A stretch of DNA of 55,273 bases from positions 1-55,273 of IMG/VR virus record IMGVR_UViG_3300047157_000034. One strand, given 5' to 3'. A model generated the notes under the pieces. The model was given only the letters and a program-made list of their open reading frames with translations. It was not told the DNA's origin and did no database searches. Positions within the stretch are counted from its first letter, which is position 1. Each line of letters begins with the position of its first letter. A program made the translations under genes and the position numbers. This stretch comes from a virus. Taxonomy: Duplodnaviria > Caudoviricetes. This document shows positions 1 through 55,273 of the stretch, one piece after another.

Positions 1-3000
1 GTAGAAGAAAATCGTGTTGGAGATATTTCTGATGCGCAAATGCAACAAGATCAGAGAGAGATAGAAAAAAGATATGACCCAGACACAACCCAAACCATCG
101 ACAAAGTACCGAGTGACAGGATTGCTGAAAGCTCAGAAAGCAGGAATACAACTGAACAAGTCGGAGTTAAGGATAATAGCGAGGCACAATCCGAAGACGC
201 AGACCCAGACAGCTTCAATGCAGTCACCGAACAAGCCAAACCAAACGTAGAAACAAAAACAAAAAAGAAAATAAATAAACCTAAATTTGCCGTTAATCCG
301 TTAGCTGCTTGGACTGGACGTATTCCGTTTAAACCAGCATCACGTGATTCATTAGAAAAAGAAATTAATAAGTTAACAGGCGAAAGATCAAATCTGCGTG
401 TACACGTATTTAACACAGAAGCTGAAGCCGTAGAAGCTATTAACCAAGACAATAATATACCTAACGTAGATGCGGAAGAAATTAAAAGAGTTCAACCATA
501 TGGTTGGGGTAGCAGATGATGAAGCAGGAGTACCACACGCTCATTTTATTCTTGATCGTATTCCTGAGGGCGGTGAAGTAGCTGCTTTTATGCATGAAGT
601 TGGCGGACATTTAGGTATCGACAGAATTCTTGATAACAATGACAGGCTAGAAATAGCAAAACAAATTGGAAAATGGGCTAATTTAGCGGACGGATCTATA
701 GAAAGTAAAATAGCAAACAGAGCGCTTGACTCTTTAGACAACGCATTAGCGCAGGGAGATTTGTCTGACCCTGAACTTATTTCAGAAACTATTGCCTACT
801 TTCTTGAGCAATCAGCATTAGCTGGAGTTAACCCTAGTGTAAATAATTCTATTAGTGAGTTTGTAAAAAAACTACGCGACTTATTTGTAAAAGCGTTAGA
901 TAAACTTGGGGTAAATACAGCTGATTTAACTATGCAAGATATTACTGACATGGCATACGGTGCGGCTCGTATAGAATTAATGCACGGTCGAACAGATGCT
1001 ACTGTTAAAAGACCATTTGTATATCCTTCAATGGAGGGAGCTACGAGTTTTGGTGTAAGATCTAACAAACTAAAAAATTGGATAAACGGAACTCACGGTG
1101 AAACTACACAAAGTGTAATAGCCGATGGTGCAGAAATTGCTAAGCAAGCCGCAACTCAAGTTGAGTTTTTGCATCAAGTTATTAGAAGAACAAAAGAAAT
1201 AATGCCTTCTCTAGGTCGATGGTACGAGGGGATACTAGATGTTGAGGCTACTAGAACCGAAATAAGAAAAAGTTTTGAAGACATAGCTTTGCGATCACGC
1301 AGTTTAAAAGCTGATAGATTATATTTAGTAAATGATTTTTTAAGCAAATCTACATTTTTCCAGAAATGGGGGTATGACCCAGAAATAGAAGGAAAAGATG
1401 TAAAAATTGATCCAATTATGCAAAAAGCTTTTGCGCGGCTAAATAAAAAAGAACAACAAATCGTAAAAGATGTATTTTTCTCATGGTGAAAAAATGCGTC
1501 AAAGAAAGATAAAAATAGCTAAACAGTTTGGCGTATCAGGTAAATTTTTTACAGACGCCGCACTAGAGGGGCCGTATGCTCCGCTTAAACGATTCGGTCA
1601 ATATGTTACTGTACTTAAGTCTCAAGAAATGAAAGACGCAGAAGACGCAAAAAACGCAGAAGGTGCAACTAAAGAAGATAGAGAACTTTATAACAAACTT
1701 AGCCAAGACCCAAACCATTATGTTGTTAGTTTTTTTGACACTATGGGAGCTGCAAAATTATTTGAAAAAGCAAACAAAAACAAATTTAAATTTACTAGTT
1801 CTACTGAAAAGAGACCTGATATTGACACCGATAGAATTTCTAATCCTGATGCTTTTGAAAAAGTTCTTGGGGCGTTAAATGCTGGAAAAGATTCAGGAAT
1901 TGACAGTAATGCTAAACAAGCATTTACAAAAATGGTTAAAGATCTTTATTTTAATTCTTTAGACGAACGTAACGCAAGACTTTCTGGGTCTAAACGATTA
2001 AACCGTGCAGGCTACGAGCAAAACATGATGCGGTCGTTTATATCACACGCAAAAGCTGAAGCAAATCTTATTGCGCAAATGGAACATGGAACTAAAATTA
2101 ACACAGCATTTGCTGAAGCAGGAAAAGAAGTTAACACTGAAGGAAATGTTCCTGATTCTCAAAAAAATGCTGCTTACGTGTTAGTAGCAAAACATTACAA
2201 CCAAGTTCTTAAAGGCGATCAAACGCCTATTCAAGATAGGATAAATGCGGCTAACTCTGTTTACATGCTTTTAACAAGTGTTGGCTATCACGTTACAAAT
2301 GCTACTCAACCTACCATGGTTACAGTTCCCCGAATTGCAGGAGACTTTAATGACTATACTGGTGCTTGGAAAGGACTTACTAAAGGGTATGGTTTAGCAA
2401 CAGATATAGTACGTATGTCTAGCTCTTTGGAAACTAACGTTGACGTAGAAAAAGCACCTAAAGAATACCAAAAATTACTAAAACGAATGGAACTTTATCA
2501 GTTACTAGACGTTGGTATGGAAGAAGATTTATCTAGCTTTGAGAGATTTGATTCAGGGTATGATGCTTTAAATCTTGCAGCTGACACAGCAGGAAAAGTA
2601 ACACATAAATTATATCAAGTTTCTCGTTTAGTTGAAGCTGTTAACCGTATATCTACTGCAGTATCAGCATATGATATGGCAAGAAAAAACCCTGCAAGGA
2701 CTACGTAACATGAAAATGACTGCTGAAGAATATGCTATTGCAGTGGTTGAAGACACCCAAGGTAATTTCTCTTCATTGGACACACCATTACTGCTTAAAC
2801 GACTTCCTAAAGTTATGACGCAGTATCGTAAGTACCAACTTTTAATGGGGTGGCATTACGCAAACGCGTTTAAACAAATTAAATGGGGATCTCCCCAAGA
2901 AAAAGCAGCTGGTGCACGTATTCTTGCGTACTCACTCGCGCATGCAGGAGTGTTTGCAGGTACAGTTGGAATGCCTTTAGTGTCAACATTGTTCTGGCTA

Positions 3001-3765
3001 ACAACATTTATAGGAGACCAAGACGAACCAGATGATCTTGAACGATGGATTGATAGAAACATTGACGATGGTTTGTTTGGAGACATTCTTTCGCGAGGTG
3101 TTTTATCTTCTGTAGGAATAGATTTTAGCGCAAAGTTAGATCAATCAAAAATATTTAGTCCGTTTCCTTTTGTAGAATTTAAATCAGGAGAAGCAGGGTT
3201 TAATGAAATGGCGGCGGGTGCGCTTACGGGCCCTGCTGGTACAACTGGTGCTAATTTTTACAGAGCGTACGAATATTATTCAAAAGGTGATATAATGAAA
3301 GGCATTGAATACTCAGTGCCTAAAGGTATTAGAACAGCTTTAGAAAGTTATCGCTTAGCTACTGAAGGATACAGCCTTAAGAATGGTGATGTTGTAGTCG
3401 ATCCTAGAGATATGGGGAGTGTAAGTCTCTTTTTAAATGGTCTTGGTATTCCTGTTGGAGATGTGCAAAAAATTAAATGGACAAGAGGGCAACAATACGT
3501 TCTTGAAAATTACTATACTAAAGAAACTAGTAAAATTACACGTAAATATATTGAAGCTCATAAAAATAGAGATCGCGATACAAAACGTGCGTTACGTAAA
3601 GAATGGAAAGAGCTGCAAAAATCAAAAGCTAGAGTACGATCGTTTTTTAACAACGCTCGAGGACGTACTTAAACAGTTCAACCTCTTACAGATTTAATTA
3701 AGAGCTCCAATGCGGCGAGTAAAACGAGAAAAAGAAAAGCAGAGCACTATTTGGGAACTAAATAA
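1..3765 (+). CDS. C-terminal part of giant internal virion (ejection) / large polyvalent protein with zincin-like and PLxRFG domains; broken by apparent indel errors
   Basis: ORFs 40..519, 470..1489, 1470..2708 and 2632..3672 join if one extra base is removed at each of about 505, 1478, 2697 and 3660. Motifs FMHEVGGHLG (HExxxH zincin-like) and PYAPLKRFGQY (PLxRFG), plus an LPD39-like C-terminal region (TQGNFS..QYRKYQ). Open from base 1; the exact end is uncertain. Confidence 0.8.
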
Positions 3766-3767
3766 CA

Positions 3768-4004
3768 ATGCACTTTAACAGTTTTGTAAAAGAAAAAAAA
3801 CTTGCTAAGCCTATATACTGTTGTGTGTGCACAAAAGAAATAAATAACATAATGGATAGCCACGACCCAGAACCTTTATTCCAAAAACCAAATAGGGTTT
3901 GCAATGTGTGTAATGAAGTTGTTGTATCAATACGATTAGAAAAAATAAGAAAAAGGAACAAGTATGGCTGGGATGAAAGGACACACAATAAAAGGTGGGC
4001 ATAA
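3768..4004 (+). CDS. small putative Zn-finger hypothetical protein
   Basis: 78 aa with CCVC...CNVC cysteine pairs; directly follows the giant gene. Confidence 0.55.
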   Translation: MHFNSFVKEKKLAKPIYCCVCTKEINNIMDSHDPEPLFQKPNRVCNVCNEVVVSIRLEKIRKRNKYGWDERTHNKRWA

Positions 4005-4242
4005 ACGTGCTACTAAATCTGGAGCGGGAATGACTAAAAAAGGTGTTGCTAAGTATCGACGTGATAATCCTGGTTCTAAGTTAAAAACTGCTGTTACAGG
4101 TAAAGTTAAGAAAGGAAGCAAAGACGCTAAAAGGCGTAAATCTTTTTGCGCTAGATCAGCAGGTCAAATGAAAAGATTCCCAAAAGCGGCTAAAGATCCA
4201 AACAGTCGATTACGTCAAGCTAGAAAAAGGTGGAAATGCTAA
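3964..4242 (+). CDS. small highly basic protein (DUF6321-like)
   Basis: K/R-rich; KRRKSFCARSAGQMK...DPNSRLRQARKRWKC pattern familiar from marine phages. Confidence 0.75.
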   Translation: MAGMKGHTIKGGHKRATKSGAGMTKKGVAKYRRDNPGSKLKTAVTGKVKKGSKDAKRRKSFCARSAGQMKRFPKAAKDPNSRLRQARKRWKC

Positions 4243-4388
4243 TGAGTTTATACAGAAATATACATGCAAAAAAGAAACGTATCGCCGCTGGTTCAGGTGA
4301 AAAAATGCGTAAACCAGGCACTAAAGGTGCGCCAACTGCGGCAAATTTTAAACGTGCCGCTAAAACAGCAAAAAAGAAAAGGAGCTAA
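4242..4388 (+). CDS. 48-aa basic microprotein (not in ORF track)
   Basis: TAATG overlap with the previous stop; MSLYRNIHAKKKRIAAGSGEKMRKPGTKGAPTAANFKRAAKTAKKKRS. Confidence 0.75.
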   Translation: MSLYRNIHAKKKRIAAGSGEKMRKPGTKGAPTAANFKRAAKTAKKKRS

Positions 4389-4391
4389 TCA

Positions 4392-4526
4392 ATGCCACAA
4401 GTGGGGAAAAAATCATTTTCGTATAGCAGTGCAGGAAAAAAGAAAGCTAAAGCTTACGCCACTAAAACTGGTAAAAAAGTTGTGAAAAAGCCTATGGCTA
4501 AACGAATGGGTAGTAAGAGGTATTAA
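4392..4526 (+). CDS. 44-aa basic microprotein (not in ORF track)
   Basis: AGGAG SD upstream; MPQVGKKSFSYSSAGKKKAKAYATKTGKKVVKKPMAKRMGSKRY. Confidence 0.7.
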   Translation: MPQVGKKSFSYSSAGKKKAKAYATKTGKKVVKKPMAKRMGSKRY

Positions 4527-4562
4527 CAAATAACCTCCCTGTTGGCTACGCCAACCACCTCA

Positions 4563-4591
4563 GCCCCCGATCCCAGTTCGGGGGTTTTTTT
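4563..4591 (+). terminator. rho-independent terminator closing the late arm
   Basis: stem CCCCCGA / TCGGGGG with a 7-nt loop, followed by T7, at the point where the two arms converge. Confidence 0.85.
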
Positions 4592-7444
4592 ATGACTGAG
4601 AGACGTTTGCCGTTGTGTCGGCTTTCTCTGGAGCAGTAGCTAGCCCTACACCCACACCGTCCATCAGTTTATGGTACTTTAACTCATAACAGCGAGACAT
4701 ACCGCTCGGTATAGTAGAACCTTGACCGAGATACATTCTCTTATTTGGTTCTCCAGTTGGTTGCATTACAAGATAACCTGAATTATCTAGTTCGTCGCGT
4801 AGTGCTTTTGGCGCAACACTATTCTCCTTGCACCAGTCAGCGAGAGCTTTAACTGAAATAAACGCTTTGCGGTCTTCCGTACACAACCGTCCTGCAGGCG
4901 GAGCACGTAACGGCATCGACGTATCTTCTTTGTTTGTGTTCGCAGATCCTAGCCGCTTGGTAACGATGAGTCGTCCGTGTAATGTAGCAATGAATGTAGC
5001 AAGGTGTTCACGTATATCTGTGTTAACTTCACGCCTGCTTTCACGCATCTGTACTACTTGAGCAGATGCCCACTTCTTCATTGCGTTTACATCAAACGAA
5101 ACTAGCCCAATCTTTTCTGCAATCTTACCCGCAACTAACGCTGTGACAATTGTATCACGATAGAAACGTTCCTTGTTATCGTCTTCTGATTGTGGATTAA
5201 ACTTACTTCTTGCGGCTACTATCTGCCGTCGTACCCAATCTTTGTTTTTTATAATAAAACGTATGAAAGGAAGACATGCTTCTCCGTAAACATTATCCAT
5301 GTGGTGTTCGACAAAAGACTGAGTAATATCAGGAAACGTATCTTTTACAAAACCTTCAGACAACGGTACTTCAAAGAAGCGTAACTGTGTTGCTTCAACC
5401 TTATATCCAGCAGGTAGTTTTGCGATGCTTTCTAAAATGCTATCGTTGGAAGTAATAAACGAGTTCTTAAACCACTGACCGCCTACTGTAGCAAACCGCC
5501 CATTGGTAGATAATCTTTCTTTGTCTCGTCCGTTGGCGAGCGCGTATCCAGTCCTGGTTAGCTCCTCCGACGTTCTACCAGAAAACTCGTCAAGGAGTAG
5601 AGGGACAGCACCCATGATTGCGATTCGCTTAATGACTGCGTTGAGTGTAGAACCTTGTTCCCCTGTTTGGCGTTCCATATATTCTGGCTTACCATAAAAA
5701 CCGCAAGCAATCTTAGCGGCGGTAGATTTACCTGTACCCCCATGACCTGTAAAGGCGAGAGGTAATCCATGCCAGTTCGACGATCCCATGAGTTCTACAA
5801 GAACCGATCCCATTGAATGACAGAGCGCAAACTGAAAAGGTTCAGCACCTTTCCTATTATACAAAGTATCAATGTTTGCTATCCACTCTTCTAGTCGTAC
5901 CTTTCCTACCAAAATCAACTGCAACATCTGTTGGTACGTTAGGGTCGCATAAAACTTCGTGAGAACCTTTTTCTGTAATCATTTTTGTGCCCATCACAAA
6001 GCCTTTGCGGTCTTCTGTCCACCCGAACTGCCCATAGGTTTTTGTTTCAACACGGTATTTCTGTAATGTTTCAATGAGAGTTTCAGCAAATTCTGCCATA
6101 TCATTCCTCGCGTTTCTTGTTCTCGTTAAAAATACTTCATGGGAAGCTAACGTTTCTGACATTTGCGAAGGAGACGCTAACTCTGAGGTTGGCATAAAAA
6201 ACTCACGCCATTGTCCATTTTTTTCTTTAGCTTTCCAATGTATAACCCACGTACCTTCGCTATCTCTAATACGGTTAATCGGGTACACAAAACTCTTACA
6301 AAACGGTTTCCATGATACAGCTCCATCGTCGTCAGTATAGGCCCGACTCAGAGCAACTCCGTTCCATCTAAAATTCTTATCCCACCAAGTCCTTGTTATC
6401 CAAGGTATTGTTTGTCCTTCAACTATCACCGCGTTACTAGCTTGTTGACCGTCACCGTCGTCGTCGCTCCCGGCTGCAGCTGTTTCCTGAACGACGGGAG
6501 GTTTTATGTCTGGAGGGCAGAAACCTTTGTCTCTTGCGCCATCAATCATCTTCTGAACTTCATCATGTGTGTCTTCAGCAGAGTACCCTTCTAGGGTTAA
6601 CTCTCTAGCTAATCTGTGAATTTCAGCATCTGTGTTGCCTTTAGTTACCCATGAGGCAACTAATTTAAGCATGTTGTTATGCCATTCTTCGCCGTTTAAT
6701 ACAGCTTCACGCGCCTCAGTGCGATCAAGTTTTTCTCCGTACTCAACAAAATCTCCAAAACCACCTTTAGTAGTAGCTGCGTTGCACATCGTTATTTGCA
6801 ATGAACTCAAGCATTGTTGTACGCAAGTGTTCAACAGAATAACGTTTTCCTTGCTTAAGAAGCTTTACAGGTAACGGCCTTCCATACTTTTTATTGTGCG
6901 TACCTACAGGTCTGAGCACACGTGCAGAATCTAAATCAACAGCCTTATCAATTTTCATACTAAGAAAGGTTGTCACGTCTCGCTTCAACGTTGAAAGTTC
7001 TAGCCAAGTTGCTTTGTCTACTTCCTCGTCAATATGAAAATACGTGTGGTAGCCACCTCCGCTATCAACAACCGTTGGCGTCAGCCGTAGCGCCTGGGCC
7101 AGCTTTGCAACGTCGGCAATTGCTTCTTGTTTACTGTTGTATTTTTTATCTTCGTCAGGGTGTACGTCGTAATCATCGTACAGCGCTTTACAGCACGCGA
7201 CGTTATCTTGTGTACGTATTCTAAACTTATCTTTGTCGTCTTTGTACCAGTCATTAAACGAGTTAATAGCAACGTAAACTTCATTAGTTTGATCTAACTT
7301 TATAGCTTCAGCCGCCGCTTCTGCTACGGTTGTAAACTTTCTATTTTTCCACCAACTTCTGCCATGTTCGTTTGTTTCTGGGACACCTAGCACAATGTGC
7401 CCATTCGACGGCAGTAGCCACTCGAAGAACTCTAGGGTCTCCAT
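4590..7444 (-). CDS. primase-helicase fusion (RepB/AEP-like primase + DUF927 + P-loop NTPase), split by two apparent indel errors
   Basis: 6767..7444 has primase motifs DDYD, VDSGGGYHTYF and RVLRPVGTHN. 5869..6834 has DUF927-like QFGWT..GFVMG. 4590..5927 has Walker A GHGGTGKS and Walker B LLLDE. GGAGG SD at the start. Confidence 0.85.
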
Positions 7445-7480
7445 TATACACCTCCATATTGTGTCTATGTGTTAAAAGTA

Positions 7481-7508
7481 TGGTAGCCGAAAACAATCCG
7501 ACTACCTA
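7481..7508 (-). terminator. hairpin (possible weak terminator or processing site) between SSB and primase
   Basis: minus strand GGTAGTCGGA-TTGTTT-TCGGCTACC followed by ATACTTTT. Confidence 0.4.
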
Positions 7509-7524
7509 GATTTTTTGGCAGAAA

Positions 7525-8263
7525 TTAAGCGTCTTCAAACTCTAAATTATCTAACGCATCATCGATGTCGTTAAATTCCTCTACTGCTTTTGTTTCTGTT
7601 TTAGCTACAGGCTCAGCTTTTTTTGGCTTTGGCTTAGGAGCTTCAACTTCTTCTGCTACTTCAGCCGCACCAGTGGTAGGCGTTTCAAAACTTGTAGCAA
7701 ATCCATCGGCTTGAGAGTTAAACCCACCTTCAACAGCATCAAACGCAGACCGTTGCGACATTTCTTTTAGCTCAACTACCTGTATCTGACGCAATCTTAG
7801 TGATACTCCATGTCCAGCTATATGAGTTGGGTCATATACTATTAACCCCAACAAGACGTTTACTTTAGATCCTGTTGTTAACATAAAGTCCTTTGGTAGC
7901 ACATTGTTGCTTGCATCAAACTGAGTAATAGATGTCGCTTCTCCGTTATACCAACCTTTAAGTTTAGTTTTAGCAATGTACTCGCCGTTGTCGGTAACTT
8001 CAAAAAGTTCATCGTGCGATGGGTAAGAAGCCCATTTAGTTTGTTTACCCGCTTCGTAAGCATTCTTCATAGCTTTGTAGAGCGGTACAGCCTGCGCTTT
8101 AGTAAGAACAAGATTAAGAGTGTACTCCGCACCATCATCAGATGGAGTCGCAAGAAACCCTTTCTTTTTTGCCGTTATTTTCAATAAACTTATAAGTTTG
8201 GTTTAGTCTTGGGTATAGAGCGGTAGCTCCAGTGACAATTATATTGTTAGCTTTATCAGCCAT
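7525..8263 (-). CDS. ssb: single-stranded DNA-binding protein (T7 gp2.5-like), one apparent indel near 8165
   Basis: Likely true start MADKANNIIVTGATALYPRL at 8263 with AGGAG SD. GSKVNV...GVSLRLRQIQVVEL motif and acidic tail ending LEFEDA. Confidence 0.75.
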
Positions 8264-8282
8264 AGTAGTCTCCTCTTAGGTT

Positions 8283-8798
8283 TTAGTGGATATATCCATC
8301 TGTTTTTTCGAACCGTGAATAAGAACGCATAGACAGATGTTTTATAGAATTAAGCTGAGCGTCATTTAAAAAACGAACAAGCCTAAAAGTTAATAGATCA
8401 TAGTTATCCAAGGGCTGTACATTAATAAACGTTACAACACTTTTCAGACCATAACCTCTGCTCGAAAGTGACTTCTCATAAGTTCGAAAAGAACGCAAAG
8501 AAGTCGATGGTACACGTAACATAAGAACGTGGCTTGGCTCGTCGAGTACAAGTAGTTTAAGCGCGGCGTACTCTGTACAAGCTTTTGCACGTTTTCCGTT
8601 AGGTGTAATTCTTGAACCCCATGAATTTTTAGGGCATGCGGCACATTGTTTAGATTGTGGCGTAATACTTTTTTCTGATGGAGTAATACCATTAGCTGAA
8701 ACACATGTAAGCTGTTCGTCATCTGCGTAGTAAGCCCGCATATTATCCATAGCTTTAGTAATTACTGCTTCAACTGGAGGTTCTGCAATAGTTAACAT
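8283..8798 (-). CDS. conserved phage protein with Cys4 motif (putative DNA-binding/annealing)
   Basis: C.S.NG..P...C..CP.N.WGS....GK..KAC and VPSTSLRSF motif. Confidence 0.55.
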   Translation of the reverse strand: MLTIAEPPVEAVITKAMDNMRAYYADDEQLTCVSANGITPSEKSITPQSKQCAACPKNSWGSRITPNGKRAKACTEYAALKLLVLDEPSHVLMLRVPSTSLRSFRTYEKSLSSRGYGLKSVVTFINVQPLDNYDLLTFRLVRFLNDAQLNSIKHLSMRSYSRFEKTDGYIH

Positions 8799-9220
8799 TA
8801 TTTACGCCTAAAGTTTACAACTTGAGTTTCACTGTATTTTGTCCCAGGAACTATCTCTCCATGCACTTCAGCATATTCTTGGGCGGATTTCTTATTAGCC
8901 CTATGCTCAAGTAGTTCCCATGCTTCATTCTTTTTGACGTGCTTTAGAAAAATATCCCAATCGTCTATCGTTACCGACGACCGTGTAGATCTGTACGCTG
9001 TACCGTAATCACGAGAAGATACGTTATCTATACCGCGTTCGTTGAACCGACGTAGAAATTCTACTTCAATTCCAGATTGTTTTTCTTTATCCGTAGCATC
9101 GTCTGCGTCGAATGCCGCTTTTCGTTGTGCGCGTCTATCACGTAACTTGATAAACATTTGCAACAAAGATTTATCATCAAGATCAGACGCTTTCAATTTC
9201 GGCGCTATCTGTATATTCAT
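8798..9220 (-). CDS. conserved phage hypothetical protein
   Basis: Likely start MNIQIAPK at 9220 (AAGGA upstream); helical N-terminus and DDW..F motif typical of replication-module genes. Confidence 0.6.
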   Translation of the reverse strand: MNIQIAPKLKASDLDDKSLLQMFIKLRDRRAQRKAAFDADDATDKEKQSGIEVEFLRRFNERGIDNVSSRDYGTAYRSTRSSVTIDDWDIFLKHVKKNEAWELLEHRANKKSAQEYAEVHGEIVPGTKYSETQVVNFRRK

Positions 9221-9401
9221 GGTTACTTTCCTTCTTTTTGATTGTAAGCCATCTTTCGATGTCATTTTCGTCCCACCGAAGGATTTTGGGAGATACTTTG
9301 ATGGGGGCGGGGAAACTAGTCTCTCGTCTACGTAATTGGTGCAACGCACCTTCAGAGAGTCCTAGTTTTTCTGACAACTGTGCAGTGTTTAAAAGATTCA
9401 T
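9183..9401 (-). CDS. AlpA/excisionase-family winged-HTH regulator
   Basis: LLNTAQLSEKLGLS...FPAPIKVSPKILRWDENDIERWL. Confidence 0.85.
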   Translation of the reverse strand: MNLLNTAQLSEKLGLSEGALHQLRRRETSFPAPIKVSPKILRWDENDIERWLTIKKKESNHEYTDSAEIESV

Positions 9402-9426
9402 AGTTCACCTATTTTTAATGATATGT

Positions 9427-9468
9427 GTTAACATATAAACACATACAAGAACAAATGCTTTAGGTCAA
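9427..9468 (-). promoter_or_regulatory. putative sigma70 promoter and GTNNAC operator upstream of the AlpA gene
   Basis: TTGACC-17 nt-TATGTG on the minus strand; GTTAAC-AT-ATAAAC at 9427-9440. Confidence 0.45.
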
Positions 9469-11036
9469 GCTATTAAATGTTCTCGGTGGGCTTTTACTTC
9501 ATCAAGTAATAAACCTTGCAGTCGTTGTTTCTTTTGTAGTCGTGCATAGATACGATGTTCAACTGGTGAACCCTCTAGCATGATAATAAAGTTGTTCATC
9601 TTCTGGCCTGGCCTGTTGATGCGACCGTTGGCTTGCTCAAACGTTTCATTACTAGTTACGCAACTATACCATATTATAGTGCTTGCGGCAGTCAGAGTTA
9701 AGCCGTGGGACATAGCCGCAGGCTGAGCAACTAAAACTTTAGGGTCTTTACTAGATTGAAATGCTTTAAATATTCGGTCACGCTCATTCTTTTTAACGCC
9801 ACCGTGTATTACTTCCACGCTAAAATCCTTAGCAAGTTCTTCTGCTACCATTTTTACTGATGATACATAAGGCACAAATACTATAACTTTACCCTCTGCC
9901 GATTGAATTATTGATCGTGTTTCGTCAATACGAGGTGTAGCAGGGAGAGAAACTTCTGTTCCATCGTTGGCGTACACAACACCACAAGCTATTTGTACAA
10001 GCTTTCCCATCTTAACTGCTTCGTTGACGGCTGTGATTTCACCTTCGTCTGCTTCTGTTCGCAGTTTAGTTACCATATCTTTGTAGGCTTTATTCTGTTC
10101 AGTAGTTAACTGAACACTGCGTGTTTCAAACATAACAGGTGGTAGGTCTAAGCACTCGTCGCGTGTAAACCGTACAGCAGGTTGCATAACGTTACGTACG
10201 ACGTCGGTTGCTTCGGGTCTAGGTATCCATTGAAACTGTGTTAGTTGCTTCATAACTTGCGCTTTAAATCTACCGAAGTATGGTGGTACATTTTGCGGAG
10301 ACACTAACCTACACTGCGCCCAAGCGTCTGTCGGAGCATTTGGAGTTGGCGTACCAGACATAGCCCAACACGCTCTAGGTTTTGCGTGTCGATTAACTAC
10401 TGTGTTAATAGCTTTCCATTTTGCCGTTCCTGCGTTACGGGCACATTGTGCAACTTCGTCTACAATAACAAGATCTATATCAGGTCTGTTCTTTAGTTGG
10501 GACTCAATAATCCCAACACCATCATGGTTTATGATATACACATCAAAGTCATGTTCTAGTAACTGAAGTCTTTTCTTCTTAGTTCCGTGCAATACACCAA
10601 AAGTTAGGTGCGGAAAATGATTAAACAATTCGTCAGCCCAAGTGCGTTCGAGTGTCGATAGTGGAGAAATAACTAACGCCTTGTTAAATTGACCGACACT
10701 TTTTAGATAATCGTACGCCCATAATGATGCTAGAGACTTTCCAGTACCTAGCTCGCTTAAGTTAAATGCACGTTTGTGAGTAGATAGAAAAGCGGCGGCT
10801 TCCATCTGTGCTTTGAAAGGTGTGTACTGCCCCGACCATTTATAATAAGTTTTAATAGGCGCAGGAGCGTTGTATCCTAAGTTTCGTAGCAAGATTGTTT
10901 CGGCTGTTTTGTGGGGAACAGCGACAAGAGGATTACCTCTAACATTAATTTGTTTTGCGCTTGGTACGATATTAAGTATTTTTTCTGGAGCTTTAGTTTT
11001 TAATATCAACGCTTGTTTATCTTGCCATACTAGCAT
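9465..11036 (-). CDS. SNF2-family (SF2) helicase
   Basis: ELGTGKS, IVDEV, MSGTP, HGLTLT and QANGRINRPGQ motifs. Confidence 0.92.
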   Translation of the reverse strand: MLVWQDKQALILKTKAPEKILNIVPSAKQINVRGNPLVAVPHKTAETILLRNLGYNAPAPIKTYYKWSGQYTPFKAQMEAAAFLSTHKRAFNLSELGTGKSLASLWAYDYLKSVGQFNKALVISPLSTLERTWADELFNHFPHLTFGVLHGTKKKRLQLLEHDFDVYIINHDGVGIIESQLKNRPDIDLVIVDEVAQCARNAGTAKWKAINTVVNRHAKPRACWAMSGTPTPNAPTDAWAQCRLVSPQNVPPYFGRFKAQVMKQLTQFQWIPRPEATDVVRNVMQPAVRFTRDECLDLPPVMFETRSVQLTTEQNKAYKDMVTKLRTEADEGEITAVNEAVKMGKLVQIACGVVYANDGTEVSLPATPRIDETRSIIQSAEGKVIVFVPYVSSVKMVAEELAKDFSVEVIHGGVKKNERDRIFKAFQSSKDPKVLVAQPAAMSHGLTLTAASTIIWYSCVTSNETFEQANGRINRPGQKMNNFIIMLEGSPVEHRIYARLQKKQRLQGLLLDEVKAHREHLIA

Positions 11037-11038
11037 GT

Positions 11039-11308
11039 TTAACCTTTCTTCGTATACATAGATGGGCGTGTTTTACGCCAACCTTTATTTACCTTCGCAC
11101 TTACTACTCTTGTGTTGGATTTGGCAGTACTTCCCCCTGCATCAAGAGGTACTTTGTGATCTATGTGTTTGCCGTCACCTTTTTTAACACGTCCATCACG
11201 TAATGCCTGCCGTCGAACTTTGTTATTGGCGACACGTTTCTTCTGGACACTGGGTTTTTTATTATACCTAGCTTTGGTTGCTAGTTCTTTCTTTGACGAT
11301 TTTTTCAT
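11039..11308 (-). CDS. small HNH endonuclease-like protein
   Basis: KHIDHKVPLDAGGSTAKSNTRVVSAKVN. Confidence 0.75.
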   Translation of the reverse strand: MKKSSKKELATKARYNKKPSVQKKRVANNKVRRQALRDGRVKKGDGKHIDHKVPLDAGGSTAKSNTRVVSAKVNKGWRKTRPSMYTKKG

Positions 11309-11597
11309 TGTGCACCTCTATAATTGTTTTCACTTGCTCAACACAGTCTACCACATGTGCCACCCCATTAGCACGTCTAATCTCGTCAATCTCACGTTTT
11401 TGATTAGCCGTGACGTTATTGATCTTACCAAGAGCTTTAGTTTCAAACGCCATAAAGTGTCCATCTAAGCACACAAGAATATCAGGGCAACCTGATCTAC
11501 CCATGCCGTTAGACACAGGCATATAGTACCAAGCCCCAATAGATTTTAGATACTCTTTAACTTTTTTCTTTACTTTACCTTCGGGAGTTGTTGCCAT
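11268..11597 (-). CDS. VRR-NUC domain nuclease (probable resolvase)
   Basis: TPEGKVK...GCPDILVC..G.F.AFETKA..TANQ; likely start MATTPE at 11597. Confidence 0.88.
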   Translation of the reverse strand: MATTPEGKVKKKVKEYLKSIGAWYYMPVSNGMGRSGCPDILVCLDGHFMAFETKALGKINNVTANQKREIDEIRRANGVAHVVDCVEQVKTIIEVHNEKIVKERTSNQS

Positions 11598-11601
11598 AAA
11601 A

Positions 11602-12267
11602 TTACTGCCCGCAAAATTCGCATAATGATTTACCAACAGGACACCAGTTTTTACATAAACCAGATGGTTTTGGTAGCCACTTATCAGTTTCGTAAGAGTG
11701 CGCTAATCTATTTAGTCGAGGTAAAAAATTATTCCAAATGTCTGGTAACTGTTCACGAGTAAACTTTTCTTTATCAAACTTTTCTACTTTTAACCATATA
11801 AAACCAGTTACGACATTGGTTATCCAAGGATACATAGCAAAAGCTAAAGCCGCAAATAGTTTTAGTTGGTCGTTGTCAGGTCGATGTTTACCTGTTTTCC
11901 AATCTAACAAATAGGCAGTGTCCGAACCAACTACACCAATATCAATTATGCCACGTACCCATACATCTTTTGCCATCCATGTAGTCTGGCGAAAGTTCTT
12001 TGTGAGAGCAACGCGTTCTTCTACTACTCGCTTACCTTCTAACTTTTGTATCTTTCGTACATATCTACCGTATTCTTTCATAGAATCAGGTAAAGGCTTC
12101 TGACCTTTTGCGTATAGTTCAAGAGCTTTGTGTACTTCGTTACCCCATCTCGTCGCTTCAGTCTGTGCTTCTACTACTTGCTTTGTTACCCTTGTAAGTT
12201 GGTAACGCTTTGGGCAAGTCTCGTATGAAGTTAGAGCTGAATAACTCCAAGGGTGTTTTAGTTCCAA
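11602..12267 (-). CDS. PD-(D/E)XK (RecB/Cas4-like) exonuclease
   Basis: WSYSAL..YETCP, GIID...LLDWKTGK, QL.LFA, LCKNWCP..CEFC. Confidence 0.88.
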   Translation of the reverse strand: MELKHPWSYSALTSYETCPKRYQLTRVTKQVVEAQTEATRWGNEVHKALELYAKGQKPLPDSMKEYGRYVRKIQKLEGKRVVEERVALTKNFRQTTWMAKDVWVRGIIDIGVVGSDTAYLLDWKTGKHRPDNDQLKLFAALAFAMYPWITNVVTGFIWLKVEKFDKEKFTREQLPDIWNNFLPRLNRLAHSYETDKWLPKPSGLCKNWCPVGKSLCEFCGQ

Positions 12268-12293
12268 AATGGAGCACTCCTTTTTTATATTTC

Positions 12294-12330
12294 TGTACGT
12301 TTATATGCATACATGTAAACACATTGCAAG
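12294..12330 (-). promoter_or_regulatory. putative sigma70 promoter with GTAAAC motif in the spacer
   Basis: minus strand TTGCAA-18 nt-TATAAA; AAGGAG SD downstream. Confidence 0.5.
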
Positions 12331-12332
12331 GA

Positions 12333-14258
12333 TTATTTTGCACTTCCGTAACTATCTGCAATGTCACCTTCGCTCCAAGTTACTAACTCAGGCCACCAAT
12401 CAGGAGGTGTCCTCATTATAGACTGAACGTCGTCGAGTACTCCCTGGGCCCTGGAAGCGGGAACGACGTAGACGAGTTCATCATGCACCATGAGTGCAGG
12501 ATTTAAACCAAGAACTTGTTGTACAGTTATTGCATTGTCAGCAATCACACATCTGGCTAAGTGTTGAACTATATTCTCGTCTATCTTCCCTGCATAAATT
12601 CTAGCTTTGTTACGACCATGACCATACCACCACTCTTGTTGGTTGTGTTCGTCGTCGTACTCTATGCGCAAGTCAGGGTAACGTATAATACCTTTAGGCG
12701 TTTTCAGTCCGTCGGGGGTAGGGATTACCATACCCCACGGATCGACGGCACTACCCTCTGCACCTCGCATAATTGTCGGTAAAGATTTATGGCATGTGCG
12801 CCACCCTGCACAGATTTCGTTATACTCATATCGCCATCTGTCTACGATATCTCTGCTTTCATCTTCTGTTAGGTCTACACCGCCCATAAGTTTAGCAACC
12901 TTCTGAAATGTGACATGCCCTGCCCCAAATCCAAGCCCTAGATGTGCTACCTTACCAACTTGTCGTTGCTGTTTAGATACATCTTCTGGCGGTATCTCGT
13001 ATAGTTTACTAGCAAAGTCTTTGTATAAGTCAGCTTTCTCAGGATCATTCTGAAACATTTCTACACTAGATGGAACTTGCCATAAGAAGTGGTTAACACG
13101 TAATTCTATGCCGCTAAGATCGGCAACCACAACTTTGTAGCCTGAAGGCGCACGCAACGACGACCGCAACGCATCGGACGGCTTTGGGTTGTATGGATTG
13201 ATACGTGGTAAGTTCTGTGGATTATACCCCCAACCAGACCACCTACCAGTAGTATCAGCCCCATAGTATTTTAAAGGTATCGGTACTTTTGTATCAGGGT
13301 GTGCGTTAGCCGCGTCTATAAACGCCTGTATACGTGTTTGTAGGATAGTGGACTTCGCGTCGAGGCGGGCTGCAGCAACTGTAGCGACGAGCGGATTTTC
13401 GTGTTCTTGGAGTGCTAGGAAGTCTTCATCAGTTTTTGCTAACGCAGGAATTTCTTTACCAGTAGCTATAGAAATTTTAGTAGGAACTTGTACTCCCAAG
13501 GTCTCCAAGAACGCCTTAAATTTATTCGCTGATGCCAAAACTGTCAAGCTTTCTTGGGCGGCTTCGTCGTCCGTCATCTCTTCAGATCTTACACCCATAA
13601 CGTCAGCGGCTTCTACTAACATCGCCTGCTTACGAGCACTTTCATCAGCTAACGTGTTAATCAGTAAATCCATATCTACATTAAACTGTGGTTCGATTAA
13701 CATTCGTATTGTCATGTCGATTAATTTTATCTCGTCTTTGCGTGACTGCCTGATGAGTCGTGTAAGTAAATCGTAGCACTGGTCAACGTCAGCGGCGTTG
13801 TAGTACCGCATGTCCGCCACTTCATCGTCGGTAAAATCAGCAAGCCGTTTACCTTTTGTTGCGACTAACACAGATTGGTCTTTGAACCCTAACTTGTAAT
13901 GTTGAACAAGTTTAGCCAAGGATAGCCCCACATCTTTTGCGTGGATAGGTCTAGCCATTGCGAGGGTACAGCCCCATAGTTTGGGTTTTATTCCTAGTCG
14001 CCACGATAGTATCATAGCGTCAAAGCCAGATAGGTTATGCCCTACCACCCAATACTCTGACCAATCTGTGTTGTCGCAGATGTCACGTACCTGCTGTTCC
14101 CCAAACGCGACGACAGTTTTCTCTTCGCCAAATTTAAACGCGCAAGAGATTATCTCCGTGTCAGGGTGCATACAGTACGCAATGGGCGACATCTTAGTAA
14201 GCGAGTGACCAACCGCCCAATAAGTTTCTAGGTCAACTACTGCTATCTTCACTCTCAA
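12333..14258 (-). CDS. polA: family A DNA polymerase with 3'-5' exonuclease domain
   Basis: ExoI DLET, ExoII HNLSGFD, ExoIII YNAAD; TTGRWSG; motif A ADLSGIELR, motif B RQVGKVAHLGLGFG, motif C VHDE. Confidence 0.95.
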   Translation of the reverse strand: MRVKIAVVDLETYWAVGHSLTKMSPIAYCMHPDTEIISCAFKFGEEKTVVAFGEQQVRDICDNTDWSEYWVVGHNLSGFDAMILSWRLGIKPKLWGCTLAMARPIHAKDVGLSLAKLVQHYKLGFKDQSVLVATKGKRLADFTDDEVADMRYYNAADVDQCYDLLTRLIRQSRKDEIKLIDMTIRMLIEPQFNVDMDLLINTLADESARKQAMLVEAADVMGVRSEEMTDDEAAQESLTVLASANKFKAFLETLGVQVPTKISIATGKEIPALAKTDEDFLALQEHENPLVATVAAARLDAKSTILQTRIQAFIDAANAHPDTKVPIPLKYYGADTTGRWSGWGYNPQNLPRINPYNPKPSDALRSSLRAPSGYKVVVADLSGIELRVNHFLWQVPSSVEMFQNDPEKADLYKDFASKLYEIPPEDVSKQQRQVGKVAHLGLGFGAGHVTFQKVAKLMGGVDLTEDESRDIVDRWRYEYNEICAGWRTCHKSLPTIMRGAEGSAVDPWGMVIPTPDGLKTPKGIIRYPDLRIEYDDEHNQQEWWYGHGRNKARIYAGKIDENIVQHLARCVIADNAITVQQVLGLNPALMVHDELVYVVPASRAQGVLDDVQSIMRTPPDWWPELVTWSEGDIADSYGSAK

Positions 14259-14529
14259 CCTCCTCTAGTTTATCTAAAACTCTTCTAAGATATCCTCTTG
14301 TCAAGCCTGCACTATCAAACGCCGCTTTCAAATTGATATCATCAATAGGTGATATTCTAGCTTTTTGCTCAGTAGGCTCTTGTACAGTTGAGCCAACCTT
14401 GTGTGCGTTAAGGAACTCAAGCAGTGTAGGCTTATCCGTTGGCACTTCGACTTGCTCAAACTCACCAAACTTTTTAGCGTCAGCTTGTGTGCCTGCCCAC
14501 CTACCTTGGTTATCTGTGTATAGTTTCAT
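14233..14529 (-). CDS. hypothetical protein
   Basis: coupled to neighbours by overlaps; GGAGG SD. Confidence 0.6.
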   Translation of the reverse strand: MKLYTDNQGRWAGTQADAKKFGEFEQVEVPTDKPTLLEFLNAHKVGSTVQEPTEQKARISPIDDINLKAAFDSAGLTRGYLRRVLDKLEEVESEDSSS

Positions 14530-14810
14530 TATTCATCCTCCAGTTCGCACTCGTAGGCGATGCCCGTATACGCCATGATGTCGACGTAATGATCTTTCTT
14601 GAGTGGGCTTGTACGCTTACGAGCAAGTTTAGTTGCTATGTGGAATATAGGAACATCTGATGCTTTAAGTTGATGACCAGTTATAGCGTTAAATATATTT
14701 GCTATGTGAGTCATGTTATCAACAGGATTACCATATTCCTTATTACGATCTCGCGATGTCAGAGCAGACGCTTCCGACAGAAGATCACACCGATTAGCTT
14801 TTTTATCCAT
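14529..14810 (-). CDS. DUF6378-like all-alpha protein
   Basis: DRNKEYGNP.DNM..IA...KLAR.....KKDHYVDIMAY pattern. Confidence 0.7.
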   Translation of the reverse strand: MDKKANRCDLLSEASALTSRDRNKEYGNPVDNMTHIANIFNAITGHQLKASDVPIFHIATKLARKRTSPLKKDHYVDIMAYTGIAYECELEDE

Positions 14811-14813
14811 CAG

Positions 14814-15134
14814 TTATAGTGCCGTGTACAACCATACTGAAAGAACGCCAACTATGACTAGCATAATTATCGCCTGTACTGTACGACCGCCCCACGTTTT
14901 ACCGCGTGCAACTGGCTCTCTCATAGGAGCAGACATTATAGACTTCTCAAAGTCGTTCTGTTCTTTAAGTGCTTCAGCTTCAAATACTTCTCGCGGAGTG
15001 CCTATATTTTTCATCAGTTTGTGGGCGTAGGCGTATGATACCCCAGTAGCCCGCGCAACTTGTGCAGGCGTGGCTAACTTGTTCTTGAGTAAATACTTCC
15101 ACACCTTGTCTGATTTTTTAGTTTTCTTAGCCAT
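14814..15134 (-). CDS. HTH-containing protein with C-terminal TM helix
   Basis: ATPAQVARATGVSYAYAHK HTH; hydrophobic C-terminus. Confidence 0.6.
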   Translation of the reverse strand: MAKKTKKSDKVWKYLLKNKLATPAQVARATGVSYAYAHKLMKNIGTPREVFEAEALKEQNDFEKSIMSAPMREPVARGKTWGGRTVQAIIMLVIVGVLSVWLYTAL

Positions 15135-15135
15135 T

Positions 15136-15444
15136 TTATTTATCTCCTGTTACTAAGTGTTTTAATTTTTGCATCTCTGGGTTGTTACGCATTTTACGCA
15201 TACCTCTGGCTTCAATTTGACGGACACGTTCTTTAGAAATGCCAAACAATTTTCCAATAGCACTAAGTGTCCAACCTTCCTCGTTCGGCATATCAATACC
15301 AAAACGCATCTTAACAATAATAAGTTCTCGCTCGGTTACATTACCTGATTGATAACTATCTTTACTTAGTCTTCCTGTTTCTAACTCTTTTAAAGTTTCG
15401 TCAGAAAAGACTTCGTATTGTTTATACAGATCGCCGTAAACCAT
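15136..15444 (-). CDS. stand-alone sigma-70 region 4 domain protein
   Basis: TERELIIVKMRFGI....WTLSAIGKLFGISKERVRQIEARGMRKMR matches RpoD region 4.1/4.2. Confidence 0.88.
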   Translation of the reverse strand: MVYGDLYKQYEVFSDETLKELETGRLSKDSYQSGNVTERELIIVKMRFGIDMPNEEGWTLSAIGKLFGISKERVRQIEARGMRKMRNNPEMQKLKHLVTGDK

Positions 15445-15447
15445 GAC

Positions 15448-16152
15448 CTATCCTGCTGATGCTATTTGATGTGCAACTGCCGCGCTTGTCAACGCATCGA
15501 CATCTATATCCAATTCCTCTTTAGGAGCAGGAGTAGCCGCTTTGCCACGTGGTGGCGACGGAGCGTGAAGTTTCTGTATATACTCGTCAGGCACATAATG
15601 CTCTATCTCTGGCATGGCTTTGATAGCCGTATTCAAAGACGAGTGTTGATTCATAAACGATTTCAGTTGCTCACGAACTTTGTCAAACTTTGTCTTGATG
15701 CCTGCCCTTGTAGCTTCATTAGACTTACCGCCTTTAAACCAAGCCATAACAATAGGTGGTATGTCGCTCTCCGCAAAAGTAATTTTAGTATTATTATAGT
15801 AACTACCTGTATTGGGGTCAAAATGCTCTGGCGATAAACAGAATGGTTTGTCTTCTCTCTCAATAGTCACTCGTAGCCTACCACTCTCAGGGCAGTCAAC
15901 AGGCGGTTCTATAGTAACGTCTACACGTTTTGAGCGTGCTAAACGTGATGACCACTCGCTTGGCATTTTATCTCTTAGCTCTGGTGCTAGCTTCCATGAA
16001 ACTGTCTCTATCGCATCAGATAACGCTTTATACTCTGCGCTATTTTCTGTGACTGTCGCAGTCTCGTAAGGTTTTTGCGCAACACGAGACATATCATCTA
16101 CCTTAGATAATATCTCGTGTACAAGTGTGTCAGTTTTTCTTACATAAGCCAT
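15448..16152 (-). CDS. hypothetical protein, Nmad5-like C-terminus
   Basis: SSLNTAIKAMPEIEHYVP motif; AAGGAG SD. Confidence 0.5.
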   Translation of the reverse strand: MAYVRKTDTLVHEILSKVDDMSRVAQKPYETATVTENSAEYKALSDAIETVSWKLAPELRDKMPSEWSSRLARSKRVDVTIEPPVDCPESGRLRVTIEREDKPFCLSPEHFDPNTGSYYNNTKITFAESDIPPIVMAWFKGGKSNEATRAGIKTKFDKVREQLKSFMNQHSSLNTAIKAMPEIEHYVPDEYIQKLHAPSPPRGKAATPAPKEELDIDVDALTSAAVAHQIASAG

Positions 16153-16175
16153 ATGTTTCTCCTTTTTGGCTAGGT

Positions 16176-17351
16176 TTACGCATCGACATCAAACTCTATT
16201 ACTTGACCCCAATCAAAGTCGGGGCTATGAGTCGTGAGCCATACAGTGTCGTGCTTGGATGTGAAGTCGTTCTGATTGCCGTAACCATCAGTAAAATAGA
16301 CAACGACTTCGGGGTCTAAATCATGTTCATCAATATAATCGAAAACAGGATCAAACGCAGTACCACCTCCTCCATGCGGAGTTAGTTTGATTGGAAACTC
16401 TTCGGGTTCGTAAGTATCTACGTGTGCAACATCTGCGTCGCAATATATAACTGTCACAGACTTTGGATTGCACTGCTCGATTATCCTATTAACGTGTCCA
16501 CCAAATACATTCAGTTCTTCTTGTCTAATAGAACCTGATGTATCTATACCAAACACCACGTTACCCATGCGTGGGACGTAGTCATCTCCAGGGAGGTAAA
16601 GACCACGACCGATAAACCTACGATTAGGTCTTTTCCATGACCTACCATCTTTTAGCTTACTATTGAAGTATCGCTCTAGTTTATCGTACCAAGGTGTTTT
16701 TACGTTAACCAACTCGTCTATCATACGCTCGAGAGATGCAGGCAACTTACCCTTCTGCTTGGCTAGAGTCGCGGATTGTATAGCTTCGACCTTGGCTTTG
16801 GCTTCTATCTCTTTTACCTTACTCTCATCAAGTGGCTTACCCTGAGCATCTACAGGATCACCTATGTCTAAGCCAATACCACCGCCTGCTCCACCACCAG
16901 TATCTTCTGGTGGATCGTTGTACAGTTCTTCGGTGGCCTTATCTCTTGCACCATCAAAGTGACAACCACCTTCTATGAACTTACCGACTTTGGCGTCTAT
17001 AAGAGTATCGTTGATAACTAAGTCAGCGGATATGTTCCACATCTCAGGATCACGTGCGCCACGTCTTGTTGAATGGCATAGCATAAAGTGCATAGCTTCG
17101 TGTGCTAATAGAAAAATAGTATTCTGCAAGGGGTCTGGTAGGTGCGCTATGAAATGTGGGTTAAGCCGCATCTGCCCTACAGCGTCCATCGACGCAGTTT
17201 GTGTGTCGTAATCATATATAATAGTACGCTTACTCACAGCCATACCAAAGAAGGGGTGATGCAATATCAACCTCGCTTTGGCTTTAGTAACTAAGTCTTC
17301 CACCTTCTTTTGTTCTGGTGGTGACAATGGTTCTGGTATTTGGTCAAACAT
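16176..17351 (-). CDS. metallopeptidase + vWA domain protein (DUF2201-like)
   Basis: LLAHEAMH zincin, WNISADLVIN, MIDAS IDTSGS, GGGGTAF, YFTDG; likely start MFDQ at 17351 (TAATG overlap). Confidence 0.9.
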   Translation of the reverse strand: MFDQIPEPLSPPEQKKVEDLVTKAKARLILHHPFFGMAVSKRTIIYDYDTQTASMDAVGQMRLNPHFIAHLPDPLQNTIFLLAHEAMHFMLCHSTRRGARDPEMWNISADLVINDTLIDAKVGKFIEGGCHFDGARDKATEELYNDPPEDTGGGAGGGIGLDIGDPVDAQGKPLDESKVKEIEAKAKVEAIQSATLAKQKGKLPASLERMIDELVNVKTPWYDKLERYFNSKLKDGRSWKRPNRRFIGRGLYLPGDDYVPRMGNVVFGIDTSGSIRQEELNVFGGHVNRIIEQCNPKSVTVIYCDADVAHVDTYEPEEFPIKLTPHGGGGTAFDPVFDYIDEHDLDPEVVVYFTDGYGNQNDFTSKHDTVWLTTHSPDFDWGQVIEFDVDA

Positions 17352-17494
17352 TATAACCTCTCTTCTTTCTGCCATTTTTCATGTATAGCTTCTGCCATAC
17401 ATCTGGCGGTTAAACCTTCACGTTTTTCTATTTCGTCAAACGCTTGGTCGTTTGTCATGTCTTCGAGAAGACTACTCAACAACTCTTCTATCAT
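17351..17494 (-). CDS. 47-aa hypothetical protein (not in ORF track)
   Basis: MIEELLSSLLEDMTNDQAF...; ATGA and TAATG overlaps at both ends. Confidence 0.6.
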   Translation of the reverse strand: MIEELLSSLLEDMTNDQAFDEIEKREGLTARCMAEAIHEKWQKEERL

Positions 17495-18543
17495 AACACC
17501 AAGCCTTTCATTTTACCCATTAGGCTCTCAATGTCAGTCTTAGCTTGCGATCTAGCATTAGGGCTATGTCGTATGATCTCTTTACTTCCTGCTAGCCCTG
17601 AAGCGAGGGTGTTTAACTCAGTAATCTGTTTTCTAATTACTGGGTCGTCACTGAGACAGACTCGATTCATACGATCTGCAACCTCTACCATATTGTCGAT
17701 CAAGCTATCTCTAAACACAGAGCCATCTTCGCCTATAGGTATAGATAGTTTTTTAACGGCTTCGCCTAATGGTTTAACCATCTGCTCTACTACATGAGTA
17801 GCCGCCGTCGTCTGCACATCGTCCAGCTGGCGCTGTAACGACGACTTCTCTGCATCAGACATTCCGAAACGTGGGTCAAAGTCATCTACTTTAGGTATCG
17901 GACTATACTGCACGTCGATTGAGAAACGAGACCGCAAATCATCTACATCAGGATAGTCATTTATATTGGCAAGATCAGGATTACCTTTTGCATTACCTAT
18001 CTGCTGAATACGTGCAAAATCAGTCTGCACAACTTGATCCCAATTATCGCACAAAGTATCAATTGATGCATAAGCGTCGTCGACGAGGCCGCGCAGCCCC
18101 GATGTAAAATCGCTCCACGTCATCATGTTTAACATGCGTTGGCCTACTGCCCAAGGGACTGTGTTGTCGTTGACGTAAGTATAGACCGCCGTAAACTTAG
18201 CAACTGTTCGCTTGACAAGATTGTCTCGCCCATCAAACAGATGTTTATTAACACGGCCTGCACCATACTCTTCTGTTGCCGAAGCATCAGAGATGTAAGG
18301 GCGATACATACCACGCTTAAGCGTAACAAGGATTGCTTTCTCGTTGAGCGGTTTAACCTCTATCAACTGGCGAACAGGTTGTTCAGTTGGTAGTTTTTGG
18401 TTTGGTACGGGGCAGGGCTCATCAGCGACTACGTCGTCGTTTTCCGTACCAATCCCCACGTTGCCACCACTGTCGATGCTAGCTGATGAGTCGTCACTAT
18501 GCTTGAGCGCATCAGCTAAGGCTTGTTGTAATAACATATTCAT
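17491..18543 (-). CDS. DUF3150-like conserved phage protein
   Basis: DYPDVDDLRSRFSI, TVPW and VFRDSL motifs; typical partner of AAA/vWA genes. Confidence 0.6.
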   Translation of the reverse strand: MNMLLQQALADALKHSDDSSASIDSGGNVGIGTENDDVVADEPCPVPNQKLPTEQPVRQLIEVKPLNEKAILVTLKRGMYRPYISDASATEEYGAGRVNKHLFDGRDNLVKRTVAKFTAVYTYVNDNTVPWAVGQRMLNMMTWSDFTSGLRGLVDDAYASIDTLCDNWDQVVQTDFARIQQIGNAKGNPDLANINDYPDVDDLRSRFSIDVQYSPIPKVDDFDPRFGMSDAEKSSLQRQLDDVQTTAATHVVEQMVKPLGEAVKKLSIPIGEDGSVFRDSLIDNMVEVADRMNRVCLSDDPVIRKQITELNTLASGLAGSKEIIRHSPNARSQAKTDIESLMGKMKGLVL

Positions 18544-18554
18544 TTACTTTCCTC

Positions 18555-19562
18555 CTATTTAAATATGTCTTGGTTCTTAACTGCATACTCAGTAAACGCT
18601 TTGGTTGTCTGAATTGCAGGGTTCATTTTGAGTGCGTCAGTTAGATACACAACTGCAAACTCTTTGGGCATACGTGTCACGTACTTCATATCAACCTCAA
18701 AGCTATCTACTGTTGATGTCACAGACAAAGACGTTGCTACTGCGTAACGTACCGCAGGCTCTTTGGGTGTCTCCGTCGTCTCTGGATGCATTCTAATGAC
18801 GTCGATGTTAGGCATTTTTGACATCATATCTTTGGCCGCTACCCATTCAGCCGCCGCCCCTTCACCAACTTTACCCTCACATGCCATAAGATAAAGATCA
18901 GATGGTAGATCAGATGGTACTTCAGTGAATAGCTTAGTCCATGATCTCTGCGTAGGATTACTACGCCTACTAGGATCATAGTCATTCAGAAGATTAGGGC
19001 GTAGTCGCAAGAACGCTATGCCAAGTGGATCAACGTCATTCTCTAACGCCCAAGCACACCAGTCGTCGAGAGATGTCTCAACATCAAAGTGATACATGCG
19101 GTCGTTAAGGTGTCCTAACAACGGCTTCGCCCCCGCTCTGTCTTCGGCGCGGTTGCCAGTAGCGATGATGCACACATCTTTATCTAACTTAAAACATGGT
19201 GTTTCACGCTCTAACATAAAGCCTGCCGCCCATGTCTGGTGATGCAACGACGATTGATGCAATTCTTCCAAGACAATTAACCCACCGCCAGTGCCTTCGC
19301 GAAAATCGTAAAACATTTTAGATGGATTAAAGATTGTCATGCCGTCGTCGGTGACACTAGGTACACCAGTGAAGTCAACGACATCATGGTTGTTGATATG
19401 CACAACTAAGATGCGATCATCAGAGAACCCTAGTGCTTTACCTATTTGAACACTTACGTCGCTCTTGCCTTCCCCAGGTTTACCGACGATGTCGACAACA
19501 ACCTTGGGTGATTTTTGGTACATAGCTACCGCAGTAGCTTTGATTTGGGATATAGAACCCAT
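18555..19562 (-). CDS. MoxR-type AAA+ ATPase
   Basis: Walker A GKPGEGKS, Walker B LIVLEE, ATGNR..D, NDRM, PTQRSW; GGAGG SD before MGSISQ. Confidence 0.9.
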   Translation of the reverse strand: MGSISQIKATAVAMYQKSPKVVVDIVGKPGEGKSDVSVQIGKALGFSDDRILVVHINNHDVVDFTGVPSVTDDGMTIFNPSKMFYDFREGTGGGLIVLEELHQSSLHHQTWAAGFMLERETPCFKLDKDVCIIATGNRAEDRAGAKPLLGHLNDRMYHFDVETSLDDWCAWALENDVDPLGIAFLRLRPNLLNDYDPSRRSNPTQRSWTKLFTEVPSDLPSDLYLMACEGKVGEGAAAEWVAAKDMMSKMPNIDVIRMHPETTETPKEPAVRYAVATSLSVTSTVDSFEVDMKYVTRMPKEFAVVYLTDALKMNPAIQTTKAFTEYAVKNQDIFK

Positions 19563-19584
19563 ATTTACCTCCATTTAGTTTGAG

Positions 19585-19654
19585 TGTGTATAAACGTGTT
19601 TAAATAATGTTACATGTAAATACACGTAAACATCTAAACTGTCAACACGTTTAT
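19585..19654 (-). promoter_or_regulatory. promoter of the AAA operon overlapped by several GTNNAC-type repeats
   Basis: TTGACA (19645-19640)-17 nt-TATTTA; GTAAAC, GTCAAC, GTTTAT, ATAAAC and CTAAAC copies. Confidence 0.6.
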
Positions 19655-19714
19655 GGATAGACAGTTTGAATTAGCTGGCTGCGAGCTGTAACCACGACGG
19701 CTCTTCTCTTACAT

Positions 19715-19888
19715 TCACAGTGTTTCTTGTTGAACTTTAACTTCAATACCAAGTGATTTGACTAATGATATGACGCGGTCAGTCAGCGTCGTCGTTCCCG
19801 CAACTTTGGCGAATGTGTGAGCACGTTGGCAAACAGGATAAATAACTCGGTTGCCATAGTTGTTTGCGATGCGTACCGTTATGCTCAT
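19715..19888 (-). CDS. 57-aa hypothetical protein (not in ORF track)
   Basis: MSITVRIANNYGNRVIYPVC...; GGAGG SD; ATGA overlap. Confidence 0.7.
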   Translation of the reverse strand: MSITVRIANNYGNRVIYPVCQRAHTFAKVAGTTTLTDRVISLVKSLGIEVKVQQETL

Positions 19889-20247
19889 GCTACCTCCTCC
19901 TGAAATTGTGACAACACGTCGTTAATCAGTTCATCAGTTAAAGTCTTGAGGTTGCGATGAGTCGTACTAGAAACTATGCAGTGTTGAGCATAGGCCGTCG
20001 AACACTGAGCATCATGTGCAGTGTACTTGGTAAACTCTGAAATAACGAAAGTACGCATAGCCTTTAGGTCGTGTCGGTGCGCGTTTACATATTCTCTATT
20101 ACGCAACCCATGATCTTGTCCAAGGTAAGAACCCTCTATCCAACAGCCAAATAGACTACGCGTTATGTGGTTGCAGTCAGTCAAGATTGCACCGCTTAGA
20201 TCGGACATGATGCGACCCTTTACGGTGTCGCGATTAAATGTATTCAT
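19885..20247 (-). CDS. hypothetical early protein
   Basis: AAGGAGG SD; coupled to the downstream gene. Confidence 0.7.
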   Translation of the reverse strand: MNTFNRDTVKGRIMSDLSGAILTDCNHITRSLFGCWIEGSYLGQDHGLRNREYVNAHRHDLKAMRTFVISEFTKYTAHDAQCSTAYAQHCIVSSTTHRNLKTLTDELINDVLSQFQEEVA

Positions 20248-20256
20248 ACTACCTCC

Positions 20257-20388
20257 TTACCCACCAAAACCGTAGGCTATAAAATTTAATAATACTGGTA
20301 TTGCTATGACGATAAGAAATGCACCTAATGATGTTGTGATGATTTCCCACCATGTCATGCTTGATAAGATTTCTTTGATAAGTCTCAT
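20257..20388 (-). CDS. 43-aa membrane microprotein (not in ORF track)
   Basis: MRLIKEILSSMTWWEIITTSLGAFLIVIAIPVLLNFIAYGFGG; AGGT SD. Confidence 0.6.
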   Translation of the reverse strand: MRLIKEILSSMTWWEIITTSLGAFLIVIAIPVLLNFIAYGFGG

Positions 20389-20403
20389 GTTGCACCTATT
20401 AAT

Positions 20404-20477
20404 TGGCAGAGGTTGTAGGAATTGAACCCACATCTACAAGGTTGGAACTTGTCGTGTTACCATTACACTAAACCTCT
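20404..20477 (-). tRNA. trnW: tRNA-Trp (CCA)
   Basis: Acceptor stem AGAGGTT/AACCTCT with G-CCA 3' end encoded; D-loop AATGGTA; anticodon arm ACAAG-TTCCAAC-CTTGT; T-loop GTTCAATTCC. Confidence 0.93.
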
Positions 20478-20483
20478 ATGTGT

Positions 20484-20752
20484 GTGACGTTTGTTACTTA
20501 TGACGTTGCATTATGACGTTACGATAGTTGTAAGCCATTGAATACAAAGCGTTATGACGTTATGACGGACTAAAAGAGTAACAAGTAGAATTGTTGAACG
20601 TGTGGCAAAAATTGTACTACTGGCACACATATTTAACATTTTGGTATTCTTCTATATTAACGTCATAACGTCATAACGTCATAAAGGTCATACTAAATGG
20701 CTGTTTTTATTGAACATTTCATTATGACGTTTCATATGACGTTATGACGTTT
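20484..20752. repeat. iteron-like (TT)ATGACGT array, putative replication origin
   Basis: about 11-12 copies of an 8-bp unit in both orientations around an AT-rich spacer. Confidence 0.7.
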
Positions 20753-20758
20753 GTATGA

Positions 20759-21253
20759 TTAAGCAACTTCTCTTAGTTCTACAGTGTTAGAACCTTCGCG
20801 ATACTCGCTTAGTGCTCTGATCATAGCTTCTATTTGATCTGGGTGCTTCTTGAACTGTGTAGCCGCCCAAACTTTAACATCGAAAGGCTTCTCTTCTACT
20901 TCAGCCTTAGGTGGATCTATGTGCCACTGTTGGACTTCAGTAAAAAGATGCAAACAGAATGCTTGAACATCGTCAAACTCTGTGACTCTCTCGTTCTTCT
21001 GTTTTTTGTTAAGGGTGTACTGGCTCTTCTCTTTGTTCCAAGTCACTAACCCGTTGTCTTTTATCCAACGTTTGATGCGTTGTTGATTTATGCCGTTAGT
21101 CGCATTTATTAATCTTGTGAAGTACGTGGCATCACCATGTTCAAATGCATACCCTGCCGCGTTGCAAAGTACTTCGTGAACATTCTTTCTGATAGCTTCC
21201 GACGACTTTCTGATGCCACCAATTTTAACTCCCATTTGCTTAGATGTAAGCAT
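20759..21253 (-). CDS. hypothetical first early protein
   Basis: GGAGG SD; 164 aa. Confidence 0.75.
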   Translation of the reverse strand: MLTSKQMGVKIGGIRKSSEAIRKNVHEVLCNAAGYAFEHGDATYFTRLINATNGINQQRIKRWIKDNGLVTWNKEKSQYTLNKKQKNERVTEFDDVQAFCLHLFTEVQQWHIDPPKAEVEEKPFDVKVWAATQFKKHPDQIEAMIRALSEYREGSNTVELREVA

Positions 21254-21275
21254 AGTATATCCTCCGATTAGGTTT

Positions 21276-21325
21276 AAGGGTTGTGGTAATATGCACCTGA
21301 GTGATGCACATTATATAAACCCCTT
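21276..21325 (-). promoter_or_regulatory. long RNA hairpin in the early leader, RNase III site-like
   Basis: AAGGG...TAATGTGCATC-ACTCA-GGTGCATATTA...CCCTT, with G-U pairs only on the minus strand. Confidence 0.45.
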
Positions 21326-21645
21326 CAGGTTTATTATGGCCGCCGAACTTAATCGGTGAGGAACCTATTCATCGCACTAGGTGTGCGCTAGGTATCATGC
21401 GTGCGATTACACGCGTCCTATCCCATCTACTAACGGCCCCAGCTCTCTACCCACACCTACGCACTTGTCACGTGCTACGCCTTTCGACTTGCCTATGGTT
21501 TATCCTCGTCAGAGGGCATGCGCTCCAATCCATTGCGCGTAAATAATACGCTCGCAAAACTGTCACACGAATACCCTGAAGCATCTTCCGAAGGAGTAAC
21601 CTTAATTCCCGTCCTAAGACCTGAGGGCTTTCAAACTCCTTACTA
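21324..21645 (-). ncRNA. candidate large structured ncRNA of unknown family
   Basis: nested long-range stems, at least five hairpins and two possible pseudoknots; wobble pairs favour the minus strand. Confidence 0.55.
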
Positions 21646-21653
21646 CTGGCGCA

Positions 21654-21707
21654 GGGGAAATGGAGAGGGGGAGGGGCCGATGGGGTGGCCCCCCAGCCCC
21701 AGCCCTT
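21654..21707 (+). other. G-tract/C-tract element upstream of terS (possible packaging or terminus site)
   Basis: four runs of at least 4 G followed by C6, C4 and C3; strong GC outlier. Confidence 0.45.
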
Positions 21708-21776
21708 ATGTAGTCCGTATATCGCAACCCCTATTTTTTACTAATGTTCCCCTTTTGTTCTACGTCATGCAGTTTC

Positions 21777-21811
21777 TTGACGAAAATCTGTGTATCTGTT
21801 ACTGTGTGCGT
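21777..21811 (+). promoter_or_regulatory. sigma70-type promoter for terS (apparently leaderless)
   Basis: TTGACG-17 nt-TACTGT-6 nt-ATG; no SD. Confidence 0.65.
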
Positions 21812-22162
21812 ATGAACGAGCGCGTAAATCATGTTATTGATCCGACAAAGGTAGACCAACCTATCTTAACCTCTGCTGAACTGGCCAAGATTGAGGAAGA
21901 TCCCTCTTTAATGGAGACTGTTGCGAGGCTGCTGGGGGCTGTAAACCTCGACAATTTGTTTCGCACCATGCAAAACCCTGAGATAAATCCAACTGCGCGT
22001 ATAGAATTTCAAAAAATGCTTAATAAAATGGGCCGACTAGAACCTGACACCAAGGCAGATGTCTCTGGGCAGGGCCCGCAAGTTGTAATCAACATTACAA
22101 GAGCCAAAGACCAAGACGATGCGATCACGATAGAAGGGCAACCTATTCCAGATGATGCATGA
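21812..22162 (+). CDS. terS: terminase small subunit (putative)
   Basis: Immediately precedes and overlaps terL; C-terminal QVVINI strand; start MNERVN just after the promoter. Confidence 0.7.
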   Translation: MNERVNHVIDPTKVDQPILTSAELAKIEEDPSLMETVARLLGAVNLDNLFRTMQNPEINPTARIEFQKMLNKMGRLEPDTKADVSGQGPQVVINITRAKDQDDAITIEGQPIPDDA

Positions 22163-23567
22163 AATTAATTTCGAGGTTATAGAAAGCCTTGATGAGTTCT
22201 TTTACAGCAAAAAATTTATTTCGTTGGCGGTGGGCCCCGTAGGATCGACGAAAACTACAGCTGGAATAATGAAAATCTTACACCATGCAGCGTTAATGGC
22301 CCCATGTAAGGACGGAATTAGACGTTCCAGAGCGATTTGGGTGCGAAATACGCGAGAACAGCTGCGCGATACGTCCATTCCTGACTTCCTAAAGTGGATT
22401 CCAGACGGAGTTATGGGTAGTTTTCTTAAAACTGAGTACAAATTCCTGCTAAAAGTAGGCGATATTGAGTGCGAAGTGCTGTTTAGGGGCCTCGACGACG
22501 CCAACGACGTACGTAGATTGCTGTCTTTACAGGCTAGTTTCTTCGTATTTGACGAGTTTAGAGAGATACACCCCGACATTTATAACGCTGCACAGGGTAG
22601 AATAGGCCGATATCCCGATAAAATGATGAATGGGGTGGGATGTCAGACAGATGACGGAGAACCTAACATGCACCTCTGGGGCATGACAAACCCCCCTGAT
22701 ATGGACACATATTGGGAAGATTTGCTTACAGAACCCCCTGAAAACGTCCATGTGACGATACAACCAAGTGGTTTAGCCCCTGAAGCAGACTGGACACAGT
22801 TCCTACCTGATGATTACTACGACAACTTAGCCCAAGGTAAGACTGAAGACTGGATTGATGTGTATATACACGCTCAGTTTGGTAAGTCTTTAAGTGGGCA
22901 ACCTGTGTTTAGATCGTTCGACAGGGCAGTACATGTGTCTAAGACAGAGCTAACGCCTATGTTCACAGATTCTTCTCTTATAATCGGTGTAGACGCGGGG
23001 CTGACGCCTGCTGCAGTAATCGGCAACGTCGCCTACGACGGTCGCCTGGTAGTCTACGACAGTCTTATCTCTGACGGAATGGGGGCGCTACGCTTTGTAA
23101 GAGAGCGACTCAAGCCCCTTCTTGTGAATAAGTACCCTGGGCGTAGGGCGCTGATAATAATTGACCCAGCGGCGTTCCAACGCGTGCAGACGGATGAACG
23201 TACGGTAGCTGACATATATAAAAACGAAGGGTTTACTGTAAGACCCGCTCGTACTAATTCTGTAGCTGCAAGGATTTCTGCTGTAGATAAGTACATGACT
23301 AGAATTGTAGACGGTAAATATGGTTTTCTTGCTTGCCCTACCCATGCGACAAATTTGATACAGGCGCTAGCGGGTAAGTACCGTTACAAAATAAACACCA
23401 AAGGTGTACGAGATGAGAAGCCAGAAAAATCCCACCCCTGGTCAGATGTGGCTGATGCGTTTCAATACATGTGTTTACATGCTGACGGCGGTGAGGTATT
23501 TGGAGCGATGAACTTTTCGAACCAAAGGAAATCAGTTGTCAAAGTTTCATCTGGCGGCTGGACATAA
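22152..23567 (+). CDS. terL: terminase large subunit
   Basis: GPVGSTKT Walker A, VRNT, FVFDEFRE Walker B, MTNPP, nuclease IGVDAG and SDVADAFQY. Confidence 0.95.
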   Translation: MMHEINFEVIESLDEFFYSKKFISLAVGPVGSTKTTAGIMKILHHAALMAPCKDGIRRSRAIWVRNTREQLRDTSIPDFLKWIPDGVMGSFLKTEYKFLLKVGDIECEVLFRGLDDANDVRRLLSLQASFFVFDEFREIHPDIYNAAQGRIGRYPDKMMNGVGCQTDDGEPNMHLWGMTNPPDMDTYWEDLLTEPPENVHVTIQPSGLAPEADWTQFLPDDYYDNLAQGKTEDWIDVYIHAQFGKSLSGQPVFRSFDRAVHVSKTELTPMFTDSSLIIGVDAGLTPAAVIGNVAYDGRLVVYDSLISDGMGALRFVRERLKPLLVNKYPGRRALIIIDPAAFQRVQTDERTVADIYKNEGFTVRPARTNSVAARISAVDKYMTRIVDGKYGFLACPTHATNLIQALAGKYRYKINTKGVRDEKPEKSHPWSDVADAFQYMCLHADGGEVFGAMNFSNQRKSVVKVSSGGWT

Positions 23568-23570
23568 TCT

Positions 23571-23606
23571 GTTGACGCGTTGACAGTTTAATGATAGGAA
23601 TCTGAT
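23571..23606 (+). promoter_or_regulatory. putative promoter/operator for portal
   Basis: GTTGAC-GC-GTTGAC; TTGACG starts 35 nt before the ATG. Confidence 0.5.
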
Positions 23607-25640
23607 ATGACGCTTGGCCCAGCTATAATTCCTGTTGCCCGTGCTAGTGATTTGGAAGCGGCAGCAAAACGCGAGTCTGACGACACGCAAAATAGACCTG
23701 TTGTTCAGGGCCTAGCTGCGCATACGCGCAAACGTTGGGAAATTATGAGAGATCATTTTCGTGATGATCTTGAAGATAGACTCATTGCTTGCATCCGTGC
23801 ACGTAACATGGAGTACGAACCTTCCAAACTTGCAGAGATAAAAGAACAAGGTGGTTCTGAAATATTTATGGGTATCGTTAGTTCTAAGTGTCGTACAGCG
23901 ACAGCTTGGCTAAGAGATACTCTTTTAGGACAGGGTCAAGATAAACCTTGGTCACTCTCCGCTACTCCTATTCCTGAAGTACCCCCTGATATTGCGCAAG
24001 CCATGCAGAATATTATGCGTGAAAATTTAATGCAGTACTACGCAGAAGGTGGGCCGCAGCCTAATCCACAGGAGCTAAAAGAATTAGCTAGTGGCATGAA
24101 AGACACAGCTATGCGAGCTATGAAGTTCGAAGCAGAAAAACGTGTCGAGCGCATGGAATTAAAAATGGAAGACCAAATGACAGAGGGTGGATACACCAAA
24201 GCTCTGTTTGAGTTTACAAACGATATTGCTACGTTCCCTTACGCTATAATGAAGGGGCCGATACCACGTAAACGAAAAACAATGAAGTACATGGAAGGTG
24301 GACTTGGTGTTGTTGAAGTATTTCGTGATGAGTGGGAGCGCGTAGATCCGTTTAAGTTTTACTGGTGTCCTTGGGGCGATAATGTGCAAGACATGCCAGT
24401 TATTGAAGTTCATCACTTAACCCGCGAAGACGTTGAAGGTATGATTGGCGTTGAAGGATATGATGAAGCGTCTGTACGTTCCTTGCTTGTAGATTTTGGT
24501 GCAGGTGGCATGGGATGGCTTGACCAAGATAGTAATGAATATGAAGATGCTACAAGCATAGATATGGATGATGCAAGTTCTGATGTTATTGCAGCATTGC
24601 AACTGTGGGATACAGTTCCAGGAAGTTTATTATTAGAGTGGGGAATAGACGAAACTGAAATAGAAGACCCTCAAAAATCTTATCCGTGTGAAGTGTGGAT
24701 GGTAAACAATACTGTCATTCGTGCGGTTCTTAATTATGACCCAATCGGTCGTAAACCTTACTACGTTACCTCATTTGAAAAAGTGCCAGGCCGTCTTGAT
24801 GGTAACGGAGTCTCCGATCTTTGTATGGACGCTCAAAATATGTGCAACGCCGCTGCTCGTGCGCTTGCTAATAATATGGGCATCTCCTCAGGTCCACAGG
24901 TTGGTGTTAACATTAGTCGACTCCCTGCGGGCGAGGATATTACACAGATGTACCCTTGGAAAATCTGGCAGTTCCAACAATCTGACTACAATGATTCCTC
25001 GCCCCCAATGACGTTCTTCCAACCTAATTCTAACGCGGGGGAGTTAATGACTGTGTTTGATAAGTTTATGAACTTAGCAGATGAAGTGTCAGGTATACCT
25101 AAATATATGACTGGGCAGCATGTTCCTGGTGCGGGGCGCACATCGTCAGGGCTGTCTATGTTAATGAGTAACGCAGGAAAATCTATTAAACAGGTTATAA
25201 GTAATATTGATTTTGACGTAATACGTCCAATGCTTGAGCGTCAGTACCAAAGAAACTTGCGATACGCAGAAGACCCTGATTTGATTGGGGATGTACAGAT
25301 ACTTGCACGTGGAGCGATGTCTCTTGTTGTTAAAGAAGCTGAAGCTGTACGTAAAAATGAGTTTCTCAGACTTGTTTTGGAAAGCCCAGTTGCACAACAG
25401 ATTGTTGGTTTGCCAGGTACTGCAGAACTTATGCGCGATATGGCAGGCAACCTTAATACAAATGTTGATCGTCTTGTTCCTTCACGAGAAGATATCCAAA
25501 AACAACAAGAAGCCGCGCAGCAACAACAAATGATGATGCAGCAGATGCAGATGCAAGAAGCTGCAAATTTACAAGAAGACGGTACACCGCAAGGTGGCAG
25601 GCAATCTAATACAATAAGCCCCAGACCAAACGGGCAGTAA
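23607..25640 (+). CDS. portal protein
   Basis: 677 aa after terL; RVDPFKFY, GNGVSDL, Q-rich C-terminal tail; P22-like portal style. Confidence 0.88.
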   Translation: MTLGPAIIPVARASDLEAAAKRESDDTQNRPVVQGLAAHTRKRWEIMRDHFRDDLEDRLIACIRARNMEYEPSKLAEIKEQGGSEIFMGIVSSKCRTATAWLRDTLLGQGQDKPWSLSATPIPEVPPDIAQAMQNIMRENLMQYYAEGGPQPNPQELKELASGMKDTAMRAMKFEAEKRVERMELKMEDQMTEGGYTKALFEFTNDIATFPYAIMKGPIPRKRKTMKYMEGGLGVVEVFRDEWERVDPFKFYWCPWGDNVQDMPVIEVHHLTREDVEGMIGVEGYDEASVRSLLVDFGAGGMGWLDQDSNEYEDATSIDMDDASSDVIAALQLWDTVPGSLLLEWGIDETEIEDPQKSYPCEVWMVNNTVIRAVLNYDPIGRKPYYVTSFEKVPGRLDGNGVSDLCMDAQNMCNAAARALANNMGISSGPQVGVNISRLPAGEDITQMYPWKIWQFQQSDYNDSSPPMTFFQPNSNAGELMTVFDKFMNLADEVSGIPKYMTGQHVPGAGRTSSGLSMLMSNAGKSIKQVISNIDFDVIRPMLERQYQRNLRYAEDPDLIGDVQILARGAMSLVVKEAEAVRKNEFLRLVLESPVAQQIVGLPGTAELMRDMAGNLNTNVDRLVPSREDIQKQQEAAQQQQMMMQQMQMQEAANLQEDGTPQGGRQSNTISPRPNGQ

Positions 25641-25651
25641 AATATTGATAG

Positions 25652-25939
25652 ATGGGAAATATTAACTTCCAATCAATAGCACTGGGAGTCTATCTTTTTG
25701 TATGCGTATTTGATTTTGTCGTCGTGCCAATTTGGTTTGGGGTAAACAGACCAGACATTTCAAGTTTTATAGCCACTATGAACACATTGAACAATGTAGA
25801 ACTGCAAATGGAGCTTATGCGGAAAATGACAGACCACCATAGTCCTTATACATTAATAGGCGGCGGGTTGTTTCATTTATCTTTTGGCGCTATTTTAACG
25901 GGCAGCGTGTTAAATAAAAAGAAAAAGGATGAATCGTAA
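25652..25939 (+). CDS. membrane protein resembling 3TM (GTA-type) holins
   Basis: YLFVCVFDFVVVP...PYTLIGGGLFHLSFGAIL. Confidence 0.55.
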   Translation: MGNINFQSIALGVYLFVCVFDFVVVPIWFGVNRPDISSFIATMNTLNNVELQMELMRKMTDHHSPYTLIGGGLFHLSFGAILTGSVLNKKKKDES

Positions 25940-25950
25940 ACTGACAATCT

Positions 25951-25986
25951 GTTGACACGTTATTCCTTTTGAGATATTGTTTTTTT
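25951..25986 (+). promoter_or_regulatory. sigma70-type promoter (apparently leaderless)
   Basis: TTGACA-17 nt-TATTGT-6 nt-ATG. Confidence 0.7.
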
Positions 25987-26220
25987 ATGATTGACTTGAA
26001 TCTTTGCGACAAACAACAAATTAACGCGTTGTTAAAAATTAAAGAAACAGGCAATACTGCTTTGATAGCATTGCTAGAAGAGCAAATTCAAAAAGCCGTT
26101 TCGCGGCTACAGCAAGCAGATGACATGGTTATGATCCACCGTCTGCAAGGTCGCTGCGAAGCATTTAATGATTTACTTACTGCGATTGAAGAGTCGCCTA
26201 AAGTAGTTAATCGCTCGTAA
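25987..26220 (+). CDS. small conserved head-module protein
   Basis: MIDLNLC...IHRLQGR motif; lies between portal and scaffold. Confidence 0.7.
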   Translation: MIDLNLCDKQQINALLKIKETGNTALIALLEEQIQKAVSRLQQADDMVMIHRLQGRCEAFNDLLTAIEESPKVVNRS

Positions 26221-26301
26221 GAGCACGAAGAAGCAGACCAAAGACGGGAGCAGCATACTCAAGGCGCTGTGTAACAGAGTTGGAGCTTTAAGGAGAAAAA
26301 T

Positions 26302-27324
26302 ATGGCGTTACCTAAACAGGTACAGAAACAATTAAAAGAAGTTGAAGCGTTAGAGAAAGCGTTACAAGCCCAATCTGACCCTAGTAAAGCTGAAGTTGTA
26401 GAAGATTCCGATATTAAGGAAGTAAAGTCTAAAGAAGCTAAAGCTAAAAAGGTCAAACAGGACACTGAAACAGTTGAACCAACCGAAGCTGAATTAAAAA
26501 CTGAACCTGCAGAAGTAAAGCCAGCTGACACGTCACCGACGGGCGTAGAGGACGATTTTAAGCAGAAGTACAATACCTTACGAGGTAAGTACGACGCCGA
26601 AGTTCCAAGGCTGCACCAACAACTAAAGCAGCTAACTGATGAACTAGGCAGCATCCGAAAGGAAGTAACTGCGAAGAAAGAAGCTCCGACAAAGCCGAAG
26701 GAGAAAGTCAGTTTAGTGACCGACGCAGATCGAGAAGAGTTTGGAGAAGATCTGCTCAACGTTCAACGAAAAGTTGCGCAAGAAGTTTCTCAAGAATACG
26801 AGAGTCGTTTTGAGCAACAAGAAAAAATTATTAGAGACTTGCAAGATAAAGTTGCAGGAACTGATAAGCAAGTTGGCGAAGTAGGGTTTAGTCAGAGACT
26901 AGTAAATTTAGTTCCTGATTTTGCTCAAATCGACAGCGACGAACGTTGGGTAGCGTGGCTTAATGAGCATGATCCCATGTTAAGAGCCCCGCGTAGAGTA
27001 CAGGCTCAGGCTGCATTTGATTCTGGCGACGCTGAAGCCATAGCAGATTATATAAAGTTATGGAAATCAACGCTTGCTGAGACACCAGATGAACCTGAAA
27101 AACCTGTTCGCCAAGCAGAGCTCGAAAAACAGGTCGCGCCTAATCGGAGTGCAAATTCTGTGAAGACGCCGACAAACCAGAACGGTAAGTATTATTCTGC
27201 AAGAGATATGGATAATGCTTGGGTTAAGGTAAGAACGTTGAACACAAGAGGAAAGTACGATGACGCGGCAAAACTTGAAGCAGAATTGACGGCGGCGTAT
27301 ATGGAGAACCGCGTTAGAACCTAA
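26302..27324 (+). CDS. capsid scaffolding protein
   Basis: acidic/coiled-coil, KYNTLRGKYDAE, ends AYMENRV; precedes the capsid gene; AAGGAG SD. Confidence 0.8.
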   Translation: MALPKQVQKQLKEVEALEKALQAQSDPSKAEVVEDSDIKEVKSKEAKAKKVKQDTETVEPTEAELKTEPAEVKPADTSPTGVEDDFKQKYNTLRGKYDAEVPRLHQQLKQLTDELGSIRKEVTAKKEAPTKPKEKVSLVTDADREEFGEDLLNVQRKVAQEVSQEYESRFEQQEKIIRDLQDKVAGTDKQVGEVGFSQRLVNLVPDFAQIDSDERWVAWLNEHDPMLRAPRRVQAQAAFDSGDAEAIADYIKLWKSTLAETPDEPEKPVRQAELEKQVAPNRSANSVKTPTNQNGKYYSARDMDNAWVKVRTLNTRGKYDDAAKLEAELTAAYMENRVRT

Positions 27325-27386
27325 AGGTGTTAACGTGTTAACTGTTGAGCAGCTGTCCTAACCAACTAACTTAATAGGAGGCCAAA

Positions 27387-28397
27387 ATGGCTGCAGTGTT
27401 CCCCGTCGTAGGCTCAGGCTCATTCGACACAAATCCGAGTTACTCGGGTACTTTCATTCCACAGTTGTGGAGCAACAAACTAAACGCAAAATTTTATGCG
27501 AACACCATGATGACTGAAATCGCTAACACTTCTTGGGAAGGCGAAATCAAAAACCAGGGTGATACTATAACAATCCGTACAGCACCATCGATCACAATCA
27601 ATGACTATGCTGGCGCGGGTACAACCCTAACTAACGAAGTTCCAGTACCAGTTACTGTCGATATGCAAATCGACAAAGGTAAATACTTCTCTGTTCAGGT
27701 CAACGACGTGCTAGCGCACCAAGCTGACATGGATCTGATGAACATGTTTACTGAAGATGCTGCAAAACAATTGAAAATTTCGATCGAAAACGAAGCTTTC
27801 TTTCAGTATTTTGTAACTGCTGGTGCAGCTGCGGCAAACAAAGGTGCTACAGCGGGTGCTAAATCTGCGGGATATAATCTCGGAACAGATGTAGCTCCTA
27901 TTGACCAAGCAACACCTGCGAATGTACTAAAAGCAATTCTTAAAATGTCTGCAACCCTCGATGAGCAGAATGTTCCTGAAGATGGCAGATGGTTGATTAT
28001 GTCACCGTTTGATCGTCAGCTTCTAATGCAAACAGATATTGCTCAAGCGTACTTCACTGGAGATGCAGCAAGTACCGTTCGTACTGGCAAAATCGGAATG
28101 TTAGATAGGTTTACTGTTTATGTATCTAACCTACTTCCAAAAGGCCAAGCAGCTAAAGCTCTTGTTCCTGGTTTGTCAGCAACATCAAGTGGCGCAACAG
28201 TTTCTAATGCCAAAGCCAGACGTATGATGGTAGCTGGTACTTCTGATGCTTGTGCGTTTGCTTCGCAAATTAGTAAAACCGAACCCCTACGTAACCAAAC
28301 TGACTTTGGAGACATAGTTAGAGGGTTAGCGGTGTACGGGAGAAAAGTTGTTAAAAACGAAGCTCTCTGTACTGCAATAGTAGGTTCAGCAAGTTAA
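27387..28397 (+). CDS. major capsid protein (P22 coat-like, HK97 fold)
   Basis: FIPQLWS, EGEIKNQGDTITI, IDKGKYF, LDEQNVPEDGRW, FGDIVRGLAVYG. Confidence 0.93.
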   Translation: MAAVFPVVGSGSFDTNPSYSGTFIPQLWSNKLNAKFYANTMMTEIANTSWEGEIKNQGDTITIRTAPSITINDYAGAGTTLTNEVPVPVTVDMQIDKGKYFSVQVNDVLAHQADMDLMNMFTEDAAKQLKISIENEAFFQYFVTAGAAAANKGATAGAKSAGYNLGTDVAPIDQATPANVLKAILKMSATLDEQNVPEDGRWLIMSPFDRQLLMQTDIAQAYFTGDAASTVRTGKIGMLDRFTVYVSNLLPKGQAAKALVPGLSATSSGATVSNAKARRMMVAGTSDACAFASQISKTEPLRNQTDFGDIVRGLAVYGRKVVKNEALCTAIVGSAS

Positions 28398-28404
28398 CAA
28401 ACCT

Positions 28405-28430
28405 GAGGGGGTGTAATAGCCCCCTCTCTT
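28405..28430 (+). terminator. terminator-like hairpin after the capsid gene
   Basis: GAGGGGGT-GTAATA-GCCCCCTC followed by TCTT (short U-tract, probably leaky). Confidence 0.65.
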
Positions 28431-28444
28431 ACTGGAGATTTGCA

Positions 28445-28735
28445 ATGGATATATACCAACTACTAGAAAAGCTTGATGGTGAAATTGTCAGCAATAAAGC
28501 GGTTGTTCGAATTAATGACGAGCCAATTGAAATTGGTGGAATTATTGGGAATGAGTTTCAACTAAACGAAAAAGGCAAAGAGCTTGCAGCTGCTAACAAA
28601 AGTTCTACAGCAAAGCCTAAAGCTAAACCTGCATCCACAAAACGAAAGCGTGCGCGTAATGATGATGGAACTCTAAAAGCAGACGACCCCAGCACGCCTA
28701 ACATAAATGAGGCTTGGGAAAATGGCGACGATTAA
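28445..28735 (+). CDS. hypothetical protein
   Basis: GGAG SD; RARNDDGTLKADDPSTPNINEAW motif. Confidence 0.65.
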   Translation: MDIYQLLEKLDGEIVSNKAVVRINDEPIEIGGIIGNEFQLNEKGKELAAANKSSTAKPKAKPASTKRKRARNDDGTLKADDPSTPNINEAWENGDD

Positions 28736-29420
28736 AGTTATAGATGTAATTTCACGCGTTGAGTCTATCCTGCAGGACACAAATGTCCGTTGGCCTCGCC
28801 TTGAATTACAAAGATGGTTAAACGAATGTTACCTTAGTATTGTACTATTACGCCCTGATGCAAATGCTAAGTGCGCAACATTTACTTGCGCTGCTGGAAC
28901 TAAACAAACTCTAACGGCTTCTGCTGGAGGATTTCCGTCTGCGTTACGTTTGTTAGATGTTACACGAAATGTTAAAACGGGGTCTAATAAAAAAGTAGTT
29001 CGTGTCGTTAACCGAAGTGTTTTAGATGACCAAAGACCTGGTTGGCACGCTGAAACGCAAACAGATAATATTCAACATTATACTTATGACCCCAGATCGC
29101 CAAAACAATTTTATGTTTATCCTCCTGCTACAGCTGTAGCGCAGTTAGAAGTTGTGTACGCGGACGCACCTGGAGCTCATACAATGACAGAAGCTGAACT
29201 TGACCCAGCAAATAATGATAATGAAGTTATTTTACTAGACGATATTTACTTAAGCCCCATTACAGATTGGATTTTGTATCGAGCTTATTCAAAAGACGCA
29301 GAGTACGGGGCAAACGAAGCTCGTGCTGTAGCTTCTTACCAAGCATTTAACGCTGCTATTGGAACAAAAACTCAAGTGGATGCGGCTGTTACGCCAACGC
29401 CAGGGAGTGTGGTGACATAA
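28722..29420 (+). CDS. head-tail adaptor protein (DUF6682-like)
   Basis: LQD..VRW...EL..WLNE, FYVYPP, YRAYSKDAEY. Confidence 0.75.
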   Translation: MATIKVIDVISRVESILQDTNVRWPRLELQRWLNECYLSIVLLRPDANAKCATFTCAAGTKQTLTASAGGFPSALRLLDVTRNVKTGSNKKVVRVVNRSVLDDQRPGWHAETQTDNIQHYTYDPRSPKQFYVYPPATAVAQLEVVYADAPGAHTMTEAELDPANNDNEVILLDDIYLSPITDWILYRAYSKDAEYGANEARAVASYQAFNAAIGTKTQVDAAVTPTPGSVVT

Positions 29421-30061
29421 TGGCAACTGTTTTATGGGATAAATTTTACCCTTACCTACAGCCTTATGTTTCTGGTTGCCCTGAAATTGTAATGGAAGCT
29501 CACTTACAAGAAGCTGCTGCAAAGTTTTTTGAACGTAGCGAAGTATGGCGTTTTGACATCGAAAAAGATTTTGCGGTAAAAAATGTTGCTGATTACGCTA
29601 TTTTTCTACCGTCTAGCGAAGCCGTGTTAGAAAATGTGTACGAAATTGTATTAGATGGACGTGTTATACCACGTATTTCTGACCGACATTTAAAATCTAC
29701 GGCGGTATCTACAAAAGCTTGTCCTAAATACTATTCAATTTATCAAGATGCTTCTATAAAATTTTATCCTACCCCTGATGCTAAATATGAATTTACAGGT
29801 TCAGGAGTTTTAAAAACAAAACTTACCGCTACAGGTATTGAAGATTGGATTTTTGAATCCCACGGACGTTGCATTGCTTATGGTGCGATCTCCCAACTTA
29901 CATCTGTTCCAAATAAAGAATGGAGTAATCCTGAGTTATCTGTATATTATAACCAAAAGTTCTTGAGGGAAGCTGATGCAGCTAAAACACGAGATTATAG
30001 ACGTGTTGGAATGCGTGTTCGCGGACCGAATTTTACTGGCGCTAAAGTAGGAGCATACTAA
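29420..30061 (+). CDS. second adaptor / tail tubular protein A-like
   Basis: P.V.GCP, FYPTPD, IAYGA...L...PNKEWSNPEL. Confidence 0.7.
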   Translation: MATVLWDKFYPYLQPYVSGCPEIVMEAHLQEAAAKFFERSEVWRFDIEKDFAVKNVADYAIFLPSSEAVLENVYEIVLDGRVIPRISDRHLKSTAVSTKACPKYYSIYQDASIKFYPTPDAKYEFTGSGVLKTKLTATGIEDWIFESHGRCIAYGAISQLTSVPNKEWSNPELSVYYNQKFLREADAAKTRDYRRVGMRVRGPNFTGAKVGAY

Positions 30062-30396
30062 TGAGTACTTCATTTAATTATGTCCAAGGTGATACTGGCC
30101 CGCAAATTAAGTTAACTTTTGTAGACGAAGACACAAACACTGCTACAGATTTAACTGGAGCAACTGTTACGTTACACTTTAGGGCTGCAGGAGAATCTAC
30201 TGTTCTGTTTTCTCGCGCTGTTTACGTTAATCCAGATACAGCTGATACAGGTATTGGAGTTATACAGTGGCAAACAACTGATCTTAATCAAGATCCTGGC
30301 ACTTACGAAGGCGAAATAGAAATTGTTCGCGCAACAGGTTTACGAGAAACAATATACGACATTCTTAAGTTTAGAATACGAGAGGATTTTGCATGA
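30061..30396 (+). CDS. BppU N-terminal-like structural protein
   Basis: VQGDTGP..., DLTGATV, GTYEGEIEI. Confidence 0.65.
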   Translation: MSTSFNYVQGDTGPQIKLTFVDEDTNTATDLTGATVTLHFRAAGESTVLFSRAVYVNPDTADTGIGVIQWQTTDLNQDPGTYEGEIEIVRATGLRETIYDILKFRIREDFA

Positions 30397-31244
30397 AGCT
30401 TAAATCCGCAGTCTTTGTTAACGCTCTTAAAGTTGCATTTAAGCAACTTCGTACAACTATGTCTGCTGCGGAGTATCAAAGTATTAAAGTAACAGCCGAA
30501 GCTGGAAACTTTGTTTTGTTTGCCGAGTTTATTGATAATTTTACTATTAAAGATGGTGTCGGTTCAAATGATGGTGCAGTATTATCTTTTTTCAAAACAC
30601 TTACCGATAATCCAGCAGCAGCTGAACAAGCAACGCTTGCTTTTAATAAAACACTTTCTGAAACAGTAAATATAGCAGACGCTGACCAAATTGTTAAAAG
30701 TTTTTCTCGGCCTGTTTCTGATACAGCGTTTATTACTGACCCAGTCGCTAAATCGTTTTCAACAGGATTTTCAGATAGTACAGGAATTAGCGAAGATGCA
30801 GCTTTACTAGCTATAAATAAAATTTTGTCAGAAGTACCTTCGGCAGCTGACGAGTTAAATTTTCTTCCGTTTGGAAAAAATCCAAGTGACGCTCCTGTTG
30901 CAACAGATGAAATAACTTCTCGATCTTTTACAAAACTTTTAACGGACATTGTCGATTCAACAGATGATATTGATGGGTCGGCATCAACACAAGACGACCA
31001 AGAACTACAGTTTGCTAAAGTAACAACAAATATTGCTTCACTAACAGACGTATTGTTTTTAGCAACAACGTTTAATAGAGCGCATGCAGATGCTTTTGGA
31101 GTTACCGATGGAGACGTTTTAAATTTTGGAAAACGACCATCAGAGACGACCTCGATAACCGACGCGGGGTCTTTAAGGAATCAGGGTTACTCTGATTTTA
31201 CATATTTTCAGGAAGACTATGTCGGTGCTTCCCGAACCTTTTAG
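30393..31244 (+). CDS. virion structural protein with 18-20 aa repeats
   Basis: repeated F.K.L.D....D pattern. Confidence 0.6.
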   Translation: MKLKSAVFVNALKVAFKQLRTTMSAAEYQSIKVTAEAGNFVLFAEFIDNFTIKDGVGSNDGAVLSFFKTLTDNPAAAEQATLAFNKTLSETVNIADADQIVKSFSRPVSDTAFITDPVAKSFSTGFSDSTGISEDAALLAINKILSEVPSAADELNFLPFGKNPSDAPVATDEITSRSFTKLLTDIVDSTDDIDGSASTQDDQELQFAKVTTNIASLTDVLFLATTFNRAHADAFGVTDGDVLNFGKRPSETTSITDAGSLRNQGYSDFTYFQEDYVGASRTF

Positions 31245-31253
31245 GAGATCGTT

Positions 31254-31712
31254 ATGATTAACGAAAATTTAAAGCTCTCCGGTCAGCTTAGTATAGTCCT
31301 GAAGGACAAGGCCGGGAACATTAAAGACACGCGAGAAGTTAAAAATCTCGTAGTTAACAAAGGCTTAGAGTATATTGCGTCCCGTATGAAAGATGCTAGT
31401 AAAGGTGTCATGTCTCATATGGGGTTAGGTTCTGGTACAACAGCAGCCGCTGCGGCCCAAACAGATCTAGTAACGTTGTTAGGAGCTCGTGAAGCTCTCG
31501 ACAGTACGACAATTGCAGGAAGTAACAACGAAAAAATTGTTTATGTTTCTGCGTTTGAGGCTGGAGACGCTACAGGAGCAGTTACTGAAGCAGGTATATT
31601 TAATGCTTCTACATCGGGTGACATGCTCTGCAGAACCGTGTTTAGTGTTGTTAATAAAGCCGCTGATGACACAATGTCCGTTACTTGGACAATAACATTG
31701 TCAGCAAGCTAA
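31254..31712 (+). CDS. tail/fibre-associated structural protein
   Basis: NLVVNKG, MGLGSG, TEAGIFNA..GDML.R. Confidence 0.65.
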   Translation: MINENLKLSGQLSIVLKDKAGNIKDTREVKNLVVNKGLEYIASRMKDASKGVMSHMGLGSGTTAAAAAQTDLVTLLGAREALDSTTIAGSNNEKIVYVSAFEAGDATGAVTEAGIFNASTSGDMLCRTVFSVVNKAADDTMSVTWTITLSAS

Positions 31713-31729
31713 GTGTTAGGGGGTAAATC

Positions 31730-32068
31730 ATGGCTACAATAGTATCAAGATCTGGCAAAGGTTCGCCCCTAACCAACACTGAAGTTGATGCGAATTTTAC
31801 TAACCTTAATACGGACAAGGTCGAGACAAGCGCAATTTCCACGTTTGGGGCTTCTTTGATTGACGACGCAGATGCTTCAGCAGCTAGGACAACACTTGGT
31901 TTAGCCGCATTAGCTACAGTAGCGAATGTAAGTAATTCAAACTGGAGTGGTACAGACTTGGCGGTTGCTAACGGTGGTACTGGTGCATCGACAGCGGCGA
32001 ACGCCCGAACAAATTTAAACGTAGACGAGGCTGGAACAGCTCTCGCCTTATCAATAGCATTGGGGTAG
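31730..32068 (+). CDS. short fibre-like structural protein
   Basis: KGSPLTNTEVDANF, LAVANGGTGAST..ARTNL, ends ALSIALG. Confidence 0.65.
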   Translation: MATIVSRSGKGSPLTNTEVDANFTNLNTDKVETSAISTFGASLIDDADASAARTTLGLAALATVANVSNSNWSGTDLAVANGGTGASTAANARTNLNVDEAGTALALSIALG

Positions 32069-32071
32069 TTC

Positions 32072-32383
32072 ATGGCAAATGTATTTAAAAATTATACTAC
32101 CGACGGGGGTGGGACATCTCTTTCCACTGTCTATACGGTAGGAAGTAATAAAACAGCAGTTATAATAGGGATGAATATAGCAAATGTCACAGCTTCTCAA
32201 ATAGCAGTTGATGTTACACTCGGAAGTATATTCCTTGTAAAAGGAGTCCCAATTCCTGCAAACACTGCATTTTCGGTGCTTGACGGAAAAATAATTGCAG
32301 AAGCTGCAGATACAATCAAAGTTCAATCTGACACAGCCGCTTCGGTGGACGTTGTCTTATCAGTATTGGAGCAAGACGTATAA
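32072..32383 (+). CDS. tail-fibre attachment / structural protein
   Basis: MANVFKN..., beta-rich 103 aa preceding the fibres. Confidence 0.6.
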   Translation: MANVFKNYTTDGGGTSLSTVYTVGSNKTAVIIGMNIANVTASQIAVDVTLGSIFLVKGVPIPANTAFSVLDGKIIAEAADTIKVQSDTAASVDVVLSVLEQDV

Positions 32384-34986
32384 TGGCAGGTTATTTAGGA
32401 TCACGCCCAGTAGTTGTACAAGTAGACGGCTACCAGCGTACAGAAGCTGAATCACGTTACGTGAATGTGTCTGGGGATGATTTTACAGGCCATTTAGACT
32501 TTACTGACGACGCAAAAGCTCGTTTTGGTAGCTCAGATGAAATGCACATTTACACAGAAAGTTCTGGCAGTGGGTACAGTTATATCCAAGGCGACAGTAT
32601 AGTTCTTAGAAAAGCTAACCAAAGTACAAACTATCTTACCGCTATAGGCGGCGTTGTTTCCTTGATGCACAACGGAACTACTAAACTAGCTACAGCTTCT
32701 GGTGGTATCGATGTAACTGGCACATTAACAGCAAAAGTAGCACAGACAGCAAACACAGTTATGCCAGTTGCAAAGATAACAACCTCTGGAACTTACAATA
32801 GTAGTGGTTCTTCAAATGCTGGTGGTGCACTTTCTTTTGGTCAATATGATGATTCATATCCAGCTTGGAATCTTGGTCAAATTGCTGGCATAAGAAATGG
32901 TTCAGGGTGGAATGGAGATTTACTTTTTTATGTAAACAACGGTACTTCACAAACTAGCATTTCTGAACGTGCTAGACTGGACTCGGCAGGCAATGTTTTG
33001 GTGGGTAAGACTGCATTAAATGATGCGGTTGTAGGTGTCGAACTCAGAGCATCTGGGATTGTAGTAGGGTCTGCGGCAAGTAACGTTGGAGCAGTATTTA
33101 ATCGCAATACATCAGATGGCGCAATTGTTTCACTTAAAAAAGGTGGTGCTGAAGTAGGTACTATAGGTGCTAATGGCACATACCCTTACATCGGTTCTCA
33201 CGGCACATCTGGCAAAGGCATAAAAATTACTGATGCTCTGTTGCCAGCAACAAACGCTGGTGCTTTTAACGATGCAGACGTAAACTTAGGTGCCTCAAAC
33301 GTGCGTTGGAAAGACCTCCATCTGTCTGGCACAGTATACGTTGGAGCTGGAATGCAAGTTGCTGGACACCCTGTTGTTGGGTACGATTCTTTTGATGGTG
33401 GTTATGCTGCACGACTAGGCAGTACTGGAAGTTCAACTCTAAACGCTACCCAAATTTATGCTGGCGGTAGTGTGCAAGCTACTTTTAAAGGTGGCAAAGT
33501 GGCAATTGGGACTACTTTAGCACCATTTACCCAGTTAGATGTGGTAAGCAGTAGCAATTCAGAGATGTTAATCCACGCTGACACTGACACTGTTGGTAGT
33601 CTTGCATCCTTAATGTTTAAGACAGACTCTCAGAATTTAGACTCTCGAATGAAGGGTGCTATTATCTTCAAAAGAGATGACCCTGGCACTAGAGGAACTG
33701 GTTCGTTACACTTTTGTGTCAATGGAGTTAATAGTGATGTTAGCGCTGGAATAGCTGACTCTAAACTAAATATATCAGCGGCTGGTAATGTGGGAATTGG
33801 CATATCCGCGCCACAAGCAGAGCTACACGTACACGACCCAGCAGGTCATGCTAAAATAAGATTGTCAGGGACGGCATCAAATGCAGACACTTTTGAAATA
33901 TATCAAGGTATAACTGGAGTAACAAATGGTGGTCTAACTATTCGAGATGTTGAAGCATCTGCTGATAGATTAGTAATAGACTCATCAGGCCGAGTGGGAA
34001 TTGGAACTTCAAGTCCAGATAATCCTTTAGAAGTCGTAGGTGCTGATAGCGGCATTAAGATTTCATCAGGAAGTAGTAATCGACCCATGTTACGATTAGA
34101 ATGTGGAAGCGATGAAAAACTTATATTATCATCTAATACTACATACGGTGCAATTGGCGATGGTTCAGATGCTAATCGTTATATGATACTTAAAGATGGC
34201 AACGTGGGTATTAAAAATACAGATCCCCAAAGACTTTTGCACGTTTCGATGGGTGGGTCAAATATAGCTGGAAATGGTTATGACTGTGCAATTTTCCAAA
34301 ATAATGATGCGGTTGCGATAAGACTAGTTGATGCAGGGGATGCAGGAGGTAATGGAGGTAACGCAGGGATAGGTAACGATAACGGAAATCTTAATGTTGC
34401 TTCTGCAGGGGCATTGACCTTTGCAACAGGCTTAACCGCTAATATGTCTTTATACCAAGGAAGTAGTACTGGTGGTACAGAACGTATGCGTATTCATGTT
34501 TCTGGTGGTATTTCTTTTGGGACTGGTAATGATTTTGGAAGCGTTACTTCGTTTTGTACACAATCAGGTAAAGTTGCTAGTGTGTATAGAGATATTGAAG
34601 GTAATGGTAATTACATTATTTTTCAAAATAGCAGTAACACAGCGGTTGGATCTATTACTAGAAGTAGTTCCTCGACGGTTTATGCAACATCTTCCGATTA
34701 CCGATTAAAGGAAAACGTGGACTATAGTTGGGACGCAACAACTCGTTTAAAGCAACTCAAGCCAGCACGATTTAACTTTATAGCTGATGATACAAACACA
34801 CTTGTCGATGGTTTCCTTGCTCACGAAGTTTCAAGCGTAGTACCAGAAGCAATCACAGGAACTAAAGATGCAGTAGATGGAGATGGAAACCCTGACTATC
34901 AAGGCATAGATCAGTCTAAACTAGTCCCACTTCTCGTAAAAACAATACAAGAGCTTGAGGCTCGCATCACAGCACTGGAGGCATAG
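32383..34986 (+). CDS. tail fibre 1 with C-terminal intramolecular chaperone (peptidase S74)
   Basis: GNVGIG repeats; TSSDYRLKEN, GFLAHEV and coiled-coil end. Confidence 0.9.
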   Translation: MAGYLGSRPVVVQVDGYQRTEAESRYVNVSGDDFTGHLDFTDDAKARFGSSDEMHIYTESSGSGYSYIQGDSIVLRKANQSTNYLTAIGGVVSLMHNGTTKLATASGGIDVTGTLTAKVAQTANTVMPVAKITTSGTYNSSGSSNAGGALSFGQYDDSYPAWNLGQIAGIRNGSGWNGDLLFYVNNGTSQTSISERARLDSAGNVLVGKTALNDAVVGVELRASGIVVGSAASNVGAVFNRNTSDGAIVSLKKGGAEVGTIGANGTYPYIGSHGTSGKGIKITDALLPATNAGAFNDADVNLGASNVRWKDLHLSGTVYVGAGMQVAGHPVVGYDSFDGGYAARLGSTGSSTLNATQIYAGGSVQATFKGGKVAIGTTLAPFTQLDVVSSSNSEMLIHADTDTVGSLASLMFKTDSQNLDSRMKGAIIFKRDDPGTRGTGSLHFCVNGVNSDVSAGIADSKLNISAAGNVGIGISAPQAELHVHDPAGHAKIRLSGTASNADTFEIYQGITGVTNGGLTIRDVEASADRLVIDSSGRVGIGTSSPDNPLEVVGADSGIKISSGSSNRPMLRLECGSDEKLILSSNTTYGAIGDGSDANRYMILKDGNVGIKNTDPQRLLHVSMGGSNIAGNGYDCAIFQNNDAVAIRLVDAGDAGGNGGNAGIGNDNGNLNVASAGALTFATGLTANMSLYQGSSTGGTERMRIHVSGGISFGTGNDFGSVTSFCTQSGKVASVYRDIEGNGNYIIFQNSSNTAVGSITRSSSSTVYATSSDYRLKENVDYSWDATTRLKQLKPARFNFIADDTNTLVDGFLAHEVSSVVPEAITGTKDAVDGDGNPDYQGIDQSKLVPLLVKTIQELEARITALEA

Positions 34987-37065
34987 ATGACCAAAACCAG
35001 AGATCTCGCCAATCTAATTGCTGATAGTAAAGTTGGCCCAACTGAAATAGATACTTCGGGTACATACACCCTGGGCGGTATAGCGGCTACTGGTGACTTA
35101 ACACTAGACGTTGCAGGAGATATTATACTTGATGCTGATGACGCACAAGTTATATTTAAAGATGCTGGAACAACAATCGGTGGATTTAATAATAGCAGTA
35201 GCAATTTAAATATCTTTGCTCATGTACAAGATAAAGACATCACATTTACTGGTGACGATAACGGTTTAACTATTACTGCCCTCACCCTTGATATGTCAGA
35301 AGGTGGTCGTGCTAACTTCAATAATGATATTGGGTTAAATGACGGAAGAGTTTTACGTTTAGGAAATGGTGACGATACTTCTATTTATAATGATGGTTCT
35401 CACTTTAACATTGTAAACACTACTGCAAACCACGACATAATGCTTAAAGGTAATGATGATGGCTCAACCTATCACAGCCCTCACCCTTGATATGTCAGTA
35501 ACGCTGGTGCGGCTACATTTAATTCAGGTGCAACTTTTGGTGGAAATCTGTTAGTAGGAAAAACTACTATAGCTACAGGCACTGCTGGTGTTGCTCTCAG
35601 GTCTAACGGAGAAGTTCGAGGCACTGTCTCTGGTGCTGAAGCGGCTAGGTTTTCAAGACTGAGTTCAGACGGAAGTATAGTTGGCTTCGAAAAAGACGGT
35701 GCAAGTGTAGGAAGTATTAATGTTGTAGCTAGTGAAATAACTATTGGGTCAAATGACGCTTTCTTATGGACATCAGGAAATAATAACGCATTTTTACCAG
35801 CATCAACCACAACTGGTGGTGCAAGTAATGGACTGTTAGACCTAGGAAGCACTGGAAGACGTTTTAAAGACCTACATCTTTCAGGCACAGCTAATTCATA
35901 CAGAATGAAAGTATCCACAGCTTCGTCTGGGGCAAGTGCTGACGCATCTGCCGATGAACTTGTAGTAGAAAGTAACGGAAATGCTGGTATATCCATATTA
36001 TCAGGTCAGTCATACAATGGTTCAATTTATTTCGGGGATGCTGGCGTAAATTACGATGGCTTTATTACTTATGGTCAGGGCACTAGAAGTATGAGCTTTG
36101 GAACTGCGGCTGGAACGCGCATGACCCTTGACTCCTCGGGAAACTTGGGAATTGCAAAAGCCTCTCTAAATACATGGAGTTCAGGTTATAACGCATTGCA
36201 AGTTGGCGGCAGAGGGTTTGTTGGAGCGCATACTGGTAGTGACCTTTATCTTGGACAAAACGCTTCGTTTAACAGCGGTTGGAAATACGAACAGTCAGTA
36301 GCCGCATCGATGACTCAACACTCAGGTGGTAAAATTACCCACTTTGTTGCTCCTGCTGGTACCGCAGGAAATGCTATAAGTTGGAATACTGCGATGGATA
36401 TTACCGCAGAAGGAACTACAACGTTAGCTGGTACTTATTCTTCAACAAATTCTGTGAATTATGTTCTGCGACTTCAAAGTTCAAGTAGTGGTTCAGCAGT
36501 AGCTGGTCACGGTACAGGAATACAGTTTTTAGGTGAAAGAAACGATGGAAACGTTCAATCATTAGCACTAATCCAGGCTGTAACATTAACAAACTCTGGC
36601 ACAAGTATTGCCGCGGGTTTACATTTTTATACAGGTTCGGGTGGTGCGCCAAGTGAACGTATGAGTATCACAAGTGCTGGTCAATTTGTAATGCCAGGTG
36701 TTTATAATGACACTACCTCTGACGCTGCAAATATAAATGTTAGAAGTGATGGGTTACATAGGCGTAGTACTTCTTCCTTACGTTATAAAAATACTATTAA
36801 CGATGCTACTCATGGATTAACAGAATTGCTTGCATTGCGTCCTGTTACTTACAAAGGGAATAATGATGGTGACACTGTATTTGGTGGTCTAATTGCAGAA
36901 GAAGTACACGATGTAGGACTAACGGAGTTTGTTGATTATGACTCTCAAAATAGACCTAATGCTTTGCGTTATTCCCATATGATATCTCTTTGCGTCAAAG
37001 CACTACAAGAACAACAAGAAATAATTGAGTCTCTTACGGCTCGCATAACAGCACTGGAGGCATAA
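34987..37065 (+). CDS. tail fibre 2 with S74 chaperone; local compensating indels at about 35468-35500
   Basis: 34987..35490 and 35905..37065 are in the same frame and the gap is open; SSLRYKNTI, GLIAEEV. Confidence 0.85.
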
Positions 37066-39648
37066 ATGTCAGGATACATAGGAGTTCAACCAGTACCGAA
37101 AGCCACGCAACGGCGTGAGTACTTTACTGCAACTAACGGGCAAACTAGTTTTAGCACTAGCGGGTACACTCCTGAGTATATTGATGTGTATATGAACGGA
37201 GTTAAACTTTCTCCAGCTGACTTTACTGCTACAAACGGATCTGACGTTGTTCTAGGGTCTGGCGCAGCAACAGGCGACTTACTTCAAATTATTAGCTTTT
37301 TACCTTTTTCAGTCTTAAACCAAGCGTTTAGCGGCACTCTTAGCGTAGCTGGAGCAGTAACAGCCAACGCTGGTGATGTAAAAGTAAGAAGCACTTCTGG
37401 CTCTACACTAGAACTTACCAACACTTCAACTACTCTTGGAGATAATGCTTTTGTAGGCGGTTTAGCTTTTAGAAATGATGACACTTCAGGAAGTCCACCT
37501 CACTATGCTGGTATAAAAGCAAGGACTGATGGTTCTGGTGGTACTGAAATGGATTTGGAGTTTTATGCTAACAGAGATAAGTATGAAACTGATGCTCCCC
37601 ATATGATATTGAGGAGCACTGGTAATCTTGGCATAAATATTGCAGACGCTTCTCAGAAACTGCACGTCGGTGGAAACGCAATTATTACTGGTCTTACTCG
37701 GCTAGGCAATGGAACAGAAAGTTCTCCAGCGTATCAATTTGTCGATGACACAAACACTGGTATGTATAGGAGCTCTAGTGATGTACTAGGTTTTTCTACT
37801 GGTGGTGCAAATAGACTAACTCTCAATTCAACTGGTGCTATCTTTGCTGGCAACGTGGGAATGGGAACTATAAGTCCAGCCCCTGACTATGGTTCAGATA
37901 TTGCTTTAGAAATTAAAGGTGCTAGTTCACCTGGTCTTGTCATTAATGATACTGGTCAAGGGTCTAAGTATGGTATTCATGCAGATTCAAATGACTTAAA
38001 AATTACATATGGCTCAGGAGCCTTAGCTACATTTCAGAATGATGGCAAAGTGGGTATTGGAACTTCTGCACCCAAACGACACATTCATTTGAATGGTGGT
38101 AACGAAACCACTAAGATTCAAATCACAAACCAAACAACTGGCAGTGGTTCAGATGGCGATGGTTTCCAAATTGGTATCGCAACCGACGGAACAGCAAATA
38201 TAGAACAACGCGAAAATGCCGATTTGGTATTTACTACAAATAATACAGAACGGTTTAGGATTGATTCTGCTGGTTTAATTTCTGCTGGCCCATTTGGCGG
38301 TGGAGGTAATGCCATTATCGCTGGCTCTTCTTCACCTTCATTTACAAACCAACCTGGCACAAACTTACTTCTAAAATCTGGTGATGGTTCTGGTACTGGT
38401 GGCTCGTATATGACCTTCTCTACTAGTGAGGGTGGTGCAAGTGGTACTACTGTGAGGACAGCACAAGAACGTATGCGTATCGACAACTCAGGCCGAGTGG
38501 GAATTGCTAATGATACCCCTGGAGATTTTAATGCCTCTGGTGATGATTTAGTCATAGGTAATTCTAGTGGAAACCGTGGGATTACAATTCGTTCAGGAAC
38601 TAGTAACAGTGGTAATCTTTTCTTTGCAGATGGCCTATCAGGTGATCAACTTTATAGAGGTTTTATTCAGTATCAACACGCCGACGATAGATTGGTTTTA
38701 GGTGCTGGAGGTGATGATAGAGTATGGATTTCTAGCTCAGGCAACGTGGGAATTGGAAATGCAGATCCTAGTGCAAAGATTGATGCCGTAACCAATAGCA
38801 ATGTTTATGCGGCTGAGTTTATACAGCAAAACACCTCAAACGGTGATGGCGTACTTATACAAGTAGGCAGTACCGCAGCGGCAGACTATGTTTTAACGTG
38901 TAGAAGTAATGCTGGTGCGGTTTCTGCATTAGCAGTTAAAGCAGATGGTAAAGTTGGTATTGGGACGTTTTTACCTACTTGTCACCTTTCAGTAAAAGGC
39001 CCAACTAGTGATTCAGGTAAAATTACCGAGTTTTATGGTAGTCGCCAAGAAGGTTCTTTACAGGTAACAAATTATTTAACGGGCAGTGATAACGATAGAG
39101 TAGGGTTGTATTGGAGAAATTCAGGTGTTGTTAACACACGAATGTGGTGCGACGATACAATGGACATTCGTGTCCATTCTGGAGACCCAAGCTCCGATAC
39201 TGACGGAACAGTAGTAGGAACACAAACCTTTAGTGGAACACACATTTATAAAACAGACGCTACTGACTTGGTTGTTGGACAAGCTGTAAGATTAGTCGGT
39301 AGAAAACTTGTTAAAACCACATCCGCTAACGATAAACTTTGTGTGGGAATTTATGCTGGGCAAAGTGGTAAAATTGTAGATAGTTTTGGTCAGGCTTGTA
39401 ACGAAACAGACGGATATGGTCACGCTGTTATTGCTCTGGGTGACACTAGAATGAAACAGTCTGGTACTACAACAATAGGTGTTCTTGTAGACGGCTCAGT
39501 CGAAGCAGGAGATTTGTTATGTACCTCAGGCACAGCAGGAAAACTTACTGTACAAGCAGATGATATTATTAGATCATACACAGTAGGTAAAGCAATAGAA
39601 GATGGTAATGCATCAGCCCCTGTATATGCTTACATATATTGTGGATAA
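37066..39648 (+). CDS. tail fibre 3
   Basis: N-terminal YIG..P/DVYMNGVKL anchor, GNVGIG repeats, C-terminal FSGTH...GDLL..S...YCG chaperone-like domain. Confidence 0.88.
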   Translation: MSGYIGVQPVPKATQRREYFTATNGQTSFSTSGYTPEYIDVYMNGVKLSPADFTATNGSDVVLGSGAATGDLLQIISFLPFSVLNQAFSGTLSVAGAVTANAGDVKVRSTSGSTLELTNTSTTLGDNAFVGGLAFRNDDTSGSPPHYAGIKARTDGSGGTEMDLEFYANRDKYETDAPHMILRSTGNLGINIADASQKLHVGGNAIITGLTRLGNGTESSPAYQFVDDTNTGMYRSSSDVLGFSTGGANRLTLNSTGAIFAGNVGMGTISPAPDYGSDIALEIKGASSPGLVINDTGQGSKYGIHADSNDLKITYGSGALATFQNDGKVGIGTSAPKRHIHLNGGNETTKIQITNQTTGSGSDGDGFQIGIATDGTANIEQRENADLVFTTNNTERFRIDSAGLISAGPFGGGGNAIIAGSSSPSFTNQPGTNLLLKSGDGSGTGGSYMTFSTSEGGASGTTVRTAQERMRIDNSGRVGIANDTPGDFNASGDDLVIGNSSGNRGITIRSGTSNSGNLFFADGLSGDQLYRGFIQYQHADDRLVLGAGGDDRVWISSSGNVGIGNADPSAKIDAVTNSNVYAAEFIQQNTSNGDGVLIQVGSTAAADYVLTCRSNAGAVSALAVKADGKVGIGTFLPTCHLSVKGPTSDSGKITEFYGSRQEGSLQVTNYLTGSDNDRVGLYWRNSGVVNTRMWCDDTMDIRVHSGDPSSDTDGTVVGTQTFSGTHIYKTDATDLVVGQAVRLVGRKLVKTTSANDKLCVGIYAGQSGKIVDSFGQACNETDGYGHAVIALGDTRMKQSGTTTIGVLVDGSVEAGDLLCTSGTAGKLTVQADDIIRSYTVGKAIEDGNASAPVYAYIYCG

Positions 39649-39689
39649 AGGATAATATAAACTACTAACTAACCCTGAAAGGAAATAAA

Positions 39690-39911
39690 ATGACGGACAA
39701 AAAAACAAAAACTCCAGTCACTATAGATAATACAGAATACATGCTTGAGGATATGTCAGAATTAGGTCAACGCTTAGTTCAACATGTAGCAGACCTTGAT
39801 AGAAAAATTCAAAACCTTGGCTTTCAGTTAGAGCAAATGCAAATGGGTCGAGATAGTGTTTGGGCTAAACTTCAAGGAGAAATAAAAGTTGAAGAAGCTG
39901 AAATAAGTTAG
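39690..39911 (+). CDS. small coiled-coil protein (possible fibre chaperone)
   Basis: VTID..EY..EDM...HVADLDRK; follows the fibres. Confidence 0.65.
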   Translation: MTDKKTKTPVTIDNTEYMLEDMSELGQRLVQHVADLDRKIQNLGFQLEQMQMGRDSVWAKLQGEIKVEEAEIS

Positions 39912-39919
39912 GATTAACA

Positions 39920-40111
39920 ATGGCAAGAACAGTAGTGCAAGCTCACGACCGCATAGACATAATCGAACCTAAGATTACTAAACTAGAGACTGAAAATCAT
40001 ATTCAGTTTAAAGAGGTGTTCTATAGATTAAAACGTTTGGAGATGTTCTTAGTGGGTGGGCTTGGCGCTACTATTGCTATGTTAGTGAGTATATTACTTA
40101 AAATGGGATAA
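39920..40111 (+). CDS. small coiled-coil + C-terminal TM protein (XhlA-like)
   Basis: RLKRLE followed by a hydrophobic helix. Confidence 0.65.
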   Translation: MARTVVQAHDRIDIIEPKITKLETENHIQFKEVFYRLKRLEMFLVGGLGATIAMLVSILLKMG

Positions 40112-40114
40112 ATA

Positions 40115-40732
40115 ATGAAAAAATCTTTTCTGTATATAACATGGGCTTTTTTAGTATTTTTGTTTTTAATAGTATTAGTACCGATGGTCTATGCAGATAC
40201 TACGTTACAACCTTGCGATAGTACTACTAATAGCAATTGTATAGAAACAAACAGTACTACAAACTCCACAACCAACTCTAAGATAGACAGTACAACTACT
40301 GTTAAGTCTCCCCCTCCTTCTGCTATGGCTCCAAGTATTAACTCGTCTAACTCAGATACGTGTCATATAAGCGTAGCGGGGGCTGTACAAACCCAGATTC
40401 TTGGTATTAGTGCTGGTAAGACAGTTCGAGATTTAAACTGCGAACGTTTAAAAAATGCAAAAGTTATGTATGATATGGGGCTTAAGGTAAGTGCTGTGGC
40501 AATAATGTGCCAAGATAAAAGAATCCATTTAGCGATGGCAAATTCTGGTACACCATGTCCAATCAACGGTCTTGTAGGTGACGCAGCTACGACTGAGTGG
40601 GAAAACAATCCACATCTTGTACCTGGGTATGTAGCTGGAAAAAAGGAGGATTGGGATGAAGATGATATCAATACTGCCAAAGGTGCTGCTGGTATTGGTG
40701 GTCTTTTGTTGGCCTTGCTATTCTTACTCTGA
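40115..40732 (+). CDS. exported Cys-rich protein with C-terminal membrane anchor
   Basis: signal peptide ending VYA, S/T-rich linker, SPPPSA.AP, 6 Cys, hydrophobic C-terminus. Confidence 0.75.
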   Translation: MKKSFLYITWAFLVFLFLIVLVPMVYADTTLQPCDSTTNSNCIETNSTTNSTTNSKIDSTTTVKSPPPSAMAPSINSSNSDTCHISVAGAVQTQILGISAGKTVRDLNCERLKNAKVMYDMGLKVSAVAIMCQDKRIHLAMANSGTPCPINGLVGDAATTEWENNPHLVPGYVAGKKEDWDEDDINTAKGAAGIGGLLLALLFLL

Positions 40733-41546
40733 AAATATTTTTGGTAACACAGAAAACGCGGCTTCAGACGCACACAAATGGGTAATGAATAACCTGTTAC
40801 CGAGTCAAACTGGTTTGACTATCGAAGGTATATTCCACCGCTACACACTAACTAAGGATGCAACAAAAGACTCTACTGTGTCTATTACTAATAAAAAAGT
40901 GGGCAGTGAGGAGTATATCTACGAATATATAGATGACTGGAACAAAATTCCTGGGGGCACTAAAGTTACATACGACCCAATACCCTCTACTCTTGGTAAT
41001 TTGTTTGGGGATGGTGAGATAAAAGTAACAGGAGATGGGTCGTTGTCAGATGTCACTATTCTTTACCACTACAAGTTTGATCCGTGCCACACACCACTCA
41101 GCGATCCGACGTGCCCAGATTTTCAAGATGCATTATATCAATATTTACTTGATAACAACTTGTTAGATTCTCCTAACGTCGAAGATCCTTTTTATAATCA
41201 ATGGGTACAAATACAATTAGATGAGCAAGCAGAAGCAGAAAAACAAGAAGCTTTAGAAGCTCAAGAGGAAGAAGAAGAAACTGAAGAGCTAAGTGTAGAA
41301 GAAATACTTTCTGTGGCAGGAGCAGCAGAAAAAATTGCAGACTCTGCGCAACAGTTAGACATGATGAAACAGATAGCTGCTGTAGGAAAACTTGAATTAT
41401 ACTACAATACTGTTATAGATGGTGGTATATATAAAGATACCTTAACAATAGAAGGCGGTACTATAGAGGACAATTTTAGCGGATTGAGAAATCTGACTCA
41501 GGATAGTGTTCATAGAAGTATAGTTCGTTCTCAGTACGGCGACTAA
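40656..41546 (+). CDS. exported protein (beta domain + CxxPxSDPxCP + acidic region)
   Basis: N-terminal signal peptide; overlaps the upstream gene. Confidence 0.75.
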   Translation: MKMISILPKVLLVLVVFCWPCYSYSENIFGNTENAASDAHKWVMNNLLPSQTGLTIEGIFHRYTLTKDATKDSTVSITNKKVGSEEYIYEYIDDWNKIPGGTKVTYDPIPSTLGNLFGDGEIKVTGDGSLSDVTILYHYKFDPCHTPLSDPTCPDFQDALYQYLLDNNLLDSPNVEDPFYNQWVQIQLDEQAEAEKQEALEAQEEEEETEELSVEEILSVAGAAEKIADSAQQLDMMKQIAAVGKLELYYNTVIDGGIYKDTLTIEGGTIEDNFSGLRNLTQDSVHRSIVRSQYGD

Positions 41547-41559
41547 TAACGGAGCTAAT

Positions 41560-42057
41560 ATGATTAAAAAAATAACACCTATACTATTCTTGCTGTCAGC
41601 CACCTGTGCTTGGGCAGTCAATTCACCAATTAACGGTTTAGTGCAAGCCAACTGTTCTATATATACCACAACACCAGGCCAATATGGAAATCCTAGCCCT
41701 TGGAAACTTTCTACAACCCCTGCTGACGGTGGCGTAGAAGCAATCATACGCGTAGATATAGCTGCCGCTAACTACTACAATACTAAGTTTACCCACCCAA
41801 ACAGCTTTAGTTCATCTCCAACTTTGGTTGATGCTATAGCGTGGACAGGAAGCACAGCAGTAAGTTCACATTCCGTTTCTGGTATGTCAGCCTATGAAGC
41901 GGCCAAAGTAGTTGTGAATAATACTACAACATTTAATATGACTTTAGCGGGTTCTACTTGGTTTAAAGTTGCATCAACCGCAAGTTATGGTTCCTCTAAA
42001 GCATTACCAGCAGGTAATTATACTGCTATGATCGTTGCTGAATGTATTGCAAAGTAG
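41560..42057 (+). CDS. exported pilin/fimbrial-subunit-like protein
   Basis: signal ending AWA; INGLVQANCSI N-terminus; LPAGNYTAMIVAEC C-terminus. Confidence 0.6.
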   Translation: MIKKITPILFLLSATCAWAVNSPINGLVQANCSIYTTTPGQYGNPSPWKLSTTPADGGVEAIIRVDIAAANYYNTKFTHPNSFSSSPTLVDAIAWTGSTAVSSHSVSGMSAYEAAKVVVNNTTTFNMTLAGSTWFKVASTASYGSSKALPAGNYTAMIVAECIAK

Positions 42058-42416
42058 TTCTTTTACTGTTTGCGTTGAATTTAAACGCTCAAGCGCACGA
42101 GATGACTCCTGCGTACCCTAAGTTTAAACAAAGTTACATCGAAGGTGTATCAGTTACTGGTATGTCTTTGTTTAACAGACGCAGTGATGCTTCATACTAT
42201 GAAATTGGTGTATTTACAGAAGGTTGGAAAACAATCCCGTTTGCTTCTACGTCGAAACTTATAAAGGTACGCTACACTAGAAGACATTCTTTTGACGTGT
42301 ATGTCCGTAACGAAGACTTGGATAGAGTATATTATATTTGTACTATTTCAAAAATACTCAAAGGAAAAGCACAGACTAGTCAAATAGCATCAAGAATATG
42401 TTCCAGAGTTAAGTAA
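42042..42416 (+). CDS. exported Ig-fold protein resembling a PapD-type chaperone N-domain
   Basis: signal ending AQA; xxTP start, MSLFNRR..YYEIGV strand pattern, C-terminal Cys pair. Confidence 0.5.
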   Translation: MYCKVVLLLFALNLNAQAHEMTPAYPKFKQSYIEGVSVTGMSLFNRRSDASYYEIGVFTEGWKTIPFASTSKLIKVRYTRRHSFDVYVRNEDLDRVYYICTISKILKGKAQTSQIASRICSRVK

Positions 42417-42841
42417 TGAAATTATGGTTATACATTTTAATTATTATGCTAGTAACGGGTTGTACGTGTACGTTTGCGTATGCTGATAGCACAAGTAATT
42501 CATTAAGTTTATCTATTCCTAACTCAGGAAACAACTATCAATCAGATAAGTTTAGATCTGGCGACTTAGATTGTAGTAATGCTATTGGGTCTGCAACAAA
42601 TATTGAATTTGGCCTTACATCTATTATTCAAGGTGGCACAGCAGAGAACAGCGGTAAAACAGGCGATATTGGTATTTACAGTAGAATTACTATACCATTA
42701 GGAAAAAGAGCTAAATCTAGGATAAATTGTAATAGGTTGTACGAACTGGAGCTGAAGAAAAAACAACTAGAAGTGATGAAGTTACAACAGGAAATTAACA
42801 GGTTGCGTGAGTTGGGTAATGACTTATCGTTTGAGAATTAG
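42416..42841 (+). CDS. exported protein with Cys-bracketed beta-hairpin and coiled coil
   Basis: signal ending AYA; NIEFGL / GIYSRITIPLG amphipathic strands; heptad C-terminus. Confidence 0.7.
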   Translation: MKLWLYILIIMLVTGCTCTFAYADSTSNSLSLSIPNSGNNYQSDKFRSGDLDCSNAIGSATNIEFGLTSIIQGGTAENSGKTGDIGIYSRITIPLGKRAKSRINCNRLYELELKKKQLEVMKLQQEINRLRELGNDLSFEN

Positions 42842-42850
42842 GAGAAGATT

Positions 42851-43408
42851 ATGGCTGAAATGGAGGTAGGTGGTGTAAAGTTTTCTGGTTTTGGTAAGAT
42901 TGGTATTGCAGTCACAGCATTAAGCACATTAGCAGGGTCAGCTTATGTGGGCTACGAGTTTTATTTTGATTATCTTGACCTGCGCGAAGTGGTGCAAGAG
43001 ATTGATATTGATGCAATTAAAGCGGAAAATGAGCTCGTCTTAACAAAGCTAGATGACGCTATTGTCTACACCAGAGATATTAAGAACAACCTTAGAGATG
43101 ATCTCCTTAAACTAGAAGGGTATATTGATAAGCTTGAAACAAAGATTGAAACTTCCTCAGAACGTATAAAAACAACGCAAAGTTCTATAGACTTGGTACT
43201 AGAAGACGTTCTTAATCAAATGAACGAGGTGCAAAAAGACGTGACAGCTGCAATAAGAGAGGTTGAAACGTTAAATAGGGAGACAGAGAAGGATGTTCGT
43301 GATACAATGCGCGAAGTTGAAAATAGAATAGAAGAAGACATGACTAAGCTTGAAGATAAACTAAATGAAAGATTACAGGAAGCATTAGATAATCCCTTGG
43401 CTAATTAA
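42851..43408 (+). CDS. N-terminal TM + long coiled-coil protein
   Basis: TM IGIAVTALSTLAGSAYVG, then heptads ending ALDNPLAN; AGGAG SD. Confidence 0.75.
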   Translation: MAEMEVGGVKFSGFGKIGIAVTALSTLAGSAYVGYEFYFDYLDLREVVQEIDIDAIKAENELVLTKLDDAIVYTRDIKNNLRDDLLKLEGYIDKLETKIETSSERIKTTQSSIDLVLEDVLNQMNEVQKDVTAAIREVETLNRETEKDVRDTMREVENRIEEDMTKLEDKLNERLQEALDNPLAN

Positions 43409-43488
43409 GGATTTTATGATATGATAACTATTATTATAAACATATTTTTTGCACTAGTAATATTAGACTCAGCAGGAGTTATTTAATT

Positions 43489-43812
43489 ATGGCTAAAAAA
43501 TTACAAGAAGATAGCAAGTACGCAATGGCAGATGCCGATGGCGATGGGGTTATTACAGATGCGGAACTTGATCGACACGAGAGATGGGTTCGCCTAGAGA
43601 ACGAAGATAAGTTGGCTGACACGCAACGTATGATGGCGTGGATTGCAATGGTTGTAACGATTGTAGCGGTCATTGTTTTATTAACTCCAGTTGTGGCTAT
43701 AGACAGAGTTGCTACCGCGTCAGGTTTCTTAAATACGTTTATTGTGGCTCAGTTAGGAGTTGTTGTCGGTTTTATGGGGGCTACAGCCTTATCTAAAACT
43801 AAGTTAAAATAG
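43489..43812 (+). CDS. EF-hand + 2-TM membrane protein (holin/antiholin-like)
   Basis: DADGDGVITDAE loop; two hydrophobic helices. Confidence 0.7.
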   Translation: MAKKLQEDSKYAMADADGDGVITDAELDRHERWVRLENEDKLADTQRMMAWIAMVVTIVAVIVLLTPVVAIDRVATASGFLNTFIVAQLGVVVGFMGATALSKTKLK

Positions 43813-43821
43813 GAGGATAAC

Positions 43822-44286
43822 ATGTTATCACTGCTAGGAGCAGCACTAGGGTTTGGTACTTCTATCATTCCTAGTATTCTTGATTTATTTCAGCAAAAAC
43901 AAAAAGACGCTCAAGAGCTTAAAATGCTTGAAGCTAAAGGTAAATACGCGGCACAGCTATCTTCCCTGAAGTTAGATGAACTAGATGCCAAGGCAGACAT
44001 TGCTGAATCAGAAGGTATATACAAGGCAATGGCAGCGGCAAACGCCAAGTCTGGATTTGCGGCAGCTTTATCAGGATCGGTACGACCAGTTGTAACATAT
44101 TTATTTGTGGGTTTGTTTCTGACTGTAAAAATTAGTGGGTTATTCTATTCTATGAGTACAGGCGTTACATTTAACGATGCGGCACAAGCTATATGGAATG
44201 ACGACACAAATTTACTGTTTACAAGTATAATCAGTTTCTGGTTTGGGTCACGTCAGTTTGCTAAACTAAGGAAAGGCGCTAAATGA
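43822..44286 (+). CDS. holin, 3TM GTA-release type
   Basis: SVRPVVTY and IISFWFGSR motifs; next to the endolysin. Confidence 0.8.
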   Translation: MLSLLGAALGFGTSIIPSILDLFQQKQKDAQELKMLEAKGKYAAQLSSLKLDELDAKADIAESEGIYKAMAAANAKSGFAAALSGSVRPVVTYLFVGLFLTVKISGLFYSMSTGVTFNDAAQAIWNDDTNLLFTSIISFWFGSRQFAKLRKGAK

Positions 44287-44795
44287 GACAAAATTTTAAA
44301 GAGTGTATAACACGCCTTCTTGAACACGAAGGAGGTTTTGTAAATCATCCTGATGATCCAGGCGGAATTACTAATCACGGTGTTACTAAAAAAGTATATG
44401 AAGAGTGGGTTGAGCGTGAAGTGTCTGAACAAGAGATGCGTGACTTAACGCATGAAGATGTAGCTCCAATATATAAAAATAACTATTGGGATAGGCTTCG
44501 GGCAGACGATCTTCCTTCTGGGGTTGACTGGAGTTGCTTCGATTGGGGTGTGAATAGCGGGACAAGTCGAGCAGCTAAAGCACTGCAACGTATTGTAGGT
44601 GTAGAACAAGACGGCGGCATCGGGCCAATGACACTACAAGCAGTCGCTGAAGTAGAGCCCACAGAAATAGTAGAACAAATGCACCATATGCGTGATAAGT
44701 TTTACAGAGACCTCAGCACCTTTGACACTTTTGGACGTGGTTGGATAAGACGAAATGATGAGACTAAAGAGCAGGCACTTAATCTAGTAGAGTAA
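44283..44795 (+). CDS. endolysin, glycoside hydrolase family 108 with peptidoglycan-binding domain
   Basis: HEGGFVNHPDDPGGITNHGVT, FDWGVNSG, DGGIGPMTL, FGRGWIRR. Confidence 0.95.
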   Translation: MRQNFKECITRLLEHEGGFVNHPDDPGGITNHGVTKKVYEEWVEREVSEQEMRDLTHEDVAPIYKNNYWDRLRADDLPSGVDWSCFDWGVNSGTSRAAKALQRIVGVEQDGGIGPMTLQAVAEVEPTEIVEQMHHMRDKFYRDLSTFDTFGRGWIRRNDETKEQALNLVE

Positions 44796-44806
44796 AGGAG
44801 AATATT

Positions 44807-44968
44807 ATGGATTGGATTAAAGGAAGACTAAAAGAACCTTCAACCTATGGAGCTGCGGCTGTTGTAGGTGTAGGACTTGGTATACTATTTACTATGCCAA
44901 TACTAACCTGGGCAGGTATTGTTTGTGCTATTTTTGGGTTAGTACTTAAGGAAAAATCAGACGAGTAA
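44807..44968 (+). CDS. 53-aa 2-TM holin-like protein (not in ORF track)
   Basis: MDWIKGRLKEPSTYGAAAVVGVGLGILF...GLVLKEKSDE; AAGGAG SD. Confidence 0.75.
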   Translation: MDWIKGRLKEPSTYGAAAVVGVGLGILFTMPILTWAGIVCAIFGLVLKEKSDE

Positions 44969-44980
44969 GGAGTTAAATTT

Positions 44981-47554
44981 ATGGCTGTTTTTTCCATAAG
45001 GTCATTTGGGGGCATAGCACCTGTTGTCCCTGCTCGGTATCTTCAAGATAACCAAGCGCAAACAGCTATAAATTGTCCTGTGTTCCAAGGAAGTATTCAA
45101 TCTTTGGGAGATATAGGAGCTTCTGTTGCTACCTTACCAAAAGTAGGAACTGTTCAGTGTTTGTATAGGTATGGTCAAGATGCTGTATCTGAAAATAATT
45201 ATTGGTTTCATTGGACATCTGATGTTGATGTATGTCGCTCTCAGATAGCGGGAGATGTTTCTGAATGGACATTTTTTACAGGTGATGGTGGGCCAAAAGC
45301 TACTTATAACGCTATTGCTTTAACAGGTTCTAATTTTCCTGCAAACACAAGACCTTTAGGTTTACCTGCGCCATCAGCAGCTCCAGCAGTTTCGGCTGAT
45401 ACGTTTACGCCTGCTGCGCATCCGGCTCTCGTTATGCTTACTGACGCACACGTTGATAGTTTAACTACTGCGCATGGTATTTTAATAAGTACAACAGCTT
45501 CTGGCACTCCAAGTTATACAACAGTATCTTTGTCAGGGACTATTACTTCAACAAGTGTAGCAGCCGCTATTAACGCAACATCTTTAGCTGTTACAGCAAC
45601 AGAAAAAAGTGGAAGCGTTGAGATAAAATCAACTGGTACTGGAGATGCGGCTAAACTTTTTGTTAAATTTCAAACAGGAACAACTCCAGACACAGAAGGC
45701 ACATTTACCTTACAAACTAACCCTAATCTTTCAGCTTCAGGTACTGCTGATAATTCTGCTTTTGTTGTTATTGAAGACTCAGAAATAGGATCGATTACGT
45801 CTGGCGATAAAATATTTGTAAGTACAAATAACGGCACGCACGCTAATGATGTTACATATACATTTAGCGGAACTCTAACAGCTTCTGCGTTCGCCACTTA
45901 TCTTGATACTCAATTAGGTACAAATGTTGAGGCAACTGCGTACGGCTCTTGTGTTGTTTTAACCCCTCACAATAGTGGAACAGGAGCAAACGGAACTATA
46001 ACTTACCGACGCAAGGCAAGCAATGTTGCAGTAACAGAACTAACAAGTAGTGGTTCAGAATCTGCTGGCCCTGCTAGAATATTTGTAACGCAGACAGATG
46101 TTGATAACCTAGAAGGGAAGTATTTAAAGCTTACTGTTAACGGGGTCGATACTATTTTACCTGTTTCTTCTGCAGCTTATGTTAGCACATTTGCCACGCT
46201 TTCGTCGTATGGAGTTGGCACTAAAGTATATGGAAGTATTGATCCTTTTGCAGTAGTTGAAACAACGGCTGTAGGCACTTCTGCATCTATTTCAGTACGC
46301 GGTGGAACGTACCCAGACACAGCTGTTTTTACTGAACAACAAAGCGTTGGGTATTCAGACGAAGACGAAACGTTAGAAACTCGTGTTTATGCGTACACTT
46401 ATGTAAATAAAGAGTCTGGTTTTGAGTTTGAATCTGCGCCTTCTGCGGCTTCTGCTTCTGTTGATGTACGAGATGGACAGACTGTTTCTGTATCAGGATT
46501 TGCAGCAGTTCCCAGCGCAGGGTATTTAACGACGCACAAACGTATATACCGCTCTGTTGTAGGAACGTATTTATTTGTTGCAGAGATAACAGCAGCCGAA
46601 GCAAGTTTTACTGATGATATAAAGCCAGAAAGTTTAGGAGAAGTACTTCCTTCTTTGACTTGGAGTGAGCCACCTCAAACGCTTTCGGGGCTTATTAATC
46701 TTCCAAATGGTATAATGTCAGGTTTTACAGGAAGGGATGTTTACTTCTGCGATCCGTACCATCCTCACGCGTGGCCTGAAAATTATGTTCAAACACTTGA
46801 TTTTCCTATTGTCGGCTTAGGTCGTATGGACACAACACTTGCTGTGCTTACTAAAGGTACACCGTACTTAATTCAAGGTACGCACCCATCTAATATGGCT
46901 GTTGTTAAATCTGATCTTGAACAGGCTTGCGTATCTAAAAAAAGTATTGTGAGTTTAATGGGAGGCGTTTTATACGCTGCACCTGATGGTTTAATGTTAC
47001 TTTCCCCAGGAGGATCTCGTATTGTAACAGAGAATTTGTTTGATTATTCTCAGTGGCAAACATTCTTTAAACCTGAGTCGATACATGCTTACCAACAAGA
47101 TAATCAGTATATAGCTTTTTATAATAACGGAACTCAAAGTGGAGGTTTTATTTTTGATGTTCGTAGTGGACAATTTATTTTACATGATATGTACGCAGAT
47201 GCGGGATACCACGATTTACTTTTAGATAAACTTTTTCTTGCGGTTAACGACAGTGGAAACAAAGTAAAAACGTGGGGGACAGGTAGCAGTAAATCTTATA
47301 CATGGAAGTCTAAAAAATTTACTATGCCCCAAGTTATGGGTTTTTCATGCGCTCAATTAGAAGCTGAAGGTTACCCCATGACTGTAAAATTCTATGCAGA
47401 TACCACGTTAGTACATACACAAACTGTACAAAATAGAGATCCTTTTAGGCTTCCTTCTAAAGTTGGGCGCGATTGGGAAATGCAAATAGAAGGGTCTAAA
47501 GAAGTTTTTTCTCTTTCTATTGCTAATTCTATGTCGGAGCTTGCAAGTGGCTAA
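44981..47554 (+). CDS. tail nozzle / tubular protein B-like with a large insertion
   Basis: F.GIAP..P...L..NQAQ.A.N, RVYAYTYV...ESAPS, PHAWP..Y, WKSKKF. Confidence 0.8.
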   Translation: MAVFSIRSFGGIAPVVPARYLQDNQAQTAINCPVFQGSIQSLGDIGASVATLPKVGTVQCLYRYGQDAVSENNYWFHWTSDVDVCRSQIAGDVSEWTFFTGDGGPKATYNAIALTGSNFPANTRPLGLPAPSAAPAVSADTFTPAAHPALVMLTDAHVDSLTTAHGILISTTASGTPSYTTVSLSGTITSTSVAAAINATSLAVTATEKSGSVEIKSTGTGDAAKLFVKFQTGTTPDTEGTFTLQTNPNLSASGTADNSAFVVIEDSEIGSITSGDKIFVSTNNGTHANDVTYTFSGTLTASAFATYLDTQLGTNVEATAYGSCVVLTPHNSGTGANGTITYRRKASNVAVTELTSSGSESAGPARIFVTQTDVDNLEGKYLKLTVNGVDTILPVSSAAYVSTFATLSSYGVGTKVYGSIDPFAVVETTAVGTSASISVRGGTYPDTAVFTEQQSVGYSDEDETLETRVYAYTYVNKESGFEFESAPSAASASVDVRDGQTVSVSGFAAVPSAGYLTTHKRIYRSVVGTYLFVAEITAAEASFTDDIKPESLGEVLPSLTWSEPPQTLSGLINLPNGIMSGFTGRDVYFCDPYHPHAWPENYVQTLDFPIVGLGRMDTTLAVLTKGTPYLIQGTHPSNMAVVKSDLEQACVSKKSIVSLMGGVLYAAPDGLMLLSPGGSRIVTENLFDYSQWQTFFKPESIHAYQQDNQYIAFYNNGTQSGGFIFDVRSGQFILHDMYADAGYHDLLLDKLFLAVNDSGNKVKTWGTGSSKSYTWKSKKFTMPQVMGFSCAQLEAEGYPMTVKFYADTTLVHTQTVQNRDPFRLPSKVGRDWEMQIEGSKEVFSLSIANSMSELASG

Positions 47555-49286
47555 TCTACCAACAGTATCGTCTCCGCTCCCAAGAGATCTGCAACAGTTT
47601 ATTAGTCGAGTTCGAGAGGCACTAGACGGCGGAGGAGAAGATGCTGTTGTAACTGCCCGCCAACTTATAGCAGCGGGTGTAGTAAAAAATAAAAACGGTG
47701 GAGGGTTTACTACTGTAAACGGACCAATTGAAGCACCTCGCGCTCCTAGTAACTTAAGCGCGTCAGGAGCACTTGCTAATATTATTCTTAGTTGGAATGC
47801 TCCTACTTATAACGGTCATGCTTACACTGAAATTTGGGCACATACATCAAATGTTATTGGTGACGCCGTTCTTGTAGGTATGACTGCTGGAAATAATTTT
47901 GCGCATAATTTAGGTGATTCCGCAACACGTTATTATTGGGTTCGAAACATAAATCAAAATGGGACAGCTAGTGCTTTTAATGCTACAGATGGAACTCAAG
48001 CTACAACAGGGACAAGCCCTACGTATTTGCTATCATTGCTTACAGATCAAATTACTTCTTCTCAACTTGCTACAACTCTTAGCACTCGAATTGATTTAGT
48101 CGATGGAGCTGATACAGTTAGCGGATCTGTAAACGCAAGAATAAAAATAGAAGCTGACCCTCTTAAAGCACAATACACTGTTAAGATTGATAGTAATGGT
48201 CACGTTTCAGGATTTGGGCTTGGGTCTGAAGATGTAGATGGCACGTTAATAAGTAACTTTATGGTAGCGGCAGATAGATTTTCTGTTGTTAACCCTAACG
48301 TAGTTAATGGTGCAATTACAATGTCTGTTGAGGGGTCTTCTAGTACAAGACGATATGTAAAAGTCCCTGAGACTGTTTGGAATGCATATACATATGTTAA
48401 CGGTGATACACTAATTATAACTGGCATGGGAGAACACCCTACTAATGGACTTAATGGAACCTATACAATTTTTGGCAAAGCTAATGTTGTAAGTCCTGGG
48501 TATGGTAAAGTTATAGAAGTTGGTAGAATAAGACAGGGAGGTACATCTGGTTTTTTACCAGACTTAGACGCTGCTAGTGGGCAAACCGCAGAACAACGTA
48601 TGGCTGCAGCATACCCCGATGCTAGAGGAGCTATAAACTTAGACCAGAAAGCTCCGTTTATTATTAGTACAGGGTCTACTACAATTAACGGAGTTACAGT
48701 ACCTGCTGGCGTTTATATGAACTCTGCTATGATTGGCGATGCTACAATCACAAACGCTAAGATAGGTAGTTTAACTGCTGATAAAATTACAGCTAGTTTA
48801 CTTAACACTGTAGATTTTTATGGAAATACTATTGCAGGGTCTACTATTTATCTTGGAGGTTCGGTTACATATACTCAAGATAGTGGTGGAAACAATATAG
48901 GTATTCAATCTGTTGCATCACCAAAAATTACCTTAGACAGCAACGGAGCAACGTTTTTAGTAGACGCATTTAAAGTTAGCAACGGTACTTCAAACGAAAC
49001 ACCTTTTGAAGTTTCTAGTGGGACTGTAAGAATTAAAACTGCAAACATCGGCGATGGTACAATTACCAATGCAAAAATTTCAAACGTGATTCAATCAGCG
49101 GCTTATTCTGCTGGTTCTGCTGGCTGGAAGATAGATAAAGCTGGTGCTATGGAAATGAATAACGCTACGTTTCGAGGGACATTAGACGTTGGCGGTTCTT
49201 CGGGAAGTCGTATGACAATCAGCAGTACAAAAATAGAGGTATACGACGGCTCAACTCTTCGAGTTAAGATAGGAGATTTATCCTAG
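47547..49286 (+). CDS. tail tip / host-specificity protein (J-like; FnIII + DUF1983-like)
   Basis: GTG start; YYWVRNIN, YTVKID.NG.V.GFGL, ADRF, I.DATITNAKI, LRVKIGDL. Confidence 0.75.
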   Translation: MANLPTVSSPLPRDLQQFISRVREALDGGGEDAVVTARQLIAAGVVKNKNGGGFTTVNGPIEAPRAPSNLSASGALANIILSWNAPTYNGHAYTEIWAHTSNVIGDAVLVGMTAGNNFAHNLGDSATRYYWVRNINQNGTASAFNATDGTQATTGTSPTYLLSLLTDQITSSQLATTLSTRIDLVDGADTVSGSVNARIKIEADPLKAQYTVKIDSNGHVSGFGLGSEDVDGTLISNFMVAADRFSVVNPNVVNGAITMSVEGSSSTRRYVKVPETVWNAYTYVNGDTLIITGMGEHPTNGLNGTYTIFGKANVVSPGYGKVIEVGRIRQGGTSGFLPDLDAASGQTAEQRMAAAYPDARGAINLDQKAPFIISTGSTTINGVTVPAGVYMNSAMIGDATITNAKIGSLTADKITASLLNTVDFYGNTIAGSTIYLGGSVTYTQDSGGNNIGIQSVASPKITLDSNGATFLVDAFKVSNGTSNETPFEVSSGTVRIKTANIGDGTITNAKISNVIQSAAYSAGSAGWKIDKAGAMEMNNATFRGTLDVGGSSGSRMTISSTKIEVYDGSTLRVKIGDLS

Positions 49287-49558
49287 TGGCGTATGGAATA
49301 CAAGTTGATGGACAAAATCTTACTTACAGCGCTTTAAGTGTTATAACTAAAGGCTCTTTAAGTAGCGCAGGTTCTATAAACTTAAGCAAAAATAATTTTT
49401 CCGATGTAAGTGAGTTTAAAGTTGTCTTTATTGCTACGGGTATAAGAGATACTTCTGAGGAAGAGTTGCGCCCTACAAGCTCGCAGTCGTCTACAATCAT
49501 AACAATAACACAACCTACTAACGGTACTCCTCATCAATATTTGGTGCTTGGTCGGTGA
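49286..49558 (+). CDS. small tail-tip protein
   Basis: MAYGIQV start typical of genes after J-like proteins; overlap-coupled. Confidence 0.6.
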   Translation: MAYGIQVDGQNLTYSALSVITKGSLSSAGSINLSKNNFSDVSEFKVVFIATGIRDTSEEELRPTSSQSSTIITITQPTNGTPHQYLVLGR

Positions 49559-50631
49559 GTTATGGGGTAGCAGCATACGGGACTGATGGAAAATTAACAT
49601 TCCATAGCGATTATTCGTCGATAGTTTACTATGGAACAATGTCTACAACAACAAGTGCTATACGTCCTACTTATACAGGCGATCACCACATAGCTATTTC
49701 AAGTTCTATAAAAGATAGCAATTATGATATGGGGTGGATTGTACAGTACACTATTACATTAGATGTAGATTACATGATTCCTTTTTACTGTCCTACTTAT
49801 AGTGGGCAAGAAATTGCAATCATGGACATTATAAACGAAGGAACTACCTGGGTTGTTAACGTACTTTTTAGTGGTACGCAGTCTCAGTACCCTGCGTTAT
49901 ATGCTTTTTGCCCATTAACAGAAATATCTTCATCTGTTTCATTAAATAGTTACGGTATTGCTGTGTATGACTCAAGTAGTGCGCTTGTGTTTACAGATAG
50001 CAAACGACCTCTTCGTATTGATGAAGTTATATCTATTACTCACCCAAATTCAATAAAAACAGGGTCAAAAGGAACTTGTGGGTATTCTGGTGCAAGTAGT
50101 ACGTGCCATGTAAGTTTTACTCCTGATCAATCGCAAACGTATTCTGGTTCTATATCAAATACAGCAAACAAACTTTATCACATAGTACCATCTGCGTACG
50201 GAGGACTCGCGTACAATAACAATGGTACAGGCTCTCATTCATGCGGTTTTTTAAATTTATTTACTCGTAATTACTCGTGGGCTTATAAATCTTGGAACTC
50301 TTTTAGAGGTACGGTTGCACATCCGCGCGGCACTACAAACCATATTGCTGGATGGGAAAGTGATTTTAGTGGAGCTGCTTACCAATATGCGGAAGGCGGG
50401 TGCGGTATAGGAGGATTTTTAGGAGCGTTAATCGGTGTGTTTCTTGTAGTTTTTACAGGTGGTGCTGCTTTAGCTCTTATTGGCGGGGCTCTTGCAGGTT
50501 TTGTAGTCGGAGATTTGTCGGTAGGAACTGCACCTTCTATAAAAGCTTATGATGCTGATGAAGTATTTGACCAAAACGGTAGACCTGTTAATTTAATGGT
50601 AACAGATAAAACTTATTACGGGATTAGTTAG
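49555..50631 (+). CDS. tail-tip protein with C-terminal hydrophobic hairpin
   Basis: duplicated YG.A.Y....L.F.S motif; Gly-rich hydrophobic stretch. Confidence 0.6.
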   Translation: MSYGVAAYGTDGKLTFHSDYSSIVYYGTMSTTTSAIRPTYTGDHHIAISSSIKDSNYDMGWIVQYTITLDVDYMIPFYCPTYSGQEIAIMDIINEGTTWVVNVLFSGTQSQYPALYAFCPLTEISSSVSLNSYGIAVYDSSSALVFTDSKRPLRIDEVISITHPNSIKTGSKGTCGYSGASSTCHVSFTPDQSQTYSGSISNTANKLYHIVPSAYGGLAYNNNGTGSHSCGFLNLFTRNYSWAYKSWNSFRGTVAHPRGTTNHIAGWESDFSGAAYQYAEGGCGIGGFLGALIGVFLVVFTGGAALALIGGALAGFVVGDLSVGTAPSIKAYDADEVFDQNGRPVNLMVTDKTYYGIS

Positions 50632-50639
50632 GAGATAAT

Positions 50640-50984
50640 ATGGCGTATAACAGAGAATTTATTGTTGATAAAATATATGTAATTGATGATTTTCATGGTT
50701 GGACTAAAGCAATTGCTCGGGTTGAAGCTTACTGGAAAATAACAAATACAGAGTACCCAAAAGGCTTTAAAAACTATGATTTAACTAAAGATCTTCCGAT
50801 TGAAGACATTACAAGAGATACATGGATTGAGATAAATGAAGTAACAAACAATGATATAGAAACATGGCTTACAGTTGGCATGACAACACAAGATAAACTT
50901 GAAATTGAATTAGACTCTCAACCAGAACTTATAAAAACAAATCGTATGGATAGCTGGGTTGTGCATTATGATAGAAATGCTTAA
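50640..50984 (+). CDS. hypothetical protein (tail-associated)
   Basis: AGGAG SD; WIEINEVT..DIETW motif. Confidence 0.6.
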   Translation: MAYNREFIVDKIYVIDDFHGWTKAIARVEAYWKITNTEYPKGFKNYDLTKDLPIEDITRDTWIEINEVTNNDIETWLTVGMTTQDKLEIELDSQPELIKTNRMDSWVVHYDRNA

Positions 50985-51124
50985 ACTAAAATTAACCAAA
51001 TCTTGTTTTCAATGTTGGTTTGGGCGTTTACTTTTACTTAGTTTTATTGTGGTTTTAGGGTTTGAATTGTGGAGTTAGCTAAATAGTAATTTAAGTAAAA
51101 AGAAGAAAAGCATTGTTTTCGCGC

Positions 51125-51148
51125 GTAAATACGTGTTAACGTGTAAAC
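51125..51148 (+). promoter_or_regulatory. GTTAAC-GT-GTAAAC operator-like site
   Basis: same motif as at 27329-27342; directly upstream of the SD of the GNAT gene. Confidence 0.5.
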
Positions 51149-51158
51149 AGGAGTATTT

Positions 51159-51622
51159 ATGTCTGAACCTCGACTAGTATTCGATGATAAATATCGAGTG
51201 GGAGAGTGGGTAGCCGAGCATATGCCTGACGGCGCATCCTGGCATGATTACTACGCAATGGGCGCTGAGGCAAACGGCGATTTAGTAAGTGGCATAGTGT
51301 TTGAAAACATGAACGCTCACAATGCTAACGTCCACATTGCAGTTAGCAAACCCACCAAGCTATTTTTGGAGCTTTTAGATCACGCTTTTATCTATGCGTT
51401 TGAAACTTGCGGCTTCGAAGATTAACAGGACTGGTGGAGGCCGATCACGTTAAAGCTCTCCATTTAGATTTACATATTGGCTTCCAAGTTGAAGCTGTAA
51501 TGAAAGGGGCTGGGTCGTCTGGCCAAGATTTATTAATTCTCGTGCTTTGGCCCGAGAACTATCGTAGAGGAAAAAGGCTATGGGCAAAAACAATGTCGCC
51601 GCACCAGACTACGCTCCACTAG
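51159..51622 (+). CDS. GNAT-fold acetyltransferase (virion assembly type), one apparent indel near 51412
   Basis: 51159..51425 and 51407..51622 join as YAFETCGLRRLTGLV....AL.L..HIGF..E. Confidence 0.75.
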
Positions 51623-52602
51623 CAGAAGCTAGCGCAGAAGCTGCTCGTATTCAAACGGGCTTAGGTCGCGAACAATTAGACTTTGCACGACAACAATATG
51701 ATCGATCAGCACCTATTCTTGAAGGAATAGCTCGCCAACAAATGTCTGCTCAAGATGAACAAATGGCGCAAGCAAGAGATTATTATAACTATCAGAGAGA
51801 TACATATCGTCCTCTTGAACGTTCTATAGTACAAGACGCAGAACGATTTAACACAGAAGCTTATCGAAATGAGCTTGCGTCAAAAGCAGCTGCTGATGCT
51901 GGACAAGCATTTGGTATATCACAACAACAAAACCAAAGAGCTATGGCAGCAATGGGAGCAAATCCTAATTCTGGAAGATTCGCAGGGATGCAAAACGCAT
52001 CTGGTTTGCAACAAGCAGCACTTCGCGCTAACGCTATGACAGGTGCAAGATCGCAAGCACAACAAATGGGGTATGCACGAAAGCTAGATGCAGCAGGATT
52101 AGGACGTGGATTAGCAGGCGCATCTGCTGCCGCATACGGCGGCGCTACAGGCGCAGGTTCTGCAGCAGGACAAAATGCTCAGTCGGCAGGCCAGAATTAT
52201 ATGGGTAACATGGCAATAGGTTCTGGTACAATAGGTGCAGGACAGCAAATGCAGCTGTCTGGACTAAGTAATGTTTTAAACAATCAGACGCAAACATATA
52301 TTAATACATCAGGTAGTTTCCTTGGTGATCTAGGTGGAATATTAGGTGGAGCGGCTTCTGCTTACACTGCATTTGGTTCTGATCGAAAGATAAAAGAGAA
52401 CATTGAAGAAGTTGGAGTCGACCAACGTACAGCATTAACCCTTTATGAGTTTAATTATATAGGCGATACTACACGTCGTTTCCGTGGAGTTATGGCTGAC
52501 GAAGTTGAAATGGTTTTCCCAGATGCAGTTATAGACACAGATTTAGGGTTTAAAGCAGTCGATTATGGTGCTCTCGGAATAGAGTTTAGGGAGGTAGCAT
52601 AA
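51580..52602 (+). CDS. internal virion / DNA ejection protein with C-terminal S74-like domain
   Basis: A/Q/G-rich helical body; SDRKIKENI..LYEFNY..GVMADEV..PDAV..VDY. Confidence 0.75.
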   Translation: MGKNNVAAPDYAPLAEASAEAARIQTGLGREQLDFARQQYDRSAPILEGIARQQMSAQDEQMAQARDYYNYQRDTYRPLERSIVQDAERFNTEAYRNELASKAAADAGQAFGISQQQNQRAMAAMGANPNSGRFAGMQNASGLQQAALRANAMTGARSQAQQMGYARKLDAAGLGRGLAGASAAAYGGATGAGSAAGQNAQSAGQNYMGNMAIGSGTIGAGQQMQLSGLSNVLNNQTQTYINTSGSFLGDLGGILGGAASAYTAFGSDRKIKENIEEVGVDQRTALTLYEFNYIGDTTRRFRGVMADEVEMVFPDAVIDTDLGFKAVDYGALGIEFREVA

Positions 52603-54329
52603 TGGCTCGTAAATCACCGTGGCAAGAATTTGCTGATAATTTTGATTCTGTTTATGGCACATTTCAAAAAGTAGGAAAGAATATTGAAACTAAGCGTCTT
52701 ATGGACGACGAAAAATTTACTGCAGAAGGTGGACTTGGTTTTGGGTTAGAGGGTAATGCGCTAGAAAAAGCTCGTTATAAAGCACTTGGTGACATTTACA
52801 CCAAATACGGTGATGCAGATAAAGGTCTTGCTGTTCGACAGCAATTATCAAATTTAGAACAAACAACACGGGCAAATGATATAGCTGAAGCAACGCTCAA
52901 TGAAACAATTGCACAAAAAGGTGATCTTGCATCACTATTATTAAAAGCCCAAATAGGAGATACGGAGGCAGGTGCAGAATTAAAACAAGCGCAAGCAAAC
53001 AAAATAACAACACTTCTAGGCGCAGACCTTGAATTTGCAATACAGACTGCTAAAAATGCAGGCTACACCGCTAACATAAACGGGGTAAAGGCTTATCTTG
53101 CAAAAGAAACTCAAGGAGAAACTTTAGACGCACAGCTATCAGATTTAAAACTAAAGATGGCACAGAATAAAGGACTTATAGCTGCAGCAGATAGCGAAAC
53201 CTACGAACAAAGTTTAATTGCAGGCCAAGAACAAATAATTGACAATGCAGGACTAGTAGCAAATCAGCGTAAACGTTCAGACGCAACTATAGATACTGAT
53301 ATACAATCAACAAACTTAACAAACCAAGTAGACATTTCTAAGAGTGAAACATTTTTAGCTTTTGAAGGTTTAAACCAAGAACTTTTTGGAGAAGAGCTTA
53401 AAAATCGTATATCAAAAGCTAAAGCTGATGGAAACACCTCGCAACTAGCAGAAATAGAGTCTGCCGCTTTTCTTAAATTTACAAAAGATTCTCAAGCGGG
53501 ACTTTACAAAGATGATGATAAAGCAGCGTCAGACGCGTTTATAAATATAGTAAAACAATTTGACCCAGGTAGAGCTGCTAAACTAGAAAGCGATTATACA
53601 GCAACTGAAGTTGGGCAAATAGCTAATAATGGGATGAAAGTCCAAAACGAAGTAGCATCGTTTTTACAAAACCAAGATTTCGAGGGGTTGGCTGAATATT
53701 TTGACGAGAAAAATGGAGATGATTTTGGTATTAAAATTACACGCACTGAAGCAGGAGGCGTTAAAATTGTAGAAACAGGTGCTAATGGTGAACCTGTAAA
53801 TACTATATTAGATGCTGCAGATCAGGCTACAGCTTTAGAAAATATGCAAGCACTTAGTACTTTTGGTAATACTGCTTCTTATGCTGAGTTGTTATTTAAG
53901 CGAGAGAAGGGTGAAGCAGAAGTAAGTAAATTAGAAGCTGAAACTGGTAGTATTAAAACAAGTACAGAGTACCAAGAAATTCTTAATGACTCAGCTAAAC
54001 TAAGTGAAGAACTAAAAAATAGCAATATGGAAACACGCACAGAATTAGCTAACGCTCAAATTGCCAAACTCAAACAAGAGGTTAAACAAGAAGAGGGACT
54101 AACTTGGAATAAAAAACAAGCTATAAAATCTTACGGTGCATGGTTAAGCAGTAGTGTGTACCGAGATCTAGTAGTGCTTCTTGAAGACGAACCTGAAATG
54201 CTTTTAAACTACCAAAACAGAATAAAACTAGGACTTGGTGTAATGGAAAAACCTCCAGCGGGAATAAAAACAGAAGACTGGTTAAAACTAGAGGACGTTG
54301 AAAGAGCAGAAATACTAGCGGCGGGATAA
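52602..54329 (+). CDS. internal virion / ejection protein
   Basis: 575 aa, helical, A/E/K-rich; TAATG coupling; position. Confidence 0.65.
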   Translation: MARKSPWQEFADNFDSVYGTFQKVGKNIETKRLMDDEKFTAEGGLGFGLEGNALEKARYKALGDIYTKYGDADKGLAVRQQLSNLEQTTRANDIAEATLNETIAQKGDLASLLLKAQIGDTEAGAELKQAQANKITTLLGADLEFAIQTAKNAGYTANINGVKAYLAKETQGETLDAQLSDLKLKMAQNKGLIAAADSETYEQSLIAGQEQIIDNAGLVANQRKRSDATIDTDIQSTNLTNQVDISKSETFLAFEGLNQELFGEELKNRISKAKADGNTSQLAEIESAAFLKFTKDSQAGLYKDDDKAASDAFINIVKQFDPGRAAKLESDYTATEVGQIANNGMKVQNEVASFLQNQDFEGLAEYFDEKNGDDFGIKITRTEAGGVKIVETGANGEPVNTILDAADQATALENMQALSTFGNTASYAELLFKREKGEAEVSKLEAETGSIKTSTEYQEILNDSAKLSEELKNSNMETRTELANAQIAKLKQEVKQEEGLTWNKKQAIKSYGAWLSSSVYRDLVVLLEDEPEMLLNYQNRIKLGLGVMEKPPAGIKTEDWLKLEDVERAEILAAG

Positions 54330-54331
54330 AA

Positions 54332-55273
54332 ATGAATCAAGCACAACGGGAACTTTTAGGTAAATTTTTAAACCCAAAAGATGATGAAGACGATGATAAT
54401 CTAACGCCAGCTACTTATACAAGTCCGCGCATTGGTTATGAGTCAGGTCAAGATCTTCTTATGTCTAGCCCTAATTACTTAACTGGCTTAGATGGAAGCG
54501 GCCCAAATACAGTTGGTCTAGCAAATGATTCTTTGTATGGTGGTATTCCTACGTCAAGCGCGGGTGGAGAAAACGAAGAAGAAAACACTGAGCAAAATAA
54601 TGTAAACGAAATTCAACAAAAAATGCTTGAACGTATGTTGTCTCAAAAGAATAGCGGTTCAGTGTCAGCTGACGCGCCGACAGGATTTTTAGATACAACT
54701 TATAATACTTCCCGTCGAGCTATATCAAACTTAGCTAATATCCCAAACGTGTCAATGGCAGAAGATTTTGCTACTTTAGCAAAACTTAAAAGAGAACGCG
54801 AAGCAAAAGATGCAGAACTAGAAGCTAAAGGAGAAGAGCGGCCTTGGTGGTATAAAATACTTACTTGGGAGAGAGCTGGCAAAGAAACTGCGGAAGAGTT
54901 AGATGCGTTAGCGGCTGACAAAGCAGGAGACGCATACGACAGAGCAAGATGGGCGCAAGAAAACTTTCCTATGTCCGAAGCGGGACAAAATCAACTTAGA
55001 GAAATAGTAGAAACTGATACGTGGTTCGGTCAAGATGGAGCAATTATGAAAGCTCTTTCTAGCCCTCTAGTCACAAGTTCTGCTATGTTGCAAGTTGCAG
55101 GAGAACAATTACCAACACTTGCGGCTGTAATGTTAACTGCAAAGAAAAATCCAAAGTTAGCAATGGGTATCATGGGAGGTTCTTCTTATCTCCAAGAACG
55201 TTATGGACAACTTTTAGAAGAAGCACAAAAAGCAGGATACGACTTAAGTAGACCCCAAGACGCGTTGAAAGCT
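54332..55273 (+). CDS. N-terminus of the giant internal virion protein (runs off the window; not in ORF track)
   Basis: MNQAQRELLGKFLNPK...; frame stays open to the last base. Confidence 0.75.
   Translation, partial: MNQAQRELLGKFLNPKDDEDDDNLTPATYTSPRIGYESGQDLLMSSPNYLTGLDGSGPNTVGLANDSLYGGIPTSSAGGENEEENTEQNNVNEIQQKMLERMLSQKNSGSVSADAPTGFLDTTYNTSRRAISNLANIPNVSMAEDFATLAKLKREREAKDAELEAKGEERPWWYKILTWERAGKETAEELDALAADKAGDAYDRARWAQENFPMSEAGQNQLREIVETDTWFGQDGAIMKALSSPLVTSSAMLQVAGEQLPTLAAVMLTAKKNPKLAMGIMGGSSYLQERYGQLLEEAQKAGYDLSRPQDALKA

Follow-up and report, generated by a model that had tools for sequence, protein, structure and literature searches.

What occupies the gap between the two gene arms of this phage, and in which direction is it read? 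The stretch analyzed here (the window), 55,273 bases long, is a single viral record with a completeness rating of 96%. Its minus-strand arm (4590-21253) encodes DNA polymerase A, a helicase, a primase, an exonuclease, a small sigma-70 region-4 protein and a tRNA-Trp, while the plus-strand arm, running from about 21812, carries terS, terL and the portal, capsid and tail genes. A gap of 515 nt separates the first gene of the minus-strand arm from terS and terL, and it contains a structured RNA. A reading made from the letters of this DNA (hereafter the sequence-only reading) had proposed a large structured minus-strand RNA at the head of the early arm, and compensatory changes among homologues bear this out. 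The RNA appears to extend from 21287 to 21641, possibly to about 21702, and would thus comprise some 360-420 bases of the minus strand; the conserved element begins at 21287 rather than at 21324, where its boundary had been placed. As had also been remarked, the region is richer in GC than the genome (0.50, compared with 0.414 for the whole window).

The phage itself is distant from those in culture. Identity of terL to its nearest cultured relatives is below 40%, and a nucleotide search of the GenBank phage collection gave no match to the window. Membership in the HMO-2011-type group was considered and rejected; the polymerase of this phage lacks the CXXCXGXG motif that the available sections of PMC6918029 give for that group. 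A phage RNA polymerase gene was looked for in the genome and none was found, so that transcription of the early genes by the host polymerase is assumed.

We compared the locus with the 4227 covariance models of Rfam 15, which include tmRNA, RNase P, 6S, riboswitches, GOLLD, ROOL, HEARO and IMES RNAs. At gathering thresholds the whole window matched tRNA only. When the segment 21100-21900 was searched at E<=10, three sub-threshold chance matches were returned, the best of them scoring 19.9 bits against a threshold of 35.2. The loci of ten relatives yielded only Hammerhead_II, located elsewhere in locus L013, and those of six further relatives gave no match at E<=5. No tmRNA was called by ARAGORN or matched by the tmRNA models, and the sequence-only reading had likewise been unable to assign it to this class; the sole ARAGORN call is the tRNA-Trp (20404-20477). 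This is a new RNA family, with no Rfam match in the window or in the sixteen relatives' loci, as the sequence-only reading had anticipated. We also found no paper that describes an RNA at 21287-21641; the accessible parts of PMC5737381, PMC6918029 and PMC9038755 do not mention it, and the word "noncoding" does not occur in the accessible part of PMC9038755.

A hammerhead-like CUGACGAG...CGAAA had been taken as a hint of a ribozyme. A hammerhead was defined here as a core CUGANGA...GAAA that is flanked by three helices and conserved among homologues. On reading the sequence, helix II is not formed; the motif lies in the variable middle domain described below and is absent from most homologues, and no hammerhead model matches. 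This candidate was rejected.

Homologues were sought by way of the neighboring terminase gene. We examined 80 loci of terL relatives in IMG/VR for homologous intergenic DNA. Among the closest of these, the intergenic DNA consists of islands of near identity between variable, indel-rich stretches, and a search pattern was built from two such islands. Scanning viral contigs with this pattern gave 24 stretches, 14 true and 10 due to chance, and scanning metagenome contigs gave 47, 12 true and 35 due to chance; the chance matches were dropped. Removal of duplicates left 22 distinct sequences, all from marine viral or metagenome contigs. A further 18 pattern matches in bacterial and archaeal genomes were all attributed to chance, and a covariance model of the 3' domain (R1; 131 positions, 30 pairs) matched none of the 18. 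R1 matched the window, 10 of 79 terL loci and 13 pattern loci, and found no further members. Since it matches nothing beyond these, the RNA family appears to be restricted to a subset of one marine phage group.

The 3' part of the RNA was aligned in minus-strand sense with plain MAFFT and folded with RNAalifold, and seven helices with 37 pairs were counted, the structure being derived from the same sequences in which the pairs were counted. Of 607 alignment cells, which are not independent because the 22 homologues group into few lineages, 92.3% are paired, compared with 74.5±1.0% after shuffling. Changes on both sides were seen at 29 of the 37 pairs (15.7±1.9 in shuffled alignments). None of 500 shuffles reached either of the observed values, and controls in which the 3' partners were slid by 1-3 columns paired at only 26-55%. 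Compensatory change beyond both shuffled and slid controls marks the element as a conserved structured RNA of the generic kind and establishes its fold and the conservation of that fold. The coordinates of all features are given in Table 1.

Table 1. Features of the minus-strand RNA and its flanks, in order of decreasing position (5' to 3' of the RNA).
Feature	Position	Strand	Remarks
Motif C	21703-21731	n/a	conserved 29-nt block, unique in the genome; uncertain member
Possible 5' extension	21646-21702	-	C-rich, G-poor tract (RNA sense, about 50 nt) and GC-rich hairpin; membership uncertain
P_x domain	21591-21641; helix 21591-97 with 21635-41	-	7-bp helix AAGGAGT/ACTCCTT
Motif A4	21584-21590	-	CGGAAGA (relatives CGGCAGA); conserved in 22 of 22 members
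Variable middle domain	21441-21583	-	85-190 nt across the family; interior lineage-specific
Middle-domain closing helix	21442-45 with 21579-82	-	weak in the window
Window-specific middle-domain hairpins	21461-75; 21513-77; 21480-89	-	21480-89 is a small GAAA-loop hairpin
Motif B	21427-21440	-	GGGGCCGUUAGUAG (relatives GGGGUCGUUAGUAG); nearly invariant columns
3' domain	21336-21426	-	four-way junction holding H_c, H_d and H_e; closed by P3a
P3a	21336-39 with 21423-26	-	4-bp long-range helix; RNAalifold on plain MAFFT alignment
H_e	21397-21416	-	hairpin GCGUG/CACGC, conserved hexaloop UAAUCG (RNA sense)
H_d	21363-21393	-	outer helix 21364-67/21389-92, internal loop, inner hairpin 21373-77/21383-87
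H_c	21343-48 with 21352-56	-	hairpin
H_b	21315-21334 (21315-21/21328-34)	-	hairpin AUAAACC/GGUUUAU, loop UGAAGG (RNA sense)
H_a	21287-95 with 21305-13	-	hairpin, 9-bp stem; about 35 nt upstream of the ribosome-binding site
Shine-Dalgarno of first early gene	21265-21260	-	GGAGGA
First early gene	20759-21253	-	164 aa; start codon 21253-21251; from the ORF list

Each of the helices contributes to this result. The long-range helix P3a shows three to five pair types (AU/GC/UA/GU/CG) at each of its four pairs. All 8 counted pairs of H_a have changed on both sides (19 sequences), and its mismatches are G·U pairs on the minus strand. H_b is present in all members, with variants such as AACC/GGUU, ACCU/AGGU and AAUCC/GGAUU. 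In H_c, the pair at alignment columns 134:170 is GC in 11 sequences and AU in 8. The loop of this hairpin takes inserts of 11-38 nt in the relatives; those of medium length form a small stem with a GAGA/GAAA tetraloop on the minus strand only, and the long ones form an extra covarying stem with a conserved nine-base loop, UGAnAUUAG. The outer helix of H_d is paired in 98.2% of cells and all four of its pairs have changed on both sides, while the inner helix has two-sided changes at four of five pairs and retains a central G·U on the minus strand. Six of the seven pairs of H_e have changed on both sides (variants GAGCG/CGCUC, GUACG/CGUAC and CCGCG/CGCGG). A blind scan of column pairs in the alignment gave mostly noise.

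The comparison also establishes the strand. Across the seven helices, 53 cells are G·U and 12 are A·C (13 and 5 pair columns, respectively), and reading the domain on the plus strand lowers pairing from 92.3% to 85.5%. RNAalifold energies are -113.8 for the minus strand and -97.4 for the plus strand. In the window and in the relatives, a promoter-like site for terS (TTGAC-N16-17-TAnnnT) lies just before the nearly leaderless terS, that is, downstream of the RNA element and on the opposite strand. From the excess of G·U pairs, the GNRA loops found on the minus strand only and the placement of the terS promoter, the RNA appears to be directed toward the first early gene and away from terS. A link to packaging, suggested earlier from the proximity of terS, is at odds with this direction and with a terS promoter-like site that lies downstream on the other strand.

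Folding energy had been expected to fall below that of dinucleotide-shuffled controls. The stretch marked out by the sequence-only reading has a minimum free energy (MFE) of -102.6 kcal/mol on the minus strand (z -1.57), with 10 of 100 dinucleotide shuffles as stable; on the plus strand its z is -0.35. For the core 21286-21645, z is -2.9 and none of 30 shuffles is as stable. Over 13 members, however, the mean z is -1.07 for the minus strand and -0.60 for the plus strand, several members lie at zero, and the only outstanding values are those of the window (-2.9) and L118 (-3.2). By energy alone the structure is not beyond chance; it is the comparative evidence that makes it real.

Upstream of the 3' domain, the RNA is organized around two short conserved motifs. 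Through its GYCG, motif B can pair with CGG in motif A4 (21434-36 with 21588-90), and in relatives GGGGUCGUUAGUAG can pair, via GUCG, with CGGCAGA (21584-90 in the window). The two sides change together in L009 (AGGC with GUCU, as opposed to CGGC with GUCG), and in the window a U-to-C change in motif B converts a G·U of this helix into G-C. Between the two motifs lies the variable middle domain. MAFFT and RNAalifold predicted no pairs there, the arms being misaligned, and its closing helix was therefore examined with an anchored arm test. The arms are fully complementary (6/6) in 7 of 17 distinct own pairs, compared with 3.8% of 262 cross pairings. At the 5' side, the P_x helix has changed on both sides at 7 of 7 pairs and is 93.3% paired, compared with 70.8±2.6% in shuffled alignments (0/500 reaching the observed value) and 41-68% in slid controls. 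It encloses two conserved internal-loop strands, UGAAAGCCCUCA and GGGAAUUAAGGUU, and a small hairpin (21611-13/21618-20). Covariation among homologues, which had been named beforehand as the decisive observation, is thus positive for the 3' domain, for P_x and for the closing helix of the middle domain.

About half of the individual stems proposed in the sequence-only reading are real; its closing stem, both inner stems and the crossing pairings are not conserved in homologues. Three of its hairpins, at 21343-21356, 21373-21387 and 21399-21414, correspond to H_c, the inner part of H_d and H_e, and its separate 5' domain is P_x; all four are conserved with compensatory change. Two more, at 21461-75 and 21533-57, are present in the window and lie inside the variable middle domain. 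The closing stem 21570-80/21324-35 takes up bases of H_b, which is conserved in homologues. The stem 21433-38/21338-43 is not retained in relatives, the covarying helix nearby being P3a, and for 21417-20/21389-92 the wrong partner had been chosen, for the TAGG at 21389-92 pairs with the CCTA at 21364-67 and covaries with it. Two crossing pairings (pseudoknots) find no support in the comparison. One of these, the 8-bp TAGGTGTG/CACACCTA, does exist in the window but is not conserved among members: the inner H_d matches its own middle domain over 8 nt in 2 of 16 members, in different registers, and the other 14 are at chance level. Match lengths average 4.9 nt for own pairs and 4.7 nt for cross pairs. 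Complementarity between the flank of the ribosome-binding site and loops of the RNA (21264-74/21346-56) reaches 7-8 nt in many members, at places that differ among them; about one chance 7-nt match is estimated per sequence.

The gene that follows the RNA is the same in every member for which the flank of the element could be examined. In relatives, homologues of the first early protein begin MLT(S/T)K and follow directly after the RNA element. The protein was assigned to PHROG 1448 (function unknown), and an Atlas search matched viral hypothetical clusters only. Its AlphaFold model has a pLDDT of 83.8. The best Foldseek match has an E-value of 0.75, with matches scattered among winged-helix regulators, and the VIA wide search gave generic helical folds only (Z <=5.5).

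Public RNA sequence data provide a hint of expression rather than proof. Nine RNA-labelled runs from six studies contain 6-10% of the sampled words from 20400-22600. Contigs from RNA libraries in four runs of four studies, at an identity of at least 99%, cover 21101-21626 (spans 21101-21251, 21229-21379, 21382-21592, 21415-21626 and 21424-21581); these contigs are strandless and may include DNA carried over into the libraries. The contig at 21229-21379 crosses the start codon and so joins the RNA element to the coding sequence, while contigs from three of the studies cover 21382-21626, within the element. The four runs gave no contig pieces over 20400-21100 or 21627-22600, which is not evidence of absence.

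Signals for the start and end of this transcript were also sought. No sigma-70-like promoter for the minus strand was found. There is no terminator-like site in 21150-21900, and hence none separates the element from the first early gene's start codon. Nor does any conserved helix cover the Shine-Dalgarno sequence or ribosome-binding site, and no expression platform was recognized; a terminator-type riboswitch or attenuator was rejected on these grounds. Farther downstream, the early arm has only weak minus-strand terminator-like sites (e.g. 7506-7482) and none that is strong, so that nothing there needs an antiterminator. With no terminator, and with the RNA running toward the early gene, the element reads as a leader rather than as a free-standing gene.

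What, then, does the RNA do? We give an even chance to the view that minus-strand 21287-21641 is a cis-acting structured leader of the early operon, which protects and tunes the early transcript. Host RNA polymerase would transcribe 21287-21641 leftward, probably starting near 21702-21735, as the leader of the early (replication) operon. From 5' to 3', such a transcript would present P_x, the CGGCAGA-GGGGUCG long-range helix, the variable domain with its covarying closing helix, the four-way junction (P3a with H_e, H_d and H_c), and then H_b and H_a, the last ending about 35 nt short of the first early gene's ribosome-binding site. Its invariant single-stranded motifs may dock a conserved host machine (polymerase, Rho or ribosome), and docking would keep the 450-nt untranslated leader from termination or degradation and determine the level of early-operon expression. 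Phages that share only 30-50% identity in the first early protein still have invariant core motifs; motifs that hold while the neighboring proteins drift suggest a conserved partner, probably one of the host. It is position alone that suggests a cis mechanism. The reading draws on a long structured untranslated leader before a small first early gene in a genome with no phage polymerase found, an arrangement that resembles the early-operon leaders of other phages.

Comparable elements are lambda nutL (in the N leader) and HK022 put, which are 15-70 nt long, have one or two hairpins and act in cis on the transcribing polymerase. Like them, the RNA described here would belong to the sense strand, with the early promoter region on one side and the first small early gene on the other. 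Judged from their general description, it differs from them in length (360-420 nt) and in having nine or more conserved helices and two multi-way junctions. With antitermination of the HK022 put type it shares only position; the terminator-like sites downstream are only weak here.

A somewhat unlikely alternative, though the best placed, is that the leader is cleaved off or overproduced and persists as a stable RNA of about 350-420 nt acting in trans, whether as sponge, decoy, scaffold or catalyst, in the manner proposed for GOLLD and ROOL. The element has the size, the multi-way junctions, the GNRA loops and the invariant loop motifs that typify large ornate RNAs, and the contigs from three RNA-library studies fall inside the element (21382-21626). 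According to the available parts of PMC5737381 and 10.1101/2024.12.08.627333, GOLLD and ROOL occur in phages and near tRNAs; the present RNA is likewise carried by a phage, and a tRNA gene follows 0.8 kb downstream within its transcription unit. It resembles them further in being large and many-domained and in having no protein partner known from sequence. On the other hand, neither the GOLLD nor the ROOL model matches it; it is smaller, is fused to an mRNA leader and comes from marine viral and metagenome contigs only. A free RNA is also disfavored by the lack of a terminator or recognizable processing site before the first early gene and by the one contig that bridges the element and the coding sequence, and no discrete ends can be read from the contigs.

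In bacteria and phages, large RNAs that have many conserved helices are rare, and those that have been explained are ribozymes, riboswitches or unusual assemblies. As a tentative and rather doubtful proposal, the family could be a new class of phage RNA of about 400 nt that requires no phage protein and acts on a conserved host machine, either as a Rho or polymerase device or as an ornate RNA. In the first form, the C-rich 5' tract and the junction motifs would capture or exclude Rho or RNA polymerase and allow a 17-kb early operon to be expressed from a single start. In the second, a self-assembling or catalytic RNA of the GOLLD/ROOL kind would be abundant early in the infection of abundant marine bacteria. 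Should the RNA govern early transcription with neither a phage polymerase nor a known antiterminator, it would represent a new phage route to the takeover of host transcription; as a free RNA it would extend the short list of large ornate RNAs by one member. On either reading, the covariance model allows the family to be traced in ocean viromes. The family combines strong comparative support and a fixed position at the start of the early genes of uncultured marine phages with the lack of any relative among the 4227 Rfam models, and its sequence is present in ocean RNA libraries from several studies.

Less probable than either the cis-acting leader or the trans-acting RNA is a leader that senses a ligand or factor, which we regard as improbable. 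Here the junction would form a pocket, and GGGGUCG would switch between two partners, CGGC or an upstream CGGUCCC, so as to gate Rho at the C-rich tract. Rho-dependent Mg2+ and FMN leaders are examples of riboswitches or attenuators, and the RNA shares with such leaders a structured 5' untranslated region, invariant junction nucleotides and an upstream C-rich tract, which is G-poor and about 50 nt long. Motif B does have two possible conserved partners: CGGC is supported by the double change in L009, and with CGGUCCC both wobble pairs become G-C in the window. Each alternative pairing, however, is seen to change in one lineage, and chance complementarity is common in GC-rich sequence. The RNA differs from such leaders in that no known aptamer class matches it, it lacks both a terminator and a helix that would sequester the Shine-Dalgarno sequence, and it is much larger; the aptamers known to us are all smaller than this element.

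An element of the divergent control region that acts as DNA (an origin of replication, a packaging site or an array of operators), with hairpins that are protein-bound or extruded inverted repeats, seems very improbable. The locus does lie between divergent arms and beside terS, adjoins G-tracts and the unique 29-nt motif C, which is more widely conserved than the RNA, and has at the equivalent place in L080, a relative without the RNA, repeated ACGTCATA-type iterons. But long-range helices covary here and close multi-way junctions, which double-stranded DNA sites do not need; the wobble pairs are asymmetric between the strands, the GNRA loops occur on one strand only, and the loop inserts of 11-38 nt bring their own covarying stems. 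The window, moreover, has no iterons, and the stretch is present in RNA libraries. Among replication primer transcripts, ColE1 RNA II by its general description is similar in being a structured transcript of about 500 nt that adjoins G/C tracts upstream of replication genes, and differs in that the RNA described here is the C-rich strand over those tracts.

A plus-strand RNA, leading the terS/terL late operon, is the least credible reading, since against a strand that heads toward terS, 12 cells that are G·U on the plus strand only, and a G-rich, then C-rich, then T-run order in 21651-21740 that resembles a large terminator or attenuator, there stand the lower 3'-domain pairing (85.5% vs 92.3%), a conserved A·C inside the inner H_d, loops that would read UCUC/UUUC, the MFE z of -0.35, and the terS promoter-like site downstream of the element and directly before the nearly leaderless gene.

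Toward its 5' edge the RNA may extend farther. The hairpin in 21646-21702 has a base GGGCUG/CGGCCC that is conserved in position, and RNAalifold found no consensus fold for this GC-rich part. Its arms are complementary on the minus strand only; relatives have two G·U pairs here, one of which is G-C in the window. Just beyond lies motif C, for which a promoter, the 5' end of the RNA and a DNA site are all candidate roles. Inspection by eye for a -35/-10 pair or for promoters of the sigma-54, ECF sigma or phage-polymerase type gave no convincing match. By position weight matrix, motif C scores 43.6 bits, the next-best site in the window scoring 9.1 bits, and with up to 6 mismatches it is found in 46 of the 80 terL loci, far more than carry the RNA.

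Upstream of the structured RNA on the minus strand lies a 29-nt motif, which occurs only once in the genome and is adjoined by G-tracts on the plus strand that read as C-tracts in the sense of the RNA. The motif is retained in 46 of the 80 terL loci collected from IMG/VR, far more than possess the structured RNA itself; GGG(C/G) invariably comes next, together with a GC-rich hairpin. The motif may represent a promoter, the 5' end of the RNA, a packaging site or an origin. The related contig L080, which lacks the structured RNA, has instead an ORF-free stretch that also bears the 5' motif. This stretch is rich in hairpins, several with GNRA-type loops, and includes about ten ACGTCATA-type repeats close to the first early gene. 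It could be an origin, or else a second leader RNA distinct from the one in the window.

On the other arm, a promoter-like site precedes terS so closely that transcripts of terS would have almost no leader. This arrangement recurs in relatives, with TTGACA or TTGACC followed by TAGCAT or TAACGT.

Features of the window and of two related phage contigs
Feature	Sequence	Position	Strand	Detail
Terminator-like hairpin	window	4562-4586		strong; 9 pairs, then T-run
Sigma-70 region 4 protein	window	15136-15444	minus	102 aa; Pfam E 3e-15
Inverted repeat	window	21264-21274 with 21346-21356		11 nt; 10/11 complementary
29-nt motif and adjoining G-tracts	window	21646-21735		motif at 21703-31
terS promoter-like site	window	21777-21814		TTGACG-17 nt-TACTGT, 6 nt, then ATG at 21812
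ORF-free stretch	L080	2640-3600	minus	~900 nt; same place as structured RNA
Hammerhead_II ribozyme match	L013	2023-2092	minus	41.3 bits (gathering threshold 37)

The two arms of the inverted repeat, one just upstream of the Shine-Dalgarno sequence of the first early gene and the other comprising the 5' arm and loop of hairpin H_c in the 3' domain of the RNA, could form an alternative pairing. Comparable matches of 7-8 nt are found in relatives, but they lie elsewhere and are close to chance expectation.

A homologue of the first early protein (window 20759-21253), P0014, is 67% identical and is encoded on a 28.7-kb contig labelled by NCBI as a Porticoccaceae MAG, a weak hint as to the host group. 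In L013, the Hammerhead_II match is located downstream of that contig's first early gene.

Elsewhere in the window, the sigma-70 region 4 protein consists of hardly anything beyond that domain, and may redirect the host polymerase. The terminator-like hairpin is situated where both gene arms converge.
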